A stretch of 64,000 bases of DNA. Source: Cyanophora paradoxa CCMP329. Its lineage: Eukaryota; Plantae; Glaucophyta. The position numbers were made by a program, and so were the translations under genes. The notes under the pieces are model-generated. The model had not been told where the DNA came from. It did no database searches and saw only the letters and a program-made list of their open reading frames with translations. The DNA is taken from assembly GCA_004431415.1 (NCBI GenBank), contig QPMI01000479.1, positions 62,001 to 126,000 on the forward strand. Direction: 5' to 3'. This document shows, one piece after another, positions 1 through 64,000 of this stretch (position 1 is the first letter of the stretch; every line of letters begins with the position of its first letter).

Positions 1-1408
1 TGTGGCACCCGCCGCAATATGAGGCCGGGTGCGCGCTGCCCCGTCTTCCCGTTCGGGCGTCTTTGAGCGCCCCCCTGCACGCGCAGGTCTGTCGCGGGCG
101 CCGACAGCATCCAGCCGTCGTTCTGGGTGCCGGAGCCGGCCAGGCCCTTCCTCGCGTTCGCCTCCTCGCTGCAGGGGCTCCGCCGCTTCGTCGGGTGCGG
201 ACGCGGCGTCTGCCGCAGTGCGCCGCACGCCGCCTTGGCTGATATCTGCACAGGGATGCGGTTGCCCGCGAAGTGAGGAGCGGGGCAGCCGGCACGAAGG
301 CGCTAGTGCTGTGTAAGTCCTACCACCCTCTCCCCCCCCGCCCTCCAGCTCCGCTGAGCCCACCCCCGCAGGCTTCCCCCCCCCCCCCAGATCTACGGTG
401 ATCTTGAGTACTACGGGCGTGGCAGCGCTAGCTCCACTCTACGCGGTACCCCGCCGTATCGCCAAAATCGTACTCGGTACCCTGCCGTACCCCGCCCCTC
501 CCCGCGCCCCTCTGACGCCCCCCGGGCCGCAGCTGCAGGAGAGCCTGCGTACCCTGGCCCTGGAAGGGGGCAGCCAGCATTGGCAGACCATCACTACAGC
601 TGTGCAGTCCCCCCCCCTTCCCCCTTCCCCCTTCTCTCCCCTTTCCCACCCCCTCCTCCCTCCTCGCCTCCTTCCTTCCCCCCCCCCCCCCCCCCCCCCT
701 TTCGCCTCCTTCTTCCTCCCCCCCCCCCCCAACCCCCTTCGCCTCCTTTTTCCTCCCCCCCCCCATCTCCCAGAAACACCCCAGAAAGTTCCCGCCCCTC
801 CCTCCCCTTCTTGAGCTCTGCCCCCTTCTTGAGCTCCCCTCGCCCCCTCCCCCCCCTCCCCCCCTTCCCCCCCCCCCCCGGTCTCCGGAGCGGCCTGGAG
901 CCCCGTGCCTGGAGCGCCTGTCGGTCCACTTCACGAGCTACACGCCCGCGCGGCTCACTTCCTCCCTCGCCACCCTCGCCGCGGCCCTCCTGTCCGCCCC
1001 CCCCCCCCCCCCCCCTGCTACTCGCCGTCTCCTTCCCGGGCTCTGTACCCCCCCGCGACCGCTTTTGAAGCCACCCAAACCGCCGTACTCCGCGGCCGCT
1101 CTGCGAAGGTGGGTACCGGGTCTCAATCTTCTCCGTACCCTCCGCACCTCTCTGAACGCCGTACCCCAGGACACCCTGGAGGGGTACGACCGGGAGGCGG
1201 ACGCACCTCACTGTTCGGGAGAGCGCGGCGCTGATGGAGGGCATTGCTGACCCTCGCGGCCCTGGCGCCGCTGACGTCGATGGCGGCGCGCCCCGCCCCG
1301 GCCCCCAGCCCCGCCCCGGCCCAGGGAGACCTTGTGCTCGCCCGGCGCCTGCGGGACGACTCGGACGGGGGAGCCATCCGCCCACTTCTTAAGCTTGGCG
1401 GCCGCTAG
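1..1408 (+). pseudogene. Decayed or partial paralog of the F-box/LRR-like gene at 15288-17764 (5' part outside window)
   Basis: 1-300 aligns with the reverse complement of about 16980-17287. 1140-1408 encodes QDTLEGYD...LAALAPLTSMAARPAP...GDLVLARRLRDDSDGGAIRPLL*, matching QDILEEYD...LAALGPLADMAADPAPAPGDLVLARREGDESDWGALRQLL. The middle is poly-C low complexity with indels. Confidence 0.55.
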
Positions 1409-2439
1409 CGCTAGCGCTGGCGCCTCGAGAACCTGGCCCGGGCTTAAAGCTTGACCCGGCTCCGAGGCTCCATGTCGCGATCGAGCTAACGCTCATTCTT
1501 ACGATCACGAACGAGAGCTTTGCCCACGTGCTACAATGGTTTTGGGACGCATGCTGCTCCCTAGAGACTCCTACAAGACTCCGGAATGATGGGCAGGGCT
1601 CGAGATCGAGAGAGGGGCACTGCGGCAGTGCACGTTGGGGGAGCGCGATCGCGATTCGAATTCGCGATCGGCGGCGGCGAATTCGAATAGGCTTCAACGT
1701 CAACGTCGACTAGCCCGACCTAGCCCGACTAGCCAACGTCGGGGCAGATAGAAGAGAGCGATCCGATGGTCATGATTATGGGACCCTGACCGGGTCGCGA
1801 TCGCCAACCGCGCACCGCCCTCGCGGCATAAGAGCCCGAGGAAAGTTGAGCTCGGCACAGTCGGGCTCGTCCACAACGTGTATCAATCCCTCGCCTTTTA
1901 CTAGAGATTGCCGTGTGTGACGAGCCATATCGACACTCAACATTTTTTAGCGGCCGCTCTGCGGTCTACCTTTCTTCTTGACAAATAAATGAAAATCGAT
2001 TGGCCGGTGGACGAGGTTGATTGCGCTTCAAGTTGCATGCTACCGCGTGCAAAGTTGAATTGCAATTTGAGGGAGTTGCGCTTCTGTTGGCATTTGCAGG
2101 AAGCTTGAGATGAGAGCGAAAGCGAACCGCACTGCTCAATTGCAAGCGGGTTCGTGGATCGACCACGTGCACGTGCCTGCAGCCCGTACAATTGGCAATT
2201 GTCAATTGAGGGAGATTTGTATCGATAAGATAGCGTGCCCTTACTCTAGATATATCTGCGCATTCACATGCACCGAGAATGGTGGGACATTCTACGCTGC
2301 CGAATGATACAAACTGTTTTTCTGCATCTATCTATCGCACTGATCATACAGGGAAGCCTTGAAGGGGGTCCGACGGTCATGGGTCGCCTACGTATACGGC
2401 TCACGAGATCGAGCTCGAGGAGGCTATAGCTAGCGCTTC

Positions 2440-5400
2440 CTACTCGGGGACGGTGCGCATGGCGGAGGAGGCGGTGGCTATAAGGGACCGGCCGCCCATC
2501 ATCGCCTGCCCCGCCCCGTTCGCCCCGCCGCCGCCGCCGCCGCCGCCCCCGCCGTCGCCGCCGCCCGACGCGTAGAGCAGCAGGAGGGCGTCGAGCCGGT
2601 CCTCGCTCGGCGCGCCGTCGCCCGGCGGCGGCGGCGGGTCCGTCGGGCCCGCCGAAATCGAGTTCCGCTGCGAGCGAAGCTTAGCTAGCCAGAAGATACT
2701 AATAATAAGCTTAAGACTTGAGGAGGAGGCACCTTCAGGCGGCGGCCCTGGGGCTGGGGCTGGGGCCGCATGGCGCTGAACGATTGCGCCTTGTCGGTCT
2801 TCCGGCGGGGCGAGCGGCTGCTGTCGCCCCGCGGCGGGTTGGGGCTCGTGCTGAGCTTGCGCCGGGGCGGCGCGTCTAAGGACGAGGCGGCGGCGGAGAA
2901 GGCGGAGGGGGCGAGGGCGGAGGGGGCGGCGGGCCCGGAGCCGAGGCCCGAATCCAGCGAGAGGGGTACCCCCGCCTTTCCGTTGGTGGGGGTAGTGGGC
3001 CCGTCGTGGTTGTGCGAGACCACGGCGTTCAGGCGGCTGCAGGCGTCGGGCGCCCGTGTGAGAGCGGCGTGGGAGGGCGGGCGGGCGGGCCCGGATCCCG
3101 CGTGGCGAGAAGGCGCCCTCTAGTAGCCGTCCCTCTAGCACTAGGCCTCGGCCGCGCTCCATCCATCTAATCTGCCCCCTTCTTGCCTCGCTCGCTCGCT
3201 CGCACCTGTTCACATGGGGGAGGCTCGGAAGCGAGGCCGGCGCCGCGGAGCCCGCCGCGGAGGGCGAGCCCACCCCGTTCGCTGCAAGGCCGTCCGAGGT
3301 GGGCTGGGGCTGGGACGGGGGCGGCCGCTGCCTCCTCGACTGCTGCGGGCGGGGGCGGGCAGGAGGGAAGTCGGTGGGTGAGGCGGGGAGGTTGGATTGG
3401 GGGACGGGGGTACGGGAGCGGGAGGGTGCGCGCAAGGGGTGGGGCCAAAGAAGCCTAGAGAGCGGCGGAGGCAGGCGCGGCTAGTAGCGCGCAGGGGACC
3501 GAGAGTGGCTAGCTAGCTCGTTTGGCGGGCGCTCGCTTGGTAGGTAGGATGGCTCTAAAAGCCTCCCTGCCGCTCTAGGCGGCGCGCTCCCCTGGCCCGT
3601 TCCTCGCTTGGCGGGCGGGCGCGGGCGCGGGCGGCGGAGGGGGCGCAGCTAGTACTTGCGAGGTGGACTACGCGTGGCTAGCTAGCTCGCTTGCGGGGGC
3701 GGGCGGGGGCGCACGAGGTGGAGGCGCATCTCGATGACGGCCTTGGCGAGGGACTCGTTGTCCCGCGTCAGCCGCGCCACCTTCCGCTCCAGCTCCGCCA
3801 CGCGCTGCCCGCGCCCTTGTGAGTGAGGAGAGCCAAAGAGAGCTTGGCGGAGGGGGCTAGTGGGCTGTAGGTAAGGAGAGCCGCCGCGCGGGCAGATGGA
3901 AGTCAAGCAGGAGGCGGCGGCGACCAGTCAAGCATGGAGCTAGTCAAGCCGAGCTGGTCGGCCCGGTGCGGAGGAGGGGGCGGGGAAGAGGCGGCGGAAT
4001 GGCGACGGCGACGGAGAGGGCGCGTGTGCTTAAGCGTCCGAGGGCTTCGAAGGAAGGGACCGGAAAGAAAGTCGACGGGAGGGCGCGGGCGGGGCGCACG
4101 CGGGCGGGGGCGGCGGTGGCGGCTAGTCAAGCTTAATCGAGCTAGGCTGGGAGCTAGTGAAGCCAGGCTTTTCGGCTCGGCCCGGCGCGGCCCGGCGCGG
4201 GGGCGGGGGCGGGGGCGGGCAGGGCGGACGCGGTCGGAGGCGGCGGCGAGGGCGGCCGCCTCGTTCCGGAAGCGCTCCTCCAGCTCCCGCAGCCGCGCCT
4301 GCCAAGCAAGCGAAAGGGGCGGACCGGGGCCGGTCAGAGCGAGCGGGCGGGCGGGCCGGGGCACGGCCCGCCTCGGCCTCTCGGCCCTTGGCCCAGCCTC
4401 TCGGCCGAGCGGGGCGGGGCGGGGCGCGCCTGGGCGATGGCGGCAGTGCCGCGGGCGAGCTCCAGGCTCGCCGCCTCCTCCCGCGCCTGCCGCCGCCCGC
4501 CAGGTCAGCCAAAGCATTGAAGACTAGGCTGGTTAAGCTTCTTTAGCCCGGAAGAGGCGCCGGGGAGCCAGCTGGCTAGCCGGCCGGACGGCACCTTCTT
4601 GAGCTCGGCCTCGGTGGCGGCGGCGGCCTCCCTGAGGCGCGCCATCTCCGCCTCGTGCCGCGCCCGCTTCTCCTCGTCCGCCTTCGCCGCCAGCTTGAAG
4701 ATGTTCCGCTGCAAAAGGCGAGGGGCGCGGGGCGTGTGAGAGAGAGGGAGGGGGGCGGAGGAGGGGCCGCGCTCACCCGGAAGCTGCTGTCTGCGCGCGC
4801 GCGCACACACACAGAGACAAGTCAGCTCTGCCGTCGCAGCCCAGCCCAGCCCAGCCCGGCCTTGCCAAGCCCAGCCCTTAGCCAGGCCCAGTCCAGCCCG
4901 TCCCGGCCCGTCCCGGCCCGGCCCGGCCCGGCCCGGCCCGGCCGCCCGGGCGCACCCTTGAGCTTCTTGCGGAGGACGTCGACCTCCTCGTCCAGCGCCT
5001 CCTTCACCGCCTGCGAAGCGGGGGTGAGGCTAGGCTAGGCTTTGGGTGAGGCAGGACCGCAGCAGGCTCGAGCTAGGAGGGAGGGGGGAGCGCTAGGAGG
5101 TCAAAGCGCGCGCCAAGGGCGCCAAGGGCGCCGGCGTGAGGCCCCGGCCGATCCGCAGCAGGAAAGGGTGGGGAGGGGGCCGGGGAAGCGGCATTCGTGG
5201 GGGATTTGTGGGGACGCGGCATTGGGCTTCGGTTTGAAGGGAGGGGGGAAAGGGGGGAACTCGGCGGGGGGTACGTGCGCACGGAGAAGAGCTCGGAGTG
5301 CTTCTCCTGCTCGTAGGCCGTCCCCTCCGCCAGCTTCTCCTGCGCCTGCTCGCCCAGGGTAAGGTAGATTTCATTCTAGAGAGCCTTGTTATAGCTTGGC

Positions 5401-6592
5401 TGGGGCCCGGCCGAGCGGGGCGGGTCGTGGCGGGGCGGGGCGGGGCGGGGTGGGGCGGGGCGGGTCGTGTCGGGTCGTGTCGGGGCGCGGCGGGTTGTGT
5501 CGGGTCGGGGCGGGGAGCGGCGGTCCTAGCTTTGGCTCGGGTCGGATCGGGGCGGGGCGGGGCGGGCCTTCTCGAGCATGAGGTTGAGGTGCTCGGAGAC
5601 GAGCTGGCGGGACTCCGGGTCGTCGATCTCCTCCAGGTGGCTCCCCACCCACGTCTGCCCGAGGGCGGGGGTGAGCGCGAGCGGAGAGGTCGTAGTGAGT
5701 GGGCGAGCGATCGAGGGGCGGGGCCGAAGGCTTCGCAGAGGCGAGCTTAGGGCCGTGGGCTTGGCGAGTGGCCGGGTAAGATCTAGAGGCGCCAGCAGGG
5801 GCGGCTCGCCTGCAGGCCGTTCAGCGTCTCCTCCTCGATCTTGCCAGCGTGCAGCAAGTCGCTCTGCGTCGGTGCGCGCGCGGGCAGGCGTCTCGCCCGT
5901 CAGACGCAGCGGCGCGGAGCGGAGCGGGACGCCAGGCTTGGGCTCTCCAGGCCAGGCTTAGGCGTGGCGGCGCGCACGAAGATGGGCCCCAGGACCTCGT
6001 TCACGTCGATCGTGTCCGTCTTCCAGTCTGCGAGAGAGCGACAGCGACGCGTGAGCGGCAGGCAGGCAGGCAGGCGCGGTGCCGGGCCGGGCATGTTCCA
6101 GCTGGAGTCGGAGGCGGGCGGGCGGGCGGACCTGGGGCCTGCGCGTCCATCATCTGCGCGTCGATTCCCAGCACGTGCACTTCGTTCTTCTCGGCCTGCA
6201 GGCGGGGGCGTCAGGGCGCGGCCCGCGTGCGTCGATCATGCAATCCGCGTGGCCAGCGGAGCGGCCGATCCTCTCATACGTCTAGAGCTTCGCGCCGGCG
6301 CAAGCGAGCTAGCTTGAGCTAGCACATCTACCGAGCTGCGCCCGGGATCGAGCACCTCGTAGACGACGCGGATCTGCTTGCGTGGCTTCGCCGGCGGCGA
6401 GGCGGGAGCAGGAGCGGGGGGAGCCGCTGCCGGTGGCTGCTCAGGCGGCTTTGGCTGAGCTGGAGGTGTTGGCGTCATCGGCGAAAGCACGGGCTTGGGT
6501 GCGCCGAAGCCGGACACGGAAAGACCGATGTTCGCATCAGTGGGGCCTGTCGAGCGGCGCCCTGGAGGCGCAACGGGCCTCATCTGCGACAC
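2440..6592 (-). CDS. Multi-exon hypothetical coiled-coil protein
   Basis: Short exons in one orientation with helical heptads (VKEALDEEVDVLRKKLK; ADEEKRARHEAEMARLREAAAATEAELKK; RVAELERKVARLTRDNESLAKAVIEMR), separated by CTAG-rich introns. Ends approximate. Confidence 0.5.
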
Positions 6593-7004
6593 TTATCACG
6601 GTTCTGCTGTGCGAGAACGATGCCTACGCGGCTCGGCTACGCACCGCGTCGCGGGACTAAAACAGACGCGGTCGCGCCGTTTGAGGTAGGGCAGAGTGAT
6701 GCGCAAGCAGGAGCAACAGGCTACTGCTCTACTGGACGAAGCCCGCTCCCCACGTGCTCCGGCTGCTGAACCTGGCGCCCGACGTACCCCTCAGGCTCAC
6801 ATGCACGAATCGAAGTCACGAAACGCGGCTGCTCCAGCTCGCGCGAGCCCTGAGACGAGCTCCGCGGCTGCACAAAGCTTGTTTGACGCCCGCAGCTGCA
6901 GGCCCGCATACAGCTTCTGAAGAACGAATTTACTACTCGAGCTCGGCGAGTCTCCCCGGGCTTGCTTGAGTTCAGTGCTCGCATGTGATGTCTTTCGATC
7001 GGCA

Positions 7005-10000
7005 TTATAGATCTAGAACTACACAGGCTGCACTTCGAGCTCTGGGTCCTTCCCGGGATCCTAAAACCACGCGGGCAGCCGCTGAGCCTGGCGCCTGGCG
7101 TCGCCCCCTCAAGCGCGGCCCTGGGTCGAGTCCGAGGGTGCTGCTGCGAGCGTCAGCCGCTGCCGGGTACGGGAAGCAAAGGGCGAGCGGCTCGGCGCCG
7201 GCGGCGCACCGTTGAGGATGTTCGAGAGGAAGTCGTCGGTACCCGGGCTGGGCTGCGAGCCCTGCGAGCCAGGCTGCCCCTGCTGCGCGCACGGTCAGCG
7301 AATGAAGGAAGTCTCGAGGGGGGGGGGAAGTACCTGGCCAGGGTACGGCGGCAGCTGGACGGAGGGAGGGGGGTAGCGGTGGGGCATCTGCATCGAGGGC
7401 TGCGGGCGCTGCTGCATGTGCTGCTGCATGTGCATCGGGAGCTGCTGGCTATGAAGCGGCCGCTGCTGGTGCTGCGGGTGCTGCTGCTGGGCGTGGATGT
7501 GGGAGGGCTGGCCGAGGGGCATGGGGCCCGAGCCGCCCGGGTGGAGAAGGGCGGCAGCCGGGTTGAACGCGAAGTGCTGGTGGGGGGCGTGGTGCAAGGG
7601 GGGTACGTGCGGCGTGTGCAAAGGCCCCATCTGCCCCGGGATGGGGTACCCCGGGGGCAGCTGGAAGCCGCCGGTGGGGCCGAAGGGGTACATGGGGGGC
7701 GCCCCGGGTACCGCCCCGTAGACCTGCCCGGGTACCATGGGCGGGCCCCGGGGGAGGTGGTGGCCGGGATACATCCCCGGCGGGGGCACGCCGTGGCCGG
7801 GGTAGCCGCCGGAGGTGCCGGCGCGGTGCTGCCCGGGGGGTAGGGGCCGGTGCTGCTGTGGCTGCCGGGCGTGCGCGTGCTGCCTCGGGTGGCCCGCACG
7901 CCTCCTCTTCCGCCCCTGAGGGCCCTGCGCACCCCGCCTCGCTCGCCCCGGGTACAAAAAAAGCTTCTCTGGAGGGGTGCGGGGGGGGGTACGCGCCTCG
8001 TCGAGCTCGGCGTCGTCGTCGTCCTCGTCCGCATCGTCCACGAGCTCCTCGGGCTGAGTGGGGGGGGGGGGTACGCGGTTAAGGGCGAGGGGGTACGCAA
8101 ACGAATATAAACACACAAACGCGGACCTCCTCGTCGTCGTCGGGCTGCTGGTCCTCCTCGTCCCGCGCCCGCTCCCGGACCGTGGAGATGGCGGCGGCGG
8201 CGGCGCGCCGCATCGGCCTCCCCGTGCTCGTCGTCGTCGGCGGGGGCGACTCCGATGGCGGCGGGCGCTTGGGCGGCGGCGCGGCGTAGGGCGAGCCCGA
8301 GCCGGAGGAGGCCGGGGACTGGTCTCCGTCCCCATCCCCGGCCCCGGGCCCCGCCGCGGCCGCGGCGCTGCTCCGGCGGGGCGACTCGCCGACGTCCTCC
8401 TCCTCGCGCTCGCGGGCCGCGGCCCGGGCTGCGGCTGCGGTCGGGGCGCCTTCGGGATGCCCGCGCCGGCGGCGAGGCGCTGCGCGGCGGCTGCTGCTGG
8501 TGCTGTTGCGCCCGCCCGCTCGAGCTGGTGCTGCTGCCGCGCGCCGTGGCCCCGCCGCGCTCGTAGTCTCGCTCCCGCTCCCGGTCCCGATCCCGCTCGC
8601 GCTCGCGGCCGCGCTCGCGCTGCGGCGGCCCGTGCGACGAGGCGAAGCGCGTGCTGTGGCTGTGCGCCGGCGGCGGTGGCATCGGCTCCTCCCGGCGCCG
8701 CTTGTCCTCCCGCGCGGCCTGAGAAGAGAAGGGCGTTAGTGGGGGGGGGTGGGGGGGTGGGGGAAGCCGCGGGGGGTACGCGTGCCTTGACAACCGCGTC
8801 GTCGATGTCGTCCCCCGTCACGAAGTCGTCCCCCCCGTACTTGGACGCCCGCTGCCGCCGCGAGCGATCGCCGCTGCGCCGGAGCCGGTCGGCGGCGTGC
8901 GGGTGGGGCGCACAAGGTAAGGGCGCGGGGGGTACGCAATCACCGGTCGGGCTCGGAGACCGCGGAGGAGCGGGAGGAGGAGGCGGATGGGCGCGAGGAG
9001 GACGCGGAGGGGCGCGAGGAGGATGCGGAGGCCCGCGGGGGTACGATGTTGTTCTTGATCACGATCCGCTTGATCACGGGCGGCTGCTTGAAGCCCATGG
9101 GCGCCGCCCGCTGCTGCTGCCTGCGGGGGCCGCCCCCGAAACCGGTACCCCCCTCCCCGTCGGCCCCCGAGGACCCGTCCTCGTCCTCCTCCTCCTCGTG
9201 CCCGCCCGCCATCGCCGCGTACGAGCGCCGGGGTACGGCGTTCCGGGAGACCCGCACGAGGTTCCGGCCCTCGGCGCGGTTCTCGGCCTCCTCCTCCGCC
9301 GCTGCGGCGGCGGCCGCCGCCTTCTGGGCCGCCACCCGATCCTCCCGCTCCTTCTGCTTGAGCGCCCGCTCCTTTGCTTTCCTCTCGCGCTCCTTCTCCC
9401 TCTCCTCCTCCTCCGAATCCGAGGGCAGGCCCTTCTCCCGCCTCGCCGCGTGCCGCGCCTCCCGCTCGGCGCGGCGCACCGCCGCCTCCTCCTCCGCCTT
9501 GCGAGCGGCCTCGGCCGCCGCCTCCGCCGCCGCCGCCGCCTCCTCCGCAGCACGCTCCCGCGCCTGTGCCTCCTCCAGCGCCTTCAGCCGCGCCTTCTCG
9601 CGCTGCGAGAAGCGTGAGCGGAGCGTAGCGGAGCGGGGTCGAATCCGATGCGAGCGGGAAGCGTAGGCATAGGGCCGGGCGCGCCTGCTCGTGCCTGGCC
9701 CGGCGGTCCTCCTCTGTCGTCTTCTTACCCGCCAGCGCCGCCGGCTGCTTCGGCGCGTCCTGTCGGGGCGTGCGTCTCGGATCAGAAAGAGAAGAGGAGG
9801 AGGAGGAGAAGAAGAAGAGCAAGGGTGAAGAAGGAAAGAAAGAGAAAGGGCGCACGGAAGATGAGGCCGGCTTCGGCTCGACGACCTTCGCCTGCACGCG
9901 CGTCGAGCGGCGCGGGGGAAGGCCCTGCAGCGCGAACTCGTGCTCCGCCCGCTTCCGCTGCGCCCGCTCGTGCGCCTGCCGTCGTGGGTCGCTCAGATCA

Positions 10001-11726
10001 GATCTCAGAGGAAAGAGAGAGCGGGGCGGGGAAGATCCGGAAGCAGGGATGCAGATCCGCCGGGCATGATAAGGAGGCGGAGACAGGAAGAGAGGAGAGG
10101 AGAAGGGGGCTAGTGACAGGGATCCAGAACCGCTCGCCGTGCTCTCTCTAACTCTAAAGCTCTGCATCTCAGGCACACGGAATCTCGAGCGCAGGCACCT
10201 TGACGACGCTCTGGATGTCCGGGAGGATTCCGTTGATGAGGGAGCCGAGCTTCGCCTCGTCCTTGTTCTTCGAGGCCGCCATCCTCGTCGCGAACTCCTC
10301 CAGCTCGACCACGTTCGTGCAGACCTGGCGCAGGACAAGAAATGAGATGGAGGAAGGGGAGACGAGGAAGGGCGGGGCCGTCTCCGCGGAGGAAGGGGGG
10401 AGGAAGGGGTCCCGCGGACCGTCTCCCACTGCCCGGGGTCCTTGAGCTTCTTCGTGCGCCCGACGTACGTCGGCTTCGTCTCGCGGAAGAGCCAGCAGCG
10501 CATGTCGCAAGTCTCGTCCTCGTCCTCGTCTGGAGGCGAGCCGAGGCGACGTTAGGGGGCGGGCGGCTGGAGCGCCGGCGCCCCGTCCCTTCCCTCTTTC
10601 TCACTCACCGCCGAAGTGGTAGTACACACTCCCGTCCGCATCGTTTCCTATCGGTTCCACGCGCTGAAGAGAAGGAGAACGCGTTAGCTGAAGTCGCGGG
10701 GGCAGGCGTTCACACGGGGGGCCGGGCGCACCAGGGAATCCATCGCCTCCTTCTCGCAGAGGTCGATGTGCGCCCGGACCTTCTCGTTGCGGTCCATGCA
10801 CCACTCTGTGAGCGCGCGGAGCACGGCGAGCTGCGTACGGGAGCGGGCACGCGTCGGCGGCGGCGGCGGCGGCGGCGGGCGCGGGGAGGGGTGGGTCGCG
10901 GCAGGCGGGCGAGGGCGGCGGAGCACGCACCCGCTTGCGGTAGGAGAGATCGAAGATGTGCCGCGAGGCCGTCGGGTTCTCCTCGAAGTACTCGAACCAG
11001 TGGTTGTTCATCCAGCGCCGGAAGAAGAGTTCCCAGTCGTCCCTACGGCACGCCCGGTCGGCGATCGCTCCGGGCGAGCCGGCCGCCGCGTGAATGGCCA
11101 TGGGGAAGCTTGCGCGTGCGCACCCGGTCCTCCCGTTCGGGTTGATGCCGCGCAGTAGCTTGTGGATCAGTTTGGGGGCCAGCGGCGTGGATTTCGGCTC
11201 CAGCACGATCCGCTCGAAGTCCTGCGCAAATGGGGAGACACCGGGCGTCAGCGGGGGACACAAGCGGAGCACACGGCGTTGATCGAGGTCGCCCAGGTCG
11301 GCGGGGGGCGGGTCGGACTCGATGCGCCCGCGCCGGCGAGCCCCGCCGCAGCTAGGAATCGCCGGGTCCAGTCGACAGGATTCCGCGCAACCGCGCGCAC
11401 CTCCACGCGGAACGTGGGCAGGTCGAGCGGCCCATGGAGTAGTCGCAGCAGATAGCAAGCGGAGGCCACATCCGGCATACGCCGCAGCGCATCGAGCTTG
11501 TCTTCCGATGTTTCATCTACGTCGCTTGATGGCTCGACGGGCGGAGGGGGTTCCGGGGCTGCGCGAAGGTCAGGGCCGCGAGACTCGCCGCCGCGGGCTC
11601 ACCATCCCCTTCGTCCTCGGGCTCCTCCTTCTCGGATTCCCGCTTCTCATCATCGCCGCTCTCGCTCTTGCTGCTCGCGACCTCCTCCGCCTCCTCGTCC
11701 TCGCTCGTCGCGCTGCGCTTCGCCAT
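7005..11726 (-). CDS. DDT-WHIM1-WSD domain chromatin protein (ISWI-partner type, DDR4/RSF1/CECR2-like), multi-exon
   Basis: Spliced motifs LRRMPDVASACYLLRLLHGPLDLPTF / DFERIVLEP..PKLIHKLLRG (DDT), LSYRKR|LAVLRALTEW (WHIM1), RVEPIGNDADGSVYYHFG..WETVCTNVVELEEFA (WSD-like), then charged and Pro/His/Gln-rich tail. 3' end uncertain. Confidence 0.75.
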
Positions 11727-11824
11727 TTGGGCTGTGTACCCCAGCGGGCTCGCTGTACCCAAAAGGCGGAAGAAGTTGCGGGCGGCTCGGCTTGCAGAGC
11801 TTGCGGAGTTCGAGGCAGCTCAGC

Positions 11825-14800
11825 ATGGCAGCGGAGACGGATGATATCGTCGAGCTGCGCAGATGGGCGGTCGACCGGAACGGGGCGCTCATGGACTCCG
11901 TCGTCGTGCGGGAGATCAGCGAGGAGGAGGGCCGCGGCCTGGTGCTGACACGCGCGGTCGGCGAGGGCGAGGAGATCGTTTCGATCCCGGCGACCGCGTG
12001 AGTCTTCTCGCCCTCGAACCTCGCAGCTTATCGCGAGCGCTCCGCGCCCCGGGCTGGCGCGGCTGCCTTTGCTAGCTTTGCAGCCACAGAGACCCTACAC
12101 GAGCGATTCTACGCTCGTCCAGGCCCGCCCAGTGCCGCCCGCCCCGAGATCCGACCGCCCGTGCGCAGGCTCTGGAGCGCCAGCACAGCGGCCCAGCACC
12201 TCACGGCCGCCCTCCCCGCCTTTGACTTTTCCGCACTCCGTCCCGACGATCAGGTCCGCCCGCGCGCGTCCCGCGTCGCCCCGGCCCCGCCCAACCCGCG
12301 GCGCTCCCGCAGCTCGCGCTGCACCTCCTCTACGAGAAGAACGTGAGGGGCCGGGCGTCATTCTGGTGGCCGCACATCGTTACGCTGCCGAGGAGCTACT
12401 CGCTCCCGACCGGCTTCAGCGACGAGGACCTCTTCGAGCTCGAGGGCTCCAACTCCTTCCCCATCATCATCCGCATGCTCGCGCAGGTTCGGATCCGACC
12501 GGGGCTCTATTCCCGGCCTGGACTGAGCTGAGCCGTGCTGTACCCCCCCGCAGCTGCGGGGGGACTGGGAGGCCCTCCGGAACGTTCTTTTCCGCTCCCA
12601 CCCCGAGGTCTTCCCCCCCGAGGCCTTCTCCCTCGACGAGTACAAGTGGGCGCGTACCCCCCGCCGGCTCTCCGTTTCTATCCTGTAGACCCCTCTCGGC
12701 GCGTTCGCTGAGCGCATCCCCCGCAGGCCCTGGCCACGCTCCACACGCGCGGGATGGACTTCCCGACGCGCAGCGGGCCACCCCGCCGCATCCTCGCCCC
12801 CGTCGCGTGCGCCTGGGGGTACCGCGCCTTCCGAACCGCGCCCTGATCTGAATCCCGTACCCCCGCAGGGACATGATGAACGCTTCGCTGCAGGCGGGAG
12901 GGGTACACCTCTACGACGAGCGCGACGGGGCCGTGCGCGTCATCGCCTCCCGCGACCTGCCCTCCGGCTCCGAGGTCCGCGCTCGCGTACCCCTCCTTGC
13001 GCCTCGTACCCCAGCCGAGCCGGGCCGGGGTACAGGTCCGGATCTCGTACGGGGAGCCGGGGGACGGGTCCCTCGCCAACGCGCGGCTCCTGAGGCTGTA
13101 CGGGTGCGCCATCGCGCGTACCCCCCTCCCCCTTCCGCCCCGCCGCCCCAGAGGTCGCCCCAGAAGAGGGAGGGCAGCGGCGCCTGCGTTTCGCGTGCAA
13201 CCTAGCGAGACCTCCCGAACGCGCCCTCCGCTCACTCACGTACCCCTCCGCTGCTCGGCAGGTTCACGTTCGACAACAACCCGCACGACGTCGTTGAGAT
13301 GTGGGCCTCCATGTCCGAGGCCCGCCGTACCCCCCCCTCCCCCCCCCCGCCTTGCCCCTGCCCACGCCCCCCGAGCTCCTCTCCCCGCCACTTCTACTCT
13401 AGATCTCCCGCTCCTCTAGCCCCCCAGCTCCGCCTCGCCCTCGGCCTAAATCGAAGCTGGGCGGGCGGGCAGGAGGCGCCGCTGTACTAGTCCCCCAGTC
13501 TAGGCTAGTCTAGGCTAGTCCCCCTCAAGGCTCGAGCTCCTCTCCCCGCTCCTCTAGTCCCCCAGCTCCGCCTCGCCCTCGGCCTAAATCGAAGCTGGGC
13601 GGGCGGGCAGGAGGCGCCGCTGTACAAGGCGAAGCGGAAACTCTTCGCGGACTTCGGGATCGACCCGGGGAGCCCCTTCCTCCTCTCCGCCGTGCGCCCC
13701 GCCCCCCTCTACCCCCCCTCCTCCTCCCCCTTGCGGCCCGGCCTCGCTGCTCAGCTTATCTTAGAGCTAATCTTGGAGCTCAGCTTATCTAATTTTGGCC
13801 TAGCCCAGCAGCATGAGCCCCCGCCTAGCGCTGCCCTCTCTCTCTCTCCTTCCTCCCCTTCCCCTCCCCCGCCTCCTCCCCCACTGAACCCTCCGCGGGC
13901 AGGCGAACCCGCTCCCGGGGCAGCTGATGCGGTGCCTGAGGATCCAGTTCCTCGACGAGGGGGAGTACCGCCGCTTCCTCGAGTGCAAGGTACCCCCCCC
14001 CTCCCCCCCCCCTTCCCCCCTTGAGCTCCCCCTCCCCGGCTCGAGCTCCGCCTCAGGTGAAGGGGGCCGGGTGGGACTTCGCGACGGCGATCTCGGCGGA
14101 GAGCGAGCAGCGCGTCCTCCAGGCGCTGATGGCCGCCGTCCAGGTACCCCCGGCCCCTCTTCTCCCCCGCCCCTCCTAGCTATATATAGATAGAGAGAGA
14201 CTAGGGTCTAGATAGAGAGACAAGGCTAGGCTATGGCTCTGGGCTAGATGGCCGCCGTCCAGGTACCCCCGGCCCCGCCACCTCCCCTCCTAGATAGAGA
14301 GAGACTAGGATAGAGAGAGACCCAGCTATGGCTCTGGGCTAGAGCAAGGTCTCGGCTTTCCTCGGCTAGAGCTAGATCTTTGCCTTGGTGGCCGCCGTCC
14401 GGGTACCCCCGCCCCCTCCCCTAGCTATAGGATCTAGCCGTAGCTTCTAGCTTCCCGCTTCTTCTCTCCCCGAGCTTGTTTGGCTAGGCTCTGGATATGC
14501 GGCGTCTCCCTTCCCCCCCCGCCCCTCTCGCCTGACCTCTGACCTGCCCCCCCCCCCCCCCCCCCCCCCCAGGGGATGCTGGAGGGGTACCGGACGACGC
14601 TGGAGGCGGACGAGGCGGCGTGGGCGGCGCACCAGTCGGGGGCTGCCCCGCTCCCCACCAACCGCCGCAACACCCTCCTGGTCCGATTCGCCCGGCTCCC
14701 TCGATCAGATTAGACTAGGGGCGCCCGAGCCTCAGGGACGATTCGAGTCGATTAGATTTCCCTGAGCTCGACTAGGCGCTCTTCTCTTCCCCGTCCGCAC

Positions 14801-14921
14801 CCTCGCCTCCGTGCTCTGACGTCGCCTCCCTCCATCTCAGGTGCGGCTCGGAGAGAAGCGGATCCTCTTCCGCACGCTCGGGGCTCTCGCCAGCAGCCTC
14901 TCCGCCCTCGGGCCCTCCTAG
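11825..14921 (+). CDS. SET-domain protein methyltransferase, SETD3/Rubisco-LSMT family, multi-exon
   Basis: GRGLVLTRAVGEGEEIVSIP; ALHLLYEK..SFWWPHIVTLP; YKWALATLHTR; LAPVADMMN; ISYG..NARLLRLYGF..NPHD; LSMT substrate-binding tail YRTTLEAD..VRLGEKRIL. TAG at 14919-14921. Confidence 0.85.
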
Positions 14922-15287
14922 CCGGCCGGCTAGCCGGCTTCAGCTTCAGCTTCCGCCGCTGCGCTGCAGCCGGCTAAAGAGCCAAGGGCCGGCGCCGGCG
15001 TCTGGTCTCGAGCCTAGTAGCGATTGCTCGGTATATATATACGTACATGTTTGTGCAGTCAGGCTAGTTTCAGATGAAGCTAGTAGGACGCGTGATTGCG
15101 ATGCGGTGAATTGAATTGATTGCATATTATGATCACTAACATTGAACCATGTCCAATGTCAAAGCCATGCGCGCGCATGCAGTCGTCCGATGCTGCCACC
15201 GGGGCAGATCTAGATGCCACAGCTAGTTACAGCTGCGATAATCTAACTATATATGTACACGTAATGTACATGCGAGAGCGCCGCCGT

Positions 15288-17764
15288 CTACTCGAGGCGC
15301 CAGCGATCGCCGAGGAGCTGCCGGAGGGCGCCCCAGTCCGACTCGTCGCCCTCGCGCCGGGCGAGCACGAGGTCCCCCGGGGCCGGGGCGGGGTCGGCCG
15401 CCATGTCCGCCAGCGGCCCCAGCGCCGCGAGGGCGTCGGAGAAATCGGATGCCCACAGCCGAGCCGGCTCGGCGAGGGTCAGCGCGGCCCGCCGCAGGCG
15501 CGCGCACGCCGCCAGCGCCTCGCCCTGCCGCACGGAGGGGTACATGGGCAGCCCGTCCTGGTCGTACTCCTCCAGGATGTCCTGGGGGGTACGGCATTGA
15601 TGAGGGGCGCGGAGGGGTACTAATTCGAAGGCGATCGAATCAACGACTCTGGTACCCACCTTGGCGACGTGAAGGAGGAACGTGATGGACACAGCGACGC
15701 TGAGGAACGTGTCGACGTTCGGGGCGGAGCTCGAGATGCCGAGGCGCAGGGATCGGAGGGAGGGCATGGAGGGGAGCGCTTGCGCGAGGGCGTCCGCGGC
15801 TGCCGTAAGGTGGTGCGGGAAGGGGCTCGAGAGGCGGAGCGACAAGCTCTCCAATGCGGCGAAGCTCGGCAGGCGGCTCAGGTGCTCAGGCGGCGGGTCG
15901 TACTTTGAGGGCCTGTCGTTCGCGCCGCTCGTCCTGCGGGGTACACTGTTAGGGAAGGGGCGGGGCGCCCGGGCGGGGTACGGATCCGGATGGCGCGGGC
16001 GCACGGGCCGAGGGAGAGCGAGCGAAGCTGAGAACGGAGGGGCGCGCATTTCTCTGCGTTGAGGAAATCCACGGCCAGGGCCTGACCGAACCCGGCCAGG
16101 GCCAGATCCCGCACGGAGCTCTGCGGGGCGAAGGGGCATCGGCGTCGGAGGGGCGGGCGGGGGGCGGGGGGTACTGGAAGGGAAGGGCAAACCGTCCGAG
16201 CCGCGTCGTGCAGGAATGTGTTGCTGTACCCCGAGCGCGCGTCGAACTCGAGCGATTCGAGATGCGCAGACGTGAACTGGGGCGGCACGTCAGGGGTACA
16301 GCGGCTTCGAGGCGGGAGGAGGGGTAGGGCGGACGTGCCTGGGGGAGGGAGCTGAGGCCCGACGCCTTTAGCCCGAAGACGCGGAGGCAGGGCAGGCTGC
16401 AGAGCGGCGCGAGGGCCGCAGCGTTCGTGTTGCGCGAGCAATTCGATGGAAAGGAGGAGAACGTCACGCGGAGCTCCTGGGAGGCAGTGAGGGGTATAGG
16501 TGGGCGGGGCGCCGGACGGCGGGGGGTACAAATGCGGCGACGGACCTCGAGGTTGGGGCACAGGCTTCGGATTGCGGAGGCGAAAGAGCGCTGGAAGGAT
16601 TTCACCTTTTCCTGATTAGGAAGCTGGTAAAGAGACATCACTGGGAAGAAGTGGTGCGCGATCCTGAGGGATCGCAGCCCGCCCAGCGCCGGGGCGACCT
16701 GTACCCCTGCCGGTGAGGAAGGGGCGCCGCCGGGATTCGAGCCACAGACCTGTTCCAGCAGATCGGCGGAGAAGCCGATGCAGTCAGCGAGGTCGAGGCT
16801 CCGGAGGGCCGTCAGCCGCCGCAGTCCCTCCGTGATCGCGCAGCCGCCAGGGCTGGAAGCGAGGGGCAGGCGGTGGCGGTCGTTGACTTCGGCTGTCTGG
16901 AGGCGGACGCTGAGCTCCTCGAGGGTGCCCGCCACGGGCGCCAGGGCCGCCAGCAGCGCCCCCACGTACGCGTGCCGCGCTTTCGCGCTGGCTGCCGCGC
17001 TCCTCTCTTCGCGGGCAACCACATCCCTGTGCAGATTTCAGCCAAGGCGGCGTGCGGCGCGGACGCCGCGCCCGCACCCGTGCCAGGCGACGAAGCGGCG
17101 GAGCCCCTGCAGCGAGGAGGCGAACGAGAGGAAGGGCCTGGCCGGCTCAGGCATCCAGAACGACGGCTGGATGCTGTCGGCGCCCGCGACAGACCTGCGC
17201 GCGCAGGGGGGCGCTCAAAGACTCCGTAATGGCCATGGAGAGACGGGGCAGCGGGCACCCGACCTCATAGAACGGCGGGCGCCACAAATCGACCTCCAGC
17301 GCGCCGCCCGCCGCGAGCCGCAGGGCGCTCGACTGCGCGCGCAGCGCCCATGACCGGAGCTCCGCCTCGGGCACGTCGCGGTACCGCGAGACTCCGCCGC
17401 GCTGCCCGCGAAGAACGAGCGCGTCGAACTCGATTGACGCAAGTGCGTCGCGCATCCGGCGGCTGACGAGCGGGAGGCGGCAAACTTGCCACGCCTCCCG
17501 CAGGCCGAGAAAGCCGATGACGCGCTTCAGCAGCTCGTCAGGAAGAAGCTCGAGGGCGGAGAAGTCCGACGCGGCCCGTGGCTTCTGCGCTGCGTATGCA
17601 GGCTCGCTGCCGGCCGCCGCCGCGGGCGCCGGCTCTTCTCCCCGCTGGCGCTTGCCGCCCACTGGAGAGTCCTCTTCCTCTTCCGAGCTCGAGTAGCGCC
17701 CCAAGCAGGTCTCATCGCCGACGTGCGGCCTGCCGCGCTTCTGGCCACCGCCGCCGCGAGCCAT
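15288..17764 (-). CDS. F-box protein with LRR-like repeats, multi-exon
   Basis: F-box-like LELLPDELLKRVIGFLGLREAWQVCRLPLVSRRMR near the N-terminus. LRR-like LEELSV, LRSLDLADC, LRSLRI, LESLSL, LRSLRL. Confidence 0.7.
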
Positions 17765-18966
17765 CCTGTCAACGCGAGGCTCAGCTGGGCGGCTTCGGAC
17801 TGCAACGAACGCGCGGGGCTTTGCTTAGGAGCCCGGAATGAGCGCGTACGTTCACCCGGGCTTCGCGCGCGGCTTGAAAGTTGGGAAGCGGCCGGGGTAC
17901 GTCGAAGCCTGGCCTCAAACGCCGGAAGACGACTCCAGCCGAGAGCCTCAGAGTCCCGAGTTTCGAGGCGTTCTTTTGTCTGCTCTGGTGCGCGCTAGGC
18001 TGCAGCGGAAGTTCCCCTCTAACCTTCAATCGCAACAGGATCGCCTTCAATTCGATCGCCCTTCTTCGAATTCGTTCTTTCTTGGTGCGCGAGTCAGAGG
18101 CGCGACCTTCGTGCGCGTCTCGCCGCGCGGCCCGCTACAGCGGTGATTCGAGTCCCCTCACGTTCGCTTGTTGTCTTCTTCTGCGGTCTCTCACGTGCAC
18201 CTTGCGCTCTAATTCTCTCGCCCCGAAGCGTTTGGAAGCTGCAAAGTCCGTCGCCCGCAGCAATCCTCAACTTGACACTTGCAATGCGCTCGATATCTCA
18301 GGATACGGTGCAGATGTCGTCGTTCATGCTGCAGACGTCAACGTCGTCAGGGATGAGCAGCAAGGCCGCTTGCATGGCCGCGGCGCCGGCACCAGTGCGT
18401 TGTATTAGATCTATAGCCAACGCTCTTTTCGCATCCCTCTGACGCCAGTGCTTTTGCAGAACGGCGCTGGGCCAACTGCTGGCCCTACCGCTGCGGTCGC
18501 CGCGATCTGGCGGGCTATACGTGACGATCGATATCTGTACGCAGCATCAGTGCGCCGCCACCGACGCCGCCCCCCCCTTCTCTCTCTCTCTCTCTGCTCA
18601 TTAGAGGTTTCTCCTCGTCCTCGGCAGACGACGATGGCCTCGGCCGGGCGCGACGACTCAATGCGTGCGAGTCAGCTGCAGGCTGCCAGCCATTACACGT
18701 ATACAGCAACGGTGCGCCGACTCGACTATTGCATTGCCACCGCGCTTGCACTTGCCCATCGAGTTCGGAGCTCTGAACGAGCCGCGTTTCGCAGGAAATG
18801 ACGCTAGCCACTGCAGAGGCGGCACAGCGGCAGCAGGGCCGAGCTTCCGGCCCTTCGGGCTCGAGCTCCGTCCCTTGCGTAAGCCTTCCCGATCCATTTC
18901 CTTCGGTCTGCTGTCCGCCTGACCCACGTCCAACTGCAGGTCCCAGCCGGAACGATCCCGGGCCCC

Positions 18967-19870
18967 ATGGCCAGCAGTGCCAGCGCCAGCAATGCTAGTG
19001 CTGCAGCTGGCAGCAATGCCCCGGGTCCAGGCTCGAGCTCTGCACGGGTACGAACGAGCCGTCCCTCGGCTGCTCCAACCAGACACTCACTTTCTCTGCA
19101 GGTGACGCAGCCGCCGGCGCAGCAGCCGCCGCGGCGGCAGTCGGTCCGGGCGGCGGCGCGAGCAACCGCGGAGCAGGAGCAGCAGCAGAGCCGTGTCGAC
19201 GGGCTGGCAGCGGAGCTCGCGACGCTCCGCAAGCGCCTAGCGGAGCAGGAGCGGGCGCATAAGGAGCACCGCGATCGGGCGGCGGGGCTCGCCAAGGAGA
19301 ACGGCGAGCTTTGGTGGGGCCTCGTCGAGGCTGCCGGGCAGCGGCAGCGGGCGGTAGACCTCACGGCGCAGAACACGGATCTGCGGCAGCGCCTCGCGGA
19401 GGCGGCAGGGCAGCAGGAGCGGGCGGCGGCGCTGGAGGGGCGGCTCGCGCTCTACGAGGGCGGGGCGGGGCCCATGGCCAGCGGGCAGCAGTGGGGCGAG
19501 GCGGAGCTCGAGGCGGCGGCGGAGCGGCTCAAGGCGGCGGCGAAGCGGGTGGAGGAGCTGCGGCTCGAGGCGCGGGTCGCCTCGGCCGCCGAGGCGCGGG
19601 CGGAGGCCCTCGCCGAGGAGCGCGTCAAGCGGAGGCGCCTGGAGATCTCCTCCACCTTCGAGTGCCCCGTGCGCCGTCCCGGCTCCACGCTCGACTTCAG
19701 ATCTCCGTCCTCACATCTGAGCGCAGATCTGCTGCGAGGACAAGCCGAAGGAGGAGCGGCGCGCCCTGTTCCCCTGCGGGCACCCGTTCTGCAAGGAGTG
19801 TGCGGGCAAGCTCCCCACCTGCCCCACCTGCCGCCAGCCCGTCAAGGGCACGCTACGCATCTTCGAGTGA
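18967..19870 (+). CDS. Coiled-coil protein with C-terminal C3HC4 RING finger (putative E3 ligase)
   Basis: Removing the intron at about 19669-19727 gives FECP|ICCEDKPKEERRALFPCGHPFCKECAGKLPTCPTCRQPVKGTLRIFE*. Confidence 0.8.
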
Positions 19871-20306
19871 GCGAGCGGCGCCGCGCGTGTACTTGCAGCT
19901 GCAGCCTGGCAGCTGCTTATTGCTTAGATCTACATTTTCTTCTCGACCCTCGTCGACCGATACCCTCACCATACCGTGGCGGCGTAGTTCTTCTCTGCAA
20001 CCTAGCTCTCGTGTTCTTCTCAACCCCACGCACCAGACAGATTCCACTCTCGAATGCGAAAGTGGCAAATTGTGCTCCTTCTAATTTGCCCAGTTCTATA
20101 GCTAGTTGTAAGCGCCATGCCGCTGGCGGGCCGAAGCCGCGGCGCCGGCCGCTCTATAGCTAGCTGCGGGCGATGCAGGAAGGAATAACGTAGTACTTGT
20201 CAGGGGCACGAAAGGAGACACGGTGGGGCAGGGGGCGCCGCGGCCGCGGCGGGCCAAGGCAGGAGGGAGGGGGCGCTCTGACGCGGGCCGGGGCCGGCGC
20301 CGGGTG

Positions 20307-23014
20307 TCAGTAGTCGTCATAGTAGTCGTCGTCGTCGTAATCGTCGTAGTCCTCGTCGTACACCTGTACCCCCGCGTCAGAAGGGGGGTACATCGAAGGC
20401 GGAGCGCGGTTCTGGTCGGGGCGGACCGGTTTCTTTGCGGGCGCGGCCTTTCCCTTCGCGGCGGCGGCCGCGCCGCCCTTGGCGCCACCCGCGGCGCCGC
20501 CCTTGGCGCCCTTCGCGGCCGCGGCGGGCGCCGCCGGGCCGGCCTTGGCCGGGGTAGCCGCCTTGGTCGAAGAAGAAGCGGCGGAGGGGGACGGGGAGGA
20601 AGCGGCGGGGGTGGCGGGGGCGGGGGCGGCCGGGACGGAGGAGGAGGCTGCGGTGCTGGTTCGGGAGGGGGTAGTGGAAGCGGAGAGCATGGACGAGTAG
20701 TCCTCCTCGAGCTTCGATCGCGCCGTGTCCTCCCACACCTGTACCCCCCGCGGACCGATCGAGTCGGAACCGAACGAAGGCCGAAATTTGATTCGGATCG
20801 CTTCGTTCGCACCTCGCCGCCGTCGTCCTCGTCGTCCCACGCCGGCTCGTCGTCGAACGGCTCCGGCTCGTCCACCTCCTGCGAGCGAACGAAGTGGGCG
20901 AGCGGGAAAAAAACGATGGGGGGTACGGGGTACCTCGTCGGCGATGTCGGGGAGGGGGAAGCGGAGGATGGCGGCCACTCCAGAGAGCTGCTGGAGCTCT
21001 GCGGGGGGTACGTGAGGAAAGGGGCATGGGAAAGGAGGGCGGGCGGAGGGTAAGACGACGCACGCTCTCCGGAGACGTGCATCGTCGAGAAGTGGAAGAT
21101 CTGCCCGGGGGGGGGGTACGGGGTTAGTCTCGCGGGGGAAGAGGGACGGGCGGGGGGTACAGCGCGCCTCGCCGCCGCCCGCTGCAACGGCCTCGGCGAG
21201 GGCGACGTAGCGCGTGCGCGTGGCCATGTCGTTCGCCCTGCGGGGGGGCGGAAGAGGGGCAGTGAGCTTCATCAACGCTCGAGCACCTGAGGCGCGCGCC
21301 GCCGCTCACCTGAAGAGGCTGTCCGCGAGCAGGAGCGTCTGGATCGCCCCCCGCTCACACGCCTGCGCCGAAAGTCAGGAAAAAGCGGAGGGGGTAGAGG
21401 GCAGGGGGTACGGGGTCGGCGCGCCTTCTGGACGTGGTTGTACCCGTAAAAGGCGCGGTCGGGATCCTCGCTGAGCATCTCGTGGAACGAATTCAGCGCC
21501 CGTACCTCCCCCGCAGCCTGCGGGGGGTACGTTATTCTTGTTGATTCTGCGGTTCGAAGGGGGACGGGGTACGCGCCTTCGTGTCCGAGAGGCGGGAGGA
21601 GACGGCGGGGTCCGAGAGGACCTCCCGCAGGGCGTGCCTGGGTACGCGATTCAGAGGGGGGAAGGGGGGAAGAAGCAGGAGGGGTACGACGCCGGGCGCA
21701 CTTGTGGCCGGAGGAGGCGTGGCACATGACGAACTTGGACTTGTTCTCGATCAGCTCGCGTATCCCCTTCCGCTGCGCCTCCTCGTGCAGGAACTGCATG
21801 AACTGGTCCTGCGGGGGGTACGCGGTTCAGTTTTTTCTTCAAGGGGGGGCGAGTTCGCGGGGGTACGCGGCGGCGCGGACCTTGACGAAGCCCGGGGAGG
21901 CGACGAGGACGCACTTTACGATCTCGAAGTTGACGTGCTGCAGGATGGCTCTTAGGAGCGCCTCGAAGAACTTCGTCATCGCCTGGGAAGGGGGGGTACG
22001 GATCAGACCCGCCAGGGTACCAGAGCGATGGGGGGGGGGGGGGGGGGCGTCCACCTTCTCGTGGCCGGCGGCCGCCGCGCCGCGCTTCCGGGGTATGCTC
22101 ATCTCGATGCGCTGCGCGCGGGCCGGGCGCTAAGCTCAAAATGCCGCGCGGCAAGATTGCAGCCGCGCGCGGCGGGGGTACCTGTCTCGTGATGGTCATG
22201 CTCCCGCTGATGAGGCAGAGGTGGGCGAGCCCTGCGCGGGGCGCGTTAGCAGTTCGAGGGCGCGGCGGCGGCGGCGGCGCGCGCGGCGTGCGCGGCGGAG
22301 GGGCCCGCGCGCCTTCGCTCATGACGATGGCCGCGACGTCGGCCTTGGAGTTCTGGTCGGTCGCCTCCTGCACGCGCTCCAGAGCAATGGCGTCCCACGT
22401 CTGCCGCCCGCCGGAGGCTCATGATAAGCGCGAGCGGCGGCGGCGCGGGGCGTGCGGGTTTAGAGCGCGCTGCCGACCTTCTTCTGGATGGAGAACTGGC
22501 GGTTGAGCTCGAGCTCGAGAGTGTGGTAGGCGCCGAGCTGCGGGGGGCCTAGGCTTAGCTGCGGGCGTGGCGGGGCGGGCGGGCGGGCGGCGCCCGCGCG
22601 GAGGGATCCACTCGGCCGCGCGCCTTCACGTATTCGTTCTCTGCGACGTTGCGGCCCTTGATGCGAAGCACGCCGCCTTGCGGGTCGAAGTCGATGGCCA
22701 CCACGACGAGGGTCAGCGTGATCCGCACACGCTCGCTCTCCGTCGTTCCCGACGCGGTCGGCTTAGCTACTTTGCTGCGCGGGCGCCCGGCGTCACCGGA
22801 GGGACCCGGCGGCAAGCGGCCGGCTCGCGAGTGCGCCCCGGGCGGTTGGCGGGCGGATGCCGCGGCCCGGCGCGCACCGAATGGTCGTGGCCCGGACGTG
22901 GTCGCCCTTTGCGATCAGGTTGTACGTGTGCCAGAGGTCCTCGGTGCCATCGTCCGGCATGAAGACCATGTAGCCGGACCCATCCTTCAGTATTTCCTTC
23001 TTGAGGAGCTTCAT
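20307..23014 (-). CDS. PELO: Pelota/Dom34 ribosome-rescue factor, about 17 exons, with long C-terminal extension
   Basis: [28 protein letters not shown]|KV; [15 protein letters not shown]|[13 protein letters not shown]; EMSIPRKR; VASPGFVK; RAFYG; [23 protein letters not shown]. Confidence 0.95.
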
Positions 23015-23152
23015 TGCGGCTGCAAGGCGCCCCCGCGATTTCGAGGTTGCGCGCTACGTCCGCTGTACCCCAGCTGCAGCCCAGCCTTCGCGGATTTGAA
23101 GCGCACCGCCAAGCCAGCCAAGCTAGAGACCTAACAGCGATTTCGAGAGCTC

Positions 23153-24414
23153 ATGGAGAGGCCAAGGCGCTCGCGCTGTGACGCGGCGGGCGCCTGCATA
23201 CGAAACGAGCGCGCCGCGCTGCTGCGGCTGCTGGTCGGCGGCGCCGCGGTCGCGCTCGTTCTGCTGGAGCTTGCGGTGTGTTTGTGATGCCGCGCTGGGC
23301 CGTGCGCGCGCCGCCAGGCTGACTCGAGCTCGCCGCAGGGGGCGCTGCAGCCGGCGCTCGCATGCGAGCACGACCACGACCACGAGCACGAGCACGACCA
23401 CCACGACCACGATCATGAACACGAGCACGATCACGGGACGTGCTCGGCGGGCGCCTCTCAGTTCGAGTCGGCAGGCGCTACAGCCGGGCACGCGCACAAG
23501 GAGCTACTCGTGGAGCCGGGCGAGCGAATCATGGACGCCGTGCGAAAAGCTTCGCCAGGAGACACCGTCCGCCTCGCCCCCGGCCGGTCCGCGCGCGCGA
23601 AACGCGCACGCGAAACTTTAGATCTAGAATGTGCGCGACCCGAGCGGCCGGCCCAATCCCAATCCCGCCCCGCAGGTACGTGGAGGACGTTCTGCTGGAC
23701 AAGGATATCCGCCTCATCGGCCCGCGGACGGCGGTCCTTGAGTCGGACCAGGGCGACGCGCTGACGCTGCGGCGCCGCGCCGCGCCCGTCGTGAAGGGCA
23801 TCACCATCCGAGGCACCAACGGCTACGCGCTGCACATCTCCGGCGGGAGCCGAGCCGTGGTCGAAGACTGCGACATCGCGGTCACGTCCCAGCGCTCCTG
23901 CGTGCGAGTCGAGGGGCACTACACGGCCCCCGTGCTCCGCGGTGCGCGTACATGTACCCCCCCTCAGGGCCCGCCGCTCCGGCCGCGCCCCGGTCCCCTG
24001 AGAGCGGCGGCAGGGAACGAGGTGCACGACTGCCCGGGGTACGGCGTCTTCTTCTTCGGCCCCGCGTCGGGCGTCGTGGAGGTGCGCGTACCCCTCTGGA
24101 TTCCGACCAGCGGCCCCGCGCGCCGCGCTCACCTGAGCCCTTCCCCCCTCATCCCCCCAGGCGAACGACATCTCGGGGACGAACGGCGTGGGGGGCGTCT
24201 GCGTCTCGACGTACGCGTACCCCGTCATCCGCAAGAACAAAGTGCGTCTCCGGCTCTGTAGTTCACCGGCTCACCTGACTCTGATCTGAGTCAGATGCAC
24301 GACCTGCGCGTGGGCATCGAGCTGCGCGAGGGAAGCGACGCCTCGATCGACGACAACGCGCTGGAGCGCGTGCGGAAGTTCGTCCACTCGGAGCCCGACC
24401 GCAGCCGCATGTAG
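23153..24414 (+). CDS. Right-handed parallel beta-helix protein (NosD/pectin-lyase-like fold) with hydrophobic N-terminus and His-rich tract
   Basis: LLRLLVGGAAVALVLLELA; HDHDHEHEHDHHDHDHEHEHDH; IMDAVRKASPGDTVRLAPG|RYVEDVLLDKDIRLIG; repeated VEDCDI / LRGNEV / VEANDI / IRKNK / IDDNAL coils. Confidence 0.7.
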
Positions 24415-24738
24415 CCTGGCGTATTCATATTATAATTATCATTGTCACACGTATACGTAGTATCTACTCGCATCCTTCTATCGACATGTCATATACACAC
24501 TGATATCGATTGTGAACTCAATGCAGCACACGAACCAAAGATCTAACTACTAGCAGAAGTCTGTCCCCCTGGGCCGCAGGGCCGAATTCGAAAGATGTTT
24601 AATCGGCGCCGGGCCGAAAAGAAGATCCCTGCCGAAGCCCAAGGCACGAGGGGCCCGGCACGGCCTGCGATGCGACCCTACGCGTTTGGCCGGTCGAAGT
24701 ACCCCGGGCGGGGGCTGATCTGCGAGCGGCCCGTGCGA

Positions 24739-25855
24739 CTAAGAGGAGCGTTCGCCTGCGGGGAGGGACCAGGCTAAAAATAGCACCTGGGCGCCGGGGC
24801 GCGGGCTGGGCGCCCGCAGCTGCTGCGAGGCCGTCCCGATCTTCTCGTCCAGGTGCCTCGAGCTCAGGCTGCCGGGGTACGCGTTAGTTGGTTGGCGAGG
24901 GCGCGGGGGGTACGGGGCCCCGGGAGGACTCGGGGGTACGTGCCTGATGTCGATGGCCACTTGCTGGGTGAGGTCGCCCCAGTCCTGCCGGGTACAGAGT
25001 TCAAGACGCCGAGAGGGCAGAGGGAACTGGGGTTCCAAGGCCGGGCGGAGGGGGGGAAAGGGGGAGGGGGAGGGCGGGGGGGGTACCTTGACCCACTTGA
25101 CCTGTACCCGGGAGCGCCCCACCTTCAGTCAGGAAAACGAAAACCAAAAAGGGGGCCGGAGAAGATTCGAGCGCGGACCTTGTCCATCATCTGGCGCGCC
25201 TCCGGAATGTGCAGCTTCCCGACCCACAGGTCGTGCGTGAACTGTTTCGAGCTGTACCCTCCCGGTATGTTCCCCTTGCGGATCAGGTCCTCCAGGAGCG
25301 CCTGCGGGTACGCGATCAGGTACGTGGGGGGGCGGGGGGGACGGACGGGGTACGCACGCGGATCGCGTTCAGAAAGTCGAGTGGGCCGATCTTCGTCGAC
25401 GCCTGCTGCTTCAGCGGGTCCTGGGGGGGGGGGGGTACGCGTGAGCTACAGGAAGCGGGGCTCACTCAGGCGGGGCTAACCTTGTCTGCGCATGCGGGTC
25501 GGTGCAGGAGCAGACGAGAGGGGAGGCGTGAGTAGCGGGCGAGCGCGGCGGGAAGGGGGGCGGAGGCCGCGGCCGCGGCAGCAGCGGAGACGGGAGGCGC
25601 ACAGCAGAGCCAAGTGTGCGGGCCGCCTGCGCCCAAAGCTCAGCGTCAAAGAAGCTACGTATACGGGCCGCGACGAGGCGGGCGACGGGCGACGTTCGCA
25701 CCCATGCCGGACTGCTGCTCGGCGTAGGCGATCTGCGGATCGGATCGGGGGCGTCAGTCGCTCACTGAGACAGTGGGACGGCCGATCCGCCGGCGCGCGC
25801 GGCGCTCGTGGCGCGCCTGGTCGTGGATGCTGCCGTTGGCGCTGCTGGCCGCCAT
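24739..25855 (-). CDS. Hypothetical multi-exon protein
   Basis: Exon-like blocks bounded by splice sites (MAASSANGSIHDQ; ALLEDLIRKGNIPGGYSSKQFTHDLWVGKLHIPEARQMMDK; ELCTRQDWGDLTQQVAIDIR). No recognised domain. Confidence 0.35.
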
Positions 25856-26039
25856 GAAGACGACGTGGCCTGCGAATGCGCATGCCGCAGGTCCGACGGT
25901 CAAACCGGAAGCATTGCGCCGCCGGCGCGGAGATATATATATAGCCTAAGAGATACTTCTGATACAAGCAAACTTAAGGCTCAGCGGCTTGCATGCCCGA
26001 CAGGGCAGAGTCTTAACTCTATAGCTACCGCCGCACCTA

Positions 26040-26559
26040 AGCCACCTTAGGCTATCGATCCGCCAGCTAGCTCGAGCCGCTGCGCAGTGCGCACCGGACG
26101 TGTCCATGAACTCTACGCGGTACATGATGCGCTCGCGCATGGCCGAGCCGGCCGAGCCGGCGCCGGCAGGCACGACGTCGGACGTGTAGGCGACGGCCTT
26201 GTGGTACCTGTCCTCGTCCGCCGCGCCGACCCTGCGGCCCACCACGCGCATGTGGTGGTTCTCGAAGGTGCACCTGCATGCGCGGGCGGGCGCGGGACGC
26301 GCGTCAGCTCCGAGCGCTTCGCGGCGAGGGCGCGGGCGAGCCCGCCGGCGCCGCGCACCCCGCTGAGGCTTTCGCGCGGAGCTGTTCAATCTGAGAGCGC
26401 AAAGAAGGAAGAAATGTCAGCGGGCTGCGCGGGCCGCCGGGCGCCCGCGGCGGCGCGGCCGCTTCGAACCGCGGATGCGACGGTCTGAAGCACGGGCTCC
26501 AGGGCGAATGGCTGCGCGTGGTCGGGCGCCCCCGAGGTGTGCGAGGAGTTGTTGCCCAT
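26040..26559 (-). CDS. Small hypothetical protein, possible N-myristoylation start
   Basis: Starts MGNNSS (MGxxxS). A later exon reads CTFENHHMRVVGRRVGAADEDRYHKAVAY..ERIMYRVEFMD. 3' end uncertain. Confidence 0.3.
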
Positions 26560-27261
26560 GGTCGGCGGCTGCCGGGGCCGCCGGGCGGTTAGCTATCGAC
26601 CGAACGTCATTGCAACGGGCTCGGGTGTGAACTGCCGCATGCGGCCGCCCGCGCGCGCGGGACGCGCGTTGTTCTAAAGGCTTCCCGCGTTCAACAGTCG
26701 AACAACGCTTTGTGAGTGCGCGGGGTTGGCCCCGGTGCCCGCTGGATCGCCGAGGAGTCACGAACCTAGGAGCTCCGAACTAACGCTCACACACGCACGC
26801 CGTTGGCGGCTGGCTCGGCCGCTGTTGAACGAGTGCTCGCCCACTGCTCGAGCGCCCGCAAGCGAGACCCCGAAGAAGCTCTCAGCGAAGTACGTATACG
26901 AAAGTTCAGCACTCGTCGGCTTGACCTCAAGCCGCACGTGTGCACAGCCTCCGAATTCGATCGGGCTCCCAGCGAGTCTCCCGACGCCTCTAACTGCAGA
27001 CAGTACTGGTACGACCCTGCAGGGCGACCCTGGCTAACAGCATTGCTACGGCAGGGCCCTGGCTCAGCGGCTACGCCCTACGCGGTTGTTCGAGCCGGCG
27101 CCCCGCGCCTCCTCCGAGTCGGCTGGGCGGAGGCTGCGGTCAGACAGGCGCGTGCGTGCGCGGAATTCGCGATGCGCGCGCCGGGCCTGTCCGCACCGGC
27201 TCCGGCTCGCCTCCGCCCCCATCATCTGGATCCCCATCCGCGCCCGCCCCCGTCCCCAGCC

Positions 27262-28681
27262 CTAACTCCTGCGCACCGTCCGCGTATGATTAGAGAGTGT
27301 GGTGCGGGCGTGGGCGAGGCGGAGGCTCTCGGATCGCACCGCGAAATCCTCCTCCACCTCCTCCTCTTCTTCTTCGAGCCCGCGCCCCATGCGGTCCACC
27401 TCCGCTGGGTGGCTCAGCTCCCGCGGCACGTCGTCCCCGCTCAGCCTCCGGTCCACCCCTTCGCCCGAGACCGCCGCGTCCGAGGCAAGGGCGTCCGCCC
27501 GCTCGTTCCCGACGTGGCCGGCGTGCCCCTGGGTCGCAATCGAATGGAATCGGCTCGGATCAAATTCGGATCAAATCTCAGGCGCGAACCTTCACCCAGT
27601 GCCAGTGAAGGGCGTGGCCCGCGGCCCTCGCCCCCTCCACCGCCTCGTCCAGCGCCTCCCACAGACCCCGGTTCAGCACCTGCGCGCGCCGTCAAGCCGC
27701 AGACAGCAACAAGCGCCGACGCCCCGGCCGCGGCCCGCCCCGCCCCGCCCCGCCGCGCACCGGCTCGTCCTTGTTCCGCATCCAGTCCGCGCGCTTCCAC
27801 TTCTTGATCCAGTCGGTTATCCCGTCCCTCACGTACTTAGAGTCTACGAAGACGTGGACGCTGCGGGAGGCGGTGTGAGCCGCGGGCGCCGGCGCCGCGG
27901 CGGCGGAGGTGCGGGCGGGCGGGCGGCAGGACTTGTGCGGCGGATGCTCGGGAAGCAGCTCCATGGCAGAGATGACGGCCCGCAGCTCCATTCGGTTGTT
28001 CGTCGTGTCGGGGTCGTGCCCACTGCGCTCGACTAGCACCGGGCCGCCCGCCGCGCCCTCCGGCGGCCTCCGCACCACCACGCAGCCCCATCCGCCCGCG
28101 CGGCACCCGTCGCGCTTCCCCTTGCACGCCCCGTCTGCGGGGCGGCGTCGGGATGCGGAGCGCAGGCGGGCGCGGCGCGGGCGGCACCGGCGAAGAGAAC
28201 GCAGGTGCCGTGCTTGTGCGGGTCAAGCATCTCCCGCTCAGACACAATGCTCGAGCGCACGGGCGCCTCTCCCTGCTTGGGCGCGGTCCTCCTCGTGCGG
28301 GTCCTGGGGCCAGGCTCGAGCTCGCCGCGGCAGAACGCGTCGGCGTCTGCCTGCGAGCTGAACTTCTTGAATCTTGCGCCCTTGAAGTGCCGCACCTGCT
28401 CTTCGCACTCCGCCCTGCGCGTGGCGCTTGGCCGTGCGATCGGCGGGCCGGTGGACCGGGACTGACCACGTCGAGTACACGCCCGGCCTGCGCCCAGCGC
28501 GCACGGCGTAGAAGCTTGGCTTGACGCGTGCCTTTCGGCTCAGGGCGACGAGCAGGGACGGCCCCTGCCACTGCGGCGCTGGAGGGCGACTCCGGACGAA
28601 GGCTGCCGTACCGATCGGCACGGGGAGGCCCGCGCAAGCTCTCCTTTGCGGAAGGGACCGCAGCAGCAGCGCGAGGAACAT
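27262..28681 (-). CDS. RNASEH1: Ribonuclease H1 with hybrid-binding domain and possible organellar presequence
   Basis: FYAVRAGRRPGVYSTW|AECEEQVRHFKGARFKKF (hybrid-binding domain); FA|DGACKG, TTNNRMEL, VDSKYVRDGITDWIKKWK, WVK|GHAGHVGNERADALA (all four acidic catalytic residues present). Confidence 0.92.
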
Positions 28682-29315
28682 CTCCGGCGACGGCGGGGCG
28701 CCAAAGAAGCCAAAGTCGCTGGGGTACACGTGGCTGCGAATCGCATACCCCTGCAATTCGCGCGGGCGGTTTGGCGCGCGAACGGCCCTCCTGAAGGTGC
28801 GTTGCGCGAGGGCGATGGCTCTAGGATGAGGGGGAGACACAGCAGCTCGCCCGCACGCGGCGCTTCGCCAGCGAGCAGCCCCAACATCTTTCGCGCCCCG
28901 GATCGCATCCACGCGCAAGAGCGCGCAGCACATTGGCGATAGTGATAGAGCCAGGGTTCACCGGTTCTGACGCGTCGTCGCGTGGGCGCAGGCATCGACG
29001 TGCCTTTGAGGGTGGAAGGTTGGTGCACTGCCTGCCCGACGAAGCACTGCCGCTTTCTTCGCGCCAACCATCCGCCGCGCAGCGCGGAGCGAACGAGAGC
29101 ATCCCGCATCGGCGCGTGCGAGGAAGTCTTCAAACCTTCCTTCCGCGTGCCAGAGCACCGCTGACGGGCTTGGGTGGGTGCAGGGTGCAGGATTGGCGCT
29201 CGAACGGGCGAGAAGCGCAGCAGCCGCGGCGCGGTGGCCAGCCGATCGCAGCGGCGCCAGCCGCAGCAGTAGCGAGGCTCTGATTCCTCGCGTGGGCGAG
29301 TAGCTGCTGGGCGCG

Positions 29316-29590
29316 ATGATGCCGGACGACGTGGCGGGCCACACGAGCGACATCAGCGAGGAGTCGCCGTTGAAGTTCGCGGCCCGCCGCGAGGAGGAGC
29401 CCGAAGACATCCCGGAAGGCGATGGCGAGGACGAGGATGTCGACGTGGACGACGACGAGGGCGCCGAGGGGCCCGTCGGCACGCTCGCCGCGCGCTCCCT
29501 GCCGCCCGCGGCGCGTGCCGCCGGGGGGCAGCAGCAGCAGTCAGCGCACCCGGGCGGCGAGCGCCTCGCGTCTGTTCTGAAGCCGCAGTC

Positions 29591-29631
<41 letters not shown>

Positions 29632-32600
29632 CGCAGCAGCAGGCGCGGTTCCGCGCTGGGGCGCCGCCGTCGCTCATCCAGTCGCTGCAGACGGGCAAAG
29701 CGTACAGCAAGGAATCCAAGCAGCGGAAAGTGGATTCGCTGGACGAGGAGGGCCGCGAGGACGACGCCGCGCGCAACTTCGCGGAGCAAGTCAGCGCCTA
29801 CGCGTACGCTGGGAGCAGGGGCGGCGGGGCCGCTCCGGGCGGCTCCGACGCGCCGATGCGCAAGCGGGCGCGTCCGCCCCGCCGCCGCCGCTCGCGTCTC
29901 CGCTCTTCTGCGGCCTCTGATGGGAGCGCTCCGCAGTTGAAGCGCATGTCCGACGACGACGACGAGGAGGCCGAGTACGATCCGGACCAGAAGCCGGCGG
30001 CTGCGCCGGCGCCAATCCCGGCGCCCACGCGGCGCCAGGCGGCGGCGGCGTCGGCGCTGGCGCGGCAGCGGGCCGATCTCTCCGAGTTCGCGGGCGACCC
30101 CTTCATGCGGAGCTCGCGCCGGGCGGCCCAGAAGGCCATCGCGTCGATGCACGCCAAGCCCCAGCTCGCCTATGGCGAGGACGAGGTCGGCCGCGCCGTA
30201 CCCGTCCCCTCTCTCGTCCCCCTTCTGCAGCCAACTGAATTTGATCGCAGGACCAGTTCGACGAGGAGGAAGAGGAGGAGGAGGACGGAGGATCCCGCAA
30301 GCGCCGGGGCGGCCGCGGGCGCGACGAGGACTACAAGTGCGTTCCTCTGTGCCGAACTGCTGCGGCGGCTCGGCTCCCCGCCTCACGCCCGGGCCCGCAG
30401 CGAGGACCGGCCGAAGCGGCAGCGCGGCTGGAACGACGACGAGGAGGACGACGACGAGGACGACGACATTGAGGTACCCCCCGCCCTGTTGCCTCCGCCG
30501 GGGCGCCCCGGCGCCTTCCCCCGCCCCCGCCGATCGTCGGCGCAGCTGGACGACGAGGAAGAGTGGGGCGTGCGGCGCACGCGGAGCCGCTCGGGCCTCC
30601 GCCCCCGCCGCGGCGCTGCGTCGAACTCTAAGGAGGCTATCTGGGCAGTCATCCGCAAAGGCGAGCTTGCGGGTTTGGATCCCGCCGGGTCCGCTTTTCT
30701 GAGGCGCTCCTTCGGCCGCAGAGCGGGAGGAGCGCGTGCCCAAACGCGCGGCTGCGGTCCTGGCCAAGAAATCGTACAAGGAGGTGCGCGCGGGGTACCG
30801 CGAAGCTTCGAGCCCCGCCTCGCCGACCGACGCGGGTACAGGAATCGAGCGACGGGGAGGGGGACGAGGAGCGCTGCGACGGCGGCGGCGGCGGCGGCCG
30901 GCGGGCGGCGCGGGCATCGGGGGGCAGCGGCGGCTCGCGGCGGCACGCGGCGACGCGGCGCGGGGCCTCCGGCAAGCAGCAGTGGAGCCGCCTGCGCCGC
31001 GGCGGCGACGATGACGATTCGGTGAGGGCGAGAGCTTCCTTCCTTCCTTCCTTCGGCCCGCGCCGCCTCAGCTCACTCCGCTCACTTCTGCCCCTCAGGA
31101 GGGGAGCGAGAGCTCTGCGTCGGACAGCGGCTCGGGCGTGGAGGACGAGGAGGGGGGGGCCGAGTTCGAGGACACGGGGGACCCCCTCCACCGCCCCGTG
31201 CGCCCCGCCGCGCCGCGCCCGGCCCGATCAGAACGATCCACCCGAAAGATTTGATCGCTGACCTTCTTCCTCGGGGCAGCACACGATCGAGCGCATCATC
31301 GCGCGGCGCAAGTTCGCCACGTCGCCGGACGGCGAGAAGAGCGAGTGGCGCTACCTCGTCAAGTACAAGGCGAGCGGCCGCCGTACCCCCTTTACCCCCC
31401 TTTCCTCTCCCCTTTCTGAATCGTACCCCAGGACGAGTCGTACCTGCGCGTGAAGTGGCTCACGGAGGACGTCGTTGAAGGGACCAGCACCCACGTCCGT
31501 ACTCGCTTCACGCTCCACTCCCTCCCGCCTCTGAACGGGTACCCCTCCGCAGGACCGGCAGCGCCTCCGCCGCTTCATCGACAGTTGGGAGCACCACCAC
31601 CACCACTCGAAGGTATGCCGCCTTTCCTTCGTCAGAGCTCTCTGTTGTACCCCTGCTCACCCCTCGCCCCGCCTTAGATGGTTCCCTACGGGGGGGAGGT
31701 GCCCCTGAAGGAGTACATCAAGCCCGAGCACCTCACGGCGAGCCTCTGCGTACCCCCCGACCGCCACCCGTACCCCCGCTGAGATCCGTTCCCCCGACAG
31801 ATCGACCGCATCCTCGCCCAAAGGGGGGACCCCAACTACGTTCCCGCGCCGTCCCCCGTACCCAAGGCCGAGGTCCTCCCCCCCTGTCCGCGGAATCCCG
31901 TACCCCCGTACGATTCCCCCCCCCCCACAGGACGTCAAGATGGAGGACGTGAAGCAGGAGGGGGGTACGGAGGAGGCCCCGGTGGACGTTATGGATGCCG
32001 AGTCGGCCCCCCCGGCCGCCGCCGTCAAGCCCGAGCCATCGGAGGACGACGAGGTACCCCCCTTTCTTTCTCCTACCCCGTTCTGGATCGAACGAACCCC
32101 GTACCCCAGGTGGACGTCGTGGACACGGCCCCCGCGCCATCTCCTTCCCCCCCGCCGGCGCCCTCGCCCTCGCCCTCGCCGCCGCCGGCCGCCAGCCCCA
32201 AGGCCGAGGAGGGGGACGGGGAGGGCGAGGCGGAGTACCAGCCGGGGGCGGACGCCGCGGTGAAGGCCGAGAAGGCGGAGGAGGCGGCGGCCGCGCCCCC
32301 GGCGCACGAGGATGAGGAGGCGCCCGTCCGACCCCGCCCCCGCCGCCGCGGTGCGCGCCTCTCCCCTCTCTCCTGCTCCTCGGTTCGCCATCTCGTAAAT
32401 GTTGATTGTACCCCTCGGCAGGCCGCGCGAGCCCGCCCGCCGAGGGCCCCTCCGAGCCCTTCGAGTACCTCATCAAGTGGCGCGGCTCCGGGTACGGTTT
32501 CCATTCTCATCTCAAGTTCGTCCTTCGTACCCCCCTCACGCTATTTTTAGGTACGAGTTCGCGACGTGGGAACCGCCGGAGATGCTGGAGAATCTTCCGG

Positions 32601-35600
32601 GGTACAGGGAACGCCTCGACGAGTTCTCGCGCGCCCCGTACGCCAACCCCTTCGACGAGGCCAAGGCGCGTACCCCCCTTTTTGTCTTAACTAGGCCCCC
32701 CCTCCACCCCCCACACCCACCCCCAAAAGACTCCCCCCTGACCGCTTTGTTGTTTTGTTCGGGCGGCAGGCGCTGAAATTGGAGCGGAAGGAGCGCGGGG
32801 ACGAGAACGTCGTCAATTTCACAGACACGTGCGTGAAATCTAATAAACAAACACCTTCGCCAAACATTCTCTTAGAGCCAAACACTCTCTATCTAGTCGC
32901 CGCATAGAACCGAAGCAAAGCATTCCCCAAGTAAGAACTCGGCTACTCGTTTCATAGGAAATCAGTCTCACATAGAAAACTCGTAGCTGCATATTACAGC
33001 GCTCGTAGCTGCGCTTGGGAGCTGCCGCACCGCCTCTATGGACCGGACTACTGCTGATAGCCAAGAATGGGTATTAAAATTATGTGCAGCATGCTTAGAA
33101 GCTTCATGGGGATGTAATGAATCCTCAAAAGCTTGGAGTAATTCCTTGTGTTTTATCTGGTCTTATTATTAATGATCTTCTTCTCCTTCCTCCGCTTCAA
33201 CTTATCTAATTGACGGGCGCCGCATCAGGTTCCGAAACGGGAACGAGCTCCGGTCGTACCAGCAGGAGGGCGTCAAGTGGTGCGCGAAACCCCGTACCCC
33301 GACCCGCTTCCCCGCCCCCCTCGACGATCCTCCCCCCTCTCCCCCTTCCCCCTTCTTTCGCAGGCTCGCCTCCTGCTTCCTCGCGAACCGAAACTCGATC
33401 CTCGCCGACGAAATGGGTGAGTACCCCCCGAAAGCAACCCCGCCGCAGGCCCTCACCGGGGCGCGCAGGGCTGGGCAAGACGGTACAGTCCGTGACGTTC
33501 CTCGAGTGGCTCCGCAAGGTGCGCTGGATTGATGTCTTATCAATCTTATCGGACTTCATCGGATTCCTTTACGATGTGGTCATTCTTATTGTGCGGCCTA
33601 CTTGCAGGACCGGACGCTCTGCGGGCCCTTCCTCATTGTGGCGCCCCTATCCAGTGCGCTCCTTCCCCCCCCCCCTTTCGCCCCGCCTCTACCCCCCCTT
33701 CCCTTCCCCGCCCTGACCGGCCGCAGCGATCCCCAACTGGGAGCGCGAGTTCCGCAGCTGGTCGGGTGCGCGCGCGCGCGCACCCCCCACCCCCGAGCGA
33801 ACGAAGCCTTTCTTCTCTGATCTCAACCGCGTACCCCGTCCCCCGGCAGACATGTACGTGGTGGTGTACCACGGGACGGCCATCGGGCGGCAGGTGCAGC
33901 GCGACACGGACTGGTTCAACAACGCCAACGACTACCGGGTGCGCACGCGCCCCCCCGCCCAGCCCGTCCTGGACAGAGCGTGCGGGCCTGACGCCGCTCC
34001 CTCCCGGCCCTCGCCCCCGGCCCCGCCCCGCCCCGCAGATGAAGCACTACCGCTTCCACGCGCTCATCACGACGCCCGAGGTCCTCCTGCAGGTCGGGCC
34101 GGCGTACCCCCCCTTCCTGCGGTCCGCCGCGCCCCTCCTCCCTTATCCTGAGGCCCGCCCGCGCAGGACGCCTCGCACCTGAAGCCGATCAAGTTCAAGT
34201 GCACGATCTTCGACGAGGGACACAAGCTCAAGAACAAGGTGTGTGCAGTCCGTTGTTAAAGTTCTTGTAGGAACTACCCACCTACCTACGCCCGAACTAA
34301 CTACTAGCCGAACCAACGAACTAAATAACTAACAAAGAAGCGCGCCGTATTAACTACCTAAGAAGCGCTAATCATTCATCCATGTAACTAACCAACTTCC
34401 CACCCCGCCCCCCCAATTCTCCCCCCGCAGGACTCGAAGCTTGCGATTTGCGTGCGGGAGCTCAACCTGGGGCACTTCGTGCTCCTCACGGGGACCCCCA
34501 TCCAGGCCCGCCCCCGCCCCCGCCCCGCCTTCTCCCCGCGTCCTTCCCCCGCGCGCAACGATAGAGCTTGCGCTCCGTCTCGGCTCACGGCCGCCCGCCG
34601 CAGAACAACACGGAGGAGCTCTTTAACCTGCTCTCCCTCATCGACGAGCGCGCCTTCTGGTGCGCCCGCACGCCCGCCCGCCCGCCCGCGCGCCCGCCCG
34701 CCGGCGCCCTTCTAGCTGGCTGGCTGCCTCAGCGCCACGCCGCCCCCGACCCCGCCCCCCTCGCGCCATGAGCTAGCTCCCATCGCCTGGGGCCGCGCTA
34801 TCCCTACGCCTCGCCGCCCGTCTTGACGCCCGCCCAAGTCAAGTTATCTCACGCCCGCCCCCTCCCACCAGGGACCGGGAGGACTTCCTGGCCAAGTTCG
34901 GCTCCATGAAGGACGCCGGCCAGGTCGAGGAGCTCCACAAGCTCATCTCCCCCTACCTCGTCCGCTCCCAACCCGCCCGCCCGAGGGAGGGAGGGAGGAT
35001 GAGAGAGGACGGCGGGCAGAGCATAGCATAGCTAAGCGGCCCGGCGGCTCTACCCCGCCCGCCCGCCCATCTGACGGCCCCGCCCCCCGCCCCTCTCGCC
35101 CCCGGGGCGCAGCTGCGGCGGCTGAAGGAGGACGTGGAGAAGTCGCTGCTGCCCAAGGAGGAGTGCGTCATCGAGATCGAGCGTGCGCCCGCCCCGCCTT
35201 GGCTTGCTTGGCCCCGGCTCGACCGGCCCTCCAGCTCACTTACTCACGCTCGCCCCCCCGCCTCCCCGCGCAGTGACGGTGCTGCAGAAGCGCTGCTACC
35301 GCTCCGTGCTCGACCGCAACTTCGAGCACCTCGCCCAGGGCGCCGGCGCCCGCCGTGCGCCCGCCCCCGCCCTCGCCCCGCCCCAACCCGCCCCGCCACG
35401 CCCTGCTCCGCCCTGCACTCTCCTAGGAGCTCTGGCGTCCTTCTGGTTCAGAGTTAAGATAGAGCCGGCTCCGAGCCCCGCCCAGACCTGCCCTCCCCGC
35501 CCCATTAGACATGAGCTCTAATGAGCTCTAATTAGACATGGAGCCCTCGCTCCGCCCCGCCCCGCCCCGCCCCGCCTCTACCTCCCCGTGGGTTTCGCGC

Positions 35601-38600
35601 CTGACGCCCATCCTCGGGGGCGCAGAGAAGCGCTTCTCGAACCTCATGAACATCATGATGGAGCTCCGCAAGGTGACCCCGAGCCCGCCCCGATCGCTCG
35701 CCCTAGTTCTAGTTCTAGTTCGCCCGCCCTAGTTCTAGTTCTAGGTGACCCCGACCCGCCCCCTCGCTTAGCGCCCGCCCAGCGCCCCTCCGTTCTTTTA
35801 GTTCTAGTTCCCGCCTAGTTCTAGTTCTAGTCCCTTCTAGGCGGACAGCAGAGCGGCCCGCCTAGCGCCCCTCCGTTCTTCTTCTCTTGCCTGCGCTCGT
35901 CCCGCCCCCGGCCCCGACCCGCCCCCTCGCCTAGCGCCCGCCTAGCGCTCTTTCGTTCTTCTGCACTCCCCTCCGTTCTTATGCACTCCGCCCGGCGCTT
36001 CTTCTCCTTCTTGACGCGCCGGCGCGCCTCGCCCCGCCTCGCCGCGGCAGGTGTGCAACCACCCGTACCTGCTGGACGGCGTCGAGGACGTCGCCATCTC
36101 GAGCCTCCCCGAGAAGACCGACAAGGCCAAGAACGAGGTCCACCCTCCAATCTCGTCCCAGCGCCGCATCTAGACAAAGCTAAGCTTAGTAGTGCGGCTA
36201 AGTTTAGTAGCACTGGGCTTGGTCGTAGATGCCATCCGCATGGCATCTCGCCCTCGCTCTTTCTCGTCCCCCGCTCGCTCCCAGCCCTCGCTCCCCCTCA
36301 CCTCCCGCCCCGCCCCTTAGGCGCTGGTGACGGCGTCGGGGAAGACGGTGCTGCTGGACAAGCTCCTCCCCAAGCTCAAGCGCGACGGCCACCGCGTCCT
36401 CATCTTCTCCCAGATGGTGCCCGGGGGCGGGGCAGGGGCGGGGCGGGGCGGGGGCGCGGCAGGAGGGCGTGGGGAATCTAGAGCAGCAAACCTTGGGGAG
36501 AGGTATCTCACGCTGGCGCCTCGCCTCCCCCGGGCGCAGGTGCGGGTGCTGGACATCCTGGAGGACTTCATGAACATCCGCGGCTACTCCTACGAGCGCC
36601 TCGACGGCACCGTCGTCGTGCGTGTACCCCCCCGCCCTGCCTGCAGCGGCGCGGGATTCGGTCTGACGGGCTCTGGCGCAGGGCCCGGAGCGGCAGGCCG
36701 GGATCGACCGCTTCTGCGCCCCGGGCTCCGACATCTTCTGCTTCCTCCTGTGCGCCGTTCTTCTTCGGCCCCTGCCCCTGCTCCTGCGTCCCGCCCTCAC
36801 CTTATCCAAGCTCTGAGCCATATTTTCACTAAGAGAGCTAGCTAGCTAGCTAGCGATCGATCGAGAGAGTGGCGGCCCCGCTCACGAAGGCGGGCGGCAG
36901 GTGCACGAAGGCCGGCGGCGTGGGCATCAACCTCACCGCCGCCGACACCGTCATCATCTTCGACTCCGGTAGCCCCCCGCTTCCCCACCCCCCTCCCCCC
37001 TTCCCTCTCCCCCCTTCGCTTCGCTCACCGGGAGCGCAGACTGGAACCCGCAGAACGACCTGCAGGCCCAGGCCGTGCGCCCCCGGCCCTCCCCATCCAC
37101 CCCGACTTCTAGATCATAGATCCAGGGTCTAATTATAAGTGGCTGTGGGGCCCATATAGCTAGCACTACTAGAACCACCCCCTGTCGATCTACCCATACA
37201 GCGAGCACTTCTGTTCTCTTACACCATCGGTCCCCCTTGCGACAGCGGTGCCACCGGATCGGGCAGAAGAAAGAGGTCAAGATCTACCGCTTCGTCACCC
37301 GCAACTCCTACGGTGCCGCCCGCCCCCCCAACCCCCTCCCACCCCCGCCTCACCCCCCCGCCTCCCCACCTCACCTCCTCCTCGCCCTCGCCCGCAGAGC
37401 GGCAGCTGTTCGAGCGGGCCTCCCTCAAGCTCGGCCTCGACGAGGCCGTCCTCCAGGTGCGCGGCAGAAAGAGGAGGAGGATGGGGAGGAGATAGGGCGG
37501 GAGGGGGGCCAGCGACGTCGAAACCGGCGCCATAGAATTCGTCAGCGAAAGGGAGGCCATCGATGTCCAGCCGTCTTTATCTGGAAGCGGCCGGGGTCCT
37601 GACCTCACTCACCCCCCTGCGCTCCCTCCGCAGAACATCAACCGTAACGGGGACGGGGAGACGAAGAGCAAGCCGCAGCTCGAGAAGGAGGAGATCGACG
37701 CCCTCCTCAAGCGAGGTCCGCGCCTCGGACGAAGGCAGACGATAGAATAGGAAACGCCGGACCCTCTAGATGGCTCATATCGCTCGCTCGCCCCCCTCAA
37801 GCGGGGTTCTCGCCGCGCCGCGCACGGCGCGGCCCCTCCTGGAGCCTTCCTTCCTTCTCCCTTCCCTTCCTTGACGCCTCAACCCCGTGCCTCGCCGCGC
37901 GCGCGCAGGGGCGTACGACTGCCTGCGGGAGGAGGGCGACGAGAGCGCACGGGCCTTCCAGGAGGCCGACATCGAGCAGGCCCGCCCCCGCCCCCGCCCC
38001 GCCCCCGATCTTAGGGGCCTAGAGGCTCCAGCTTCGAGCCCAGCCGCCCCCGCCCCGCCCCGCCCCGGCGCTCTCCATCCAAGGAGTTCTCATTGGGGAT
38101 AGAGCCGGCTCCAAGCCCCGCCCCGCCCCGCCCCCGCCCCGCGCCCGATCTTAGAGGCCTAGAGGCTTAAAGGCTTGAGAGCTCCTCGTTTCGCCCCTGC
38201 GCCGCCCCCGCCCCCGCCCCCGGTCCAGGCCAGCTTCTTCGAGGCTTAGAGGCTTTGAGCTTCTCTTAAAGAGGCGCCTAGACCCGCTCGTCGGAGTCGA
38301 GCCCGAGCGTCTGAGCGTCTGAGCGTCTGATCCGGCTTCTTCCCCCCCCCTCAGATCCTGGAGCGGAACATGAAGGTGATCACGACGGGGGGCGCGGACG
38401 CGGAGGGGCCACGGGCCGCCTCGTTCTTCTCCAAGGCCACATTCACGGCCTCCACAGCCGGTCCCTTCTCTTTTATTTATCTCTGATTCAGATCGGCCCG
38501 CCGACTCTTGCCTTATTCTTCTTCTTGTGACAGAGGCGGACTGCGACGTGAACGACCCCGACTTCTGGAAGAAGCTGGTTCGAATCCCGCCCGGGGCCTT

Positions 38601-41600
38601 TCCTCGTTGGGCCCCGCTGAGGCGGGCGCGCAGCTGGCGTCGAGCAAGCAGCAGGGCCTGGAGCGGCCAGGCGACGCGGACGCGGACGGGGCCGGCGGCG
38701 GCCCGCGCGCAGCCCTCGCCAAGGCCAAGGGCCGCGGCCTGGTCCGTGAACCTCAGATCTGATCTGATCTGATCTGATCTGATCTGATCTGAATCGGGGG
38801 GTAGAGGGAGGATCTGGACGGGTACTTCAGCGACGGGGACGGCTCCGACGCCGGCGGCCCGAAGCGGCGGCGCGCCGGCAAGGGCGACTGGACGCAGAAG
38901 GTGCCCCTACCCCCTCCGCGTCCCGCCCCTCGCAATCTCCAGTACCCCCCCCCCTGACCCTCCCCTTCCCCTCCCAGGAGCGGCAGAAGGTGCTGAAGGC
39001 GCTGAAGGAGTACGGGTACGGCCGCTCGCAGGAGTTCCCCGCGCTCTGCGACATCACCACGCACTCGGTACCCCCCTTAACTTCCCCCCCCTCCCTCGAC
39101 CCTGACGGCGCGCAGGCGGAGGACTGCGAGGGGTACGCCCGCGCCTTCCTCAAGATCGTCGGGCCGGTGCGCCCCCCAAAAGCCCCGCCACATAAGATCC
39201 TAGACTAGACTGTATCTCCCCCGGCGCGCCCCCGGCGCGATGCCGAGCGACGCTGAGCGACGCCGCTCTCAACCGCCGCCGCTGACGACGACGCCGGCCC
39301 TCCCCTCCCCTCCCCTCCCCGAAACAGATGGAGGCAGACGTGTGGAAGAAGATCGTCCACTTCGTCCCCGAGATCGCCGCCCCCTCCCGTGCGCCCGCCC
39401 GCTCCGGAGTTGCAGGGCGCGGGAAGGGGGAGGGCACCTCAACCCAAAAGGGAAAGGGATCAAATCAGAGGAGGGATCTTTAAGCCCGGTCGCAACGCTT
39501 CGCTCCGCCGCCCACCGCCGCCCACCGCCGCCCACCGCCGCTCACCTCCGCTCACCGCCGCCACCCGCCACCCGCCGCCCGCCGCTCACCGCCGGCGGCA
39601 GCGTTCGATCGGGACGCGTCGCTGCGGGAGGAGAAGTTCGTGGCGGGCTTCTCGGGGGACGGCAAGAAGGAGGCCGGCCGCCGCGCCGAGATCCTCACGG
39701 TCAGATCGCTGCCTCCGGCGCCGCCGGCCCCACCCGCTTCCATAGACGGGACTAGACGGGATAGAAGCAGGGATCGCTCTAGTCCGGCCATCTCCTGCTA
39801 GCGCCCTCATCAAGCGCCCACGTCCCCTAGCCGGCCGCAGCTGCTCGACCGCGAGCAGCCGGCCCCTCTCCCACCCCCTCCCTCTCCTCGCTCCCCTCTC
39901 CCGCCCCCAGCGGCCCGTCTGACGGCTCCCCTTCCCCCCGGCAGCACGTGGGGTGGCTGGCGGCGGCGGAGAAGCTCGTGCGGGACTGCCGCGCCCGGGG
40001 CGAGGACCCCGCCTCCAAGGTCCCCTCCCCACCCTCCCAACCCATCAACCTCCAACCCCTCGCCTAACCTCTTCTTCTCCCGCTCTCTCAGCTGCCGCTC
40101 TCGTTCGTGAAGAAGGGCCTCCCCGTGCCGGGCTGGGTCCTCGCCGACGACCGCGCCCTCGTCCTTGCCACGTCCGCCCCCGCCCCGCCCCGCCCCTCCG
40201 CCCGCCAGAAAGCTAGAGCGAGAGCTAGCCGGGGACTAGATTGAGGCCTCGGCTGGCTCCATACGGGGGCGCCCCACCCCGCCCCGCCCCGCCCCTCTAG
40301 GCTAGTGAAAAGGCTCGGCCGCTCACCTCGCCTCGCCTCGCCCCGGCTCACCGCCCCGCCCCGCGCGCAGGCTGAAGCACGGGATCGGGAACCACCGGAC
40401 GATGTGGGGGGACACCGACTGCGCCTTCCCCTGCCGCCCGGCCGCCCTCTCCCTCGCCTCCTCCGTGCGCCCCCCGCAAGCCCCGCCCATCCATCCTAAA
40501 ACAGGCGCCCTTTACTTTAGAGGTCCTTTGCATACAAGTCCTTTAGAGCCCGTCGCCTAGAAGAGCCTCTCTCTTCCCCCCGCCGCCTTTCTCTGCCCCC
40601 CGTTGCCCAGGTCCCTCGCCTCCTCCGTGCGCCCTTTCCGAGGCCGCCCGCCTCCCCCTCCCCACCCCTCCCCCTCCTCCGCCCTTCCTCTCTGCCCGTC
40701 GCACAGAAGAGCCCCATCCCCGCCCGAGAGCTCGGCCCCTCGCCTTCCCCTCTGAGGCCTCTAGAGCCCGAGCCCGTCGCCCACGAGGGCCCCGCCCCCG
40801 CCCTTGCCGAGGCCGCCGGCTTCCGCCCTTCCTCCCTCCCCTCCGCCCCGGCTGAGCCCCCCGCAGGACAGCCTGAGCACCAAGTTCTTCGCGGACCTCG
40901 CCAAGCGCGCCAAGGTACCCCCGCCCGCCCCTCCCCCGCCCCCGCCCCCGCCCGCCCTCCCGTTCCATTCGATTCGGGAAGAAACCGGCCGCACTGCGGC
41001 TAGTTAACACGGCTGGAGCGAGCCGCCCCCGCCCGCCGCGCGCGCCGTACCCCCCTCACGCCTCGTCCCCCCCGCAGACGCTCTTCCTCGGCATCTACAA
41101 CGGCACCATCGTCTTGAAGCCCGGGTGCGCCGTACCCCGCGCTCCCCCCCCCCCTCCCCGTCCACCCTTTACCCCATGAATCACCTTTGAATTCCCCCAT
41201 CCTCGCCCCGCATCGCCTCGCCTCCCGCTCGCCCTCCCCTGGCCCCTCGCATAGCGCGCGGGTCCTCCCTCCTCCCGCCCCGGCAGCCTGCCCTCCTAGA
41301 CGGGGCCCGCCGGGCTCCGGCTCGCTCGCTCGGGCGCCCCCGCCCCGCCCCGCTTTCTTTCCCCTCCGACCCGGCCAGAGCCGAGCCGAGCCGAGCCCGT
41401 CCCCGCCCCTCCTCCCCCCCCGCAGGTCGACGCTGGGGAGCCTGAGCCCGAACCCCAAGGCCTCCAAGAAGGAGAAGAAGGACAAGGACAAATCCAAGGA
41501 GGACAGGGACAAGAAGGATGACAAGGACAAGGTGCTTCCCTTTGCTTTGCTCTGTGCCTAAGGGAACGCCCGCTCCTTGTCGCCGCGGTGCCTGATCAGG

Positions 41601-44317
41601 ATGGGGGTGCAGGGGTCGGAGGCGGGCCCCTCGAAGAAGCGGAAGCCGCCGCCGGAGGCCGTCACAGTCGATTCGGACTCGGAGGTGCGCTAATTTTAGC
41701 TCACCCTCAGTCCCTTTGTGGAGAAGAAGCAAGGGAATGTATGTATGTACGTATGTACGTATGTGTGACGCCGGCCGCGGCAGGAGGAGCGGCCGACGCC
41801 GAGCAAGAAGGCGAAGGGCAAGGAGGGCAACGGCGACGAGGGCAAGGCCAAGGCCAAGGACAAGGAGAAGAGGAAGGAGGAGAAGGACAAGGAGAAGAAG
41901 GAGAAGAAGAAGACGCCCGAGAAGGAGAAGAAGGAGAAGGAGAAGCCCAAGGTCCGGGCTCCCATCCCCCCCCCCCCCCCCCCCCCCGCTCTTATAGCGC
42001 ATACCGTGCCCCAATCTTTCCTCTGTACCCCTAGACAAACCTAGACCTGCGCCCCGCTCGAAACCCGGGGCCCTGCTCTACCCTTCATCTCTACCCTCTA
42101 CCCTACCCTCTGTCTACTCAAACAAACGCCCCGACGTACCTCTAGAGCCTCTGTACCCCTAGAGCCTATAGAGCGCCCTAGAGCCTCTGTACCCCTAGCG
42201 GCGAACGAAACGGCGCTCTAGGGCGTCGTTTCGTTCGCCGCTGCGCCGGTGACCCTCGCGATCGGTCTTCGCCCCGGCCTCCCTAACCCCGGGCCCCGCA
42301 GGAGAAGAAGAAGACTCCGGAGAAGGAGAAGAAGGAGAAGGAGAAGGAGCGCAAGACGCCCGACAAGAAGGGCGGCGACAAGGCCAAGGAGAAGGACAAG
42401 GGCAAGGAGAAGGACAAGGCGCGCCCCGACCCGATCCCCCGGCCGCGTGCATATGCATAGACGGGCCCCAAGGCGCTTCGGCGGTTAGAGGGTGGGGAGA
42501 GGACGGCGGTTACACGGGATCCTGGGCTCCGACCCCGACCCGCCCGCGTGCATATGCATAGACGGGCGCTCGCCCGGGGCCGCTTCCGCGGTTGGAGGGG
42601 GGGCGGGGGTACCCCTGGGGGTACACGGGGTCTTCGGCTCCGAGCGCCGTCCCCAACCACGCCGCCCTCTAGTAGTAGAAGGATTGGAGCCCGGCCGGCG
42701 TTCGCCCTCTTATAAGTCGCGGGCCGGCGCGTCTGCGCCCCGCGCGGCGCCGTCCCCACGCACCCCGCCCTCTAGAAGGATTGGAGCCGGCGCTCGCTCC
42801 TGGAGCCGCGCGGGGCGCTGAGGCGGCGGCCCGCCGCGCAGGAGAAGAAGAAGGGGACGCCGGACAAGAAGGCGGACAAGCCCGACAAGGTCCGACCCGA
42901 CCCGCCCCCCCCCCCCCCCCCCCCCCCCGCCCCCGCCCCTCGCCCCGAGCCAAAGCTAGGACCCGCCCCGCCCTGCCCCGCTCCGCCTCCCCGCTTCCAA
43001 ATACCTCTATTCCTGCCCCGCCCGCCCCTCCTCGCCCCGCACCGCCCTACCCCGCCCCTCCTCGCCCCCGGCCGTCGCCTGACGCCCCGGGGCGCCCCGC
43101 AGCAGAAGGAGCGACCCTCGGGCGCCTCGGACAAGCCGAAGAAGCCGGCGCCCCCGCCCAAGAAGCCGGTCCGCCCCTTCCACGCGGCCTAGCTAGTTTG
43201 GGCTGGGCTGGGCTGGCTTCACAGGGGACTAGTCTAGCTAGGATCGCCGGGCTAGGCTCAGCTCTTGCAGAGCGCTAGGCCGGGCCGGGCTGGGATGTGA
43301 TCGCTAGGCCACCCTCGCCACTCTCTAGGGCCCGCTTTCGCGAGCTGGCTAGGCGTGCAGGGGGCTACCAGCGAGGGCTAGGCTCGGCTGGACTTGGAAG
43401 GGGGGCGCTCGTTCCCCGCCCCGCCCCGCCCCGCCCCGCCCCGCCCCGCCCCGCCTCACGCGCGCCCCGCTCGGCTCGGCGCGCCCGCAGGCGACGACGG
43501 CGGACCTGCTGGCGCTGAAGGCGAAGGGCTCCTCCTCCTCCGCCGCCGCCGCGGGCCCCTCCTCGTCCTCTTCCAAGGTCCGCCGGGGCCGCAAGAATGA
43601 AATCAAATCAAAACTTGCTTTAAAATACAATGTGATTAGAGATTAATTTAAAGTAAAGGTCCGCCGGGGATATATACAATGTAATGTGGTTAAACATAAT
43701 TTATAATCCTCGTCCTCCCCCAAGGTCCGCCGGGGCCGCCGGGGCGGGGCGGGAGGGGGGGGCCTGGGCGGGGCGGGAAAGAGAAGAGAATCAGTAGAGT
43801 GAAGCCGAATCTGAATCTGAGGCGCCGCCCGCGCTCAGATGACGCAGCGGACAATGGACTCGTTCGTCGCCAAGAAGAAGGTTCGCCCGCCCTTAGTTTA
43901 CTTGAGCTCTTTCAAAACACGCGCTTTTAAGCTTGTTTGCTCAAGCCGCGCGAACTCTGTCTGACTGGCGTGGCGTGGGGCGCGCATGCGCAGGACGAGA
44001 AGCCCAAGCCCAAGCTCCCCGCCTCGGACCCCATCGCCGCCGGCTCCGAGACCGAGGACGAGCGCGCCCCGGCCGTGCCCGTACCCCCCAAGGCCTCCTC
44101 CTCTTCCTCGGAGGCGAAGAAGGAGGCCGTTCCCAAGTCCTCCCCCCCAAAGAAGGACAAGGAGGAGGCCAGGAGGGAGGGCGCGGGGGGTACCCCGAAG
44201 AAGCCGCAGCCGGCGCCGCAGGCGTCGCCCAAGGGCGGGGGCAAGAAGGAGGAGGCGAAGGCGGCGGCGGCGGACAGGGCGGAGAGCGTCGACAGCAACA
44301 GCGAGACGGACGAGTGA
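29316..44317 (+). CDS. CHD-family SNF2 chromatin remodeller (CHD6-9/Kismet-like), many exons
   Basis: Two chromodomains ([16 protein letters not shown]; [22 protein letters not shown]); [91 protein letters not shown]; K/E-rich tail. Confidence 0.93.
29592..29642 (+). repeat. (CAG)n polyglutamine tract in CHD exon 1
   Basis: Visible CAG run encoding [17 protein letters not shown]. Confidence 0.9.
38756..38790. repeat. (GATCT)7 intronic microsatellite
   Basis: Seven tandem GATCT units. Confidence 0.9.
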
Positions 44318-45017
44318 AGGGCGGCCGGATCGGAGGCCCAGGCCTGCGCCCTCCTTTCTCCGTCTCTCCCTAGGCAGTAGGTTTAGCGCAATCGAACCTT
44401 GACCTGTAATCATGCATGCGCGCGGCATGGACAATATGTAGGTTGCATCAATTCAGCATCCCTGAGCACGTCACGGCGTCGGCCTTGCGAGGCTGTTGCG
44501 CTGCGATCGGTGGGAAGAGAGCTTTAGCTCGAGGCTAGCGAAGAGAGCTTCCGGTCCGCCATCTGCATCGAGCTGCTTACTGTCTCTGCAGCTGGGGCTC
44601 GAGCTAGCTTCGACTTCCTCAGGTGGACTTCCGAAGTTCCTCTCGAGCTGCTCCGGATCCCCTTAATTTAGTTCCCTCTGTACCCCCTCAGACCGACGCG
44701 AATTCGAAGCAGCGCGTTGAGCGGACGCTCGCGGCGCGTCGGGGCGCACGAGAAAGTCGCGGTGGAGCCGCGGGAGAGTACTGGCCGTGCCGCGCCTATC
44801 GAATTCGCGTGCGGATCGGACACCTCGATCTCCGTCAACGCTATCCTCTCGAAGACGGTGCGGGCAGCCTCGCTGCGCAAAATGACGCTTTAGCCGGTCT
44901 GTGTTGCATTCGCATGGCGCGCTCTGTCCTGACCATTTCGAAATTCGCAGCCAGCTGCAGCGTCGGCTCTTTTCCTCAGCGGAAGCCAAATAAAGAGAGC
45001 GCGCGAACGTGCTATCG

Positions 45018-48000
45018 ATGTCGGGTCCGGGCTCCTCTCGCGACCAGGTGAGCGCAGCTTTCGGCTGCACTTTTCGCGCGATTCGCATCCGAAGCGCGAA
45101 ATCCGTCTGCAGAATGCAAGGCGGGCGCCGCCTGCACCGGTACCATCGAGTACGAGTGACAGCCAGGAGCAGCTGCAGCTGCAGCTGCACCAACTACAGC
45201 AGCACGCCATCTGTCTCAAGGATCAGATTAAGAGCTTGGAGGGCAGCCTGCAGCGAGAACAGCGCTGGGCCGACGAACTTGAGCGAAAGCTGAACGTAAC
45301 AGAGACGCAAGCTCGCAATCAGTCCAAGCGAGCATCGGATGAGGCGGCAACCCGCCGGCGGGCGGAGGACAGGGCGGTAGAATTCTCGCGCCGCGCGCAG
45401 GGGGCCGAAGCAAAGCTGGCCGACGCCTACAAGGATCTTCGCGCGGAGCGCTCGTCGGCTGTGGTCGACGCCAAGATCGCCAAGGAGGAGCTGGACAAGG
45501 CGAGGACAGAATCGAGGCAGCACCAGCTTGCCTTGAAGGCTTCGGAGGCGGCAGCCGTGGCGGCCAAGTCGGAGCAGAGGAAACTAGCGAATGACCTGGC
45601 GGCGTCGCGGGCCGCGCAGGCGGCCGCGGAGGCGGCGGCCGCGAAAGCGACGACGGAGCTGCTCCAAGCACGCTCTTCGGCCGCCGCGGAAGCTGCGTCC
45701 GCCAAGACCGCCAAGGAGGAGCTGGAGAAGGCGAAGTACCAATTGGGACTGCATGAGCTGGCGTGGAAGACTTTGAATTCCAGACTCGGCGAGGAGCGAA
45801 CGCGGCGCGAGGCGGCGGAGCGGCGCGCAGAGGAGGCGGAGGCGGCGGCCGCGGCGGCGAAGGCGGAGCTGGCGAAGCAGGCGGAGGACCTGGCGGCGGC
45901 GCGGGCGGCCGCGGACGAGGCGAAGTCGCTGCGGGGCGGGTGGAGGAGGCGGAGGCGGTGGCCGCGCGCCTCGCGGCGGAGCTGGAGATCGCGCGGGCCG
46001 CGATGGCGCTCCGCGAGGAGCGGGGCGCGGCGCGGGCCGCGCGACCCTCCGCGGCCGAGACCCGCCGCCGGGCGATCTCCGTCTCTCCGCCCCGGGCAGG
46101 CGAGGCTCGCGGAGTCCCCGAGGTGCGCTGGGGAGCCAGAGAGTTCATTAGCAACTGCCATATCTAATTCTGTTAGTTCATATCGATATCTAATTTATTC
46201 TGTCTCACCGATCATTATTTGCAATTGCAGGTCGTGGATCTCGACACTCCGGCCAAGCCGGCACCCGTCGTAGCGAATTCGAAGCGGCTCAGCGTGTCGC
46301 TGCGTCTGCGCGAGCCGATGCCGCGGGCGTCGATGTCGCGGGCATCGTTTTCGCGGGCGTCAGTCTCGCGGGCATCATTTTCGCGGGCGTCGATTTCGCG
46401 GGCGCTGGTGAGCGCTTCGGAGATCCCGCCGGCTCTGTCTCTCTCGCGCACGCAGCTGACTTCAGCTTGTCGACAGCGGAGCAGCATCCGAGGCGAGAGC
46501 CCTTCGCGCCGCGAGCGGCCGCGAGCATCCAGCGCGGACCGGGGGCCGGCGGCGGGGCCCCGCGGGCGCCTGAGCGCCATCCCGGCATCGCCCGCGGCCG
46601 CGCGAGACGGATCGCGATCGGGCAGCCCGCGCAGCTGCGTCTGCTGTACCCCGAGCTCGAAGGCGTCCGCGGCCGGCGCCGGCGCCGGCGCCTGCGGCAA
46701 AGTAGACCCGACCCATGGCCAGTGCCCCCGCCCGGTCCAGCCGGCGCCGGCGCTCGCCGCGCTCGAGCTCGAGCTCGAGCTCGGCGAGCTCGAGTCGACG
46801 CCTGTTCGGCCGGCCCGCGCGCGCTCCGAGGCGCCTGAGGCGACGCCGGCTCGCGATCGGCCAGCGCCGGCGCCGCCCGCGGCTGCGGCGGCGGCGGCGG
46901 CGGCGGCGAATTCGAATGCGCATGCGGAGAGGCCGAAGCGTCCGCGCTCGAGCCCGCCGGCGGCCGGCCGCCACCGCTCCGTTCTTTTCGCGGGGAGCGA
47001 GCCCGATCGCGGGGCGCCGGTCCGCGTTCAGCCGGCGGCGTCTGCGGCGGCGTCTGCGGCATCGGCCCCGCTGGCGTCGCCCGCGGTCGTCCAGGAGCAG
47101 AAGCGCCGGCGGCGGCGGCACTCTTCCGTGTCGCCGCCCCGCGGCGCCGGGCGGAAGCTCGATCGCGACCGCGACGCGGAGCGGGAGCGGGAGCGGTCGC
47201 GGGAGGAGCGGCGGCGGCGGCAGGCGCGGATGAGCGCGCGGGAGTGGCGCGAGGAGCTGGATCGCCTCTTCGCGCTCGAGCTGGAGGACCGCACGCGGGC
47301 CGAGTGGCTCGCGAGCGCCCTGGAGCGGCAGCGCGAGGCCGAGCGGCGGCTCGCCGACCTCGAGGAGCGATGCCGCAGGGACCACTTCCCCGCACTGTGC
47401 GCGCGGCTCCTAATTTCTTCCAAGCTTCAACTTTCTTAAATTTATTCGCGCCTCTCATTCTCTCCATATATGCATTGATTGATACATGGTCGCAAAACCC
47501 CTATCGTGATATCGATGACCCTCGAGCTCGCGATATCGATGACCTCGCGATATCAGCTTAACCTCTCTTGAATTTCTTAGCGCAACTCATTAATGTTCTC
47601 TTAACGACCTCGCAGGTACCGGTACTACTACGACATGCGCGGGATGATCAACCGCCCGAACGAGGCCCGAGCTCGCGCCGCCACCGCCCCCGGCCCGGCC
47701 CCGCCTCGACCCTCGCCTTAAATTTCGCGGCGCAGGACGAGGGCACGATCTACGTCCTCCTGGACACCAACGTCTACCTGCACGAGGAGAAGGTCCGCAA
47801 TTGCAAGTCCCGGCACCGGTTCGGCCGAGCCGCTGGAAACAGCTGCGCGTGGGGAGGGGGGCAATATGATTTCTTATCTTCGACTCCTGCCTGGCCGGAC
47901 CTATCCGAGCAAATGTAATTTGGTTTTTGAGAAGGCCGCCAGGTCCGCGAGTGGGAGCGGCTCCTGCGCTACGCCGCCCGCGGCGTCCTCCTCATCGTCC

Positions 48001-50405
48001 CCCGCGTCGGTGCGGTCTTTTACATCTACCTGATCGTGATCGTGAACCTAGGTGTACATGTGTCCCGCGCGCGAATTCGATCCCGCGGCCGATCGATCCC
48101 GCGAAATCAAACTATAGCTAAACGCGGTCGGCCGCGTCCTGTCGGCCCGGCCTCGAATGCAGTGGAGAAGGAGCTGGACAAGTACCGCCAGAAGGCGTAC
48201 ATCAGCACCAACCCCCGCGAGCGCGAGGCGGTCCGCTCTCTCGATCTCCAGATCTAAATTTGATTTCGATGACCCTAGATTTGATCTAGATCTAGATCTA
48301 GATCTGAATTAATATTTGCGGATTCGAATTATAGCTGGAGGTTGAAAGCACCCACGATTGATCACGGATTCAATGTATATGTACCTCCTGCAGGCGTGCC
48401 TAGCTATAGATCCAAGATACCTCCCGCTCCCTAGATCAAGATTTAATTCGATCTGGATCTAATTCGCCTCGGGCAGGCGTGCCGGGCGGTGGCGGTGATC
48501 CAGGAGCACATGGCGGGGGGCCGGGCCTTCCCCGCCCTCCGCGTCGCCCTCCCCCACGAGCAGGTGCCCGCGCGCGCTTCAAAAGCTTAAGATAGGTCAA
48601 TGGGTAAAAAGATAGGTCGAAGTCAAAGATAGGCGCGGTGCCCCTTCGCGCCCAGGCCTTGAGGTCGAAACTTAAAGACAGGAGGCCTGGGCCGTTGTCC
48701 CGAGCCCCCGGCCCCGCCCCTCCTGAAGCCCTCCCCCACGAGCAGCTGGCGGTGGCCGTCGACGCCGGGCGCCCCCGCAACAGGTCAGCCTCCCGATCGG
48801 GCAGCAGCTTGCTCGACTCGTCGAGCCCGAGCGCGCCTAGTTGTCTACTTTAAGCTTGCCCCTGCAGGGGTGGGTAGCCTATAGCTAAAGCCTCATGATT
48901 GATATCATATAAGGCGGAAGCTTAAGGGCCCGGGGCGCTGCTCGAGCTCGCTCGACTCGTCGAGCGCTCTACCCGACCCTCTAACCTCGCCCGGCGCGCC
49001 CGGCCCGGCCCGCGTGCGCGCGCAACAGCGACGACCTCATCGTCGACACCGCCGCCTACTTCGCCGCCGTGCGCAACGAGCCACTCCGCCGACACGCGCG
49101 CATCTGGTCTGGTCTAGAGAGCGCACGGCGGCGATTCCCCCGGCCCTCCCATGGCCCTCCCTCCCCACCCTCGCCTCCCCCGATATCGATTCCCCCCGCT
49201 CACCTACTTTAAATTAAATCCCTCGAGCTCGCTTCGCTCCTACACCGCCGCCTGCTTTGAATTTGCCGCCGTGCGCTATAGCTCGCGACTGGCTTCACTT
49301 GCGATCGGAATCATAAAACCTAGCTATAGCGCGCGGAGCTTAAGAATTTATAAATCACGCATATCTGACAGGCATTCGAATTCAGATCGCGGCGTCGCCG
49401 GGGCACGTTCTTCTTGTTACATTCGACAAGGTGCGGCCGTGCGAGGGGGCCGGGGGGGCGCCGGCGGGCTGACCATGAGCGCTACCTATTTCTCTGGACA
49501 CGTTATAATTAACCGGGGCCAATCACCCGAATTTCGCATGGGATGTTCAACTGATCATGAGCGGGGGGGCGGTCTAGCTATATATAGATGCGGGCGATCT
49601 AGATCTGAGCGCTAGCTTCCCTCTAGATCTAGCCATGGACCAGGTAGTCGACTGCAGCTGGCCATGGTCGACGTCTCGCGATATATAACACCGATCGGAG
49701 GCTCATGATCATGACCGGCGGCTTTGATTTTCGAATTCGCCGCAGGGGATGTTCAACCGGGCGGCGGCGGCCGGCCTCCGCGCCGCCCCCGAGCTGCGGA
49801 GGGCGATGGCCGACCTCGGCGCCGTGCGCACTTAAGCTTCGAATTCGAATTCGAATTCGATCTCGGAAATTAAATTGCAATCGATCTAGATGCATGATCA
49901 TGAACTATAATTAGCTTCTATATTATTCGATTATCATGGCATGCGCACTGCGATTTAGCTGCTGCCTGTACTCGGAAATTAAATTGCAATCGATCTATAT
50001 GCATGATCATGAACTATAATTAGCTTCTATATATATAATTCGATTTTAAACTGCAAATTGCATTCGATCGTATATTCATAGCAAGCATGCAATAGCTCAT
50101 AAATTACGCGCTGCGATTTAGCTGCTGCCTGCGCGCGCTCCGATTCGCCATCGACGTCGACGCAAATTGCGATGCTTAATCAACCTATATGCATTAATAA
50201 GCTTCGATTTCATAAGATATTAATATTAATATTGCGAATTGCAATCGATGACATAAGCGTCAATTAATCAATATATATATATATACGTACGCGTGTACTC
50301 CCTACTCCCTGCGCTAACGCCTGCGCGATTCCGCCGACATCGATGCAGGTGGTCGACCGGTGGTCGATGGCGACGGAGGATCGTCGCGGGATGCTCCTCC
50401 CGTAG
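45018..50405 (+). CDS. Long coiled-coil protein with C-terminal PIN ribonuclease domain (Swt1/SMG6-like PIN), multi-exon
   Basis: In-frame splice DHFPAL|YRYYYD links the coiled coil to exons YVLLDTNVYLH, LIVPRVVEKELD, NSDDLIVDTAAYF, VLLVTFDK|GM (D,E,D,D). Needs one extra G in the run at about 45935 (probable homopolymer error). Confidence 0.7.
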
Positions 50406-50583
50406 CTATATTATATAAAGGGCGCAATTGAGGTTGCATTGCCTTCTAGGTTCCCTAAACATGAGCCCAGGAGAACCTGAAATGCGAAACCCGAATTTGA
50501 ATTCATGCATCGAATGAAGCATATATATATACGCATTGCGCATGCCGCTGCAATTCGCAAGTACGGCGAGATCCTGCTAAAGA

Positions 50584-51205
50584 TCAATTAGTATTGTGAG
50601 GACTCCCGCATCCCCCCCCCCCCCCCCCCCCCCCCCCCCCGCCTTCCGAGAACCTGGCCCGTGCAGCCGCCTCAGATCTAGATTCTAGATCTAGATTGTC
50701 GCGGCACCCGGATTCCGTCGGAAGCACGTCCTCGTCGCGCCACAGGTACATCTTGATGATGTCCGACACACTCCTAGAGTCTGGCGCGCAATTTAATCCC
50801 AGCACGCATCCTGGCGTCCCGCTGTTGTTCGCGCGCGCTCGCGATCGGAATCAGCTTCTCAGGTGATCGGTCGGAAGGGCACGTCACGTATACGTAGAAC
50901 ATTGGTATGTGTGCCGTGGTACCCCGGTGTGCCAATGTGATGTCCACTTTTAATTTGCAAAAACAAAAAAGGAATCAGCTTCTCAGGGTCGCGGGCGATA
51001 ATGCACAGGATCGAGATTAAGATATCGATGCAGACCTGAGTAGCCGAGATGCCATCCCGGAGAAGCTCCTCGAGCGTCGGCCAGTCCGGATCCCGGAGCC
51101 GCAAGAAACTTCTCCTGCAGGCCGTTACTAATTATAAGTTATCTCCGAGTCGAGGTGCAGAATGAAGTAGCTAGACCATTTCTCGAAGCCGCCAGGGCAG
51201 GACAT
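50584..51205 (-). CDS. Small hypothetical spliced gene
   Basis: GT-AG joins keep the frame: MSCPGGFEKW|RSFLRLRDPDWPTLEELLRDGISATQ|WTSHWH..CST|GTPGCVLGLNCAPD..PTESG. No homology recognised. Confidence 0.3.
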
Positions 51206-51580
51206 CTAGATCTTGAGGTCCGCTGAGGCTATAGCTAGAGGTGTCGATCGCGCGATATCGATCGCGTGCGCGATATCGATCGCGAGCTCTTATGTATATA
51301 ATTAATTATAAGCTTCCGGAACAGAAGCTTCAGCGCTGAGGTATACGTACGTGCGCTTCGCCGAGGCGAACAGAAGATCGCGCCCTGCTGCAAGTTAAAA
51401 TTATAATTACCCGTATTATGGGCCGTATACGCGTAGCCGGCGCACTGCGGCACTGCCGCACTGGCCCAGTGGCGGCAGTGCGGCACTGCGGCACTGCGGA
51501 TCGAAGGGGGTAGGGGTAGGGGGTGGCCCGCCCGGCCCCAATTGCAAAAGCGAAACTGACGTATAAACGGACCAGAAGAG

Positions 51581-51675
51581 ACACATATTGAAAAACGAAT
51601 TTAAATCCCTCGTTCATCTCGATCGCTTCGCGATCTCGATTCACTCTGGATTTAAATTCGTTTTTCAATATGTGT
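51581..51675 (-). repeat. 95-nt terminal imperfect palindrome (hairpin), copy 1
   Basis: 28-bp perfect arms 51581-51608 / 51648-51675, a 12+12 partly paired segment, GATCGC/GCGATC stem and 3-nt loop. Confidence 0.95.
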
Positions 51676-51996
51676 TAATTTAACTACTAAAATACATATT
51701 TATCGATTAATTTCTTTAACTTTTTATGCAAACTTTGTATAAATTAATGCAAACTTTGTATTAAAAATGATAAACGCGTTTAATTTAATGCATATTCACG
51801 ATTGATTCGATCGATATTATATCGATATATTATGTTCTTTGTCGATTACATATATAACTTCGATTGATTAACATTAAACTACTTAAAGAACGATATAATC
51901 GCGATTAATTCGCATAAATTCGCATAAATTCGCATAAACTCGATATATCTCTCTGGTATTGAAGTAGACCACCGCCCATTCTGTATCGAAAAACGC

Positions 51997-52260
51997 AAAA
52001 AGTGTCACAGAGTTGCATCATGTCCAATTAAACAATCGATGGAATTGCGGATTTACATTTTTGCACCGAAAAAGTGTCACAGAGTTGCATTATGTCCAAT
52101 TAAACAATTGAAGAGATTGCGCGATTTTCTATTGGAATATATCGGAACTGCATCACGTCCAATTAAACAATCGATGAGATTGCGGATTTACATTTTTGCA
52201 CCGAAAAAGTGTCACAGAGTTGCATGGTCTCCAATTGATCAATCGATTAGATTGCAGATG
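51997..52260. repeat. Subterminal imperfect tandem repeats (about 63-72 bp, four cores)
   Basis: Recurring aaaaagtgtcacagagttgcat..tccaattaaacaatcgat..attgc; repeated at about 58778-59040. Confidence 0.85.
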
Positions 52261-52368
52261 TTCTATAAAACAGAATAAATGAAATCAAGTGTGACAGATA
52301 GTATTCAAATGATATTCAGTAAGATATATTTCTGTTTTTGAGAAGAGTAGTAAGGGGGGCAGAATGTC

Positions 52369-52804
52369 TGTGACGCCTGTGACGGCTGTGACGCCTGTTT
52401 TCAGAAGTCTGTCATTTTTGAAAATTTTAAAAAGTTTGAAAGTAGGCGTCACAGGCGTCACAGGCGTCACACTCAATTAATTTAGGTGTCACAGCGAAAT
52501 TGCAGACCATTTCCAGTAAGACAACTTCGCATTTTCGGAAAGGTGGATTAATGGATAGTGTTTTGTAGGTGTCAGAGGTGTCACAAGACGGATTTCAGTA
52601 AGACAAGAATATATTTTTGAATATCTCAGTAAGAGAAAGAGATTCCATTTTTAATTGGGTGTGACGCCTGTGACGGCTGTGACGGCTGTTTTAAGAAGTC
52701 TGTCATTTTTGAAAATTTTAAAAAGTTTGAAAGTAGGCGTCACAGGCGTCACAGGCGTCACAGTCAATTAAAGAGGCGTCACAGTCAATTAAATAGGTGT
52801 CACA
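52369..52804. promoter_or_regulatory. Duplicated inverted iteron-like array (putative replication origin), copy 1
   Basis: TGTGAC at 52369/52378/52387, AT-rich spacer, GTCACA at 52448/52457/52466. The module is repeated 291 bp later (52660-52762) with extra GTCACA at 52778 and 52799. Confidence 0.6.
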
Positions 52805-52863
52805 CCCGATTATCTGACCATTTTCAGTAAGACCATCTGAAATTCTGAATTTCTCAGTGTCAA

Positions 52864-53265
52864 CTAACTCGGAAATCGCAATACTCTATGTTTCTCCGAT
52901 TTCTCCAACCCTGAAAACACACCTGTTATTCTCTCATCTATCTCATGAGATACTCTCGTGGTTTTCCTCTCTGCTTCTAATCCACAACTGAATATATCAA
53001 TCGCCAACATACCTTCATTTGAGTAACAATGAGCAGTGCAATGGCTCTCATCCAGCAGAAGAACCATTGCAAAACCAGGAGGAGAAATACCACCATCGAA
53101 AATCTCGCAATGCTTGTGAACTACTCGAATACCTTGCTCTTGAATAATAGTTTGCAAGAACTGCATTAACCACCTGGTTGTTGTCTCCAAGTCCTCCATT
53201 CCTACTGCTAATTGGGTTCTGAATTTGTAATCCAGCATCACATGGAAACCTCGATGAGTATTCAT
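52864..53265 (-). CDS. speD: S-adenosylmethionine decarboxylase proenzyme, short prokaryotic/viral class 1B type
   Basis: 133 aa; GFAMVLLLDESHCTAHCYSNEGMLAIDIFSCG matches the ESH self-cleavage (pyruvoyl) motif and the D.F.CG motif. Confidence 0.88.
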   Translation of the reverse strand: MNTHRGFHVMLDYKFRTQLAVGMEDLETTTRWLMQFLQTIIQEQGIRVVHKHCEIFDGGISPPGFAMVLLLDESHCTAHCYSNEGMLAIDIFSCGLEAERKTTRVSHEIDERITGVFSGLEKSEKHRVLRFPS

Positions 53266-53305
53266 TTATGAATAATTTAGAAAAATTAAAAACGCGAATG
53301 GTAGA

Positions 53306-53455
53306 ATGCGAACCATCTTAGCAAGAGTGCTACCTTATGAGTTGGTGGATATCATTCTGCTGCACTACCACAAGACCTGTCCCAGCTGCTTTGACACATG
53401 CATAATCACAAAGGGAAAATGGGGAAAGATTCTCATTTCTCTCTCAAAGATCTAA
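53306..53455 (+). CDS. 49-aa ORF with F-box-like LPxELxxxIL start and CxxC
   Basis: MRTILARVLPYELVDIILLHYHKTCPSCFDTC..; fills the gap between neighbours and its TAA overlaps the TAG of the convergent gene. Below the ORF-track cutoff. Confidence 0.5.
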   Translation: MRTILARVLPYELVDIILLHYHKTCPSCFDTCIITKGKWGKILISLSKI

Positions 53456-53724
53456 TCGAAATATAATACTACTGGTTTATCATCTATCACGATTCCTGAT
53501 GTCGTCTTTTTTCTATATGCATGAGAGGATTTCTTGTTGCATTCTCTGCATCCACTTCCCCTTACATGATTAAATGGGTAGGTTTGCAGGATCTTGTTGC
53601 ATTTAAGGCATCTAACAGAGACCTTCTCTTGTGCTTTCTTATAGACTGTCTCACTATAATCGAATTTAGCATCACCATGAACCATCATTGCAGATTCTAT
53701 GAATTTCTTTGTTTTATCATCCAT
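53452..53724 (-). CDS. Stand-alone Zn-ribbon protein (DUF723/CapR-like module of viral homing-endonuclease-type proteins)
   Basis: FIESAMMVHGDAKFDYSETVY..KVSVRCLKCNKILQTYPFNHVRGSGCREC. Confidence 0.7.
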   Translation of the reverse strand: MDDKTKKFIESAMMVHGDAKFDYSETVYKKAQEKVSVRCLKCNKILQTYPFNHVRGSGCRECNKKSSHAYRKKTTSGIVIDDKPVVLYFD

Positions 53725-53753
53725 CCCTCTCTCTATATATATACCTGAGATTT

Positions 53754-54583
53754 CTATGGAGCAGTATCCTGTCCGAAAATGGGGAAGTAGCGATTTGTGC
53801 CGTAATATTCTGCATATGTATTCTGTTTTGCAATAGCATCGGTTCTCTCAGCATAGAGAATGCATTTGTAGATACCAAACCTGGTGGCTCTCACCAAGAA
53901 CTGGTAATCTTCAAGACCGAAATTCACTCCATGATAAGCAATTCCGAAATTGTCATATGGCGTGATCACAACTGCAATATTTGGGGTTCCACCCTCTACT
54001 TGACAGACAGCATAAACATCTGGTGGGATATCGACAACCACCTTGTAGTGGTCACCAATCTCAACAAGAGAATCAACTACTGATGTCTGCTCATTCACAA
54101 CAATTGGGAAGATCTTGATAATATATGGTGCATTCATACTGGGGACATAGGTGCGAATTCTGGTGTTGGGATCAATGGGATTGGGTTGATCATTTACGAA
54201 AAGAGGCGCACCAACAGCTCCACCAATCCGAAGACCATCACCAATATATGCTCCCCCGTTTTGCAGTTAATAGCTCCCGACCGAGATTCAAAAGAATAAG
54301 TAGAAAGAGGATCACCATAACTGTCTGGGTCTCCATAGTGGGCAGAAAAGTTTGCATTTGTGACAAGGAGTTTCGTTGTCTTAACTATACCATTATTTTT
54401 ATCACACCTGAGTTCTTGCAATCTCAGTTTGTGGGTGGAACCAAATGTATTCATTGTGGGTTGCACTTCTGTGGATTGGAGACCTTCTACATCATCAAAG
54501 GTAGCATGCTGCAAAACGTGATTTGCAGGTGCTGCTAATGAGAGTTGGGGTGTAATAATTCGTTCTGGTATTGGGGCAGCCAT
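53754..54583 (-). CDS. Putative virion protein A (276 aa), split here by a 1-nt homopolymer deletion near 54253
   Basis: Intact in copy 2 (60533-61363); C5 versus C6 run. Paralogous to the adjacent 291-aa ORF. Confidence 0.65.
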
Positions 54584-54584
54584 T

Positions 54585-55460
54585 TTACATTAAAGTGATA
54601 TATAATTTATGGGTTGGGTCATCAATCACATCTGGTTCCTGGTAAAACCCTGTTGTGAAGATATCTGCAACGTTTACCCCTCGAAGTGCCGAAACAGCTG
54701 CTATATCTGTCCTCAGTCCCATAATCATAGTATTGTAAACTCCAACCTCAGTTACAAACAAATCATAGGTAAATGTCAAATTGTTATAAACACAATATCC
54801 TCGACCGAAATGGTTTGATGCTTGAACAAAGAATAGGTAATTATGACCTGTTTGATTGTTGTTTGCTCTGCACATAGATAGCATTGCTGTGGGAAGCGGA
54901 ATATTTCTTCTTACTCGATCAGTTCCTGTTATAATAACCAATTCCGAATTTTCAAGAGTGACAGAGGAAGCAACATAGAAATGTAGAAAAGGTTGCTGTG
55001 CAACTGGTGTATAGAAACGTATTCGTTGGGGATTCTCTACATTTTGTTCAAGAGTATCTGGGACATCATTATACGAAATGGAGGATGAGAGTTGACCTGA
55101 CACTCTGCAACCTCCCCCAATAAATGCTCCTCCTGATCTCACAGTAACAGCAGCAGTATTCTTATCGAAATCAAGGGCTTTTAAATCTACACTGTATGCA
55201 TCAGGACCTCCATTTGTCGGTTGAAAGAAGTTAGCATTTGTTACAAGTAGTCGTGTGGTTTTAACTACACCCGAATTCTTATCGGCTCGGAGTTCTTTTA
55301 CACGAATCATCGAGTTTTTATCAAAGGAGTTACCATTAGAATTGGGTCTCTCTGTGGATTCTAAACCGCGAACTTCATCATTAACTTCATGTTGTCGAAA
55401 GTGCATAGCTGGCGATCCAAGCGAATAAATGGGCAGTTGAACTCGATTGTATTCACCCAT
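54585..55460 (-). CDS. Putative virion protein B (291 aa), paralog of protein A
   Basis: Shares ELRxDKNxGxVKTTxLLVTNANF and GGAxIGxGxRxxG with protein A. Its stop abuts the next ATG. Differences between copies are mostly synonymous. Confidence 0.7.
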   Translation of the reverse strand: MGEYNRVQLPIYSLGSPAMHFRQHEVNDEVRGLESTERPNSNGNSFDKNSMIRVKELRADKNSGVVKTTRLLVTNANFFQPTNGGPDAYSVDLKALDFDKNTAAVTVRSGGAFIGGGCRVSGQLSSSISYNDVPDTLEQNVENPQRIRFYTPVAQQPFLHFYVASSVTLENSELVIITGTDRVRRNIPLPTAMLSMCRANNNQTGHNYLFFVQASNHFGRGYCVYNNLTFTYDLFVTEVGVYNTMIMGLRTDIAAVSALRGVNVADIFTTGFYQEPDVIDDPTHKLYITLM

Positions 55461-55509
55461 TGCTTCTTTTACTAAGAAGGATAGAAAAATAAAGGAGAAT
55501 CTAAGTTAA

Positions 55510-58361
55510 TTATGGTATTCCATATGCTGTCCAATGGATTGTGCAAGTGATACTACGACTTTCAGATAGAGTAGGGGATGCTATGAATGTCACATAAATT
55601 GTTGTATATGTAGATGTGGAGTTTGAGATTCCAATTCTAAAATCTACATCCCCGGGGTTTGTTGCAGGAGTTCCTTGAAGAGTGGCATTTACAACAGGTG
55701 TTTGTGTGTAAAAAGCAGGATTCCAATTTAAAACATATGCATGCTGTGTTCTCTGACCCGCGCTTATCACACCACTTGTAGCTTCGTATTTTCCTGATTT
55801 GAAACGTCTTTCTATATCAGACCAAGTTGGAAGTTGGCTAATTGTATTGGTGGTTCCCGAATTCATTGCATAAAATGCTCTTGCATAAGCATTTCCGCGA
55901 CAGAGTAGGGTTTTATCATAGAAGTTTGCTGAATTGTGGAAGAACCAAGTTTCCTCATTTGTAGGCGATGCAGGGGCTACTATTTGACCTGATCCTACAT
56001 ACATAGTATTATTTGCAGTGATTGTATTGGCTGTGAATGGGTCTAAACTTGGGAGATCTGTGATTTCTGATTTAGTATGAGTATGGGCGAAATCTGTAAT
56101 ATTTGCCTTTGTGTGAGTATGGGCAAAGTCGGTGATATCTGATTTAGTGTGAGAGTGAGGTCCGACAGTTGTAGAAGCTGTTGGTTTCCCATAAATGTTA
56201 TCCCAATGCAAGAAGCCGCTATGTGAGGATACAGTGGGGTTCTTGCTCCAACCTACAAGACCCACAAGGTAAATCCTTCCTATTCGCCCTTGAACACCCA
56301 CTTTACTCAGCCCTTCACAATTCACTCCGACATATTGCCTATACTCTACACTTGGGTCACTACCAGGAGAATAAGCATTTACTCTCGAAAGTGTATAAGA
56401 ATTCGTTGATGGATAAACTCCCACAACATCGAAGTATCTGCTATTATATTGACACACATAGAAGATATAGCATGTTTTCATTCCCGCAGGGACAGTCCAT
56501 AACATCTTGTAGCCACTACAATCTTCATCACCAGAAGCCCATGTGTTTGCTCCTGAGTAAGGAGATATAAATGTGAAAAATCTCCAATCGCCTGTGCGAT
56601 CTGTTGAAAGACCATTTGTGGCATCAAAGTTGATGGGGGATGTGTATGTTGGTTTATTTATCAGATCATCGTAATTTCCTGTCGTTGCAACAGTTGCAAG
56701 ATTAGGTCTATCTGTGATATTTGACCAAGCATGAGTATGGGTTGCAGGAGGGAATGTTAAAGGTTTATCTGTGATATTGTTCCATGCATGACTGTGAGTT
56801 TGAAGTGCAACACCCAATTCGGTTTCATCTATATAATTTTTGCTTTGCAGGTAATCGTCTGTGACCACACCTGAAAGGGTCTCGTTGTGCAGGTTTTTAG
56901 CCGCCATTCTCTGATTGGCTTCAATAGCCCCACCTGATAGCGTTTTAATCCAAGCGATCTCAGCTTTACTGTAATTATCAGTTGGTTGCCCAACAAGTGG
57001 AATATAATTGAGTTTATCCCGAGTGAAAACTATCTTAGGTCTTGATCCATCCAAGCTGCTTACATCTGTCACATTCACATGGACAGCTGCTGAGAAGTCT
57101 TGATAACCCGCAGGATTGGAGGGAACACCGAACCCATCCTTTGGAATATCGTTTTTGTAATAGCTTGTCACATAGATATTCGGGAAAGTGTCACCCGGGT
57201 TAACATACGCCATATCTTGCACTCGGAATTGAGGCAAGCTTCGGACAAATAGAGGTCCTGTCATTGCACTGCCCGCATCAGCCCCTTTGAGGTGAACATA
57301 ATGCTCATTCAAAATAGTTCTTTCCGCAATATTGCAGGATTTATAAAGGGAAACCCCATATTCACAGGTTCGACCTTTGAGAATTCAGGTTGGTTATTGA
57401 TCTCATCCCATGTATGCTCATGGGTTGCAGGTGGGAATATTGAAGGTCTATCTGTGATATTCGACCAAGCATGAGTGTGGTTTTGTATCCATCCCTGCAC
57501 CACATTGGATGTTGTGTAGTTTGGAATTATAGCGTTTGAACCTACTATTAAATTTTTAATGTGGACATAGTCAGAAGAAATTCGCAGATTTTCGGGATAA
57601 TAAAGCGATTGCGTTTTTGGGAAGCCGTAATAATCCTGAATATAGTATCTCACCCTTTGCTTCTCTTCAAACGTTAATGCTCTATTGAAAATGATGTATT
57701 CGGCTATATCACCTATGAAATAGTTAACACCCATCCTACTGAAAGTTGAAGGTGGAAGGTAATTTGTTCCTGTAAAGGTTCCTACATCTTGTCCTCTGAT
57801 TCCAAAGGTTATGCTGTTTGAAGTTATGGTGGTGTCCCAATAATTAGCTGAATAATTATTGGGGATGAACTGTGACTGAGGATTTGTATTAACAGGAAGC
57901 CCATCCATTCTCATTGTTAAAAGGCATTTCGGTGTGGTTTTGGCAGGGTCAGTGTTGGAAGTAATGGGGTAATAGGGTGGATCATAGTAGACATCGATTT
58001 CTGTATTTCCGTCTCCTATTTTCAGCTTTCCCTTCACATTCAGGTTACATGTAACTGTAAGATTGCTACCAATCCAAGCGGATCCTGTGTTGCTACTGTT
58101 TATTGATTTCACTGTTCCATGCACATCCAAATTACTTGTGGTAAGATTGCTTGTTATAATAAGATTTCCATCTATTGTTCCCCCTGATTTTGGCAAGTAG
58201 TTGTTGAGCCACCCTAATGTAACATTACTACTTGTGAGAGGAGCCAAGAGTTCGTTTAATGTAGCTGCACTCACCTTCGAGACAAGCCATCCCTGAACAG
58301 TATTTGAAGAGGTTAGAGGAGCTATTTGAGCATTCACAGTTGCTGTATCAGCCTTAGTAGC
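55510..58361 (-). CDS. Phage-tail-fibre-like protein, 5'-truncated; ORFs 57309-58367 and 55510-57312 are probably one gene
   Basis: YLPKSGGTIDGNL; LamG-like YFIGDIAEYIIFNRALTFEE; repeats H.HAW.NITD.P and HTHTK..ITD; C-terminal F..TPVV.ATL...IHWTAYG (H-type-lectin-like tip). Confidence 0.75.
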
Positions 58362-58456
58362 ACACATATTGAAAAACGAATTTAAATCCCTCGTTCATCT
58401 CGATCGCTTCGCGATCTCGATTCACTCTGGATTTAAATTCGTTTTTCAATATGTGT
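58362..58456 (-). repeat. 95-nt terminal imperfect palindrome, copy 2
   Basis: Identical to 51581-51675. Confidence 0.95.
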
Positions 58457-59149
58457 TAATTTAACTACTAAAATACATATTTATCGATTAATTTCTTTAA
58501 CTTTTTATGCAAACTTTGTATAAATTAATGCAAACTTTGTATTAAAAATGATAAACGCGTTTAATTTAATGCATATTCACGATTGATTCGATCGATATTA
58601 TATCGATATATTATGTTCTTTGTCGATTACATATATAACTTCGATTGATTAACATTAAACTACTTAAAGAACGATATAATCGCGATTAATTCGCATAAAT
58701 TCGCATAAATTCGCATAAACTCGATATATCTCTCTGGTATTGAAGTAGACCACCGCCCATTCTGTATCGAAAAACGCAAAAAGTGTCACAGAGTTGCATC
58801 ATGTCCAATTAAACAATCGATGGAATTGCGGATTTACATTTTTGCACCGAAAAAGTGTCACAGAGTTGCATTATGTCCAATTAAACAATCGATCAGATTG
58901 CGGGATTTTCTATTGGAATATATCGGAACTGCATCACGTCCAATTAAACAATCGATGGAATTGCGGATTTACATTTTTGCACCGAAAAAGTGTCACAGAG
59001 TTGCATGGTCTCCAATTGAACAATCGATTAGATTGCATATGTTCTATAAAACAGAATAATTGAGATCAAGTGTGACAGGTAGTATTCAAATGATATTCAG
59101 TAAGAGATAGTTTTGTTTTTGAGAAAGTCAGTAAGAGGGGTGGAATGTC

Positions 59150-59585
59150 TGTGACGCCTGTGACGGCTGTGACGCCTGTTTTCAGAAGTCTGTCATTTTT
59201 GAAAATTTTAAAAAGTTTGAAAGTAGGTGTCACAGGCGTCACAGGCGTCACACTCAATTAAATTAGGTGTCACAGCGAAATTGCAGACCATTTCCAGTAA
59301 GACAACTTCGCATTTTCGGAAAGGTGGATTAATGGATAGTGTTTTGTAGGTGTCAGAGGTGTCACAAGACGGATTTCAGTAAGACAAGAATATATTTTTG
59401 AATATCTCAGTAAGAGAAAGAGATTCCATTTTTAATTGGGTGTGACGCCTGTGACGGCTGTGACGGCTGTTTTAAGAAGTCTGTCATTTTTGAAAATTTT
59501 AAAAAGTTTGAAAGTAGGCGTCACAGGCGTCACAGGCGTCACAGTCAATTAAAGAGGCGTCACAGTCAATTAAATAGGTGTCACA
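59150..59585. promoter_or_regulatory. Inverted iteron-like array, copy 2
   Basis: Same TGTGAC x3 / GTCACA x3 double module. Confidence 0.6.
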
Positions 59586-59644
59586 CCCGATTATCTGACC
59601 ATTTTCAGTAAGACCATCTGAAATTCTGAATTTCTCAGTGTCAA

Positions 59645-60046
59645 CTAACTCGGAAATCGCAATACTCTATGTTTCTCCGATTTCTCCAACCCTGAAAACA
59701 CACCTGTTATTCTCTCATCTATCTCATGAGATACTCTCGTGGTTTTTCTCTCTGCTTCTAATCCACAACTGAATATATCAATCGCCAACATACCTTCATT
59801 TGAGTAACAATGAGCAGTGCAATGGCTCTCATCCAGCAGAAGAACCATTGCAAAACCAGGAGGAGAAATACCACCATCGAAAATCTCGCAATGCTTGTGA
59901 ACTACTCGAATACCTTGCTCTTGAATAATAGTTTGCAAGAACTGCATTAACCACCTGGTTGTTGTCTCCAAGTCCTCCATTCCTACTGCTAATTGGGTTC
60001 TGAATTTGTAATCCAGCATCACATGGAAGCCTCGATGAGTATTCAT
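59645..60046 (-). CDS. speD: AdoMet decarboxylase proenzyme, copy 2
   Basis: Protein identical to copy 1; two synonymous differences seen. Confidence 0.88.
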   Translation of the reverse strand: MNTHRGFHVMLDYKFRTQLAVGMEDLETTTRWLMQFLQTIIQEQGIRVVHKHCEIFDGGISPPGFAMVLLLDESHCTAHCYSNEGMLAIDIFSCGLEAERKTTRVSHEIDERITGVFSGLEKSEKHRVLRFPS

Positions 60047-60086
60047 TTATGAATAATTTAGAAAAATTAAAAACGCGAATGGTAGA

Positions 60087-60236
60087 ATGCGAACCATCTT
60101 AGCAAGAGTGCTACCTTATGAGTTGGTGGATATCATTCTGCTGCACTACCACAAGACCTGTCCCAGCTGCTTTGACACATGCATAATCACAAAGGGAAAA
60201 TGGGGAAAGATTCTCATTTCTCTCTCAAAGATCTAA
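60087..60236 (+). CDS. 49-aa F-box-like/CxxC ORF, copy 2
   Basis: Identical to 53306-53455. Confidence 0.5.
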   Translation: MRTILARVLPYELVDIILLHYHKTCPSCFDTCIITKGKWGKILISLSKI

Positions 60237-60505
60237 TCGAAATATAATACTACTGGTTTATCATCTATCACGATTCCTGATGTCGTCTTTTTTCTATATG
60301 CATGAGAGGATTTCTTGTTGCATTCTCTGCATCCACTTCCCCTTACATGATTAAATGGGTAGGTTTGCAGGATCTTGTTGCATTTAAGGCATCTAACAGA
60401 GACCTTCTCTTGTGCTTTCTTATAGACTGTCTCACTATAATCGAATTTAGCATCACCATGAACCATCATTGCAGATTCTATGAATTTCTTTGTTTTATCA
60501 TCCAT
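60233..60505 (-). CDS. Zn-ribbon (DUF723-like) protein, copy 2
   Basis: Identical protein to copy 1. Confidence 0.7.
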   Translation of the reverse strand: MDDKTKKFIESAMMVHGDAKFDYSETVYKKAQEKVSVRCLKCNKILQTYPFNHVRGSGCRECNKKSSHAYRKKTTSGIVIDDKPVVLYFD

Positions 60506-60532
60506 CCCTCTCTCTATATATACCTGAGATTT

Positions 60533-61363
60533 CTATGGAGCAGTATCCTGTCCGAAAATGGGGAAGTAGCGATTTGTGCCGTAATATTCTGCATATGTAT
60601 TCTGTTTTGCAATAGCATCGGTTCTCTCAGCATAGAGAATGCATTTGTAGATACCAAACCTGGTGGCTCTCACCAAGAACTGGTAATCTTCAAGACCGAA
60701 ATTCACTCCATGATAAGCAATTCCGAAATTGTCATATGGCGTGATCACAACTGCAATATTTGGGGTTCCACCCTCTACTTGACAGACAGCATAAACATCT
60801 GGTGGGATATCGACAACCACCTTGTAGTGGTCACCAATCTCAACAAGAGAATCAACTACTGATGTCTGCTCATTCACAACAATTGGGAAGATCTTGATAA
60901 TATATGGTGCATTCATACTGGGGACATAGGTGCGAATTCTGGTGTTGGGATCAATGGGATTGGGTTGATCATTTACGAAAAGAGGCGCACCAACAGCTCC
61001 ACCAATCCGAAGACCATCACCAATATATGCTCCCCCCGTTTTGCAGTTAATAGCTCCCGACCGAGATTCAAAAGAATAAGTAGAAAGAGGATCACCATAA
61101 CTGTCTGGGTCTCCATAGTGGGCAGAAAAGTTTGCATTTGTGACAAGGAGTTTCGTTGTCTTAACTATACCATTATTTTTATCACACCTGAGTTCTTGCA
61201 ATCTCAGTTTGTGGGTGGAACCAAATGTATTCATTGTGGGTTGCACTTCTGTGGATTGGAGACCTTCTACATCATCAAAGGTAGCATGCTGCAAAACGTG
61301 ATTTGCAGGTGCTGCTAATGAGAGTTGGGGTGTAATAATTCGTTCTGGTATTGGGGCAGCCAT
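60533..61363 (-). CDS. Putative virion protein A, intact copy
   Basis: Uninterrupted 276-aa ORF. Confidence 0.7.
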   Translation of the reverse strand: MAAPIPERIITPQLSLAAPANHVLQHATFDDVEGLQSTEVQPTMNTFGSTHKLRLQELRCDKNNGIVKTTKLLVTNANFSAHYGDPDSYGDPLSTYSFESRSGAINCKTGGAYIGDGLRIGGAVGAPLFVNDQPNPIDPNTRIRTYVPSMNAPYIIKIFPIVVNEQTSVVDSLVEIGDHYKVVVDIPPDVYAVCQVEGGTPNIAVVITPYDNFGIAYHGVNFGLEDYQFLVRATRFGIYKCILYAERTDAIAKQNTYAEYYGTNRYFPIFGQDTAP

Positions 61364-61386
61364 TTTACATTAAAGTGATATATAAT

Positions 61387-62241
61387 TTATGGGGTTGGGT
61401 CATCAATCACATCTGGTTCCTGGTAAAACCCTGTTGTGAAGATATCTGCAACGTTTACCCCTCGAAGTGCCGAAACAGCTGCTATATCTGTCCTCAGTCC
61501 CATAATCATAGTATTGTAAACTCCAACCTCAGTTACAAACAAATCATAGGTAAATGTCAAATTGTTATAAACACAATATCCTCGACCGAAATGGTTTGAT
61601 GCTTGAACAAAGAATAGGTAATTATGACCTGTTTGATTGTTGTTTGCTCTGCACATAGATAGCATTGCTGTGGGAAGCGGAATATTTCTTCTTACTCGAT
61701 CAGTTCCTGTTATAATAACCAATTCCGAATTTTCAAGAGTGACAGAGGAAGCAACATAGAAATGTAGAAAAGGTTGCTGTGCAACTGGTGTATAGAAACG
61801 TATTCGTTGGGGATTCTCTACATTTTGTTCAAGAGTATCTGGGACATCATTATACGAAATGGAGGATGAGAGTTGACCTGACACTCTGCAACCTCCCCCA
61901 ATAAATGCTCCTCCTGATCTCACAGTAACAGCAGCAGTATTCTTGTCGAAATCTAGGGCTTTCAGGGCAACACTGTAAGCATCAGGACCTCCATTTGTAG
62001 GCTGGAAGAAGTTAGCATTGGTGACAAGAAGTCGAGTTGTTTTAACCACACCAGAATTCTTATCAGCTCTCAGCTCTTTTACTCGAATAATCGAATTTTT
62101 ATCAAAGGAGTTACCATTGGAATTGGGTCTCTCTGTGGATTCTAAACCACGAACCTCATCATTTACTTCATGCTGGCGAAAATGCATTGCAGGGGATCCA
62201 AGGGAATATATAGGCAGTTGAACTCGATTATATTCACCCAT
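61387..62241 (-). CDS. Putative virion protein B, copy 2
   Basis: ATG at 62241 by comparison with copy 1. An extra G near 61391 changes the last residues. Confidence 0.7.
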   Translation of the reverse strand: MGEYNRVQLPIYSLGSPAMHFRQHEVNDEVRGLESTERPNSNGNSFDKNSIIRVKELRADKNSGVVKTTRLLVTNANFFQPTNGGPDAYSVALKALDFDKNTAAVTVRSGGAFIGGGCRVSGQLSSSISYNDVPDTLEQNVENPQRIRFYTPVAQQPFLHFYVASSVTLENSELVIITGTDRVRRNIPLPTAMLSMCRANNNQTGHNYLFFVQASNHFGRGYCVYNNLTFTYDLFVTEVGVYNTMIMGLRTDIAAVSALRGVNVADIFTTGFYQEPDVIDDPTP

Positions 62242-62290
62242 TGCTTCTTTTACTAAGAAGGAAAGAAAAATAATGCGAAATATGCATTTA

Positions 62291-64000
62291 TTATGGGATT
62301 CCATATGCTGTCCAATGGATTGTGCAAGTAATACTTCGACTTTCAGATAGAGTAGGGGATGCTATGAATGTCACATAAATTGTTGTATAGGTAGATGTGG
62401 AGTTTGAGATTCCAATTCTAAAATCTACATCCCCGGGGTTTGTTGCAGGAGTTCCTTCAAGTGTGGCAGTTACAACAGGTGTCTTAGTGTAAAAAGCAGG
62501 ATCCCAATTCAAAACCTGTGCATGCTGTGTTCTCTGACCTGCACTTATAGCACCACTGTAAGCTTGAAATTTTCCTGACTTAAATCGTCTTTCTATATCA
62601 TACCAAGTTGGAAGTTGGCTAATTGTATTGGTGGTTCCCGAATTCATTGCATAAAATGCCCTTGCATAAGCATTTCCTTTGCAGAGCAAGGTTTTATCAT
62701 AGAAGTTTGCTGAATTGTGGAAGAACCAAGTTTCCTCATTTGTAGGCGATGCAGGGGCTACTATTTGACCTGATCCTACATACATAGTATTATTTGCAGT
62801 GATTGTATTGGCTGTGAATGGGTCTAAACTTGGGAGATCTGTGATTTCTGATTTAGTATGAGTATGGGCGAAATCTGTAATATTTGCCTTTGTGTGAGTA
62901 TGGGCAAAGTCGGTGATATCTGATTTAGTGTGAGAGTGAGGTCCGACAGTTGTAGAAGCTGTTGGTTTCCCATAAATGTTATCCCAATGCAAGAAGCCGC
63001 TATGTGAGGATACAGTGGGGTTCTTGCTCCAACCTACAAGACCCACAAGATAAATCCTTCCTATTCGCCCTTGAACACCCACTTTACTCAGCCCTTCACA
63101 ATTCACTCCGACATATTGCCTATACTCTACACTTGGGTCACTACCAGGAGAATAAGCATTTACTCTCGAAAGTGTATAAGAATTCGTTGATGGATAAACT
63201 CCCACAACATCGAAGTATCTGCTATTATATTGACACACATAGAAGATATAGCATGTTTTCATTCCGCAGGGACAGTCCATAACATCTTGTAGCCACTACA
63301 ATCTTCATCACCAGAAGCCCATGTGTTTGCTCCTGAGTAAGGAGATATAAATGTGAAAAATCTCCAATCGCCTGTGCGATCTGTTGAAAGACCATTTGTG
63401 GCATCAAAGTTGATAGGGGATGTGTATGTTGGTTTATTTATCAGATCATCGTAATTTCCTGTCGTTGCAACAGTTGCAAGATTAGGTCTATCTGTGATAT
63501 TTGACCAAGCATGAGTATGGGTTGCAGGAGGGAATGTTAAAGGTTTATCTGTGATATTGTTCCATGCATGACTGTGAGTTTGAAGTGCAACACCCAATTC
63601 GGTTTCATCTATATAATTTTTGCTTTGCAGGTAATCGTCTGTGACCACACCTGAAAGGGTCTCGTTGTGCAGGTTTTTAGCCGCCATTCTCTGATTGGCT
63701 TCAATAGCCCCACCTGATAGCGTTTTAATCCAAGCGATCTCAGCTTTACTGTAATTATCAGTTGGTTGCCCAACAAGTGGAATATAATTGAGTTTATCCC
63801 GAGTGAAAACTATCTTAGGTCTTGATCCATCCAAGCTGCTTACATCTGTCACATTCACATGGACAGCTGCTGAGAAGTCTTGATAACCCGCAGGATTGGA
63901 GGGAACACCGAACCCATCCTTTGGAATATCGTTTTTGTAATAGCTTGTCACATAGATATTCGGGAAAGTGTCACCCGGGTTAACATACGCCATATCTTGC
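62291..64000 (-). CDS. Fibre-like protein, copy 2 (partial; 1-nt deletion near 63263 splits the ORF)
   Basis: ttccgcagg versus ttcccgcagg in copy 1; otherwise colinear, with a variant C-terminal tip. Confidence 0.72.

Follow-up and report, generated by a model that had tools for sequence, protein, structure and literature searches.

The closest described counterparts of the locus analyzed here include giant endogenous viral elements (GEVEs), known from the genomes of protists and algae, endogenous mavirus-like elements (EMALEs), and transpovirons. The punuivirus GEVE of Chlamydomonas reinhardtii (Nucleocytoviricota) is a 617-kb element; as described, it has inverted repeats of 10.8 to 14.8 kb, an ACC...GGT motif, a 6-bp target duplication, and a nearly host-like GC content, and a satellite array that varies in length lies within its terminal repeats (PMC11398304). 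The low-GC block in our window (the whole 64,000-nucleotide stretch of DNA that was analyzed) resembles GEVEs, as far as that account goes, in being foreign, intron-less DNA that is apparently viral and apparently inside a nuclear chromosome, in having repeat arrays in end regions, and in carrying bacterial-type auxiliary metabolic genes (PMC11398304). However, it has a 95-nt palindrome and a 6.8-kb gene-bearing tandem unit instead, its GC content is 30 points below that of the host, and no hallmark gene lies in the window.

The EMALEs of Cafeteria burkhardae are compact, low-GC (30 to 53%) viral insertions in the 70%-GC genome of a heterotroph that evolve by modular recombination, and in these respects they are like the array (PMC8547959). 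Each of those described has a mavirus-like gene and inverted repeats of 0.2 to 2.3 kb (PMC8547959), whereas the array is a tandem direct repeat and none of its six proteins matches virophage families. Transpovirons are linear episomes of ~7 kb in Mimiviridae and pacmanviruses (PMC7031253; PMC11788076). The descriptions of them share with the array a unit of ~7 kb, six to eight genes, an internal tandem-repeat region, the lack of a capsid gene, and, by type, a small zinc-finger protein; however, they have inverted repeats of 380 to 520 nt and a core helicase, both of which the array lacks, and fibre genes and an S-adenosylmethionine decarboxylase (AdoMetDC) gene, present in the array, are not reported in these descriptions (PMC7031253; PMC11788076).

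The low-GC block and its junction with host-type DNA

The following features define the flank, the junction, and the array.

1857 to 1967, plus strand: U5 spliceosomal snRNA gene (Rfam RF00020, 62.8 bits, gathering cut-off 40, E = 4e-8, full-length model)
27695 to 28957, minus strand: host RNase H1 gene in three separate ORFs (Pfam RNase_H, 2.8e-15; Cauli_VI, 1.3e-7 and 5.3e-6 in different ORFs)
51580 to 51581: junction of host-type DNA and low-GC array (unit-to-unit homology begins exactly at 51581, equivalent to 58362; GC 0.53 to 0.22-0.32)
51581 to 58361, minus strand: unit 1 of the array, 6,781 bp (from blastn of the window against itself and a global alignment)
58362 to 64000, minus strand: unit 2, 5,639 bp before the window end (98.0% identical to 51581-57220 over 5,645 columns of the blastn self-comparison; 107 substitutions and 6 indels in the global alignment)

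At 51580/51581, the GC content drops from ~70% to ~40%, in agreement with the sharp switch to AT-rich DNA reported in the original prediction. Per kilobase, it is 0.60 to 0.77 up to 48 kb, 0.44 to 0.57 from 49 to 52 kb, and 0.35 to 0.42 beyond 52 kb; resolved into 100-nt bins, it amounts to 0.53 for 51501-51600 and to 0.32, 0.22, and 0.24 for the following three. The change is abrupt, no sequence is common to both sides, and the junction coincides with the outer edge of the palindrome. To its left, the RNase H1 pieces comprise the RNase H domain and two parts of the N-terminal hybrid-binding domain, and their distribution over separate ORFs implies introns. An F-box domain was also found there; in all, 4 of the 91 ORFs scanned had a domain match, and the accompanying tRNA search found none. 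Judged by the U5 snRNA, the split RNase H1 gene, and the F-box domain, the left flank is eukaryotic nuclear DNA, as had been claimed.

The 12.4 kb of low-GC DNA are not unique sequence but 1.83 visible head-to-tail copies of a 6,781-bp unit. Each unit runs from a palindrome through ~1.2 kb of iteron-rich non-coding DNA into six co-oriented genes, in the order AdoMetDC, zinc-finger protein, p276, p291, 600-aa fibre, and 352-aa fibre. The six ORFs are tightly packed and intron-less, and all are on the minus strand, reading toward the junction, which bears out the predicted transcription toward the end. Every item of the predicted order of hairpin, repeats, iterons, and compact intron-less genes was likewise found in its place, but the head-to-tail repetition had been overlooked: hairpin, repeats, and iterons recur from 58362. 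Where hallmark genes had been expected to the right, the part within the window holds a second copy of the same six genes and no hallmark gene.

Palindrome, iterons, and differences between the units

Three features of the array bear on how it arose.

51581 to 51675: 95-nt imperfect palindrome whose outer 28 bp form a perfect stem (folded as DNA, dG -33.5 kcal/mol, z -10.4; identical copy at 58362-58456)
51676 to 52863: repeat-rich non-coding region (21-mer x2, 10-mer x3.6, repeats spaced 135 nt, two inverted 9-mer clusters)
55164 to 55908, minus strand: variable block between units, 745 bp (84 of the 107 substitutions, ~11% divergence)

The arms of the palindrome (51581-51626 and 51630-51675) are 85% complementary, and none of 200 shuffles was as stable. 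Each unit starts with an identical copy, so the hairpin is not limited to an end, and its first 6 nt contain the ATG of the preceding unit's 352-aa gene. No more than 1 nt separates the start of the array from the outer base of the stem, a coincidence expected by chance at only a few positions in 6,781. The hairpin telomeres of poxviruses, asfarviruses, and chloroviruses are, in their duplex junction form, flanked by inverted copies of the genome end. The array resembles them in its A+T-rich imperfect palindrome followed by short tandem repeats and in genes that read endward; however, the flanks of its palindrome are unrelated, and the host junction coincides with the palindrome's edge and not with its axis. 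The hairpin was originally taken for a linear-genome end of this type, which its internal recurrence and flanks that are not inverted copies do not support. Of the wider reading as an integrated linear virus, the foreign, virus-like block next to eukaryotic DNA is supported, and the hairpin as a linear-genome end of that type is not.

Behind the palindrome lie a 21-mer repeated 2.1 times (51726-51769), a 10-mer repeated 3.6 times (51907-51942), repeats spaced 135 nt (52014-52255), and 9-mers of the GGCGTCACA type that flank A+T-rich spacers in inverted clusters (52368-52471 and 52660-52804). The iteron GKYGTCACA occurs 27 times in the window, 26 times within the low-GC block and 13 times per unit, compared to ~0.67 expected for the whole window, and none of 100 shuffles reached 27. 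This arrangement suggests an origin-like or regulatory region, in which the iteron clusters may bind a replication or transcription factor encoded elsewhere.

The variable block spans the C-terminal tip of the fibre, the 49 nt between the two genes, and codons 1 to 100 of p291. The first 300 nt of p291 have 37 synonymous and 2 non-synonymous differences (dS 0.93, dN/dS 0.009), and the last 402 nt of the fibre gene have 20 and 15 (dN/dS 0.21); hence, the block changes amino acids in the fibre tip and the neighbouring gene almost solely synonymously. The rest of the p291 and fibre genes has 0 to 1 differences, and outside the variable blocks there are ~4 substitutions in ~4.5 kb. The ratio of 37 to 2 implies that the cassette genes evolved under selection and were exchanged by recombination, and such purifying selection marks them, as judged from the alignment, as real genes. 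One gene per unit is frameshifted, namely p276 in the first and the fibre in the second. The four indels that disturb a reading frame each involve a single base within a homopolymer run; they reflect either decay or sequencing error and count against the reading as a virus end.

Cassette genes and their relatives

The genes of unit 1 are as follows.

52864 to 53265, minus strand: class-1b AdoMetDC homologue, 133 aa (Pfam PF02675, 6e-11; unit-2 copy 59645-60046)
53452 to 53724, minus strand: treble-clef zinc-finger protein, 90 aa (DUF4379, 2.8e-4, below cut-off; unit-2 copy 60233-60505)
53754 to 54583, minus strand: p276 gene, broken in unit 1 by a 1-nt difference in a C5/C6 run (intact 276-aa copy in unit 2, 60533-61363)
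54585 to 55460, minus strand: p291, a paralogue of p276 (33% identity; unit-2 copy 61387-62241)
55510 to 57312, minus strand: 600-aa fibre-like protein (phage-tail repeats at residues ~170-210 and ~385-420)
57309 to 58367, minus strand: 352-aa fibre-like protein, p352 (phage-tail repeat at residues ~295-330; start codon inside the next unit's palindrome)

The predicted polyamine gene was confirmed by an AdoMet_dc match of 43.1 bits (cut-off 25), and its E-S-H...C residues, which do not vary across alignment A2, line up with the T. maritima enzyme 1TLU. Class-1b AdoMetDC (SpeD) has been documented in Algavirales viruses, and some viral homologues are described as arginine or ornithine decarboxylases (PMC9992855). 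The cassette protein is like the SpeD proteins of Algavirales and phages described there in being a small prokaryote-type pyruvoyl enzyme with the E-S-H...C core, apparently encoded by a virus of eukaryotes (PMC9992855); however, it is only 45 to 53% identical to its nearest relatives, which are metagenomic, and tblastn found nothing similar in 50,697 phage records. Its partner in the tree is the protein P0121 (99/88), and the pair is sister (96/79) to a clade of 11 rows (99/93). This clade includes L001, L002, and L003, whose contigs all carry giant-virus (NCLDV) genes: a major capsid protein (9e-64) and D5 on the first, D5 and RNase III on the other two, and additionally GH46 on that of L003. 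The contig of L010 has a C962R-type primase and A32. All clade members of known context lie on NCLDV-type contigs, and L004 and L005 (43% identity), which are cellular, fall outside. At the 80 AdoMetDC loci, no relatives of the other five cassette proteins were found. Giant-virus-linked relatives are known for only one of the six cassette genes, which counts against a giant-virus origin.

The zinc-finger protein matches the DNA-binding parts of PHROG endonuclease families (7e-11 to 4e-8). Both fibre ORFs contain HxHxW..IT.(K/R)P "phage tail repeat" motifs, so that the predicted phage-type fibre is indeed present. They resemble tailed-phage tail fibres (Pfam PF12789) in the HxHxW..IT.KP repeats and in modular architecture, and the variable block at the fibre tip recalls phage host-range modules. 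However, the similarity is restricted to the repeats, neither the N- nor the C-terminal domain matches phages, and there is no other phage gene. Indeed, p352 matched phage records over the repeat only (at most 19% coverage), p276 and the fibre C terminus had no tblastn match in the 50,697 phage records, and blastn of the whole unit against the same records gave none. The similarity of the fibres to phage proteins counts against a large virus, albeit only along the short repeat. The 600-aa ORF starts with a TTG that overlaps the p352 stop, and its unit-2 copy is frameshifted (62291-63280 plus 63259-64000). The stop/start overlaps and the TTG start look prokaryote-like and count against a virus of eukaryotes; inspected by eye, five of the six starts lack a preceding Shine-Dalgarno-like motif, which, together with the missing phage matches, speaks against a known phage.

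A profile of p276 and p291 found only 6 proteins among 1.84 billion representatives. The family has ~120 N-terminal residues in common, 17 of them invariant, which form the conserved domain at the N terminus (~120 aa) of p291. One relative (P0175) aligns to p276 over its full length with 64% identity, two (P0176 and P0178) have C1q heads above the Pfam cut-off, and two (P0179 and P0180) are proteins predicted in Cyanophora paradoxa, where they are multi-copy. Relatives were absent from 185,579 prokaryote species genomes in a pattern scan, and none were found in phages. By these matches, p276 and p291 represent a new family of predicted fibre heads with relatives in a eukaryotic genome.

Origin of the array

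The AdoMetDC clade, the fibre-head family, and purifying selection support a foreign, virus-like nature of the low-GC block, and, as originally predicted, it fits none of the classes that could be tested. Our preferred reading, to which we give a probability of roughly 45%, is that a virus-derived 6,781-bp cassette is repeated head to tail next to eukaryotic nuclear DNA and that this array most likely represents the repeated terminal part of a large DNA virus of the giant-virus kind (Nucleocytoviricota) that has integrated there and the hallmark genes of which would be found beyond the window. Against a large virus count the absence of a capsid, packaging ATPase, polymerase, primase-helicase, or integrase among the six proteins and the lack of matches in IMG/VR protein scans and a DNA pattern scan. 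The cassette could instead be a whole element, a non-autonomous replicon of ~6.8 kb (a giant-virus satellite or plasmid of transpoviron size) integrated as a head-to-tail concatemer, with ends or a recombination site at the palindrome, exchangeable fibre genes, and a helper that supplies replication, capsid, and packaging. We regard this as unlikely but well within reason: the palindrome edge is both unit boundary and host junction; p352, with its start in the next palindrome, has its full length only if the molecule is circular, concatemeric, or bounded by palindromes at both ends; the 1.2-kb iteron-rich region is origin-like and has no replication gene; two different alleles within one array are expected from joined separate molecules; and linear 7-kb giant-virus episomes exist (PMC7031253). 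However, the cassette has neither the helicase nor the terminal inverted repeats that the complete transpovirons described all have (PMC7031253), four fibre genes and a metabolic gene would be an odd load, and with 1.83 units visible, a local duplication in a larger virus genome fits equally. An array of cassette copies alone would suit the satellite better.

That 51580/51581 is an assembly or library chimera, in which DNA of a free virus or a contaminant phage or plasmid was stitched to host DNA at a real molecular end, appears improbable. The change is abrupt with nothing common to both sides, the palindrome edge could be the end of a free linear molecule, homopolymer indels suggest error-prone long reads, and the fibre repeats are phage-like; on the other hand, assemblers require several concordant reads for a join, the diverged block means that the tandem is not an artefact of one unrolled circle, five of the six proteins have no phage or prokaryote relatives beyond the repeat motif, and the fibre-head family has relatives in the eukaryotic genome of C. 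paradoxa. Somewhat more improbable still is that the array forms the accessory end of a polinton-like virus or virophage that has integrated with its core genes to the right. The mavirus-like elements of C. burkhardae are comparable in composition (host ~70% GC, elements 30 to 53%) and in their compact intron-less genes, and they are described as taking up giant-virus genes and recombining in modules (PMC8547959), but they start with terminal inverted repeats of 0.2 to 2.3 kb and not with a 95-nt palindrome and a 6.8-kb tandem repeat (PMC8547959). Furthermore, no match to a virophage or polinton core family was seen for any of the six proteins, the IMG/VR scans had no match, and a fibre cassette of 12.4 kb or more would be large in a genome of 15 to 30 kb. 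An old, functionless, decaying relic, a duplicated fragment that stayed behind when most of the virus disappeared, would explain the frameshifted gene in each unit; it is very improbable given that these indels may be sequencing errors, that only ~4 substitutions separate ~4.5 kb outside the variable blocks, that GC is still 30 points under that of the host, and that selection in the diverged block is strong.

In the integrated-virus reading, DNA ends would be created or linked at the edge of the palindrome, be it the terminus of a genome or a site of recombination, which would account for the junction and the unit boundary alike, and the array may have arisen by recombination or amplification at this edge. 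Recombination with a diverged relative would have brought in the differing fibre-tip alleles. Modular virion fibres or receptor-binding proteins, in which a variable head is combined with a conserved part (anchor or repeat), may be the products of four of the six genes, and the AdoMetDC could raise the spermidine supply in infection. In sum, the cassette array probably belongs to an integrated large DNA virus, or to a satellite of such a virus, of a hitherto undescribed kind.

Organization of the low-GC array

GC content is about 70% up to approximately 48 kb, mixed at 48 to 51.6 kb, and 35 to 42% from 52 kb to the end of the window; in 100-nt bins, it drops from 0.53 at 51501-51600 to 0.32, 0.22, and 0.24. 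The low-GC block (40% GC versus about 70% in the host flank; 77% coding density) carries compact, intron-less genes, and self-BLAST revealed no similarity between it and the GC-rich part at E ≤ 1e-3. In a self-comparison, 51581-57220 and 58362-64000 aligned over 5,645 columns and were 98.0% identical. The block consists of 6,781-bp units arranged head to tail in tandem: unit 1 spans 51581-58361, unit 2 starts at 58362 and is truncated by the window end, and the 12.4 kb visible thus reduce to 6.8 kb of unique sequence with six genes. The original prediction, the end of an integrated linear virus marked by a hairpin, repeats, iterons, and compact co-oriented genes at a low-GC transition, was right about each of these elements, and 51581-64000 is indeed foreign, intron-less, and virus-like, but it is not unique sequence: that it holds 1.8 copies of a 6.8-kb unit had been overlooked. 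The features are as follows.

Features of the flank and of the tandem unit
1857-1967, plus strand: complete U5 spliceosomal snRNA (Rfam, 62.8 bits; gathering score, 40)
17150-17824: F-box (Pfam)
27695-28957, minus strand: RNase H1 (Pfam), divided among three separate ORFs, one with the RNase H domain and two with pieces of the hybrid-binding domain
51581-51626 and 51630-51675: 85% complementary arms of an imperfect palindrome that opens the low-GC DNA
51726-51769: 21-mer, 2.1 copies
51907-51942: 10-mer, 3.6 copies
52014-52255: repeats spaced by 135 nt
52368-52471 and 52660-52804: 9-mer clusters of the GGCGTCACA type, inverted around A+T-rich spacers
52864-53265, minus strand: S-adenosylmethionine decarboxylase (AdoMetDC) homologue, 133 aa (Pfam PF02675, 6e-11, 43.1 bits; cutoff, 25)
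53452-53724, minus strand: treble-clef zinc-finger protein, 90 aa
54585-55460, minus strand: p291, a paralogue of p276 (33% identical)
55510-57312, minus strand: 600-aa fibre ORF with HxHxW..IT.(K/R)P repeats (PHROG tail families, to 3e-9)
57309-58367, minus strand: p352, with a phage-tail repeat near the C terminus (PHROG tail families, 5e-6 to 2e-3)
60533-61363, minus strand: p276 of unit 2, an intact 276-aa frame; the unit 1 copy is broken

The flank to the left of 51581 is eukaryotic. It carries the U5 snRNA, and the spread of the RNase H1 domains over three ORFs implies introns. Pfam matches were obtained for 4 of the 91 long stop-to-stop ORFs scanned (the three RNase H1 pieces and the F-box); ten further flank ORFs had no family match, and the window contains no tRNA genes. 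Close to the junction, the host-type flank (46000-51580) abounds in palindromic hexamers (ATCGAT, TCTAGA, AGATCT, CGATCG, GAATTC), with 274 observed at 47501-51580 versus 97.6 expected (z = 18; ratio, 2.8, compared to 1.12 at 1-47500) and 56 to 83 per kb near the junction versus about 25 elsewhere. They lie in A+T-richer patches that separate GC-rich, exon-like stretches; at 47730-49110 (plus strand), such stretches translate by eye to PIN-domain-like peptides, e.g., "...VLLDTNVYLHEE...", alternating with the palindrome-rich spacers. A continuation of this richness into the element was rejected, with ratios of 1.3 in its non-coding and 0.9 in its coding DNA versus 2.8 in the flank. Furthermore, runs of C or G recur in the GC-rich part (29 C at 50612-50640 and similar runs near 677-699, 14547-14570, 41963-41987, and 42901-42937), and at 51434-51504, a GC-rich stretch 40 to 140 nt left of the junction and outside the tandem unit, two inverted groups with about seven copies of the 8-mer GCACTGCG in all precede GGGGTAGGGGTAGGGGGT.

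Folded as single-stranded DNA, the palindrome has a perfect outer stem of 28 bp (−33.5 kcal/mol; z = −10.4; none of 200 shuffles as stable). An identical palindrome lies inside the array at 58362-58456, and the short repeats and iterons are likewise present again in unit 2. The motif GKYGTCACA is found 27 times in the window, 26 of them in the low-GC block, where 0.67 would be expected, and none of 100 shuffles reached 27. No Rfam family was found in the low-GC part, and an exact DNA search of IMG/VR with the palindrome arm gave no match. The functions of palindrome and iterons are putative.

In a pox-, asfar-, or chlorovirus-type hairpin end, the axis of the palindrome is the genome tip, its sides are inverted copies of each other, and the hairpin is confined to the ends. 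The original prediction had likened the present end to this type, and the likeness does not hold: inverted similarity exists only inside the 95 nt, the flanks (p352 gene versus repeat region) are unrelated in self-BLAST, the join is at the edge and not at the axis, and the palindrome recurs internally. A telomere junction of the pox- or chlorovirus type is thus rejected. The outer base of the 28-bp stem and the start of the array are no more than 1 nt apart. The "unit start" of any tandem array is merely the beginning of its first copy, and the informative part is the coincidence with the stem edge, for which the chance is a few positions in 6,781. From this start at the outer stem base, we infer that DNA ends were made or joined there; the arrangement is consistent with a terminal palindrome whose outer edge forms the duplex end of the molecule, or with a recombination site at that edge. 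p352 starts with an ATG in the palindrome of the next unit, within its first 6 nt, and an in-frame stop lies 24 nt (eight codons) upstream of that ATG; the gene is therefore incomplete except in a concatemer, a circle, or a longer genome with this arrangement internal.

Genes of the unit and their relatives

Six ORFs fill the remainder of the unit, all on the minus strand and reading toward the junction. A search for expression signals gave little: a Shine-Dalgarno-like motif is absent by eye before five of the six starts, scans for sigma-70 promoters (17 versus 21.6) and intrinsic terminators (6 versus 4.8) were at chance level, and a TCTA-type late promoter motif was dropped, being present by eye before two of the six genes only. 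No helicase, Rep, or NCLDV hallmark family was found among the six proteins with Pfam and PHROG (for helicase and hallmark families, also NCBIfam), and IMG/VR protein scans with the fibre, p352, AdoMetDC, and the alignments A1, A3, and A4 were all empty.

By family and motif criteria, the 133-aa protein is a class-1b AdoMetDC homologue, with AdoMet, rather than arginine or ornithine, as the putative substrate. E73, S74, H75, and C80 (the Glu-Ser self-cleavage site, His, and Cys) are invariant among 13 aligned homologues and align to the Thermotoga enzyme 1TLU; the score against the NCBIfam equivalog model (42.1) is below the cutoff of 75.65. As far as the available text of PMC9992855 goes, class-1b AdoMetDC with demonstrated activity has already been described for Algavirales viruses, so the gene in itself is no novelty, and viral class-1b homologues with a shifted substrate are reported there, too. 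The protein has 54 database relatives, of which the top nine reach 46 to 60% identity (best local BLASTP alignment); a metagenome scan yielded 80 loci, none of which shared another unit protein in tblastn with the six proteins. Eight of the top ten loci were annotated (L008 and L009 were left out, and the ORFs of L006 were listed without Pfam). D5 is encoded on L001 (50% identity), as a helicase together with an NCLDV major capsid protein (9e-64), on L002, together with RNase III, and on L003, together with RNase III and a GH46 chitosanase. L010 has genes for a C962R-type primase and an A32 ATPase, the contig L007, of 107 kb and 23% GC, has ankyrin and GT25 genes, and L004 and L005 are cellular (deoxyhypusine synthase, enolase). 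The chitosanase-like gene of L003 (906-2390, minus strand; 1.1e-16) adjoins those for RNase III and the D5 helicase. In a maximum-likelihood tree of 59 rows, the window AdoMetDC pairs with the database relative P0121 (99/88), and this pair is sister (96/79) to a clade of 11 rows (99/93) that includes L001 to L003, with the cellular and archaeal rows outside; the branch of the window protein is long (1.02), which makes its exact place unsure. AdoMetDC is the one gene of the six with giant-virus-linked nearest relatives.

The 600-aa fibre and p352 resemble phage tail proteins over short repeats. With p352, tblastn hit 66 phage records, all at residues 262 to 336 and with at most 19% coverage; residues 1 to 290 scored 0.85 in the ESM Atlas to LamG-type phage proteins, a sub-threshold lead. 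The p352 motif "F.G.I.E..I.NRAL" may be LamG-like; Pfam at E up to 10 gave no confirmation of a LamG domain. The 600-aa fibre had 256 database matches, most over 5 to 15% of the query, and in the two aligned residue by residue, the similarity runs through the HxHxW..IT repeats only; its Pfam PTR match is under the cutoff, its sole PDB match is a phage tail-collar fibre (residues 173 to 204), and its last 171 residues had no phage match in tblastn. Instead of an ATG start, this ORF has a TTG that overlaps, within a run of T, the stop of p352; p352 and the fibre may be one gene of 952 aa, split by a homopolymer error or a frameshift. The zinc-finger protein is like the DNA-binding parts of phage endonuclease families (PHROG), with a DUF4379 match under the cutoff.

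Neither p276 nor p291 matched a family in Pfam, PHROG, or NCBIfam. Six relatives were recovered when 1.84 billion representative proteins were searched with a profile. One of them, P0175, is 64% identical to p276 over the full length, and therefore, the 276-aa frame of unit 2 is the true gene. The other five have only the N-terminal ~120 residues in common, with 17 invariant positions, and continue differently: P0176 and P0178 have a C-terminal C1q domain above the Pfam cutoff, and P0180 has a weak one. Pfam found no C1q domain in p276 and p291, which share the N-terminal domain alone with these relatives, and the weak C1q match of profile A4 in the PDB (Caprin-2; E = 0.19) is driven by the C1q-bearing relatives. 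Virion fibres and receptor-binding proteins are usually built from a conserved N-terminal part and exchangeable heads, and p276 and p291 are probably proteins of this kind. Family members were absent from phage records (tblastn with p276) and from IMG/VR, and among 185,579 prokaryote species, none of 98 pattern matches was confirmed. A word-indexed search with p291 gave no match, its ESM Atlas score (≤0.82) was sub-threshold, and the predicted structures had mean pLDDT values too low for use (29.9 for p291 from a 3-row alignment; 32.1 for p352 from a single sequence). Two of the relatives, P0179 (a cluster of five) and P0180, come from EukProt, where they are predicted proteins of the glaucophyte Cyanophora paradoxa; these relatives may mark unrecognised viral insertions in that genome. 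The EukProt entries P0179 to P0184 of this species are multi-copy and carry the N-terminal domain of p276/p291.

Differences between the two copies

Global alignment of unit 1 and unit 2 revealed 107 substitutions and 6 indels. The substitutions are clustered: 84 fall in 55164-55908 (about 11% divergence), 19 in the non-coding stretch 52081-52580, and 4 elsewhere. Three parts make up the divergent block. In the fibre, the final ~130 codons differ by 20 synonymous and 15 non-synonymous changes (dN/dS = 0.21), the 49-nt spacer between fibre and p291 has 10 changes, and in p291, codons 1 to 100 have 37 synonymous and 2 non-synonymous ones (dS = 0.93; dN/dS = 0.009); the remaining 549 nt of p291 have no difference, and 570 nt of the fibre have one. 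Amino acid changes are concentrated at the fibre tip. Judged from substitution patterns, such a mosaic of a diverged block in near-identical units means that a segment from a well-diverged relative under purifying selection probably recombined into the unit, much as happens in phage tail fibres. The two alleles show no shift in GC (33 versus 38 G/C at the 84 variable sites). The frame-affecting indels are all single-base changes in C5/C6, G3/G4, and C3/C2 runs; the four homopolymer indels are at 54253, 54611, 56483, and around 57310. They disrupt p276 in unit 1 and, in unit 2, the fibre, but sequencing errors may account for them. One further indel is an intergenic change in a TA repeat.

Origin of the array and its meaning

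The array would represent a repeated region, with a fibre module and an auxiliary polyamine gene, at the end of a large, integrated DNA virus of the giant-virus type. This reading, with amplification or recombination at the palindrome, is the best supported, and we hold it tentatively, at a probability of roughly 0.45: the nearest relatives of AdoMetDC point to giant viruses, and among the six unit proteins, i.e., in the 6.8 kb of unique sequence in view, none of the hallmarks of giant endogenous viruses (major capsid protein, PolB, A32 ATPase, D5 primase-helicase, VLTF3) was found. A gene that is completed by the next copy is also what a complete, helper-dependent replicon integrated as a concatemer could contain; this is unlikely, if still a reading to reckon with. 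In a bolder and likewise unlikely version, the unit would represent a new class of mobile replicon of eukaryotic giant viruses, bounded by hairpins and dependent on a helper: a "fibre cassette" satellite without replication or capsid genes, which would be cut and joined at the palindrome edge, form head-to-tail concatemers in the nucleus, and supply its helper with a polyamine enzyme and interchangeable receptor-binding fibres on a new N-terminal anchor domain, so shifting host range. A parvovirus-type replicon has an HUH/SF3 Rep (NS1) gene and terminal palindromes at both genome ends; a rolling-hairpin replicon of this sort was rejected, since no Rep family was found with Pfam and PHROG and one palindrome per unit is seen, although the edge position is compatible. 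Transpovirons are similar in size and in having a zinc-finger protein, but their core superfamily-1 helicase and terminal inverted repeats of 380 to 520 nt, as given in the accessible part of PMC7031253, are missing from the unit; with the helicase family absent and no inverted repeat beyond the palindrome, a transpoviron was rejected as well.

That the junction is an assembly or library chimera is unlikely; it would place a foreign molecule next to the eukaryotic flank at the abrupt GC drop. Tailed phages are marked by terminase, portal, and HK97 capsid genes, and a tailed phage, as contaminant or prophage, was rejected: blastn of the whole unit against phage records gave no match, tblastn was empty for p276, for the fibre C terminus, and for AdoMetDC (50,697 records; E ≤ 1e-3), and the short tail repeat alone matches. 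An inert relic is highly improbable; p291 has a dN/dS of 0.009 in its divergent part. Improbable, too, is a polinton-like or virophage-type element of which the array would be the accessory end. Insertions of these types with 30 to 53% GC are described in the 70%-GC genome of Cafeteria (PMC8547959, as far as available), a setting like the present one in composition. In the visible part, which covers one end, no terminal inverted repeats, target-site duplication, jelly-roll capsid, ATPase, protease, or integrase were found. The ends of the punuivirus element of Chlamydomonas, according to the available portion of PMC11398304, are long terminal inverted repeats with a satellite array, an ACC...GGT motif, and a 6-bp duplication, and differ from a palindrome-led tandem unit. 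A keyword search found no published description of a hairpin-led, gene-bearing 6.8-kb tandem unit at a virus-host junction, which leaves absence unproven; the end architecture at 51580/51581 appears to be undescribed in giant endogenous viruses, in virophage-like elements, and in transpovirons.

Integrated DNA viruses are increasingly seen as common in protist genomes, and their ends and accessory modules are poorly described. The palindrome-edge junction, if the join is confirmed, would point to a specific DNA-processing site. The p276/p291 family is a candidate attachment apparatus of an uncharacterised group of eukaryotic viruses, and the two alleles in one array would be a record of host-range module exchange in a eukaryotic virus, like that of phage tail fibres.

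Follow-up and report, generated by a model that had tools for sequence, protein, structure and literature searches.

The imperfect palindrome at positions 51581..51675 of the window (the whole 64,000-nt stretch analyzed here) is a real, terminal and selected-looking hairpin. It forms the exact left end of a virus-like element of about 40% GC, compared with about 68% GC in the host. We interpreted it as a self-priming 3' hairpin at the tip of an endogenous polinton-like virus (PLV) or virophage present in many copies, in which fold-back of the - strand probably primes the copying of the genome end.

A pair-by-pair table of this hairpin (- strand, copy A) showed that 51581-51608 pairs with 51675-51648 in a perfect outer stem of 28 bp, which extends flush to the terminal base of the element. 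Above it, the 12+12 zone (51609-51620 against 51647-51636) contained five pairs and seven mismatches. All seven were C.T or T.C on the + strand, that is, G.A or A.G on the - strand, where they were arranged in the blocks C-GA-G/C-GA-G, T-GA-A/T-GA-A and a triple, C-AGA-G/C-GAG-G. A 6-bp inner stem (GATCGC) and a 3-nt loop (GAA on the - strand) followed, and the - strand apex read GATC-GCGAAGC-GATC. The numbers of pairs and of one-class mismatches, the block layout and the apex sequence given in the original prediction were all borne out by this table.

The hairpin had no bulge, every mismatch having an opposed base. In copies A and B (below) alike, pairing ceased from the first base outside 51581 and 51675. 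The apical GCGAAGC lies at 51625..51631 on the - strand. Between 51581 and 64000, GCGNAGC was found twice on the - strand, at the apices of the two hairpin copies, and not at all on the + strand. An Rfam search returned only 16 sub-threshold matches to miRNA precursors, as generic hairpins do.

The sequence contexts of the mini-hairpin (GCGNAGC) and of tandem sheared G.A pairs (Py-GA-Pu) were thus both present on the - strand. In the available text of PMC13037366, the mini-hairpin is formed only by GNA loops, with a Tm of 70-76 C, and GNA loops closed by C-G are stable by physical measurement; this agrees with the stability that had been claimed for d(GCGAAGC). Likewise, the claim that Py-GA-Pu favors tandem sheared G.A pairs agrees with the available text of PMC10085684, where such pairs are described for CGAG and pyrimidine-GA-purine blocks. 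Very strong stacking for GA-AG steps is described in PMC8163305, as far as its text was available, and CT mismatches are modeled there as weak. Much tighter zipping is predicted for the - strand than for the + strand.

Computed folding energies were -32.9 kcal/mol for the + strand and -34.3 kcal/mol for the - strand, a gap of 1.4 kcal/mol. The corresponding z-scores were -11.2 and -13.75, and none of 200 shuffles was equally stable. The nearest-neighbor model has no sheared pairs and cannot reveal a strand bias; ViennaRNA gave the + and - apices equal energies. The strand asymmetry therefore rests on the published physical data and not on the folding performed here. Folding on the - strand only, as first proposed, was an overstatement, because the + strand also forms the 28-bp stem. 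What stood was the strand bias of the head, with its G.A pairs and GNA loop on the - strand.

If mismatches fell at random at the composition of the element, the post hoc chance of all seven belonging to one class would be 5.8e-6. Under decay of a perfect palindrome, it would be 7e-6 to 6e-8, again calculated post hoc. As an internal control, the other long inverted repeats of the element showed mixed mismatch classes. These figures bear on a neutral origin, in which the hairpin would be a by-product of integration, either an accidental fold-back or a decayed palindrome. Accidental annealing is given as an alternative in the available text of a preprint on virophage and PLV ends (bioRxiv 10.64898/2026.07.28.741278). 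Such an origin is very improbable here in view of the single mismatch class, the presence of the same sequence at many insertions, and a design common to three head types (below).

The first 47 kb of the window, at 61-77% GC per kb, look like intron-rich eukaryotic DNA. The GC content fell gradually to 50% immediately before the hairpin and was about 40% from 51581 on. At 51441-51498, 80 bases upstream of the insertion, the host DNA has a GC-rich inverted repeat built from short repeat units.

The window contained two junctions at which the element boundary was exact, with a GC step of about 0.68 to 0.40. The left part of copy A (51581..58361) has 39.5% GC and CpG-poor genes, and is interrupted by the left part of copy B (58362..64000), which continues past the window end. 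The sequence 51581-57220 recurs at 58362-64000 with 98% identity; the 101 substitutions are patchy, with none in the first 528 bp. Each copy starts with the hairpin's first base, and the hairpin of copy B (58362..58456, - strand) is identical to that of copy A. The terminal position of the hairpin, with the 3' end of the - strand at its base, had been predicted, and the exact junctions and the polarity agree with it. Since the element extends to the right of the hairpin, the - strand has its 3' end at the final stem base.

The hairpin of copy B sits within a fibre-like gene of copy A, which it cuts. In contigs from all four sequencing runs concerned, this gene continued past 58360 without a hairpin. 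This showed that copy B is a nested insertion and not a tandem repeat, and a plain 6.78-kb tandem duplication was rejected. The nested-insertion account leaves over a single base, 58361, just before copy B.

Between 55164-55908 and 61945-62689, the differences between the copies were densely clustered, often at intervals of a multiple of three, and long tracts of identity adjoined the clusters. This patchy divergence suggests recombination between element lineages. One-base differences at 54252, 54610 and 56483 / 63263 split one open reading frame in each copy. Some of these were also variants in the run contigs, and both assembly error and real decay are possible.

The hairpin is followed by a non-coding repeat zone (51676..52860) with a 10-nt tandem repeat, 107-nt repeats and two long inverted repeats (52369-52471 and 52650-52772). 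It contained 20 GTCACA/TGTGAC motifs, compared with six in 51.6 kb of host DNA; the two inverted repeats were composed of these units. The repeat at 52650-52772 folded better on the + strand (-44.6 vs -33.3 kcal/mol) through G.T pairs, a bias opposite to that of the terminal hairpin. The zone is likely to be part of a terminal inverted repeat.

All the genes recognized in the element lie on the - strand. The first (52864..53265) encodes an S-adenosylmethionine decarboxylase (AdoMetDC; PF02675, E 6e-11), whose closest relative among those fetched (about 50% identity) came from a giant-virus contig, L122, with NCLDV capsid and D5-like genes. This hints at an exchange of genes with a giant virus. 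The second (53452..53724) encodes a small Zn-finger protein resembling an accessory domain found in viral endonucleases (phrog_681, E 6.6e-11; Pfam DUF4379 below the cut-off).

Two paralogues of 276 and 284 aa, 33% identical, are encoded at 60533..62241, with copy A counterparts at 53754-55460. They share an N-terminal domain with proteins ending in C1q and are likely virion fibre or attachment proteins; the fold model was uninformative (pLDDT 38). A fibre-like protein with phage-tail repeats is encoded at 55510..57264 (PHROG tail/fibre matches to E 2e-9; PTR below the cut-off). Its C-terminus is possibly lectin-like, a lead given by an Atlas H_lectin score of 0.89, with no Pfam match. The gene cut by copy B (57309..58361), lacking its 5' part, also had PHROG tail/fibre matches. 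Phage-like fibres such as these have been described for PLVs (PMC12220804, available text); they are common in PLVs and do not define them.

No double jelly-roll capsid, penton, packaging ATPase, integrase or replicase gene was found among the six open reading frames scanned in the left 6.8 kb. Because the capsid, integrase and replicase genes would lie outside the window, as would the right end and the target-site duplication, the identity of the element as a PLV or virophage is only likely. It does have features expected of an endogenous virus of this kind, namely a GC shift against the host, precise ends and many copies. Terminal inverted repeats, a target-site duplication, an RVE or tyrosine integrase and a length of 14-40 kb are further marks of such viruses. 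Protein searches of viral contigs with the 276-aa protein, its alignment or the AdoMetDC found no related loci, and no homologue of the 284-aa protein was found. Among 80 metagenomic loci with AdoMetDC, no other element gene was detected by tblastn, and the nine that were scanned had no such hairpin.

Fourteen of 24 public runs, all with one and the same organism label, contained at least half of the element's words, and six were compared with the window, as contigs only. Contigs of three of four runs (X3 record 28, X12 record 5, X13 records 11 and 12) matched long stretches of the hairpin without difference, and an assembly artefact was rejected on this ground. The listed substitutions start at 51676; the table apparently omits differences within about 30 bases of the end of a contig match, which leaves the stems partly checked. 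Hairpins of the window type had depths of 2852 (X3), 3655-3698 (X13) and 5278 (X12), compared with 28-101 for flank contigs. By this rough measure, the hairpin exceeded its flanks 39-fold (X13), 52-fold (X12) and 34- to 103-fold (X3). Such depth indicates either tens of copies or DNA that is partly free. Several other flanks also abutted the hairpin base, with loose ends before 51574, 51578, 51579 and 51580 and behind 51679. One 47-nt contig (X12 record 4, depth 1215) had five differences from the window in 51582-51628, and may be either a further (fourth) form of the head or a hairpin that has become partly perfect.

The arrangement of the end was tested against that of an opened, covalently closed telomere of the poxvirus or chlorovirus type, from a giant-virus-like genome with flip and flop isomers, in which the mismatches would serve packaging. 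According to the available texts of PMC8956199 and PMC12085832, those telomeres also have an AT-rich hairpin with mismatches and, behind it, tandem repeats. The order hairpin, tandem repeats, genes is that of NCLDV terminal repeats (PMC12085832), vaccinia maturation requires mismatched hairpin ends (PMC8956199), and the best fetched relative of the AdoMetDC is in a giant-virus contig. Those telomeres, however, occur as both flip and flop, whereas in the present case a single orientation was seen and all mismatches were G.A on one strand. The orientation was identical in both window copies and at one junction outside the window (X3 record 27), and in two of the four runs (X12 record 5, X13 record 12) unbroken contigs had the same arm linking head and interior; X3 record 28 ends at 51675. 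Flip/flop isomers were absent from three readable junctions and from the joints listed, a weak test since contigs drop rare forms. No strand-change joint was among the joints listed in the run contigs, and no fold-back (hairpin-closed) contig was among the contig pieces listed, rare forms being dropped here too. A design favoring one strand also fits two equal isomers poorly, and tens of copies with self-nesting would suit a small element better. We therefore regard this type of telomere as improbable.

Two further head sequences on an apparently similar stem were found in the run contigs, with tandem GCGNAGC units and purine mismatches on the same strand. Type 2 had depths of 796-1999 in three runs (X2, X3, X12). 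Its loops were GAA, and at least two tandem GCGAAGC units were read from each side on the - strand; we inferred three units in the whole head. Type 3 was found in one contig (X3, depth 84), with GCGGAGC, GCGTAGC and GCGTAGC (loops GGA, GTA and GTA) between G/A-rich 4-mers. Read as a rod, it had a GNA loop and non-canonical pairs that were all purine-purine or G.T on the - strand. Both types were read by eye from loose ends, and type 3 may sit at an element end. They may represent either the other end of the element or the ends of sister families.

Across the heads, the middle base of the loop varied, and the loop G, the loop A and the strand were constant. The strand bias that had been predicted for the head thus recurred in two other sequences. 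This retention of GNA loops and same-strand purine mismatches by different sequences argues for selection on the fold.

No exact match was found in viral contigs for the 28-nt stem or the 21-nt apex, and none in metagenome contigs for the 31-nt head. The 15-nt apex matched at least 121 viral loci. None of these had a long stem: the best without other mismatches had 12 Watson-Crick pairs, and one of the 121 reached 20 pairs with seven other mismatches. In the absence of a long stem around them, these apex matches were attributed to chance.

The triple GCGNAGC occurred in 74 viral loci (L202-L275), a raw count. These included long pure arrays in L206 and L244 and five genomes of 3.6-3.8 kb (L209, L220, L222, L256, L267). 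In a phage-like viral contig of 92,914 bp (L247), positions 3979-4043 contained three tandem GCGNAGC units with G/A-rich mismatches on a 15-bp AT-rich stem, the design of head types 2 and 3. This intergenic locus lies close to a turn in GC skew, with short direct repeats behind it, and is possibly an origin. The internal position of so similar a head suggested that the design can also work at sites other than genome ends.

These loci raise another reading, in which the folded strand is a single-strand signal recognized by protein, with a primase or a terminal-protein helper binding the G.A/GNA head and starting synthesis there. The triple GCGNAGC loci, and L247 in particular, with its AT-rich stem near a GC-skew turn and far from the contig end, are consistent with such a signal, and so is the polarity (3' strand). 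So are the mini-hairpins at the phage G4 and RSF1010 ssiA origins (PMC13037366) and the Tap-bound 3' overhangs of Streptomyces, where sheared G:A pairs close the folded hairpins (PMC4513846), both according to the text available. A perfect 28-bp stem flush with the terminal base, however, would exceed the needs of a binding signal. The visible part of the element has no primase or terminal-protein gene, and among the top matches a long unique enclosing stem was found in only one of the 74 loci. We consider a protein-recognized signal rather unlikely.

Of the three mechanisms in the original prediction, self-priming, or an opened hairpin end, fits best. Once the element is released, the 3' end of the - strand would fold onto the 28-bp stem and give a rod with nearly all bases paired. 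The folded end would be a flush, perfectly paired and nuclease-resistant primer with a tight head, and a hairpin-closed end would result from its extension. Nicking between 51675 and 51676, at the stem base, would restore the same 3'-OH, to be joined to the target at integration. Opening and fill-in of the hairpin would follow the joining step. Nick-and-join integration with fill-in would account for the single orientation of the hairpin and for its lying entirely within the element. A protein of replication, packaging or integration probably recognizes the end by its mismatches.

The third of those mechanisms made the folded strand a substrate for a tyrosine recombinase, with crossover at the stem base. 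Its models, integron attC and CTXphi attP, have extrahelical (bulged) bases, a core-site consensus and a fixed target. Here, the pairing table contained no bulge, whereas attC draws its specificity from extrahelical bases. The flanks varied: no obvious target site was common to those seen, which were biased to those of the window, and one target was the element's own fibre gene. The junction at the hairpin base and the strand-biased fold are in keeping with a recombinase, and the available texts of PMC12220804 and PMC10120064 describe the integration of many PLVs by tyrosine recombinases. Terminal palindromes, on the other hand, are linked to RVE integrases in the available text of bioRxiv 10.64898/2026.07.28.741278. 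A recombinase substrate is thus an unlikely reading, and self-priming remains the one we prefer.

How PLVs and virophages without a protein-primed polymerase copy their ends is an open question, for which the 2026 preprint, in the text available, proposes hairpin priming but rates a neutral accident as equally possible. Mismatches and a loop tuned to the 3'-end strand in three head sequences argue for function and point to the active strand. The findings also suggest that such ends are undercounted when screens look for near-perfect palindromes. The hairpin would be a natural example, at the terminus of a eukaryotic virus, of mini-hairpins and predicted sheared G.A pairs. Recurrence of the head module inside a phage may reflect a general design for single-strand origins that perfect-palindrome screens miss.

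Parvoviruses have single-stranded DNA genomes of about 4-6 kb and an HUH Rep/NS1 nickase, and the 3' (left-end) hairpin of the autonomous ones is reportedly kept in one (flip) orientation. The present element exceeds 6.8 kb, has fibre genes and integrates, and no HUH nickase was found among the six open reading frames scanned. On the other hand, the left end of autonomous parvoviruses is a self-priming 3' terminal hairpin like the one proposed here, and it is likened to Streptomyces ends in the available text of PMC4513846. The same text describes Streptomyces telomeres in which the 3'-end strand folds, strand-specifically, into GNA (GCA) loops closed by sheared G:A. These telomeres differ in belonging to bacterial linear replicons that never integrate, and in having several short palindromes, terminal-protein priming and no long flush stem. 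The d(GCGNAGC) mini-hairpins of phage G4 and ssiA share the apex motif and a replication context with the present hairpin, but are internal primase signals and not genome tips (PMC13037366, available text).

The closest placement is that of the terminal palindromes in virophage and PLV subtypes with non-pPolB replicases, for which hairpin priming is proposed (bioRxiv 10.64898/2026.07.28.741278, available text). The palindromes of Halocafeteria seosinensis are likewise at the very tip of low-GC endogenous viruses with nested insertions, and here, too, the palindrome is at the extreme end of the element, adjoining the target. They differ in that the example given is 52 nt long and the word 'mismatch' is absent from the preprint text available. 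The screen used there required at least 20 bp, no more than four mismatches and a gap of no more than 10; by our reckoning from that text, it would miss the present hairpin, which has seven mismatches. The words 'hairpin' and 'palindrom' are absent from two large PLV surveys (PMC10120064, PMC12220804), and no published description of a strand-specific G.A/GNA hairpin end was found in a search with subscription journals mostly outside it.

The kind of end is thus known in print as a proposal, and its strand-specific G.A/GNA design with exchangeable heads is new. As a tentative generalization, integrating dsDNA viruses of protists might use a non-flipping, G.A-zipped and GNA-capped 3' hairpin both as a replication primer and as an integration end, with a conserved stem on which heads are freely exchanged, whether a single rod or a tandem of three mini-hairpins. 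Such an end would be the eukaryotic-virus counterpart of the Streptomyces telomeres and the parvovirus left ends.

Follow-up and report, generated by a model that had tools for sequence, protein, structure and literature searches.

In this work, we compared the two copies of a 40%-GC element that lie side by side in the window, that is, in the whole stretch of 64,000 nucleotides analyzed, and found that copy A carries a sharply bounded patch of 745 bases, densely substituted relative to copy B, between nearly identical flanks. Comparison of the sequences gives good support to recombination between long-diverged relatives under purifying selection as the source of this patch, which is probably the trace of an ordinary exchange among related Polinton-like viruses (PLVs); a selected swap of the fibre tip is possible. 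The features of a recombination tract that we found are (i) clustered differences, (ii) sharp borders, and (iii) a donor-type allele elsewhere in the family.

Intron-rich eukaryotic DNA of 68% GC occupies the window up to about position 48,000, followed by mixed DNA to 51580 and thereafter by the element, whose two copies are offset by 6,781 bases (Table 1). Twenty-six host ORFs gave no Pfam match, and nothing within 48000-58400 matched Rfam. The terminus of the element is sharp in both copies and leads into a non-coding stretch of about 1.27 kb that is rich in repeats, the other end being outside the window. The 95-base terminal palindrome is predicted to fold into a DNA hairpin (-32.9 kcal/mol), and may serve as a replication or integration end structure. 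Within the non-coding arm, 52014-52835 contains two pairs of direct repeats of about 110 bases, the second of which holds inverted GGCGTCACA arrays that may act as an origin or bind proteins. The genes of the visible arm (AdoMetDC, zinc-ribbon protein, proteins A and B, fibre and second fibre gene) are all on the minus strand. Proteins A and B (53754-55460) are tandem orphan paralogues, perhaps pentons or fibre-associated proteins, with a conserved N-terminal stretch of 125 residues; sequence searches returned no relatives of protein B, for which the best Atlas score was 0.82, and no relatives of the AdoMetDC were found in viral contigs. Owing to one-base breaks in homopolymer runs at 54252, 61391 and 63263, protein A is split in copy A, and protein B and the fibre are altered in copy B. 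Contigs from public runs favor an intact homopolymer at 54252 and at the position corresponding to 63263, and the extra base at 61391 is found in contigs too; the breaks, present in both copies, are either assembly errors or signs of decaying copies.

Table 1. Features of the element and of the divergent tracts (positions in the window).
Feature	Position	Strand	Remarks
Copy A	51581..58361		left 6,781 bases of 40%-GC element within 68%-GC host DNA
Copy B	58362..64000		begins at exact element terminus, in second fibre gene of copy A; extends beyond window
Terminal imperfect palindrome, 95 bases	51581..51675		TIR-like; repeated at 58362-58456
Second divergent tract, non-coding	52109..52481		23 substitutions in 373 bases (6%)
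S-adenosylmethionine decarboxylase (AdoMetDC), 133 aa	52864..53265	-	PF02675, E 6e-11
Zinc-ribbon protein, 90 aa	53452..53724	-	phrog_681, E 7e-11; like DNA-binding part of phage homing endonucleases
Protein A, 276 aa	60533..61363	-	intact ORF in copy B; copy A version (53754-54583) split at homopolymer run
Protein B, 291 aa	54585..55460	-	matches no known family; 33% identical to paralogue protein A; codons 1-99 within tract
Block beside left border of tract	55040..55163		identical across many family copies; likely crossover zone
Mosaic tract, copy A	55164..55908		84/745 bases substituted, 0 indels; covers fibre 3' end, spacer, 5' third of protein B
Tract counterpart, copy B	61945..62689		carries commoner letters at listed tip sites (55681-55820)
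Fibre, 584 aa	55510..57264	-	phage tail repeats, middle domain, His-Thr repeats, orphan C-terminal domain
Stretch of 360 bases same in both copies	55909..56268		would contain right crossover if tract is recombinant
Second fibre-like gene	57309..58367	-	5' end truncated by onset of copy B

Copy B starts exactly at the terminus of the element, inside a gene that runs on past 58360 in other copies, and is likely a nested insertion into the second fibre gene of copy A, with its far end outside the window. A simple tandem duplication is unlikely, since copy B begins precisely at the element terminus. In other copies of the family, the second fibre gene continues beyond 58361 with a 78-base repeat.

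The element itself is likely, judging from its sequence, the left arm of an endogenous PLV in a glaucophyte-like alga. It displays the GC shift (40% against 68% in the host) and the high number of copies that are traits of PLVs, as well as two traits that are characteristic of glaucophyte PLVs, though not defining, namely the AdoMetDC gene and a phage-repeat fibre (with PTR below the curated cut-off); it is the match of these two to published glaucophyte PLVs that points towards a PLV. The window shows about 6.8 kb of a single arm and contains no capsid, ATPase, polymerase or integrase gene, nor did any ORF of the visible arm match a capsid family.

Alignment of 51581-57219 with 58362-64000 yielded 111 substitutions: 84 in the mosaic tract, 23 in the second, non-coding tract, which the original prediction had missed, and 4 elsewhere. 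The differences are far from uniformly spread: when the substitutions were placed uniformly, none of 10,000 trials gave a stretch of 745 bases with more than 34 of them, against the 84 observed. The flanks had been described as almost identical, and indeed 4 of their 3,993 coding bases differ (2 of 2,682 in the left flank, 2 of 1,311 in the right). Within the tract, 39 substitutions fall in codons 1-99 of protein B (55164-55460), with 2 amino-acid changes (M51I and D92A), 35 in fibre codons 453-584, with 11 amino-acid changes, and 10 in the 49 bases of the intergenic spacer; realignment thus returned exactly the counts first given for protein B and for the fibre C-terminus.

Both coding portions of the tract bear the mark of purifying selection, as had been proposed together with recombination with a diverged relative. 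Silent divergence (dS) was 0.94 and dN/dS 0.009 in protein B, and 0.25 and 0.20, respectively, at the fibre end, the two ratios being far from 1 and lower than expected under neutrality (P 2e-21 and 2e-5). Third codon positions account for 36 of the 39 changes in protein B and for 21 of the 35 in the fibre tip. Furthermore, the 4 coding substitutions in the flanks are all synonymous, an outcome with a chance of about 3 in 1,000 given that about a quarter of the sites are silent, which suggests two selected sibling lineages rather than a neutral local duplicate. Silent divergence is uneven along the tract, where 37 of 69 sites have changed in protein B, against 16 of 53 in fibre codons 453-530 and 4 of 42 in the last 54 codons (P 1e-5), which indicates that the patch was layered from more than one past exchange. 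Methylation-driven CpG decay was ruled out as the source of the tract, as CpG was involved in just 7 of 37 transitions. Taken together, the dN/dS values far under neutrality and the few CpG transitions point towards old divergence between lineages under purifying selection, and not towards decay.

The copies in the window belong to a larger family, which we followed in public sequencing runs. About 70% of the words of the unit were present in 14 of 24 runs, and contigs of five runs were compared, those of X1-X4 at 80% likeness and those of X1, X2, X3 and X15 at 99%; contig depth does not equal copy number in what follows, and the runs may be of one strain. Host-flank contigs had depths of 28-106 (X1-X4), which contigs of the terminus and of the AdoMetDC gene exceeded 24-34 times in X1, X2 and X4 and 61-77 times in X3. 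The conserved block at 55040-55163 was recovered in exact contigs at depths of 2,600-6,900 in X2, where the host flank stood at 106. At the listed tip sites B-type letters prevail (depth about 970-2,000), and copy B letters were also found in the contigs listed at 52345-52360 and 52481 of the second tract. A third haplotype is represented by contigs showing 37 differences over 333 bases and 47 over 277, which exceeds the distance between A and B there, at depths of about 460-1,100. A further contig over 55861-56118 (X2 and X4) has 6 differences from copy A, and is compatible with a near-B haplotype linked to the shared shaft. At 99% identity or more to copy A, contigs of X1-X3 covered 50 of the 84 sites at which the copies differ, the other 34 being outside the contigs listed; at 55647-55816, an A-type contig without any difference reached a depth of 308 in X2. 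Cover at this likeness is absent at 55482-55617 (X1-X3) and mostly absent at 55164-55197 and 55890-55923, holes that prove nothing. As A-type letters occur in contigs of independent runs, the allele of copy A is real DNA, of a minority subfamily. The family is therefore one of high copy number, in which three or more haplotypes occur at the tract, and its copies descend from strongly constrained lineages yet retain several fibre-end alleles. Run X15, guessed to be RNA, gave no contigs on the tract at 99% likeness, a result without bearing on expression. In X2, X3 and X4, substitutions of the third haplotype cluster at 55498-55546, that is, in the last fibre codons and the spacer.

As to how copy A acquired its patch, we lean towards homologous recombination between sibling genomes before integration, which we hold to be somewhat probable. 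Copy A would have taken the 745 bases from a more distant member of the family by homologous recombination, the left crossover falling in the family-wide conserved block at 55040-55163 and the right one in 55909-56268. Such an exchange could have occurred while several sibling genomes co-replicated, for instance upon reactivation; the recombinant would have integrated later, and a sibling would subsequently have integrated into its second fibre gene. The silent differences would then represent old divergence of working lineages, exposed by the exchange and not created by it, and the adjacency of the two genes would explain why the fibre end moved together with the beginning of protein B.

The main rival of recombination before integration is ectopic gene conversion, in which host repair would have copied the 745 bases from a resident copy after integration, without virus replication. 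We regard it as unlikely, even though the data presented here fit either explanation. Donors are present, as A-type contigs show about 3 times the host-flank depth in X1 and X2 (about 6 times in X3), and the depth ratio of the A type to the third type is steady at about 0.3 in X1, X2 and X3, so no subtype seems amplified. The length of the tract and its lack of indels are also compatible with a conversion tract. On the other hand, the four synonymous flank changes and the uneven silent divergence point to a longer exchange among selected lineages, although a donor from such lineages would leave a similar pattern. In view of donors in DNA runs of the same organism, and of the fit of conversion among integrated copies, we regard as conjectural the earlier proposal that the family was recently an active population of free viruses.

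A stronger claim, compatible with recombination, is that the exchange was selected for changed binding of the fibre, whether to the alga or to a helper giant virus. Exchange of fibre tips is known in tailed phages and adenoviruses, whose fibres resemble the present one in having a variable distal segment on a constant shaft; unlike there, however, the patch described here runs into the next gene, and a change in binding or host range is conjectural. In favor of this possibility, a greater proportion of the substitutions alter an amino acid in the tip than in protein B (P 2e-4), 6 of the 11 amino-acid changes are grouped within residues 482-510, three or more tip haplotypes exist side by side, and the nearest Atlas cluster of the tip is that of H-type lectins (0.91, 157 of 256 features). 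Against it, dN/dS stays at 0.19-0.22 even in the most variable part of the tip, in a pairwise estimate in which two sequences give little power for single sites, and the 11 changes are all confined to residues 456-530, the last 54 codons (residues 531-584) having 4 silent and no amino-acid-changing substitutions. Positive selection at the tip, either as dN/dS above 1 or as a surplus of amino-acid changes, was not found in the comparison of A with B. Besides, the second tract is in non-coding DNA, hence exchange was not limited to the tip, and the mosaic tract brings the N-terminus of protein B along. The selected swap of a receptor-binding tip that had been predicted fits poorly with this lack of amino-acid excess, with the patchy silent divergence and with the inclusion of the start of protein B, and we consider an adaptive swap doubtful.

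The resemblance of the tip to lectins deserves a separate comment. The fibre contains PTR repeats at residues 155-185 (E 1e-3, under the curated Pfam cut-off), a middle domain at about 223-365 that is common to other fibre-like proteins, His-Thr repeats at about 369-410 and an orphan C-terminal domain with weak likeness to H-type lectins, which are trimeric beta-sandwich proteins with the sugar site between subunits. No relatives of the tip were found by sequence search, including among the best 150 of 3,170 fibre matches, which align through the shaft repeats and the middle domain, and the tip had no match to the Pfam H-type lectin family (PF09458) even at E 5. Against a profile of 31 H-type lectins, the tip scored 6.0 bits in local mode, a score that 1 of 1,000 shuffles reached and that comes from its last 20 residues only; with end-to-end scoring, 173 of 500 shuffles reached the score of the tip, and a lectin profile built from two sequences gave no information (30 of 500 shuffles). 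The weakly matching end is the part without amino-acid change between the copies. In our view, the likeness to H-type lectins is a weak lead. The Gp53-like C-terminal fibre domain (PF21882, profile of 10 members) was rejected, since the tip score was reached by 125 of 1,000 and 278 of 500 shuffles. AlphaFold single-sequence models (pLDDT 42 for the tip and 29 for protein B) were too poor for mapping the changes, and the Foldseek search with the tip model, which gave nothing at E 0.001, is meaningless at such a pLDDT.

It is tempting to speculate that the family works as an endogenous library, in which dozens of PLV copies exchange via the conserved protein B block and so reshuffle lectin-like tips onto a common backbone. 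We give this idea a low probability; if true, an endogenous PLV population would diversify particle binding through at least three fibre-tip alleles, as phages vary the tips of their tail fibres.

Improbable, in our judgment, is an assembly or polishing chimera, in which both alleles would be real but joined to the present flanks by the assembler within a high-copy family. False consensus and frameshifts in multi-copy endogenous viruses are reported in the accessible part of PMC10120064, and both copies described here have homopolymer breaks. Moreover, none of the contigs listed carries copy A letters across either border of the tract or spans the A/B junction at 58361/58362, although contigs drop rare variants. 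Arguing against a chimera, both copies share at 51809, 51828, 53298, 53383, 53385 and 54711 a letter that is missing from most or all of the listed contig depth, and these six shared minority letters indicate that polishing did not bring the flanks to the majority form of the family. In addition, error-free contigs reach from the host 20-28 bases into copy A in four of four runs, which falls short of the 31 bases called for by the bridging rule. The assertion that the repeat is not an assembly echo hence stands as far as the reality of the alleles is concerned, both being present in independent runs, but less firmly for their linkage, as the borders of copy A and the A/B junction are unbridged in the contigs listed. 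Finally, a tandem duplication followed by local hypermutation or decay in one of the copies, which adjacent copies with frameshifts might have suggested, is refuted by dN/dS far below 1, the 37 silent changes out of 39 in protein B and the recurrence of A-type letters in multi-copy contigs, and we deem its probability negligible.

Mosaicism at the level of modules and domains has already been published for this virus group (10.64898/2026.10.13.758929, in its accessible part), as has nesting of PLVs, and the patch is a further instance of a known process. What is added here is a base-level view of recombination in an endogenous PLV family, where the published accounts, as far as accessible, deal with modules or domains. 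In the endogenous virophage EMALE02 of Cafeteria burkhardae, as described in the accessible text of PMC8547959, an abrupt switch between shared and foreign sequence was likewise read as recombination; however, an 11-kb unrelated module was exchanged there, compared with a homologous patch of 745 bases and 89% identity here. Viral elements within other elements are reported for the PLVs and virophages of Halocafeteria seosinensis in the portion available of 10.64898/2026.07.28.741278, whereas the inserted copy in our case is a near-identical sibling, its nesting being deduced with the far end outside the window. The accessible parts of PMC12344493, 10.1101/2025.10.09.676808 and PMC7242381 do not alter our reading of the tract. 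Our literature search, whose coverage left most subscription journals aside, found no study that treats the fibre mosaics of glaucophyte PLVs at the level of alleles.

The closest described relatives are those of PMC12220804, which share with the present element an AT-rich insert in a GC-rich genome, an AdoMetDC and a PTR fibre. As far as its accessible part goes, AdoMet_dc is present in 66 of the 156 viral elements from glaucophytes (Table S6) and, at lower shares, in those of three cryptophytes (17 of 57, 45 of 706 and 10 of 177); the other 15 host rows lack it. The rve integrase is carried by 85 of the 156 glaucophyte elements. The sole PTR-PTR-H_lectin fibre in that part belongs to a Cyanophora paradoxa PLV, in contrast to which the tip described here is below the Pfam H_lectin threshold. 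The same part makes no allele-level comparison of copies, unlike our comparison of A with B. According to its Table S6, the PLV capsid model was matched by only 2 of the 156 glaucophyte elements, which suggests a divergent, under-described capsid lineage in glaucophytes.

Two side observations follow. Between 55510 and 57485, contig joints connect the repeat blocks of both fibre genes in other ways, such as from 56121 to 56753 or in return from 56777 to 56056, which suggests that additional fibre architectures exist in the family. Within the host DNA, positions 1-303 and 16977-17286 form an inverted repeat of about 300 bases with 86% identity.

Follow-up and report, generated by a model that had tools for sequence, protein, structure and literature searches.

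Palindrome-ended endogenous virophages (subtypes 1, 2, 5 and 6) and a Polinton-like virus (PLV; subtype 4) have been described in Halocafeteria seosinensis (10.64898/2026.07.28.741278). According to the accessible text of that preprint, the terminal palindromes adjoin target-site duplications (TSDs), 14 elements (5 PLVs and 9 virophages) are nested, and hairpin priming is proposed, untested. A giant endogenous virus of Chlamydomonas, the punuivirus, has exact ACC..GGT ends and 6-bp TSDs (10.1101/2024.09.03.611062); neither 'hairpin' nor 'palindrom' occurs in the accessible part of its text. Giant-virus ends have been outlined as a hairpin followed by tandem repeats and then genes (PMC12085832). 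For endogenous PLVs, Table S6 of PMC12220804 gives the AdoMet_dc gene in 66/156 of its Glaucocystophyceae row, and also in 10/177, 17/57 and 45/706; the same Glaucocystophyceae row has rve in 85 and tyrosine recombinase in 0. As far as that source is accessible, it also describes PTR fibres in PLVs, including one PTR-PTR-H-lectin with a C-terminal H-lectin, and TSDs that accompany the rve types. The words 'hairpin', 'palindrom' and 'nested' are absent from PMC10120064, and PMC13236599 concerns a different system with a recombinase and a telomere-resolvase.

The element described here, from Cyanophora paradoxa, resembles the Halocafeteria PLV and virophages, as far as these are described in the accessible text, in having a palindrome at the extreme end of the integrated element, many copies and nesting. 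However, its palindrome is 95 nt long with a bulged, asymmetric top, against 52 nt in Halocafeteria, so that the orientation is readable here, and its nested element is a 98% sister copy, unlike those of Halocafeteria. The TSD, a non-pPolB replicase and an rve integrase are known for the Halocafeteria elements and unseen in the present one. With the punuivirus, as described in the accessible part of its report, it shares precise ends starting with AC, as well as several insertions and shortened relics, but the punuivirus is 617 kb long, has TIRs of 10.8-14.8 kb and has a 6-bp TSD shown. As in the endogenous PLVs of PMC12220804, judged from the accessible text, a low-GC island in a high-GC host carries an AdoMet_dc gene and a PTR-type fibre, and an H-lectin-like fibre C-terminus is possibly common to both; the main text of that paper is without 'palindrom', unlike the palindrome-ended element here. 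Precise hairpin ends and nesting are already known from endogenous PLVs and virophages; the fixity of orientation described below may be new.

The element ends precisely at the foot of a hairpin

The window is the whole 64,000-nt stretch of C. paradoxa CCMP329 DNA that we analysed; coordinates refer to positions in it (Table 1). The original prediction placed both junctions exactly at the base of a hairpin stem, and this was upheld by self-alignment, by the fold and by the matching first bases. Positions 58362-64000 aligned with 51581-57220 at 97.98% identity, and the alignment ended at that first base. The same bases open both copies at 51581 and 58362, and the left flanks of the two junctions are unrelated (5/20 matching bases). 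The stem foot is the position of both junctions, and the fold of the terminal 95 nt has a z of -11.2, which 0/200 shuffles equalled. The GC content per kb changed from 0.50-0.77 over 1-51000 (0.57-0.77 over 1-50000) to 0.35-0.42 from 52001 to the window end.

Table 1. Features of the element and its junctions, in window coordinates
Feature	Positions	Strand	Basis
Junction 1 (host DNA / first base of copy 1)	51580..51581	.	Self-alignment and GC drop
Copy 1: the element's left 6,781 bp, up to the cut in the fibre gene	51581..58361	+	
Terminal hairpin of copy 1, 95 nt: perfect 28-bp stem and bulged 39-nt top	51581..51675	+	
Subterminal repeats: a 10-bp tandem repeat, direct repeats of 135 and 291 bp, and two imperfect inverted repeats	51904..52833	+	
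S-adenosylmethionine (AdoMet) decarboxylase, 133 aa	52864..53265	-	Pfam PF02675 E 6e-11, above cut-off; 54 homologs
90-aa zinc-finger protein, like a phage endonuclease repeat module	53452..53724	-	PF14311 E 3e-4 (below cut-off); phrog_681 E 7e-11
276-aa gene, split between two frames in copy 1 but whole in copy 2 (60533-61363)	53754..54583	-	
291-aa gene, matches no known family	54585..55460	-	Pfam, homolog, Atlas and PHROG searches
Divergent patch (copy 2: 61945-62689), 82/112 differences	55164..55908	.	
Fibre gene, 3' part, PTR-like phage-tail repeats; 5' part absent	55510..58361	-	Pfam, PHROG, run contigs
Fibre ORFs in the window (600 aa and 352 aa)	55510-57312 and 57309-58367	-	
TTAGTAG, within the fibre gene, no use in the joint	58354..58360	+	
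Junction 2 (fibre gene / first base of copy 2): 1 shared base, 0 extra bases	58361..58362	.	Exact X17 contig
Terminal hairpin of copy 2, same sequence as that of copy 1; gives a false ATG	58362..58456	+	
Copy 2, continues off the window end	58362..64000	+	

The stretch 50000-58700 is contained in 20 of 22 public runs, all of one organism and dating from 2012, 2019 and 2024. Broken reading frames and contigs totalling 25-124 million letters per run point to a unicellular eukaryote. We analysed loose ends in the contigs of three of them (X2, X11 and X17). Among 15 of the 16 loose-end entries, five (six contigs) have foreign DNA before 58362, 58361 or 58360; the offsets at 58361 and 58360 are as expected if one or two bases match the flank in the window by chance. 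Four left flanks could be read cleanly and are mutually different and GC-rich like the host, and another entry mixes two contigs. A flank of the right arm follows 58456-58460 in all three runs, on an 8.2-kb contig in X11. No start within the stem was found among these 15 of 16 entries, the sole internal ones being a loop variant. Counting the two window junctions, the four left flanks and the right-arm flank, at least 7 distinct junctions lie at the stem foot, and no ragged ends appeared among them, in keeping with the defined terminus that had been claimed.

The hairpin contig has a depth of 2852 in X11, against 71-84 for host-flank contigs, and of 1875 against 56 in X17. These ratios correspond very roughly to ~33-40 hairpin ends, as contig depth does not measure copy number. 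With the flanks joined at the foot and none in the stem, they support a precise, sequence-defined terminus of a multi-copy family. In four runs the depth of the AdoMet decarboxylase region is 0.50-0.75 of that at the terminus, which hints at ~20 elements with a hairpin at either end; PLVs are 14-40 kb long and have terminal inverted repeats. The copies are dispersed, with exact ends and a GC content unlike that of the host, as is characteristic of an endogenous PLV. No TSD pair, of 5-6 bp in rve types, was found by eye among the 7 junction flanks, which are few of the ~33-40 ends.

A variant loop of a short CG-rich repeat sits on the same stem (58392, 58427) in a minority of members in all three runs.

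Copy 2 interrupts the fibre gene of copy 1

It is very improbable that junction 2 is an assembly chimera between two repeat copies. The one-base homopolymer differences of the window at 54252, 56483 and 57353 are typical of long-read assemblies, and the junction is listed in neither X2 nor X11, being found in one of the three runs. In X17, however, an exact 56-bp contig (58333-58388) spans it at a depth of 56, like that of single loci; on shared contigs X11 is ~1.3-1.5x deeper than X17. The contig has 29 and 27 letters on either side of the joint, under the 31-letter threshold, and its ends at 58333 and 58388 are those predicted for this branch by a k=31 graph. A mis-join of repeats would moreover fall in shared sequence, whereas merely one base is common here. 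The graphs of X2 and X11 drop minor branches: a variant accounting for 960 of 4560 in X2 is missing from X11. That these two runs do not list the junction is thus not proof of its absence. X17 may come from the same strain or sample as the window. A second X17 contig, of depth ~23 and seen in the depth table only, begins at the same branch point, 58333.

The original prediction further held that junction 2 cuts the fibre ORF, whose apparent ATG would come from the hairpin, and the contigs of all four runs bore this out. Past 58360-58362 the intact fibre gene enters another 78-bp repeat unit and not the hairpin (4/4 runs, and again 3/3); copy 2 therefore truly cuts the gene, and the ATG of the ORF at 57309-58367, which lies in the hairpin, comes from it. 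Base 58362 is the only overlap of fibre gene and hairpin, and nothing is added. At 57353 the window is one base short of the contigs of 4/4 runs, and no stop codon closes the frame of the 600-aa ORF from 57351 on, so the two fibre ORFs are likely one gene of over 950 aa.

In Pfam, the fibre matches PTR below the cut-off, and PHROG tail fibres are matched at E 3e-9. The fibre search gave 3,129 matches, mostly to short repeats; there was no longer form of the 352-aa ORF among 7,982 homolog candidates and no locus related to either fibre ORF in viral contigs. The nearest Atlas cluster to the C-terminus scores 0.87, and H_lectin occurs in 10% of its members; we take an H-lectin-like C-terminus as a lead only. 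Pfam gave no match for the C-terminal part alone, and the predicted fold of the C-terminus has a pLDDT of 37. Across 55632-58355 the depth declines and contig joints skip 318-722 bp, indicating that family members differ in the number and type of fibre repeats. Judged by depth, this fibre type is present in about 4-6 of ~20 copies.

The motif TTAGTAG beside junction 2 had been paired with CTACTAA just inside the element. Both sequences are present, the latter at 58465-58471, but a role in the joint did not stand, and we rejected TTAGTAG as a microhomology. The register of the match is off by 7 nt: one base lies between TTAGTAG and the hairpin and eight at the equivalent place in the inverted interior, so a microhomology join would look different. 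Neither junction 1 nor any of the four cleanly read left flanks has TTAGTAG. Matches of at least 7 bases also arise elsewhere, with 184 of 10,962 element 20-mers matching the inner 20 bases and 319 of 2,194 20-mers matching the terminal 119 bp.

The two copies are distinct members of one family

Next, we compared the two copies, excluding 5 end-gap rows. Of the 112 differences, none falls in the first 528 bp, 21 fall in 52109-52481 and 82 in a single patch (55164-55908). In the 291-aa gene, 35 codon changes are synonymous and 2 non-synonymous; in the C-terminal part of the fibre, likely its receptor-binding part, the numbers are 16 and 11. We conclude that the copies are a mosaic of long-separated, selected alleles and not a fresh duplication, which agrees with the proposal that the second copy is another family member and not the product of a tandem duplication. 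Over the 745 bp of the patch the two copies are 11% divergent, and elsewhere they are nearly identical.

Head-to-tail amplification of a 6.78-kb unit, or a circle of 6.78 kb, would have placed two copies in the same orientation, and the identity of the initial 528 bp, with 52482-55163 nearly identical, also fits this. Yet 82 differences in 745 bp, with the excess of synonymous changes in one gene, and a single-copy junction against 33-40 ends and ~4 intact fibre genes have already largely refuted such an array or circle, which we find scarcely credible. The repeated identical junctions that it would bring, named in advance as the case against nested copies, are not seen: the junction is single-copy and the copies have diverged.

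An apparent single orientation of the hairpin loop

The top of the hairpin (58390-58428 and 51609-51647) is asymmetric, so that flip and flop can be distinguished, and both window copies are alike. A mismatched top is also found in poxvirus hairpins, and the genome of AAV, like the element, ends at the foot of a fold-back stem. In X11 the orientation-specific 31-mer 58427-58457 has a depth of 3100 against 2852 for the loop contig, a ratio of 1.09, where a 1:1 mix of flip and flop predicts 0.57-0.62. Contigs cross the foot unbroken in X2, X11 and X17. As judged from contig depths, mainly those of one run (X11), nearly all ends appear to have the loop in the same orientation.

In the accessible literature, the flip and flop forms of AAV ITRs are about equally frequent (PMC7397707), and a cited title describes flip-and-flop ends of vaccinia, both forms being present. 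By contrast, one orientation is seen here, and near-equal shares of the two were not found by the X11 contig depth, an indirect measure. Together with the contigs unbroken at the foot, the ratio of 1.09 does not fit simple hairpin transfer.

We suggest tentatively, as a possibility rather than a probability, that this is a PLV family whose bulged terminal hairpin is fixed in one orientation at every one of ~35 ends, the same end inserting into and reshuffling sister copies. If so, the fixed orientation would rule out hairpin transfer of the AAV/poxvirus type, as implied by the priming model for palindrome-ended PLVs. It would leave asymmetric nicking at the foot, an integrase to which one isomer alone is acceptable, or a hairpin that serves as a signal for binding or packaging rather than as a primer. 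In minute virus of mice, the left end has a route that keeps the orientation.

In literature that included few subscription papers, and in the main text of the Halocafeteria preprint, we found no report of loop orientation in PLVs or virophages; 'flip' and 'orientation' are absent from that main text as far as it is accessible (10.64898/2026.07.28.741278). In its accessible text, the preprint leaves open whether terminal palindromes prime replication. An asymmetric top at ~33-40 ends in a cultured organism with many public runs offers a test case, in which orientation, exact end and TSD are countable from existing reads. If raw reads confirm a single orientation, the possible replication mechanisms would be narrowed.

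The gene set points to a Polinton-like virus

Inward from the end, the genes are those for the AdoMet decarboxylase, the zinc-finger module, two orphan paralogs and the fibre. The paralogs are the 276-aa and 291-aa genes, 33% identical, the former being split in copy 1 by a 1-bp difference in a C run at 54252. No homolog of the 291-aa protein was found among 617 candidates, its best Atlas score of 0.82 being a lead at most. No loci related to the 276/291-aa pair were found in viral contigs or metagenomes, and none related to the hairpin stem or the AdoMet decarboxylase in viral contigs. Among the ORFs of 51581-64000 there is no gene for a major (double jelly-roll) or minor capsid protein, packaging ATPase, polymerase/replicase (pPolB or primase-helicase) or integrase (rve or tyrosine recombinase). 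The window likewise has none of the hallmarks of giant endogenous viruses (PolB, NCLDV capsid, VLTF3), which exceed 100 kb in length.

Two genes, those for the AdoMet decarboxylase and the phage-like PTR fibre, match published PLV gene sets and thus favour a PLV; as accessory genes they are supportive and not defining. Judged from the genes in 6.8 kb alone, the element is likely to be a PLV.

Of 158 metagenome matches of the AdoMet decarboxylase, 80 were retained, and ORFs were examined in 8. Among these 8 of 158, the three closest loci (45-50%; L001, L002 and L003) lie on giant-virus-like contigs, where the decarboxylase adjoins Erv1 and RNase III; L001 (9998-10384) also has an NCLDV capsid. 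This suggests gene flow between giant viruses and this element. It could also be taken to mean that the copies are relics of an endogenous giant virus (Nucleocytoviricota), with a mismatched hairpin telomere of the poxvirus/chlorovirus kind that was opened at its foot and integrated in the manner of the punuivirus. The order of hairpin, tandem repeats and genes is the giant-virus end order, as far as it is described in the accessible text of PMC12085832, and punuivirus ends, in its accessible text, are likewise AC..GT. We nevertheless consider a giant virus improbable: ~20 copies with a fibre and AdoMet_dc set match published PLVs, poxvirus hairpins flip and flop whereas a single orientation is seen here, and the perfect stem ends at 28 bp and does not run on.

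Several smaller features accompany these genes. The two imperfect inverted repeats between the end and the decarboxylase gene (52369-52471 and 52650-52772; 59150-59252 and 59431-59553 in copy 2) consist of 9-bp units around an AT-rich core, and their folds have z of -10 and -12. In one frame they read VTPVTAVT...VTGVTGVT, a type of pattern that is presumably found near primase-helicase origins. A viral contig matching the 9-bp-repeat motif, L081, was rejected, since the match is inside a coding region and the contig is phage-like and without such repeats. At its end, inside the coding region, this unrelated contig carries a perfect 93-nt inverted repeat (9467-9559 and 10299-10391), probably an assembly fold-back. 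Rfam gave 12 miRNA matches, all under the gathering score, and these were set aside as generic hairpins. One-base homopolymer differences at 57353, 54252, 56483/63263 and 54610/61391 split genes in one copy or the other.

Insertion into, or joining to, a sister copy

The reading that we prefer, and hold to be moderately probable, is that the precise hairpin-capped end of a multi-copy, likely PLV element sits within a sister copy's fibre gene, where it was likely inserted by the family's own integrase; this covers insertion with or without later loss of the far junction. We infer that the terminus is enzymatic in nature. The free genome would be a linear duplex with inverted ends that start with 5'-AC at the stem foot. 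A retroviral-type (rve) integrase would join such an end to its target with little sequence preference, as at host sites, and in this case a resident copy of the same orientation would have been the target. Beyond the window there would be the far junction and, with it, the 5' part of the fibre gene, unless these were lost by recombination between long direct repeats, which would leave a 6.8-kb stub and one whole element. Recombination between direct repeats deletes the intervening DNA, and since a same-orientation insertion creates long direct repeats, it would remove exactly the far junction. Against nested insertion, the element ends in AC..GT, and the ends used by retroviral integrases are TG..CA, although the punuivirus combines ACC..GGT ends with 6-bp TSDs.

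Contig depths at the cut bear on whether the fibre gene resumes elsewhere. In X17, a depth of 288 enters the cut and depths of 205, 56 and 23 leave it, and the 131-bp contig beyond is unbroken at 205. A depth of 208-232 is expected if the fibre does not resume and one of 248-275 if it does; the value seen agrees better with the former and so tilts the balance away from a far junction that survives. Contig clean-up, in which links were pruned and variant bubbles popped, weakens this depth test. The repeat unit beyond the cut has 0, 1 and 2 differences in the three runs.

The same depths would be expected if the same precise end had been joined to copy 1 at one side and everything beyond it lost, so that the 5' part of the fibre never resumes. 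The end of the downstream copy could have attacked within its own molecule and deleted the adjacent DNA, or a free viral end could have been end-joined onto a broken copy 1, and the one-base overlap at the joint is compatible with either route. However, nested insertion followed by recombination yields the same end state, and nesting is common among palindrome-ended elements as far as the available sources describe them. Given these points and the pruned links and popped variants behind the depth values, we consider a one-ended join rather unlikely. Insertion in the same orientation into a sister copy, our preferred reading, is a possible route to the mosaic, fibre-swapped copies seen here.

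Repeats in the host DNA

Left of junction 1, the host DNA at 47400-51580 has a GC content below that of the rest of the window and many short palindromes, as well as 29 consecutive C and a direct repeat of 62 bp (49862/49971); this stretch is possibly a repetitive or decayed region. Farther away, positions 1-303 and 16977-17286 of the host DNA form a 310-bp inverted repeat pair with 85% identity.
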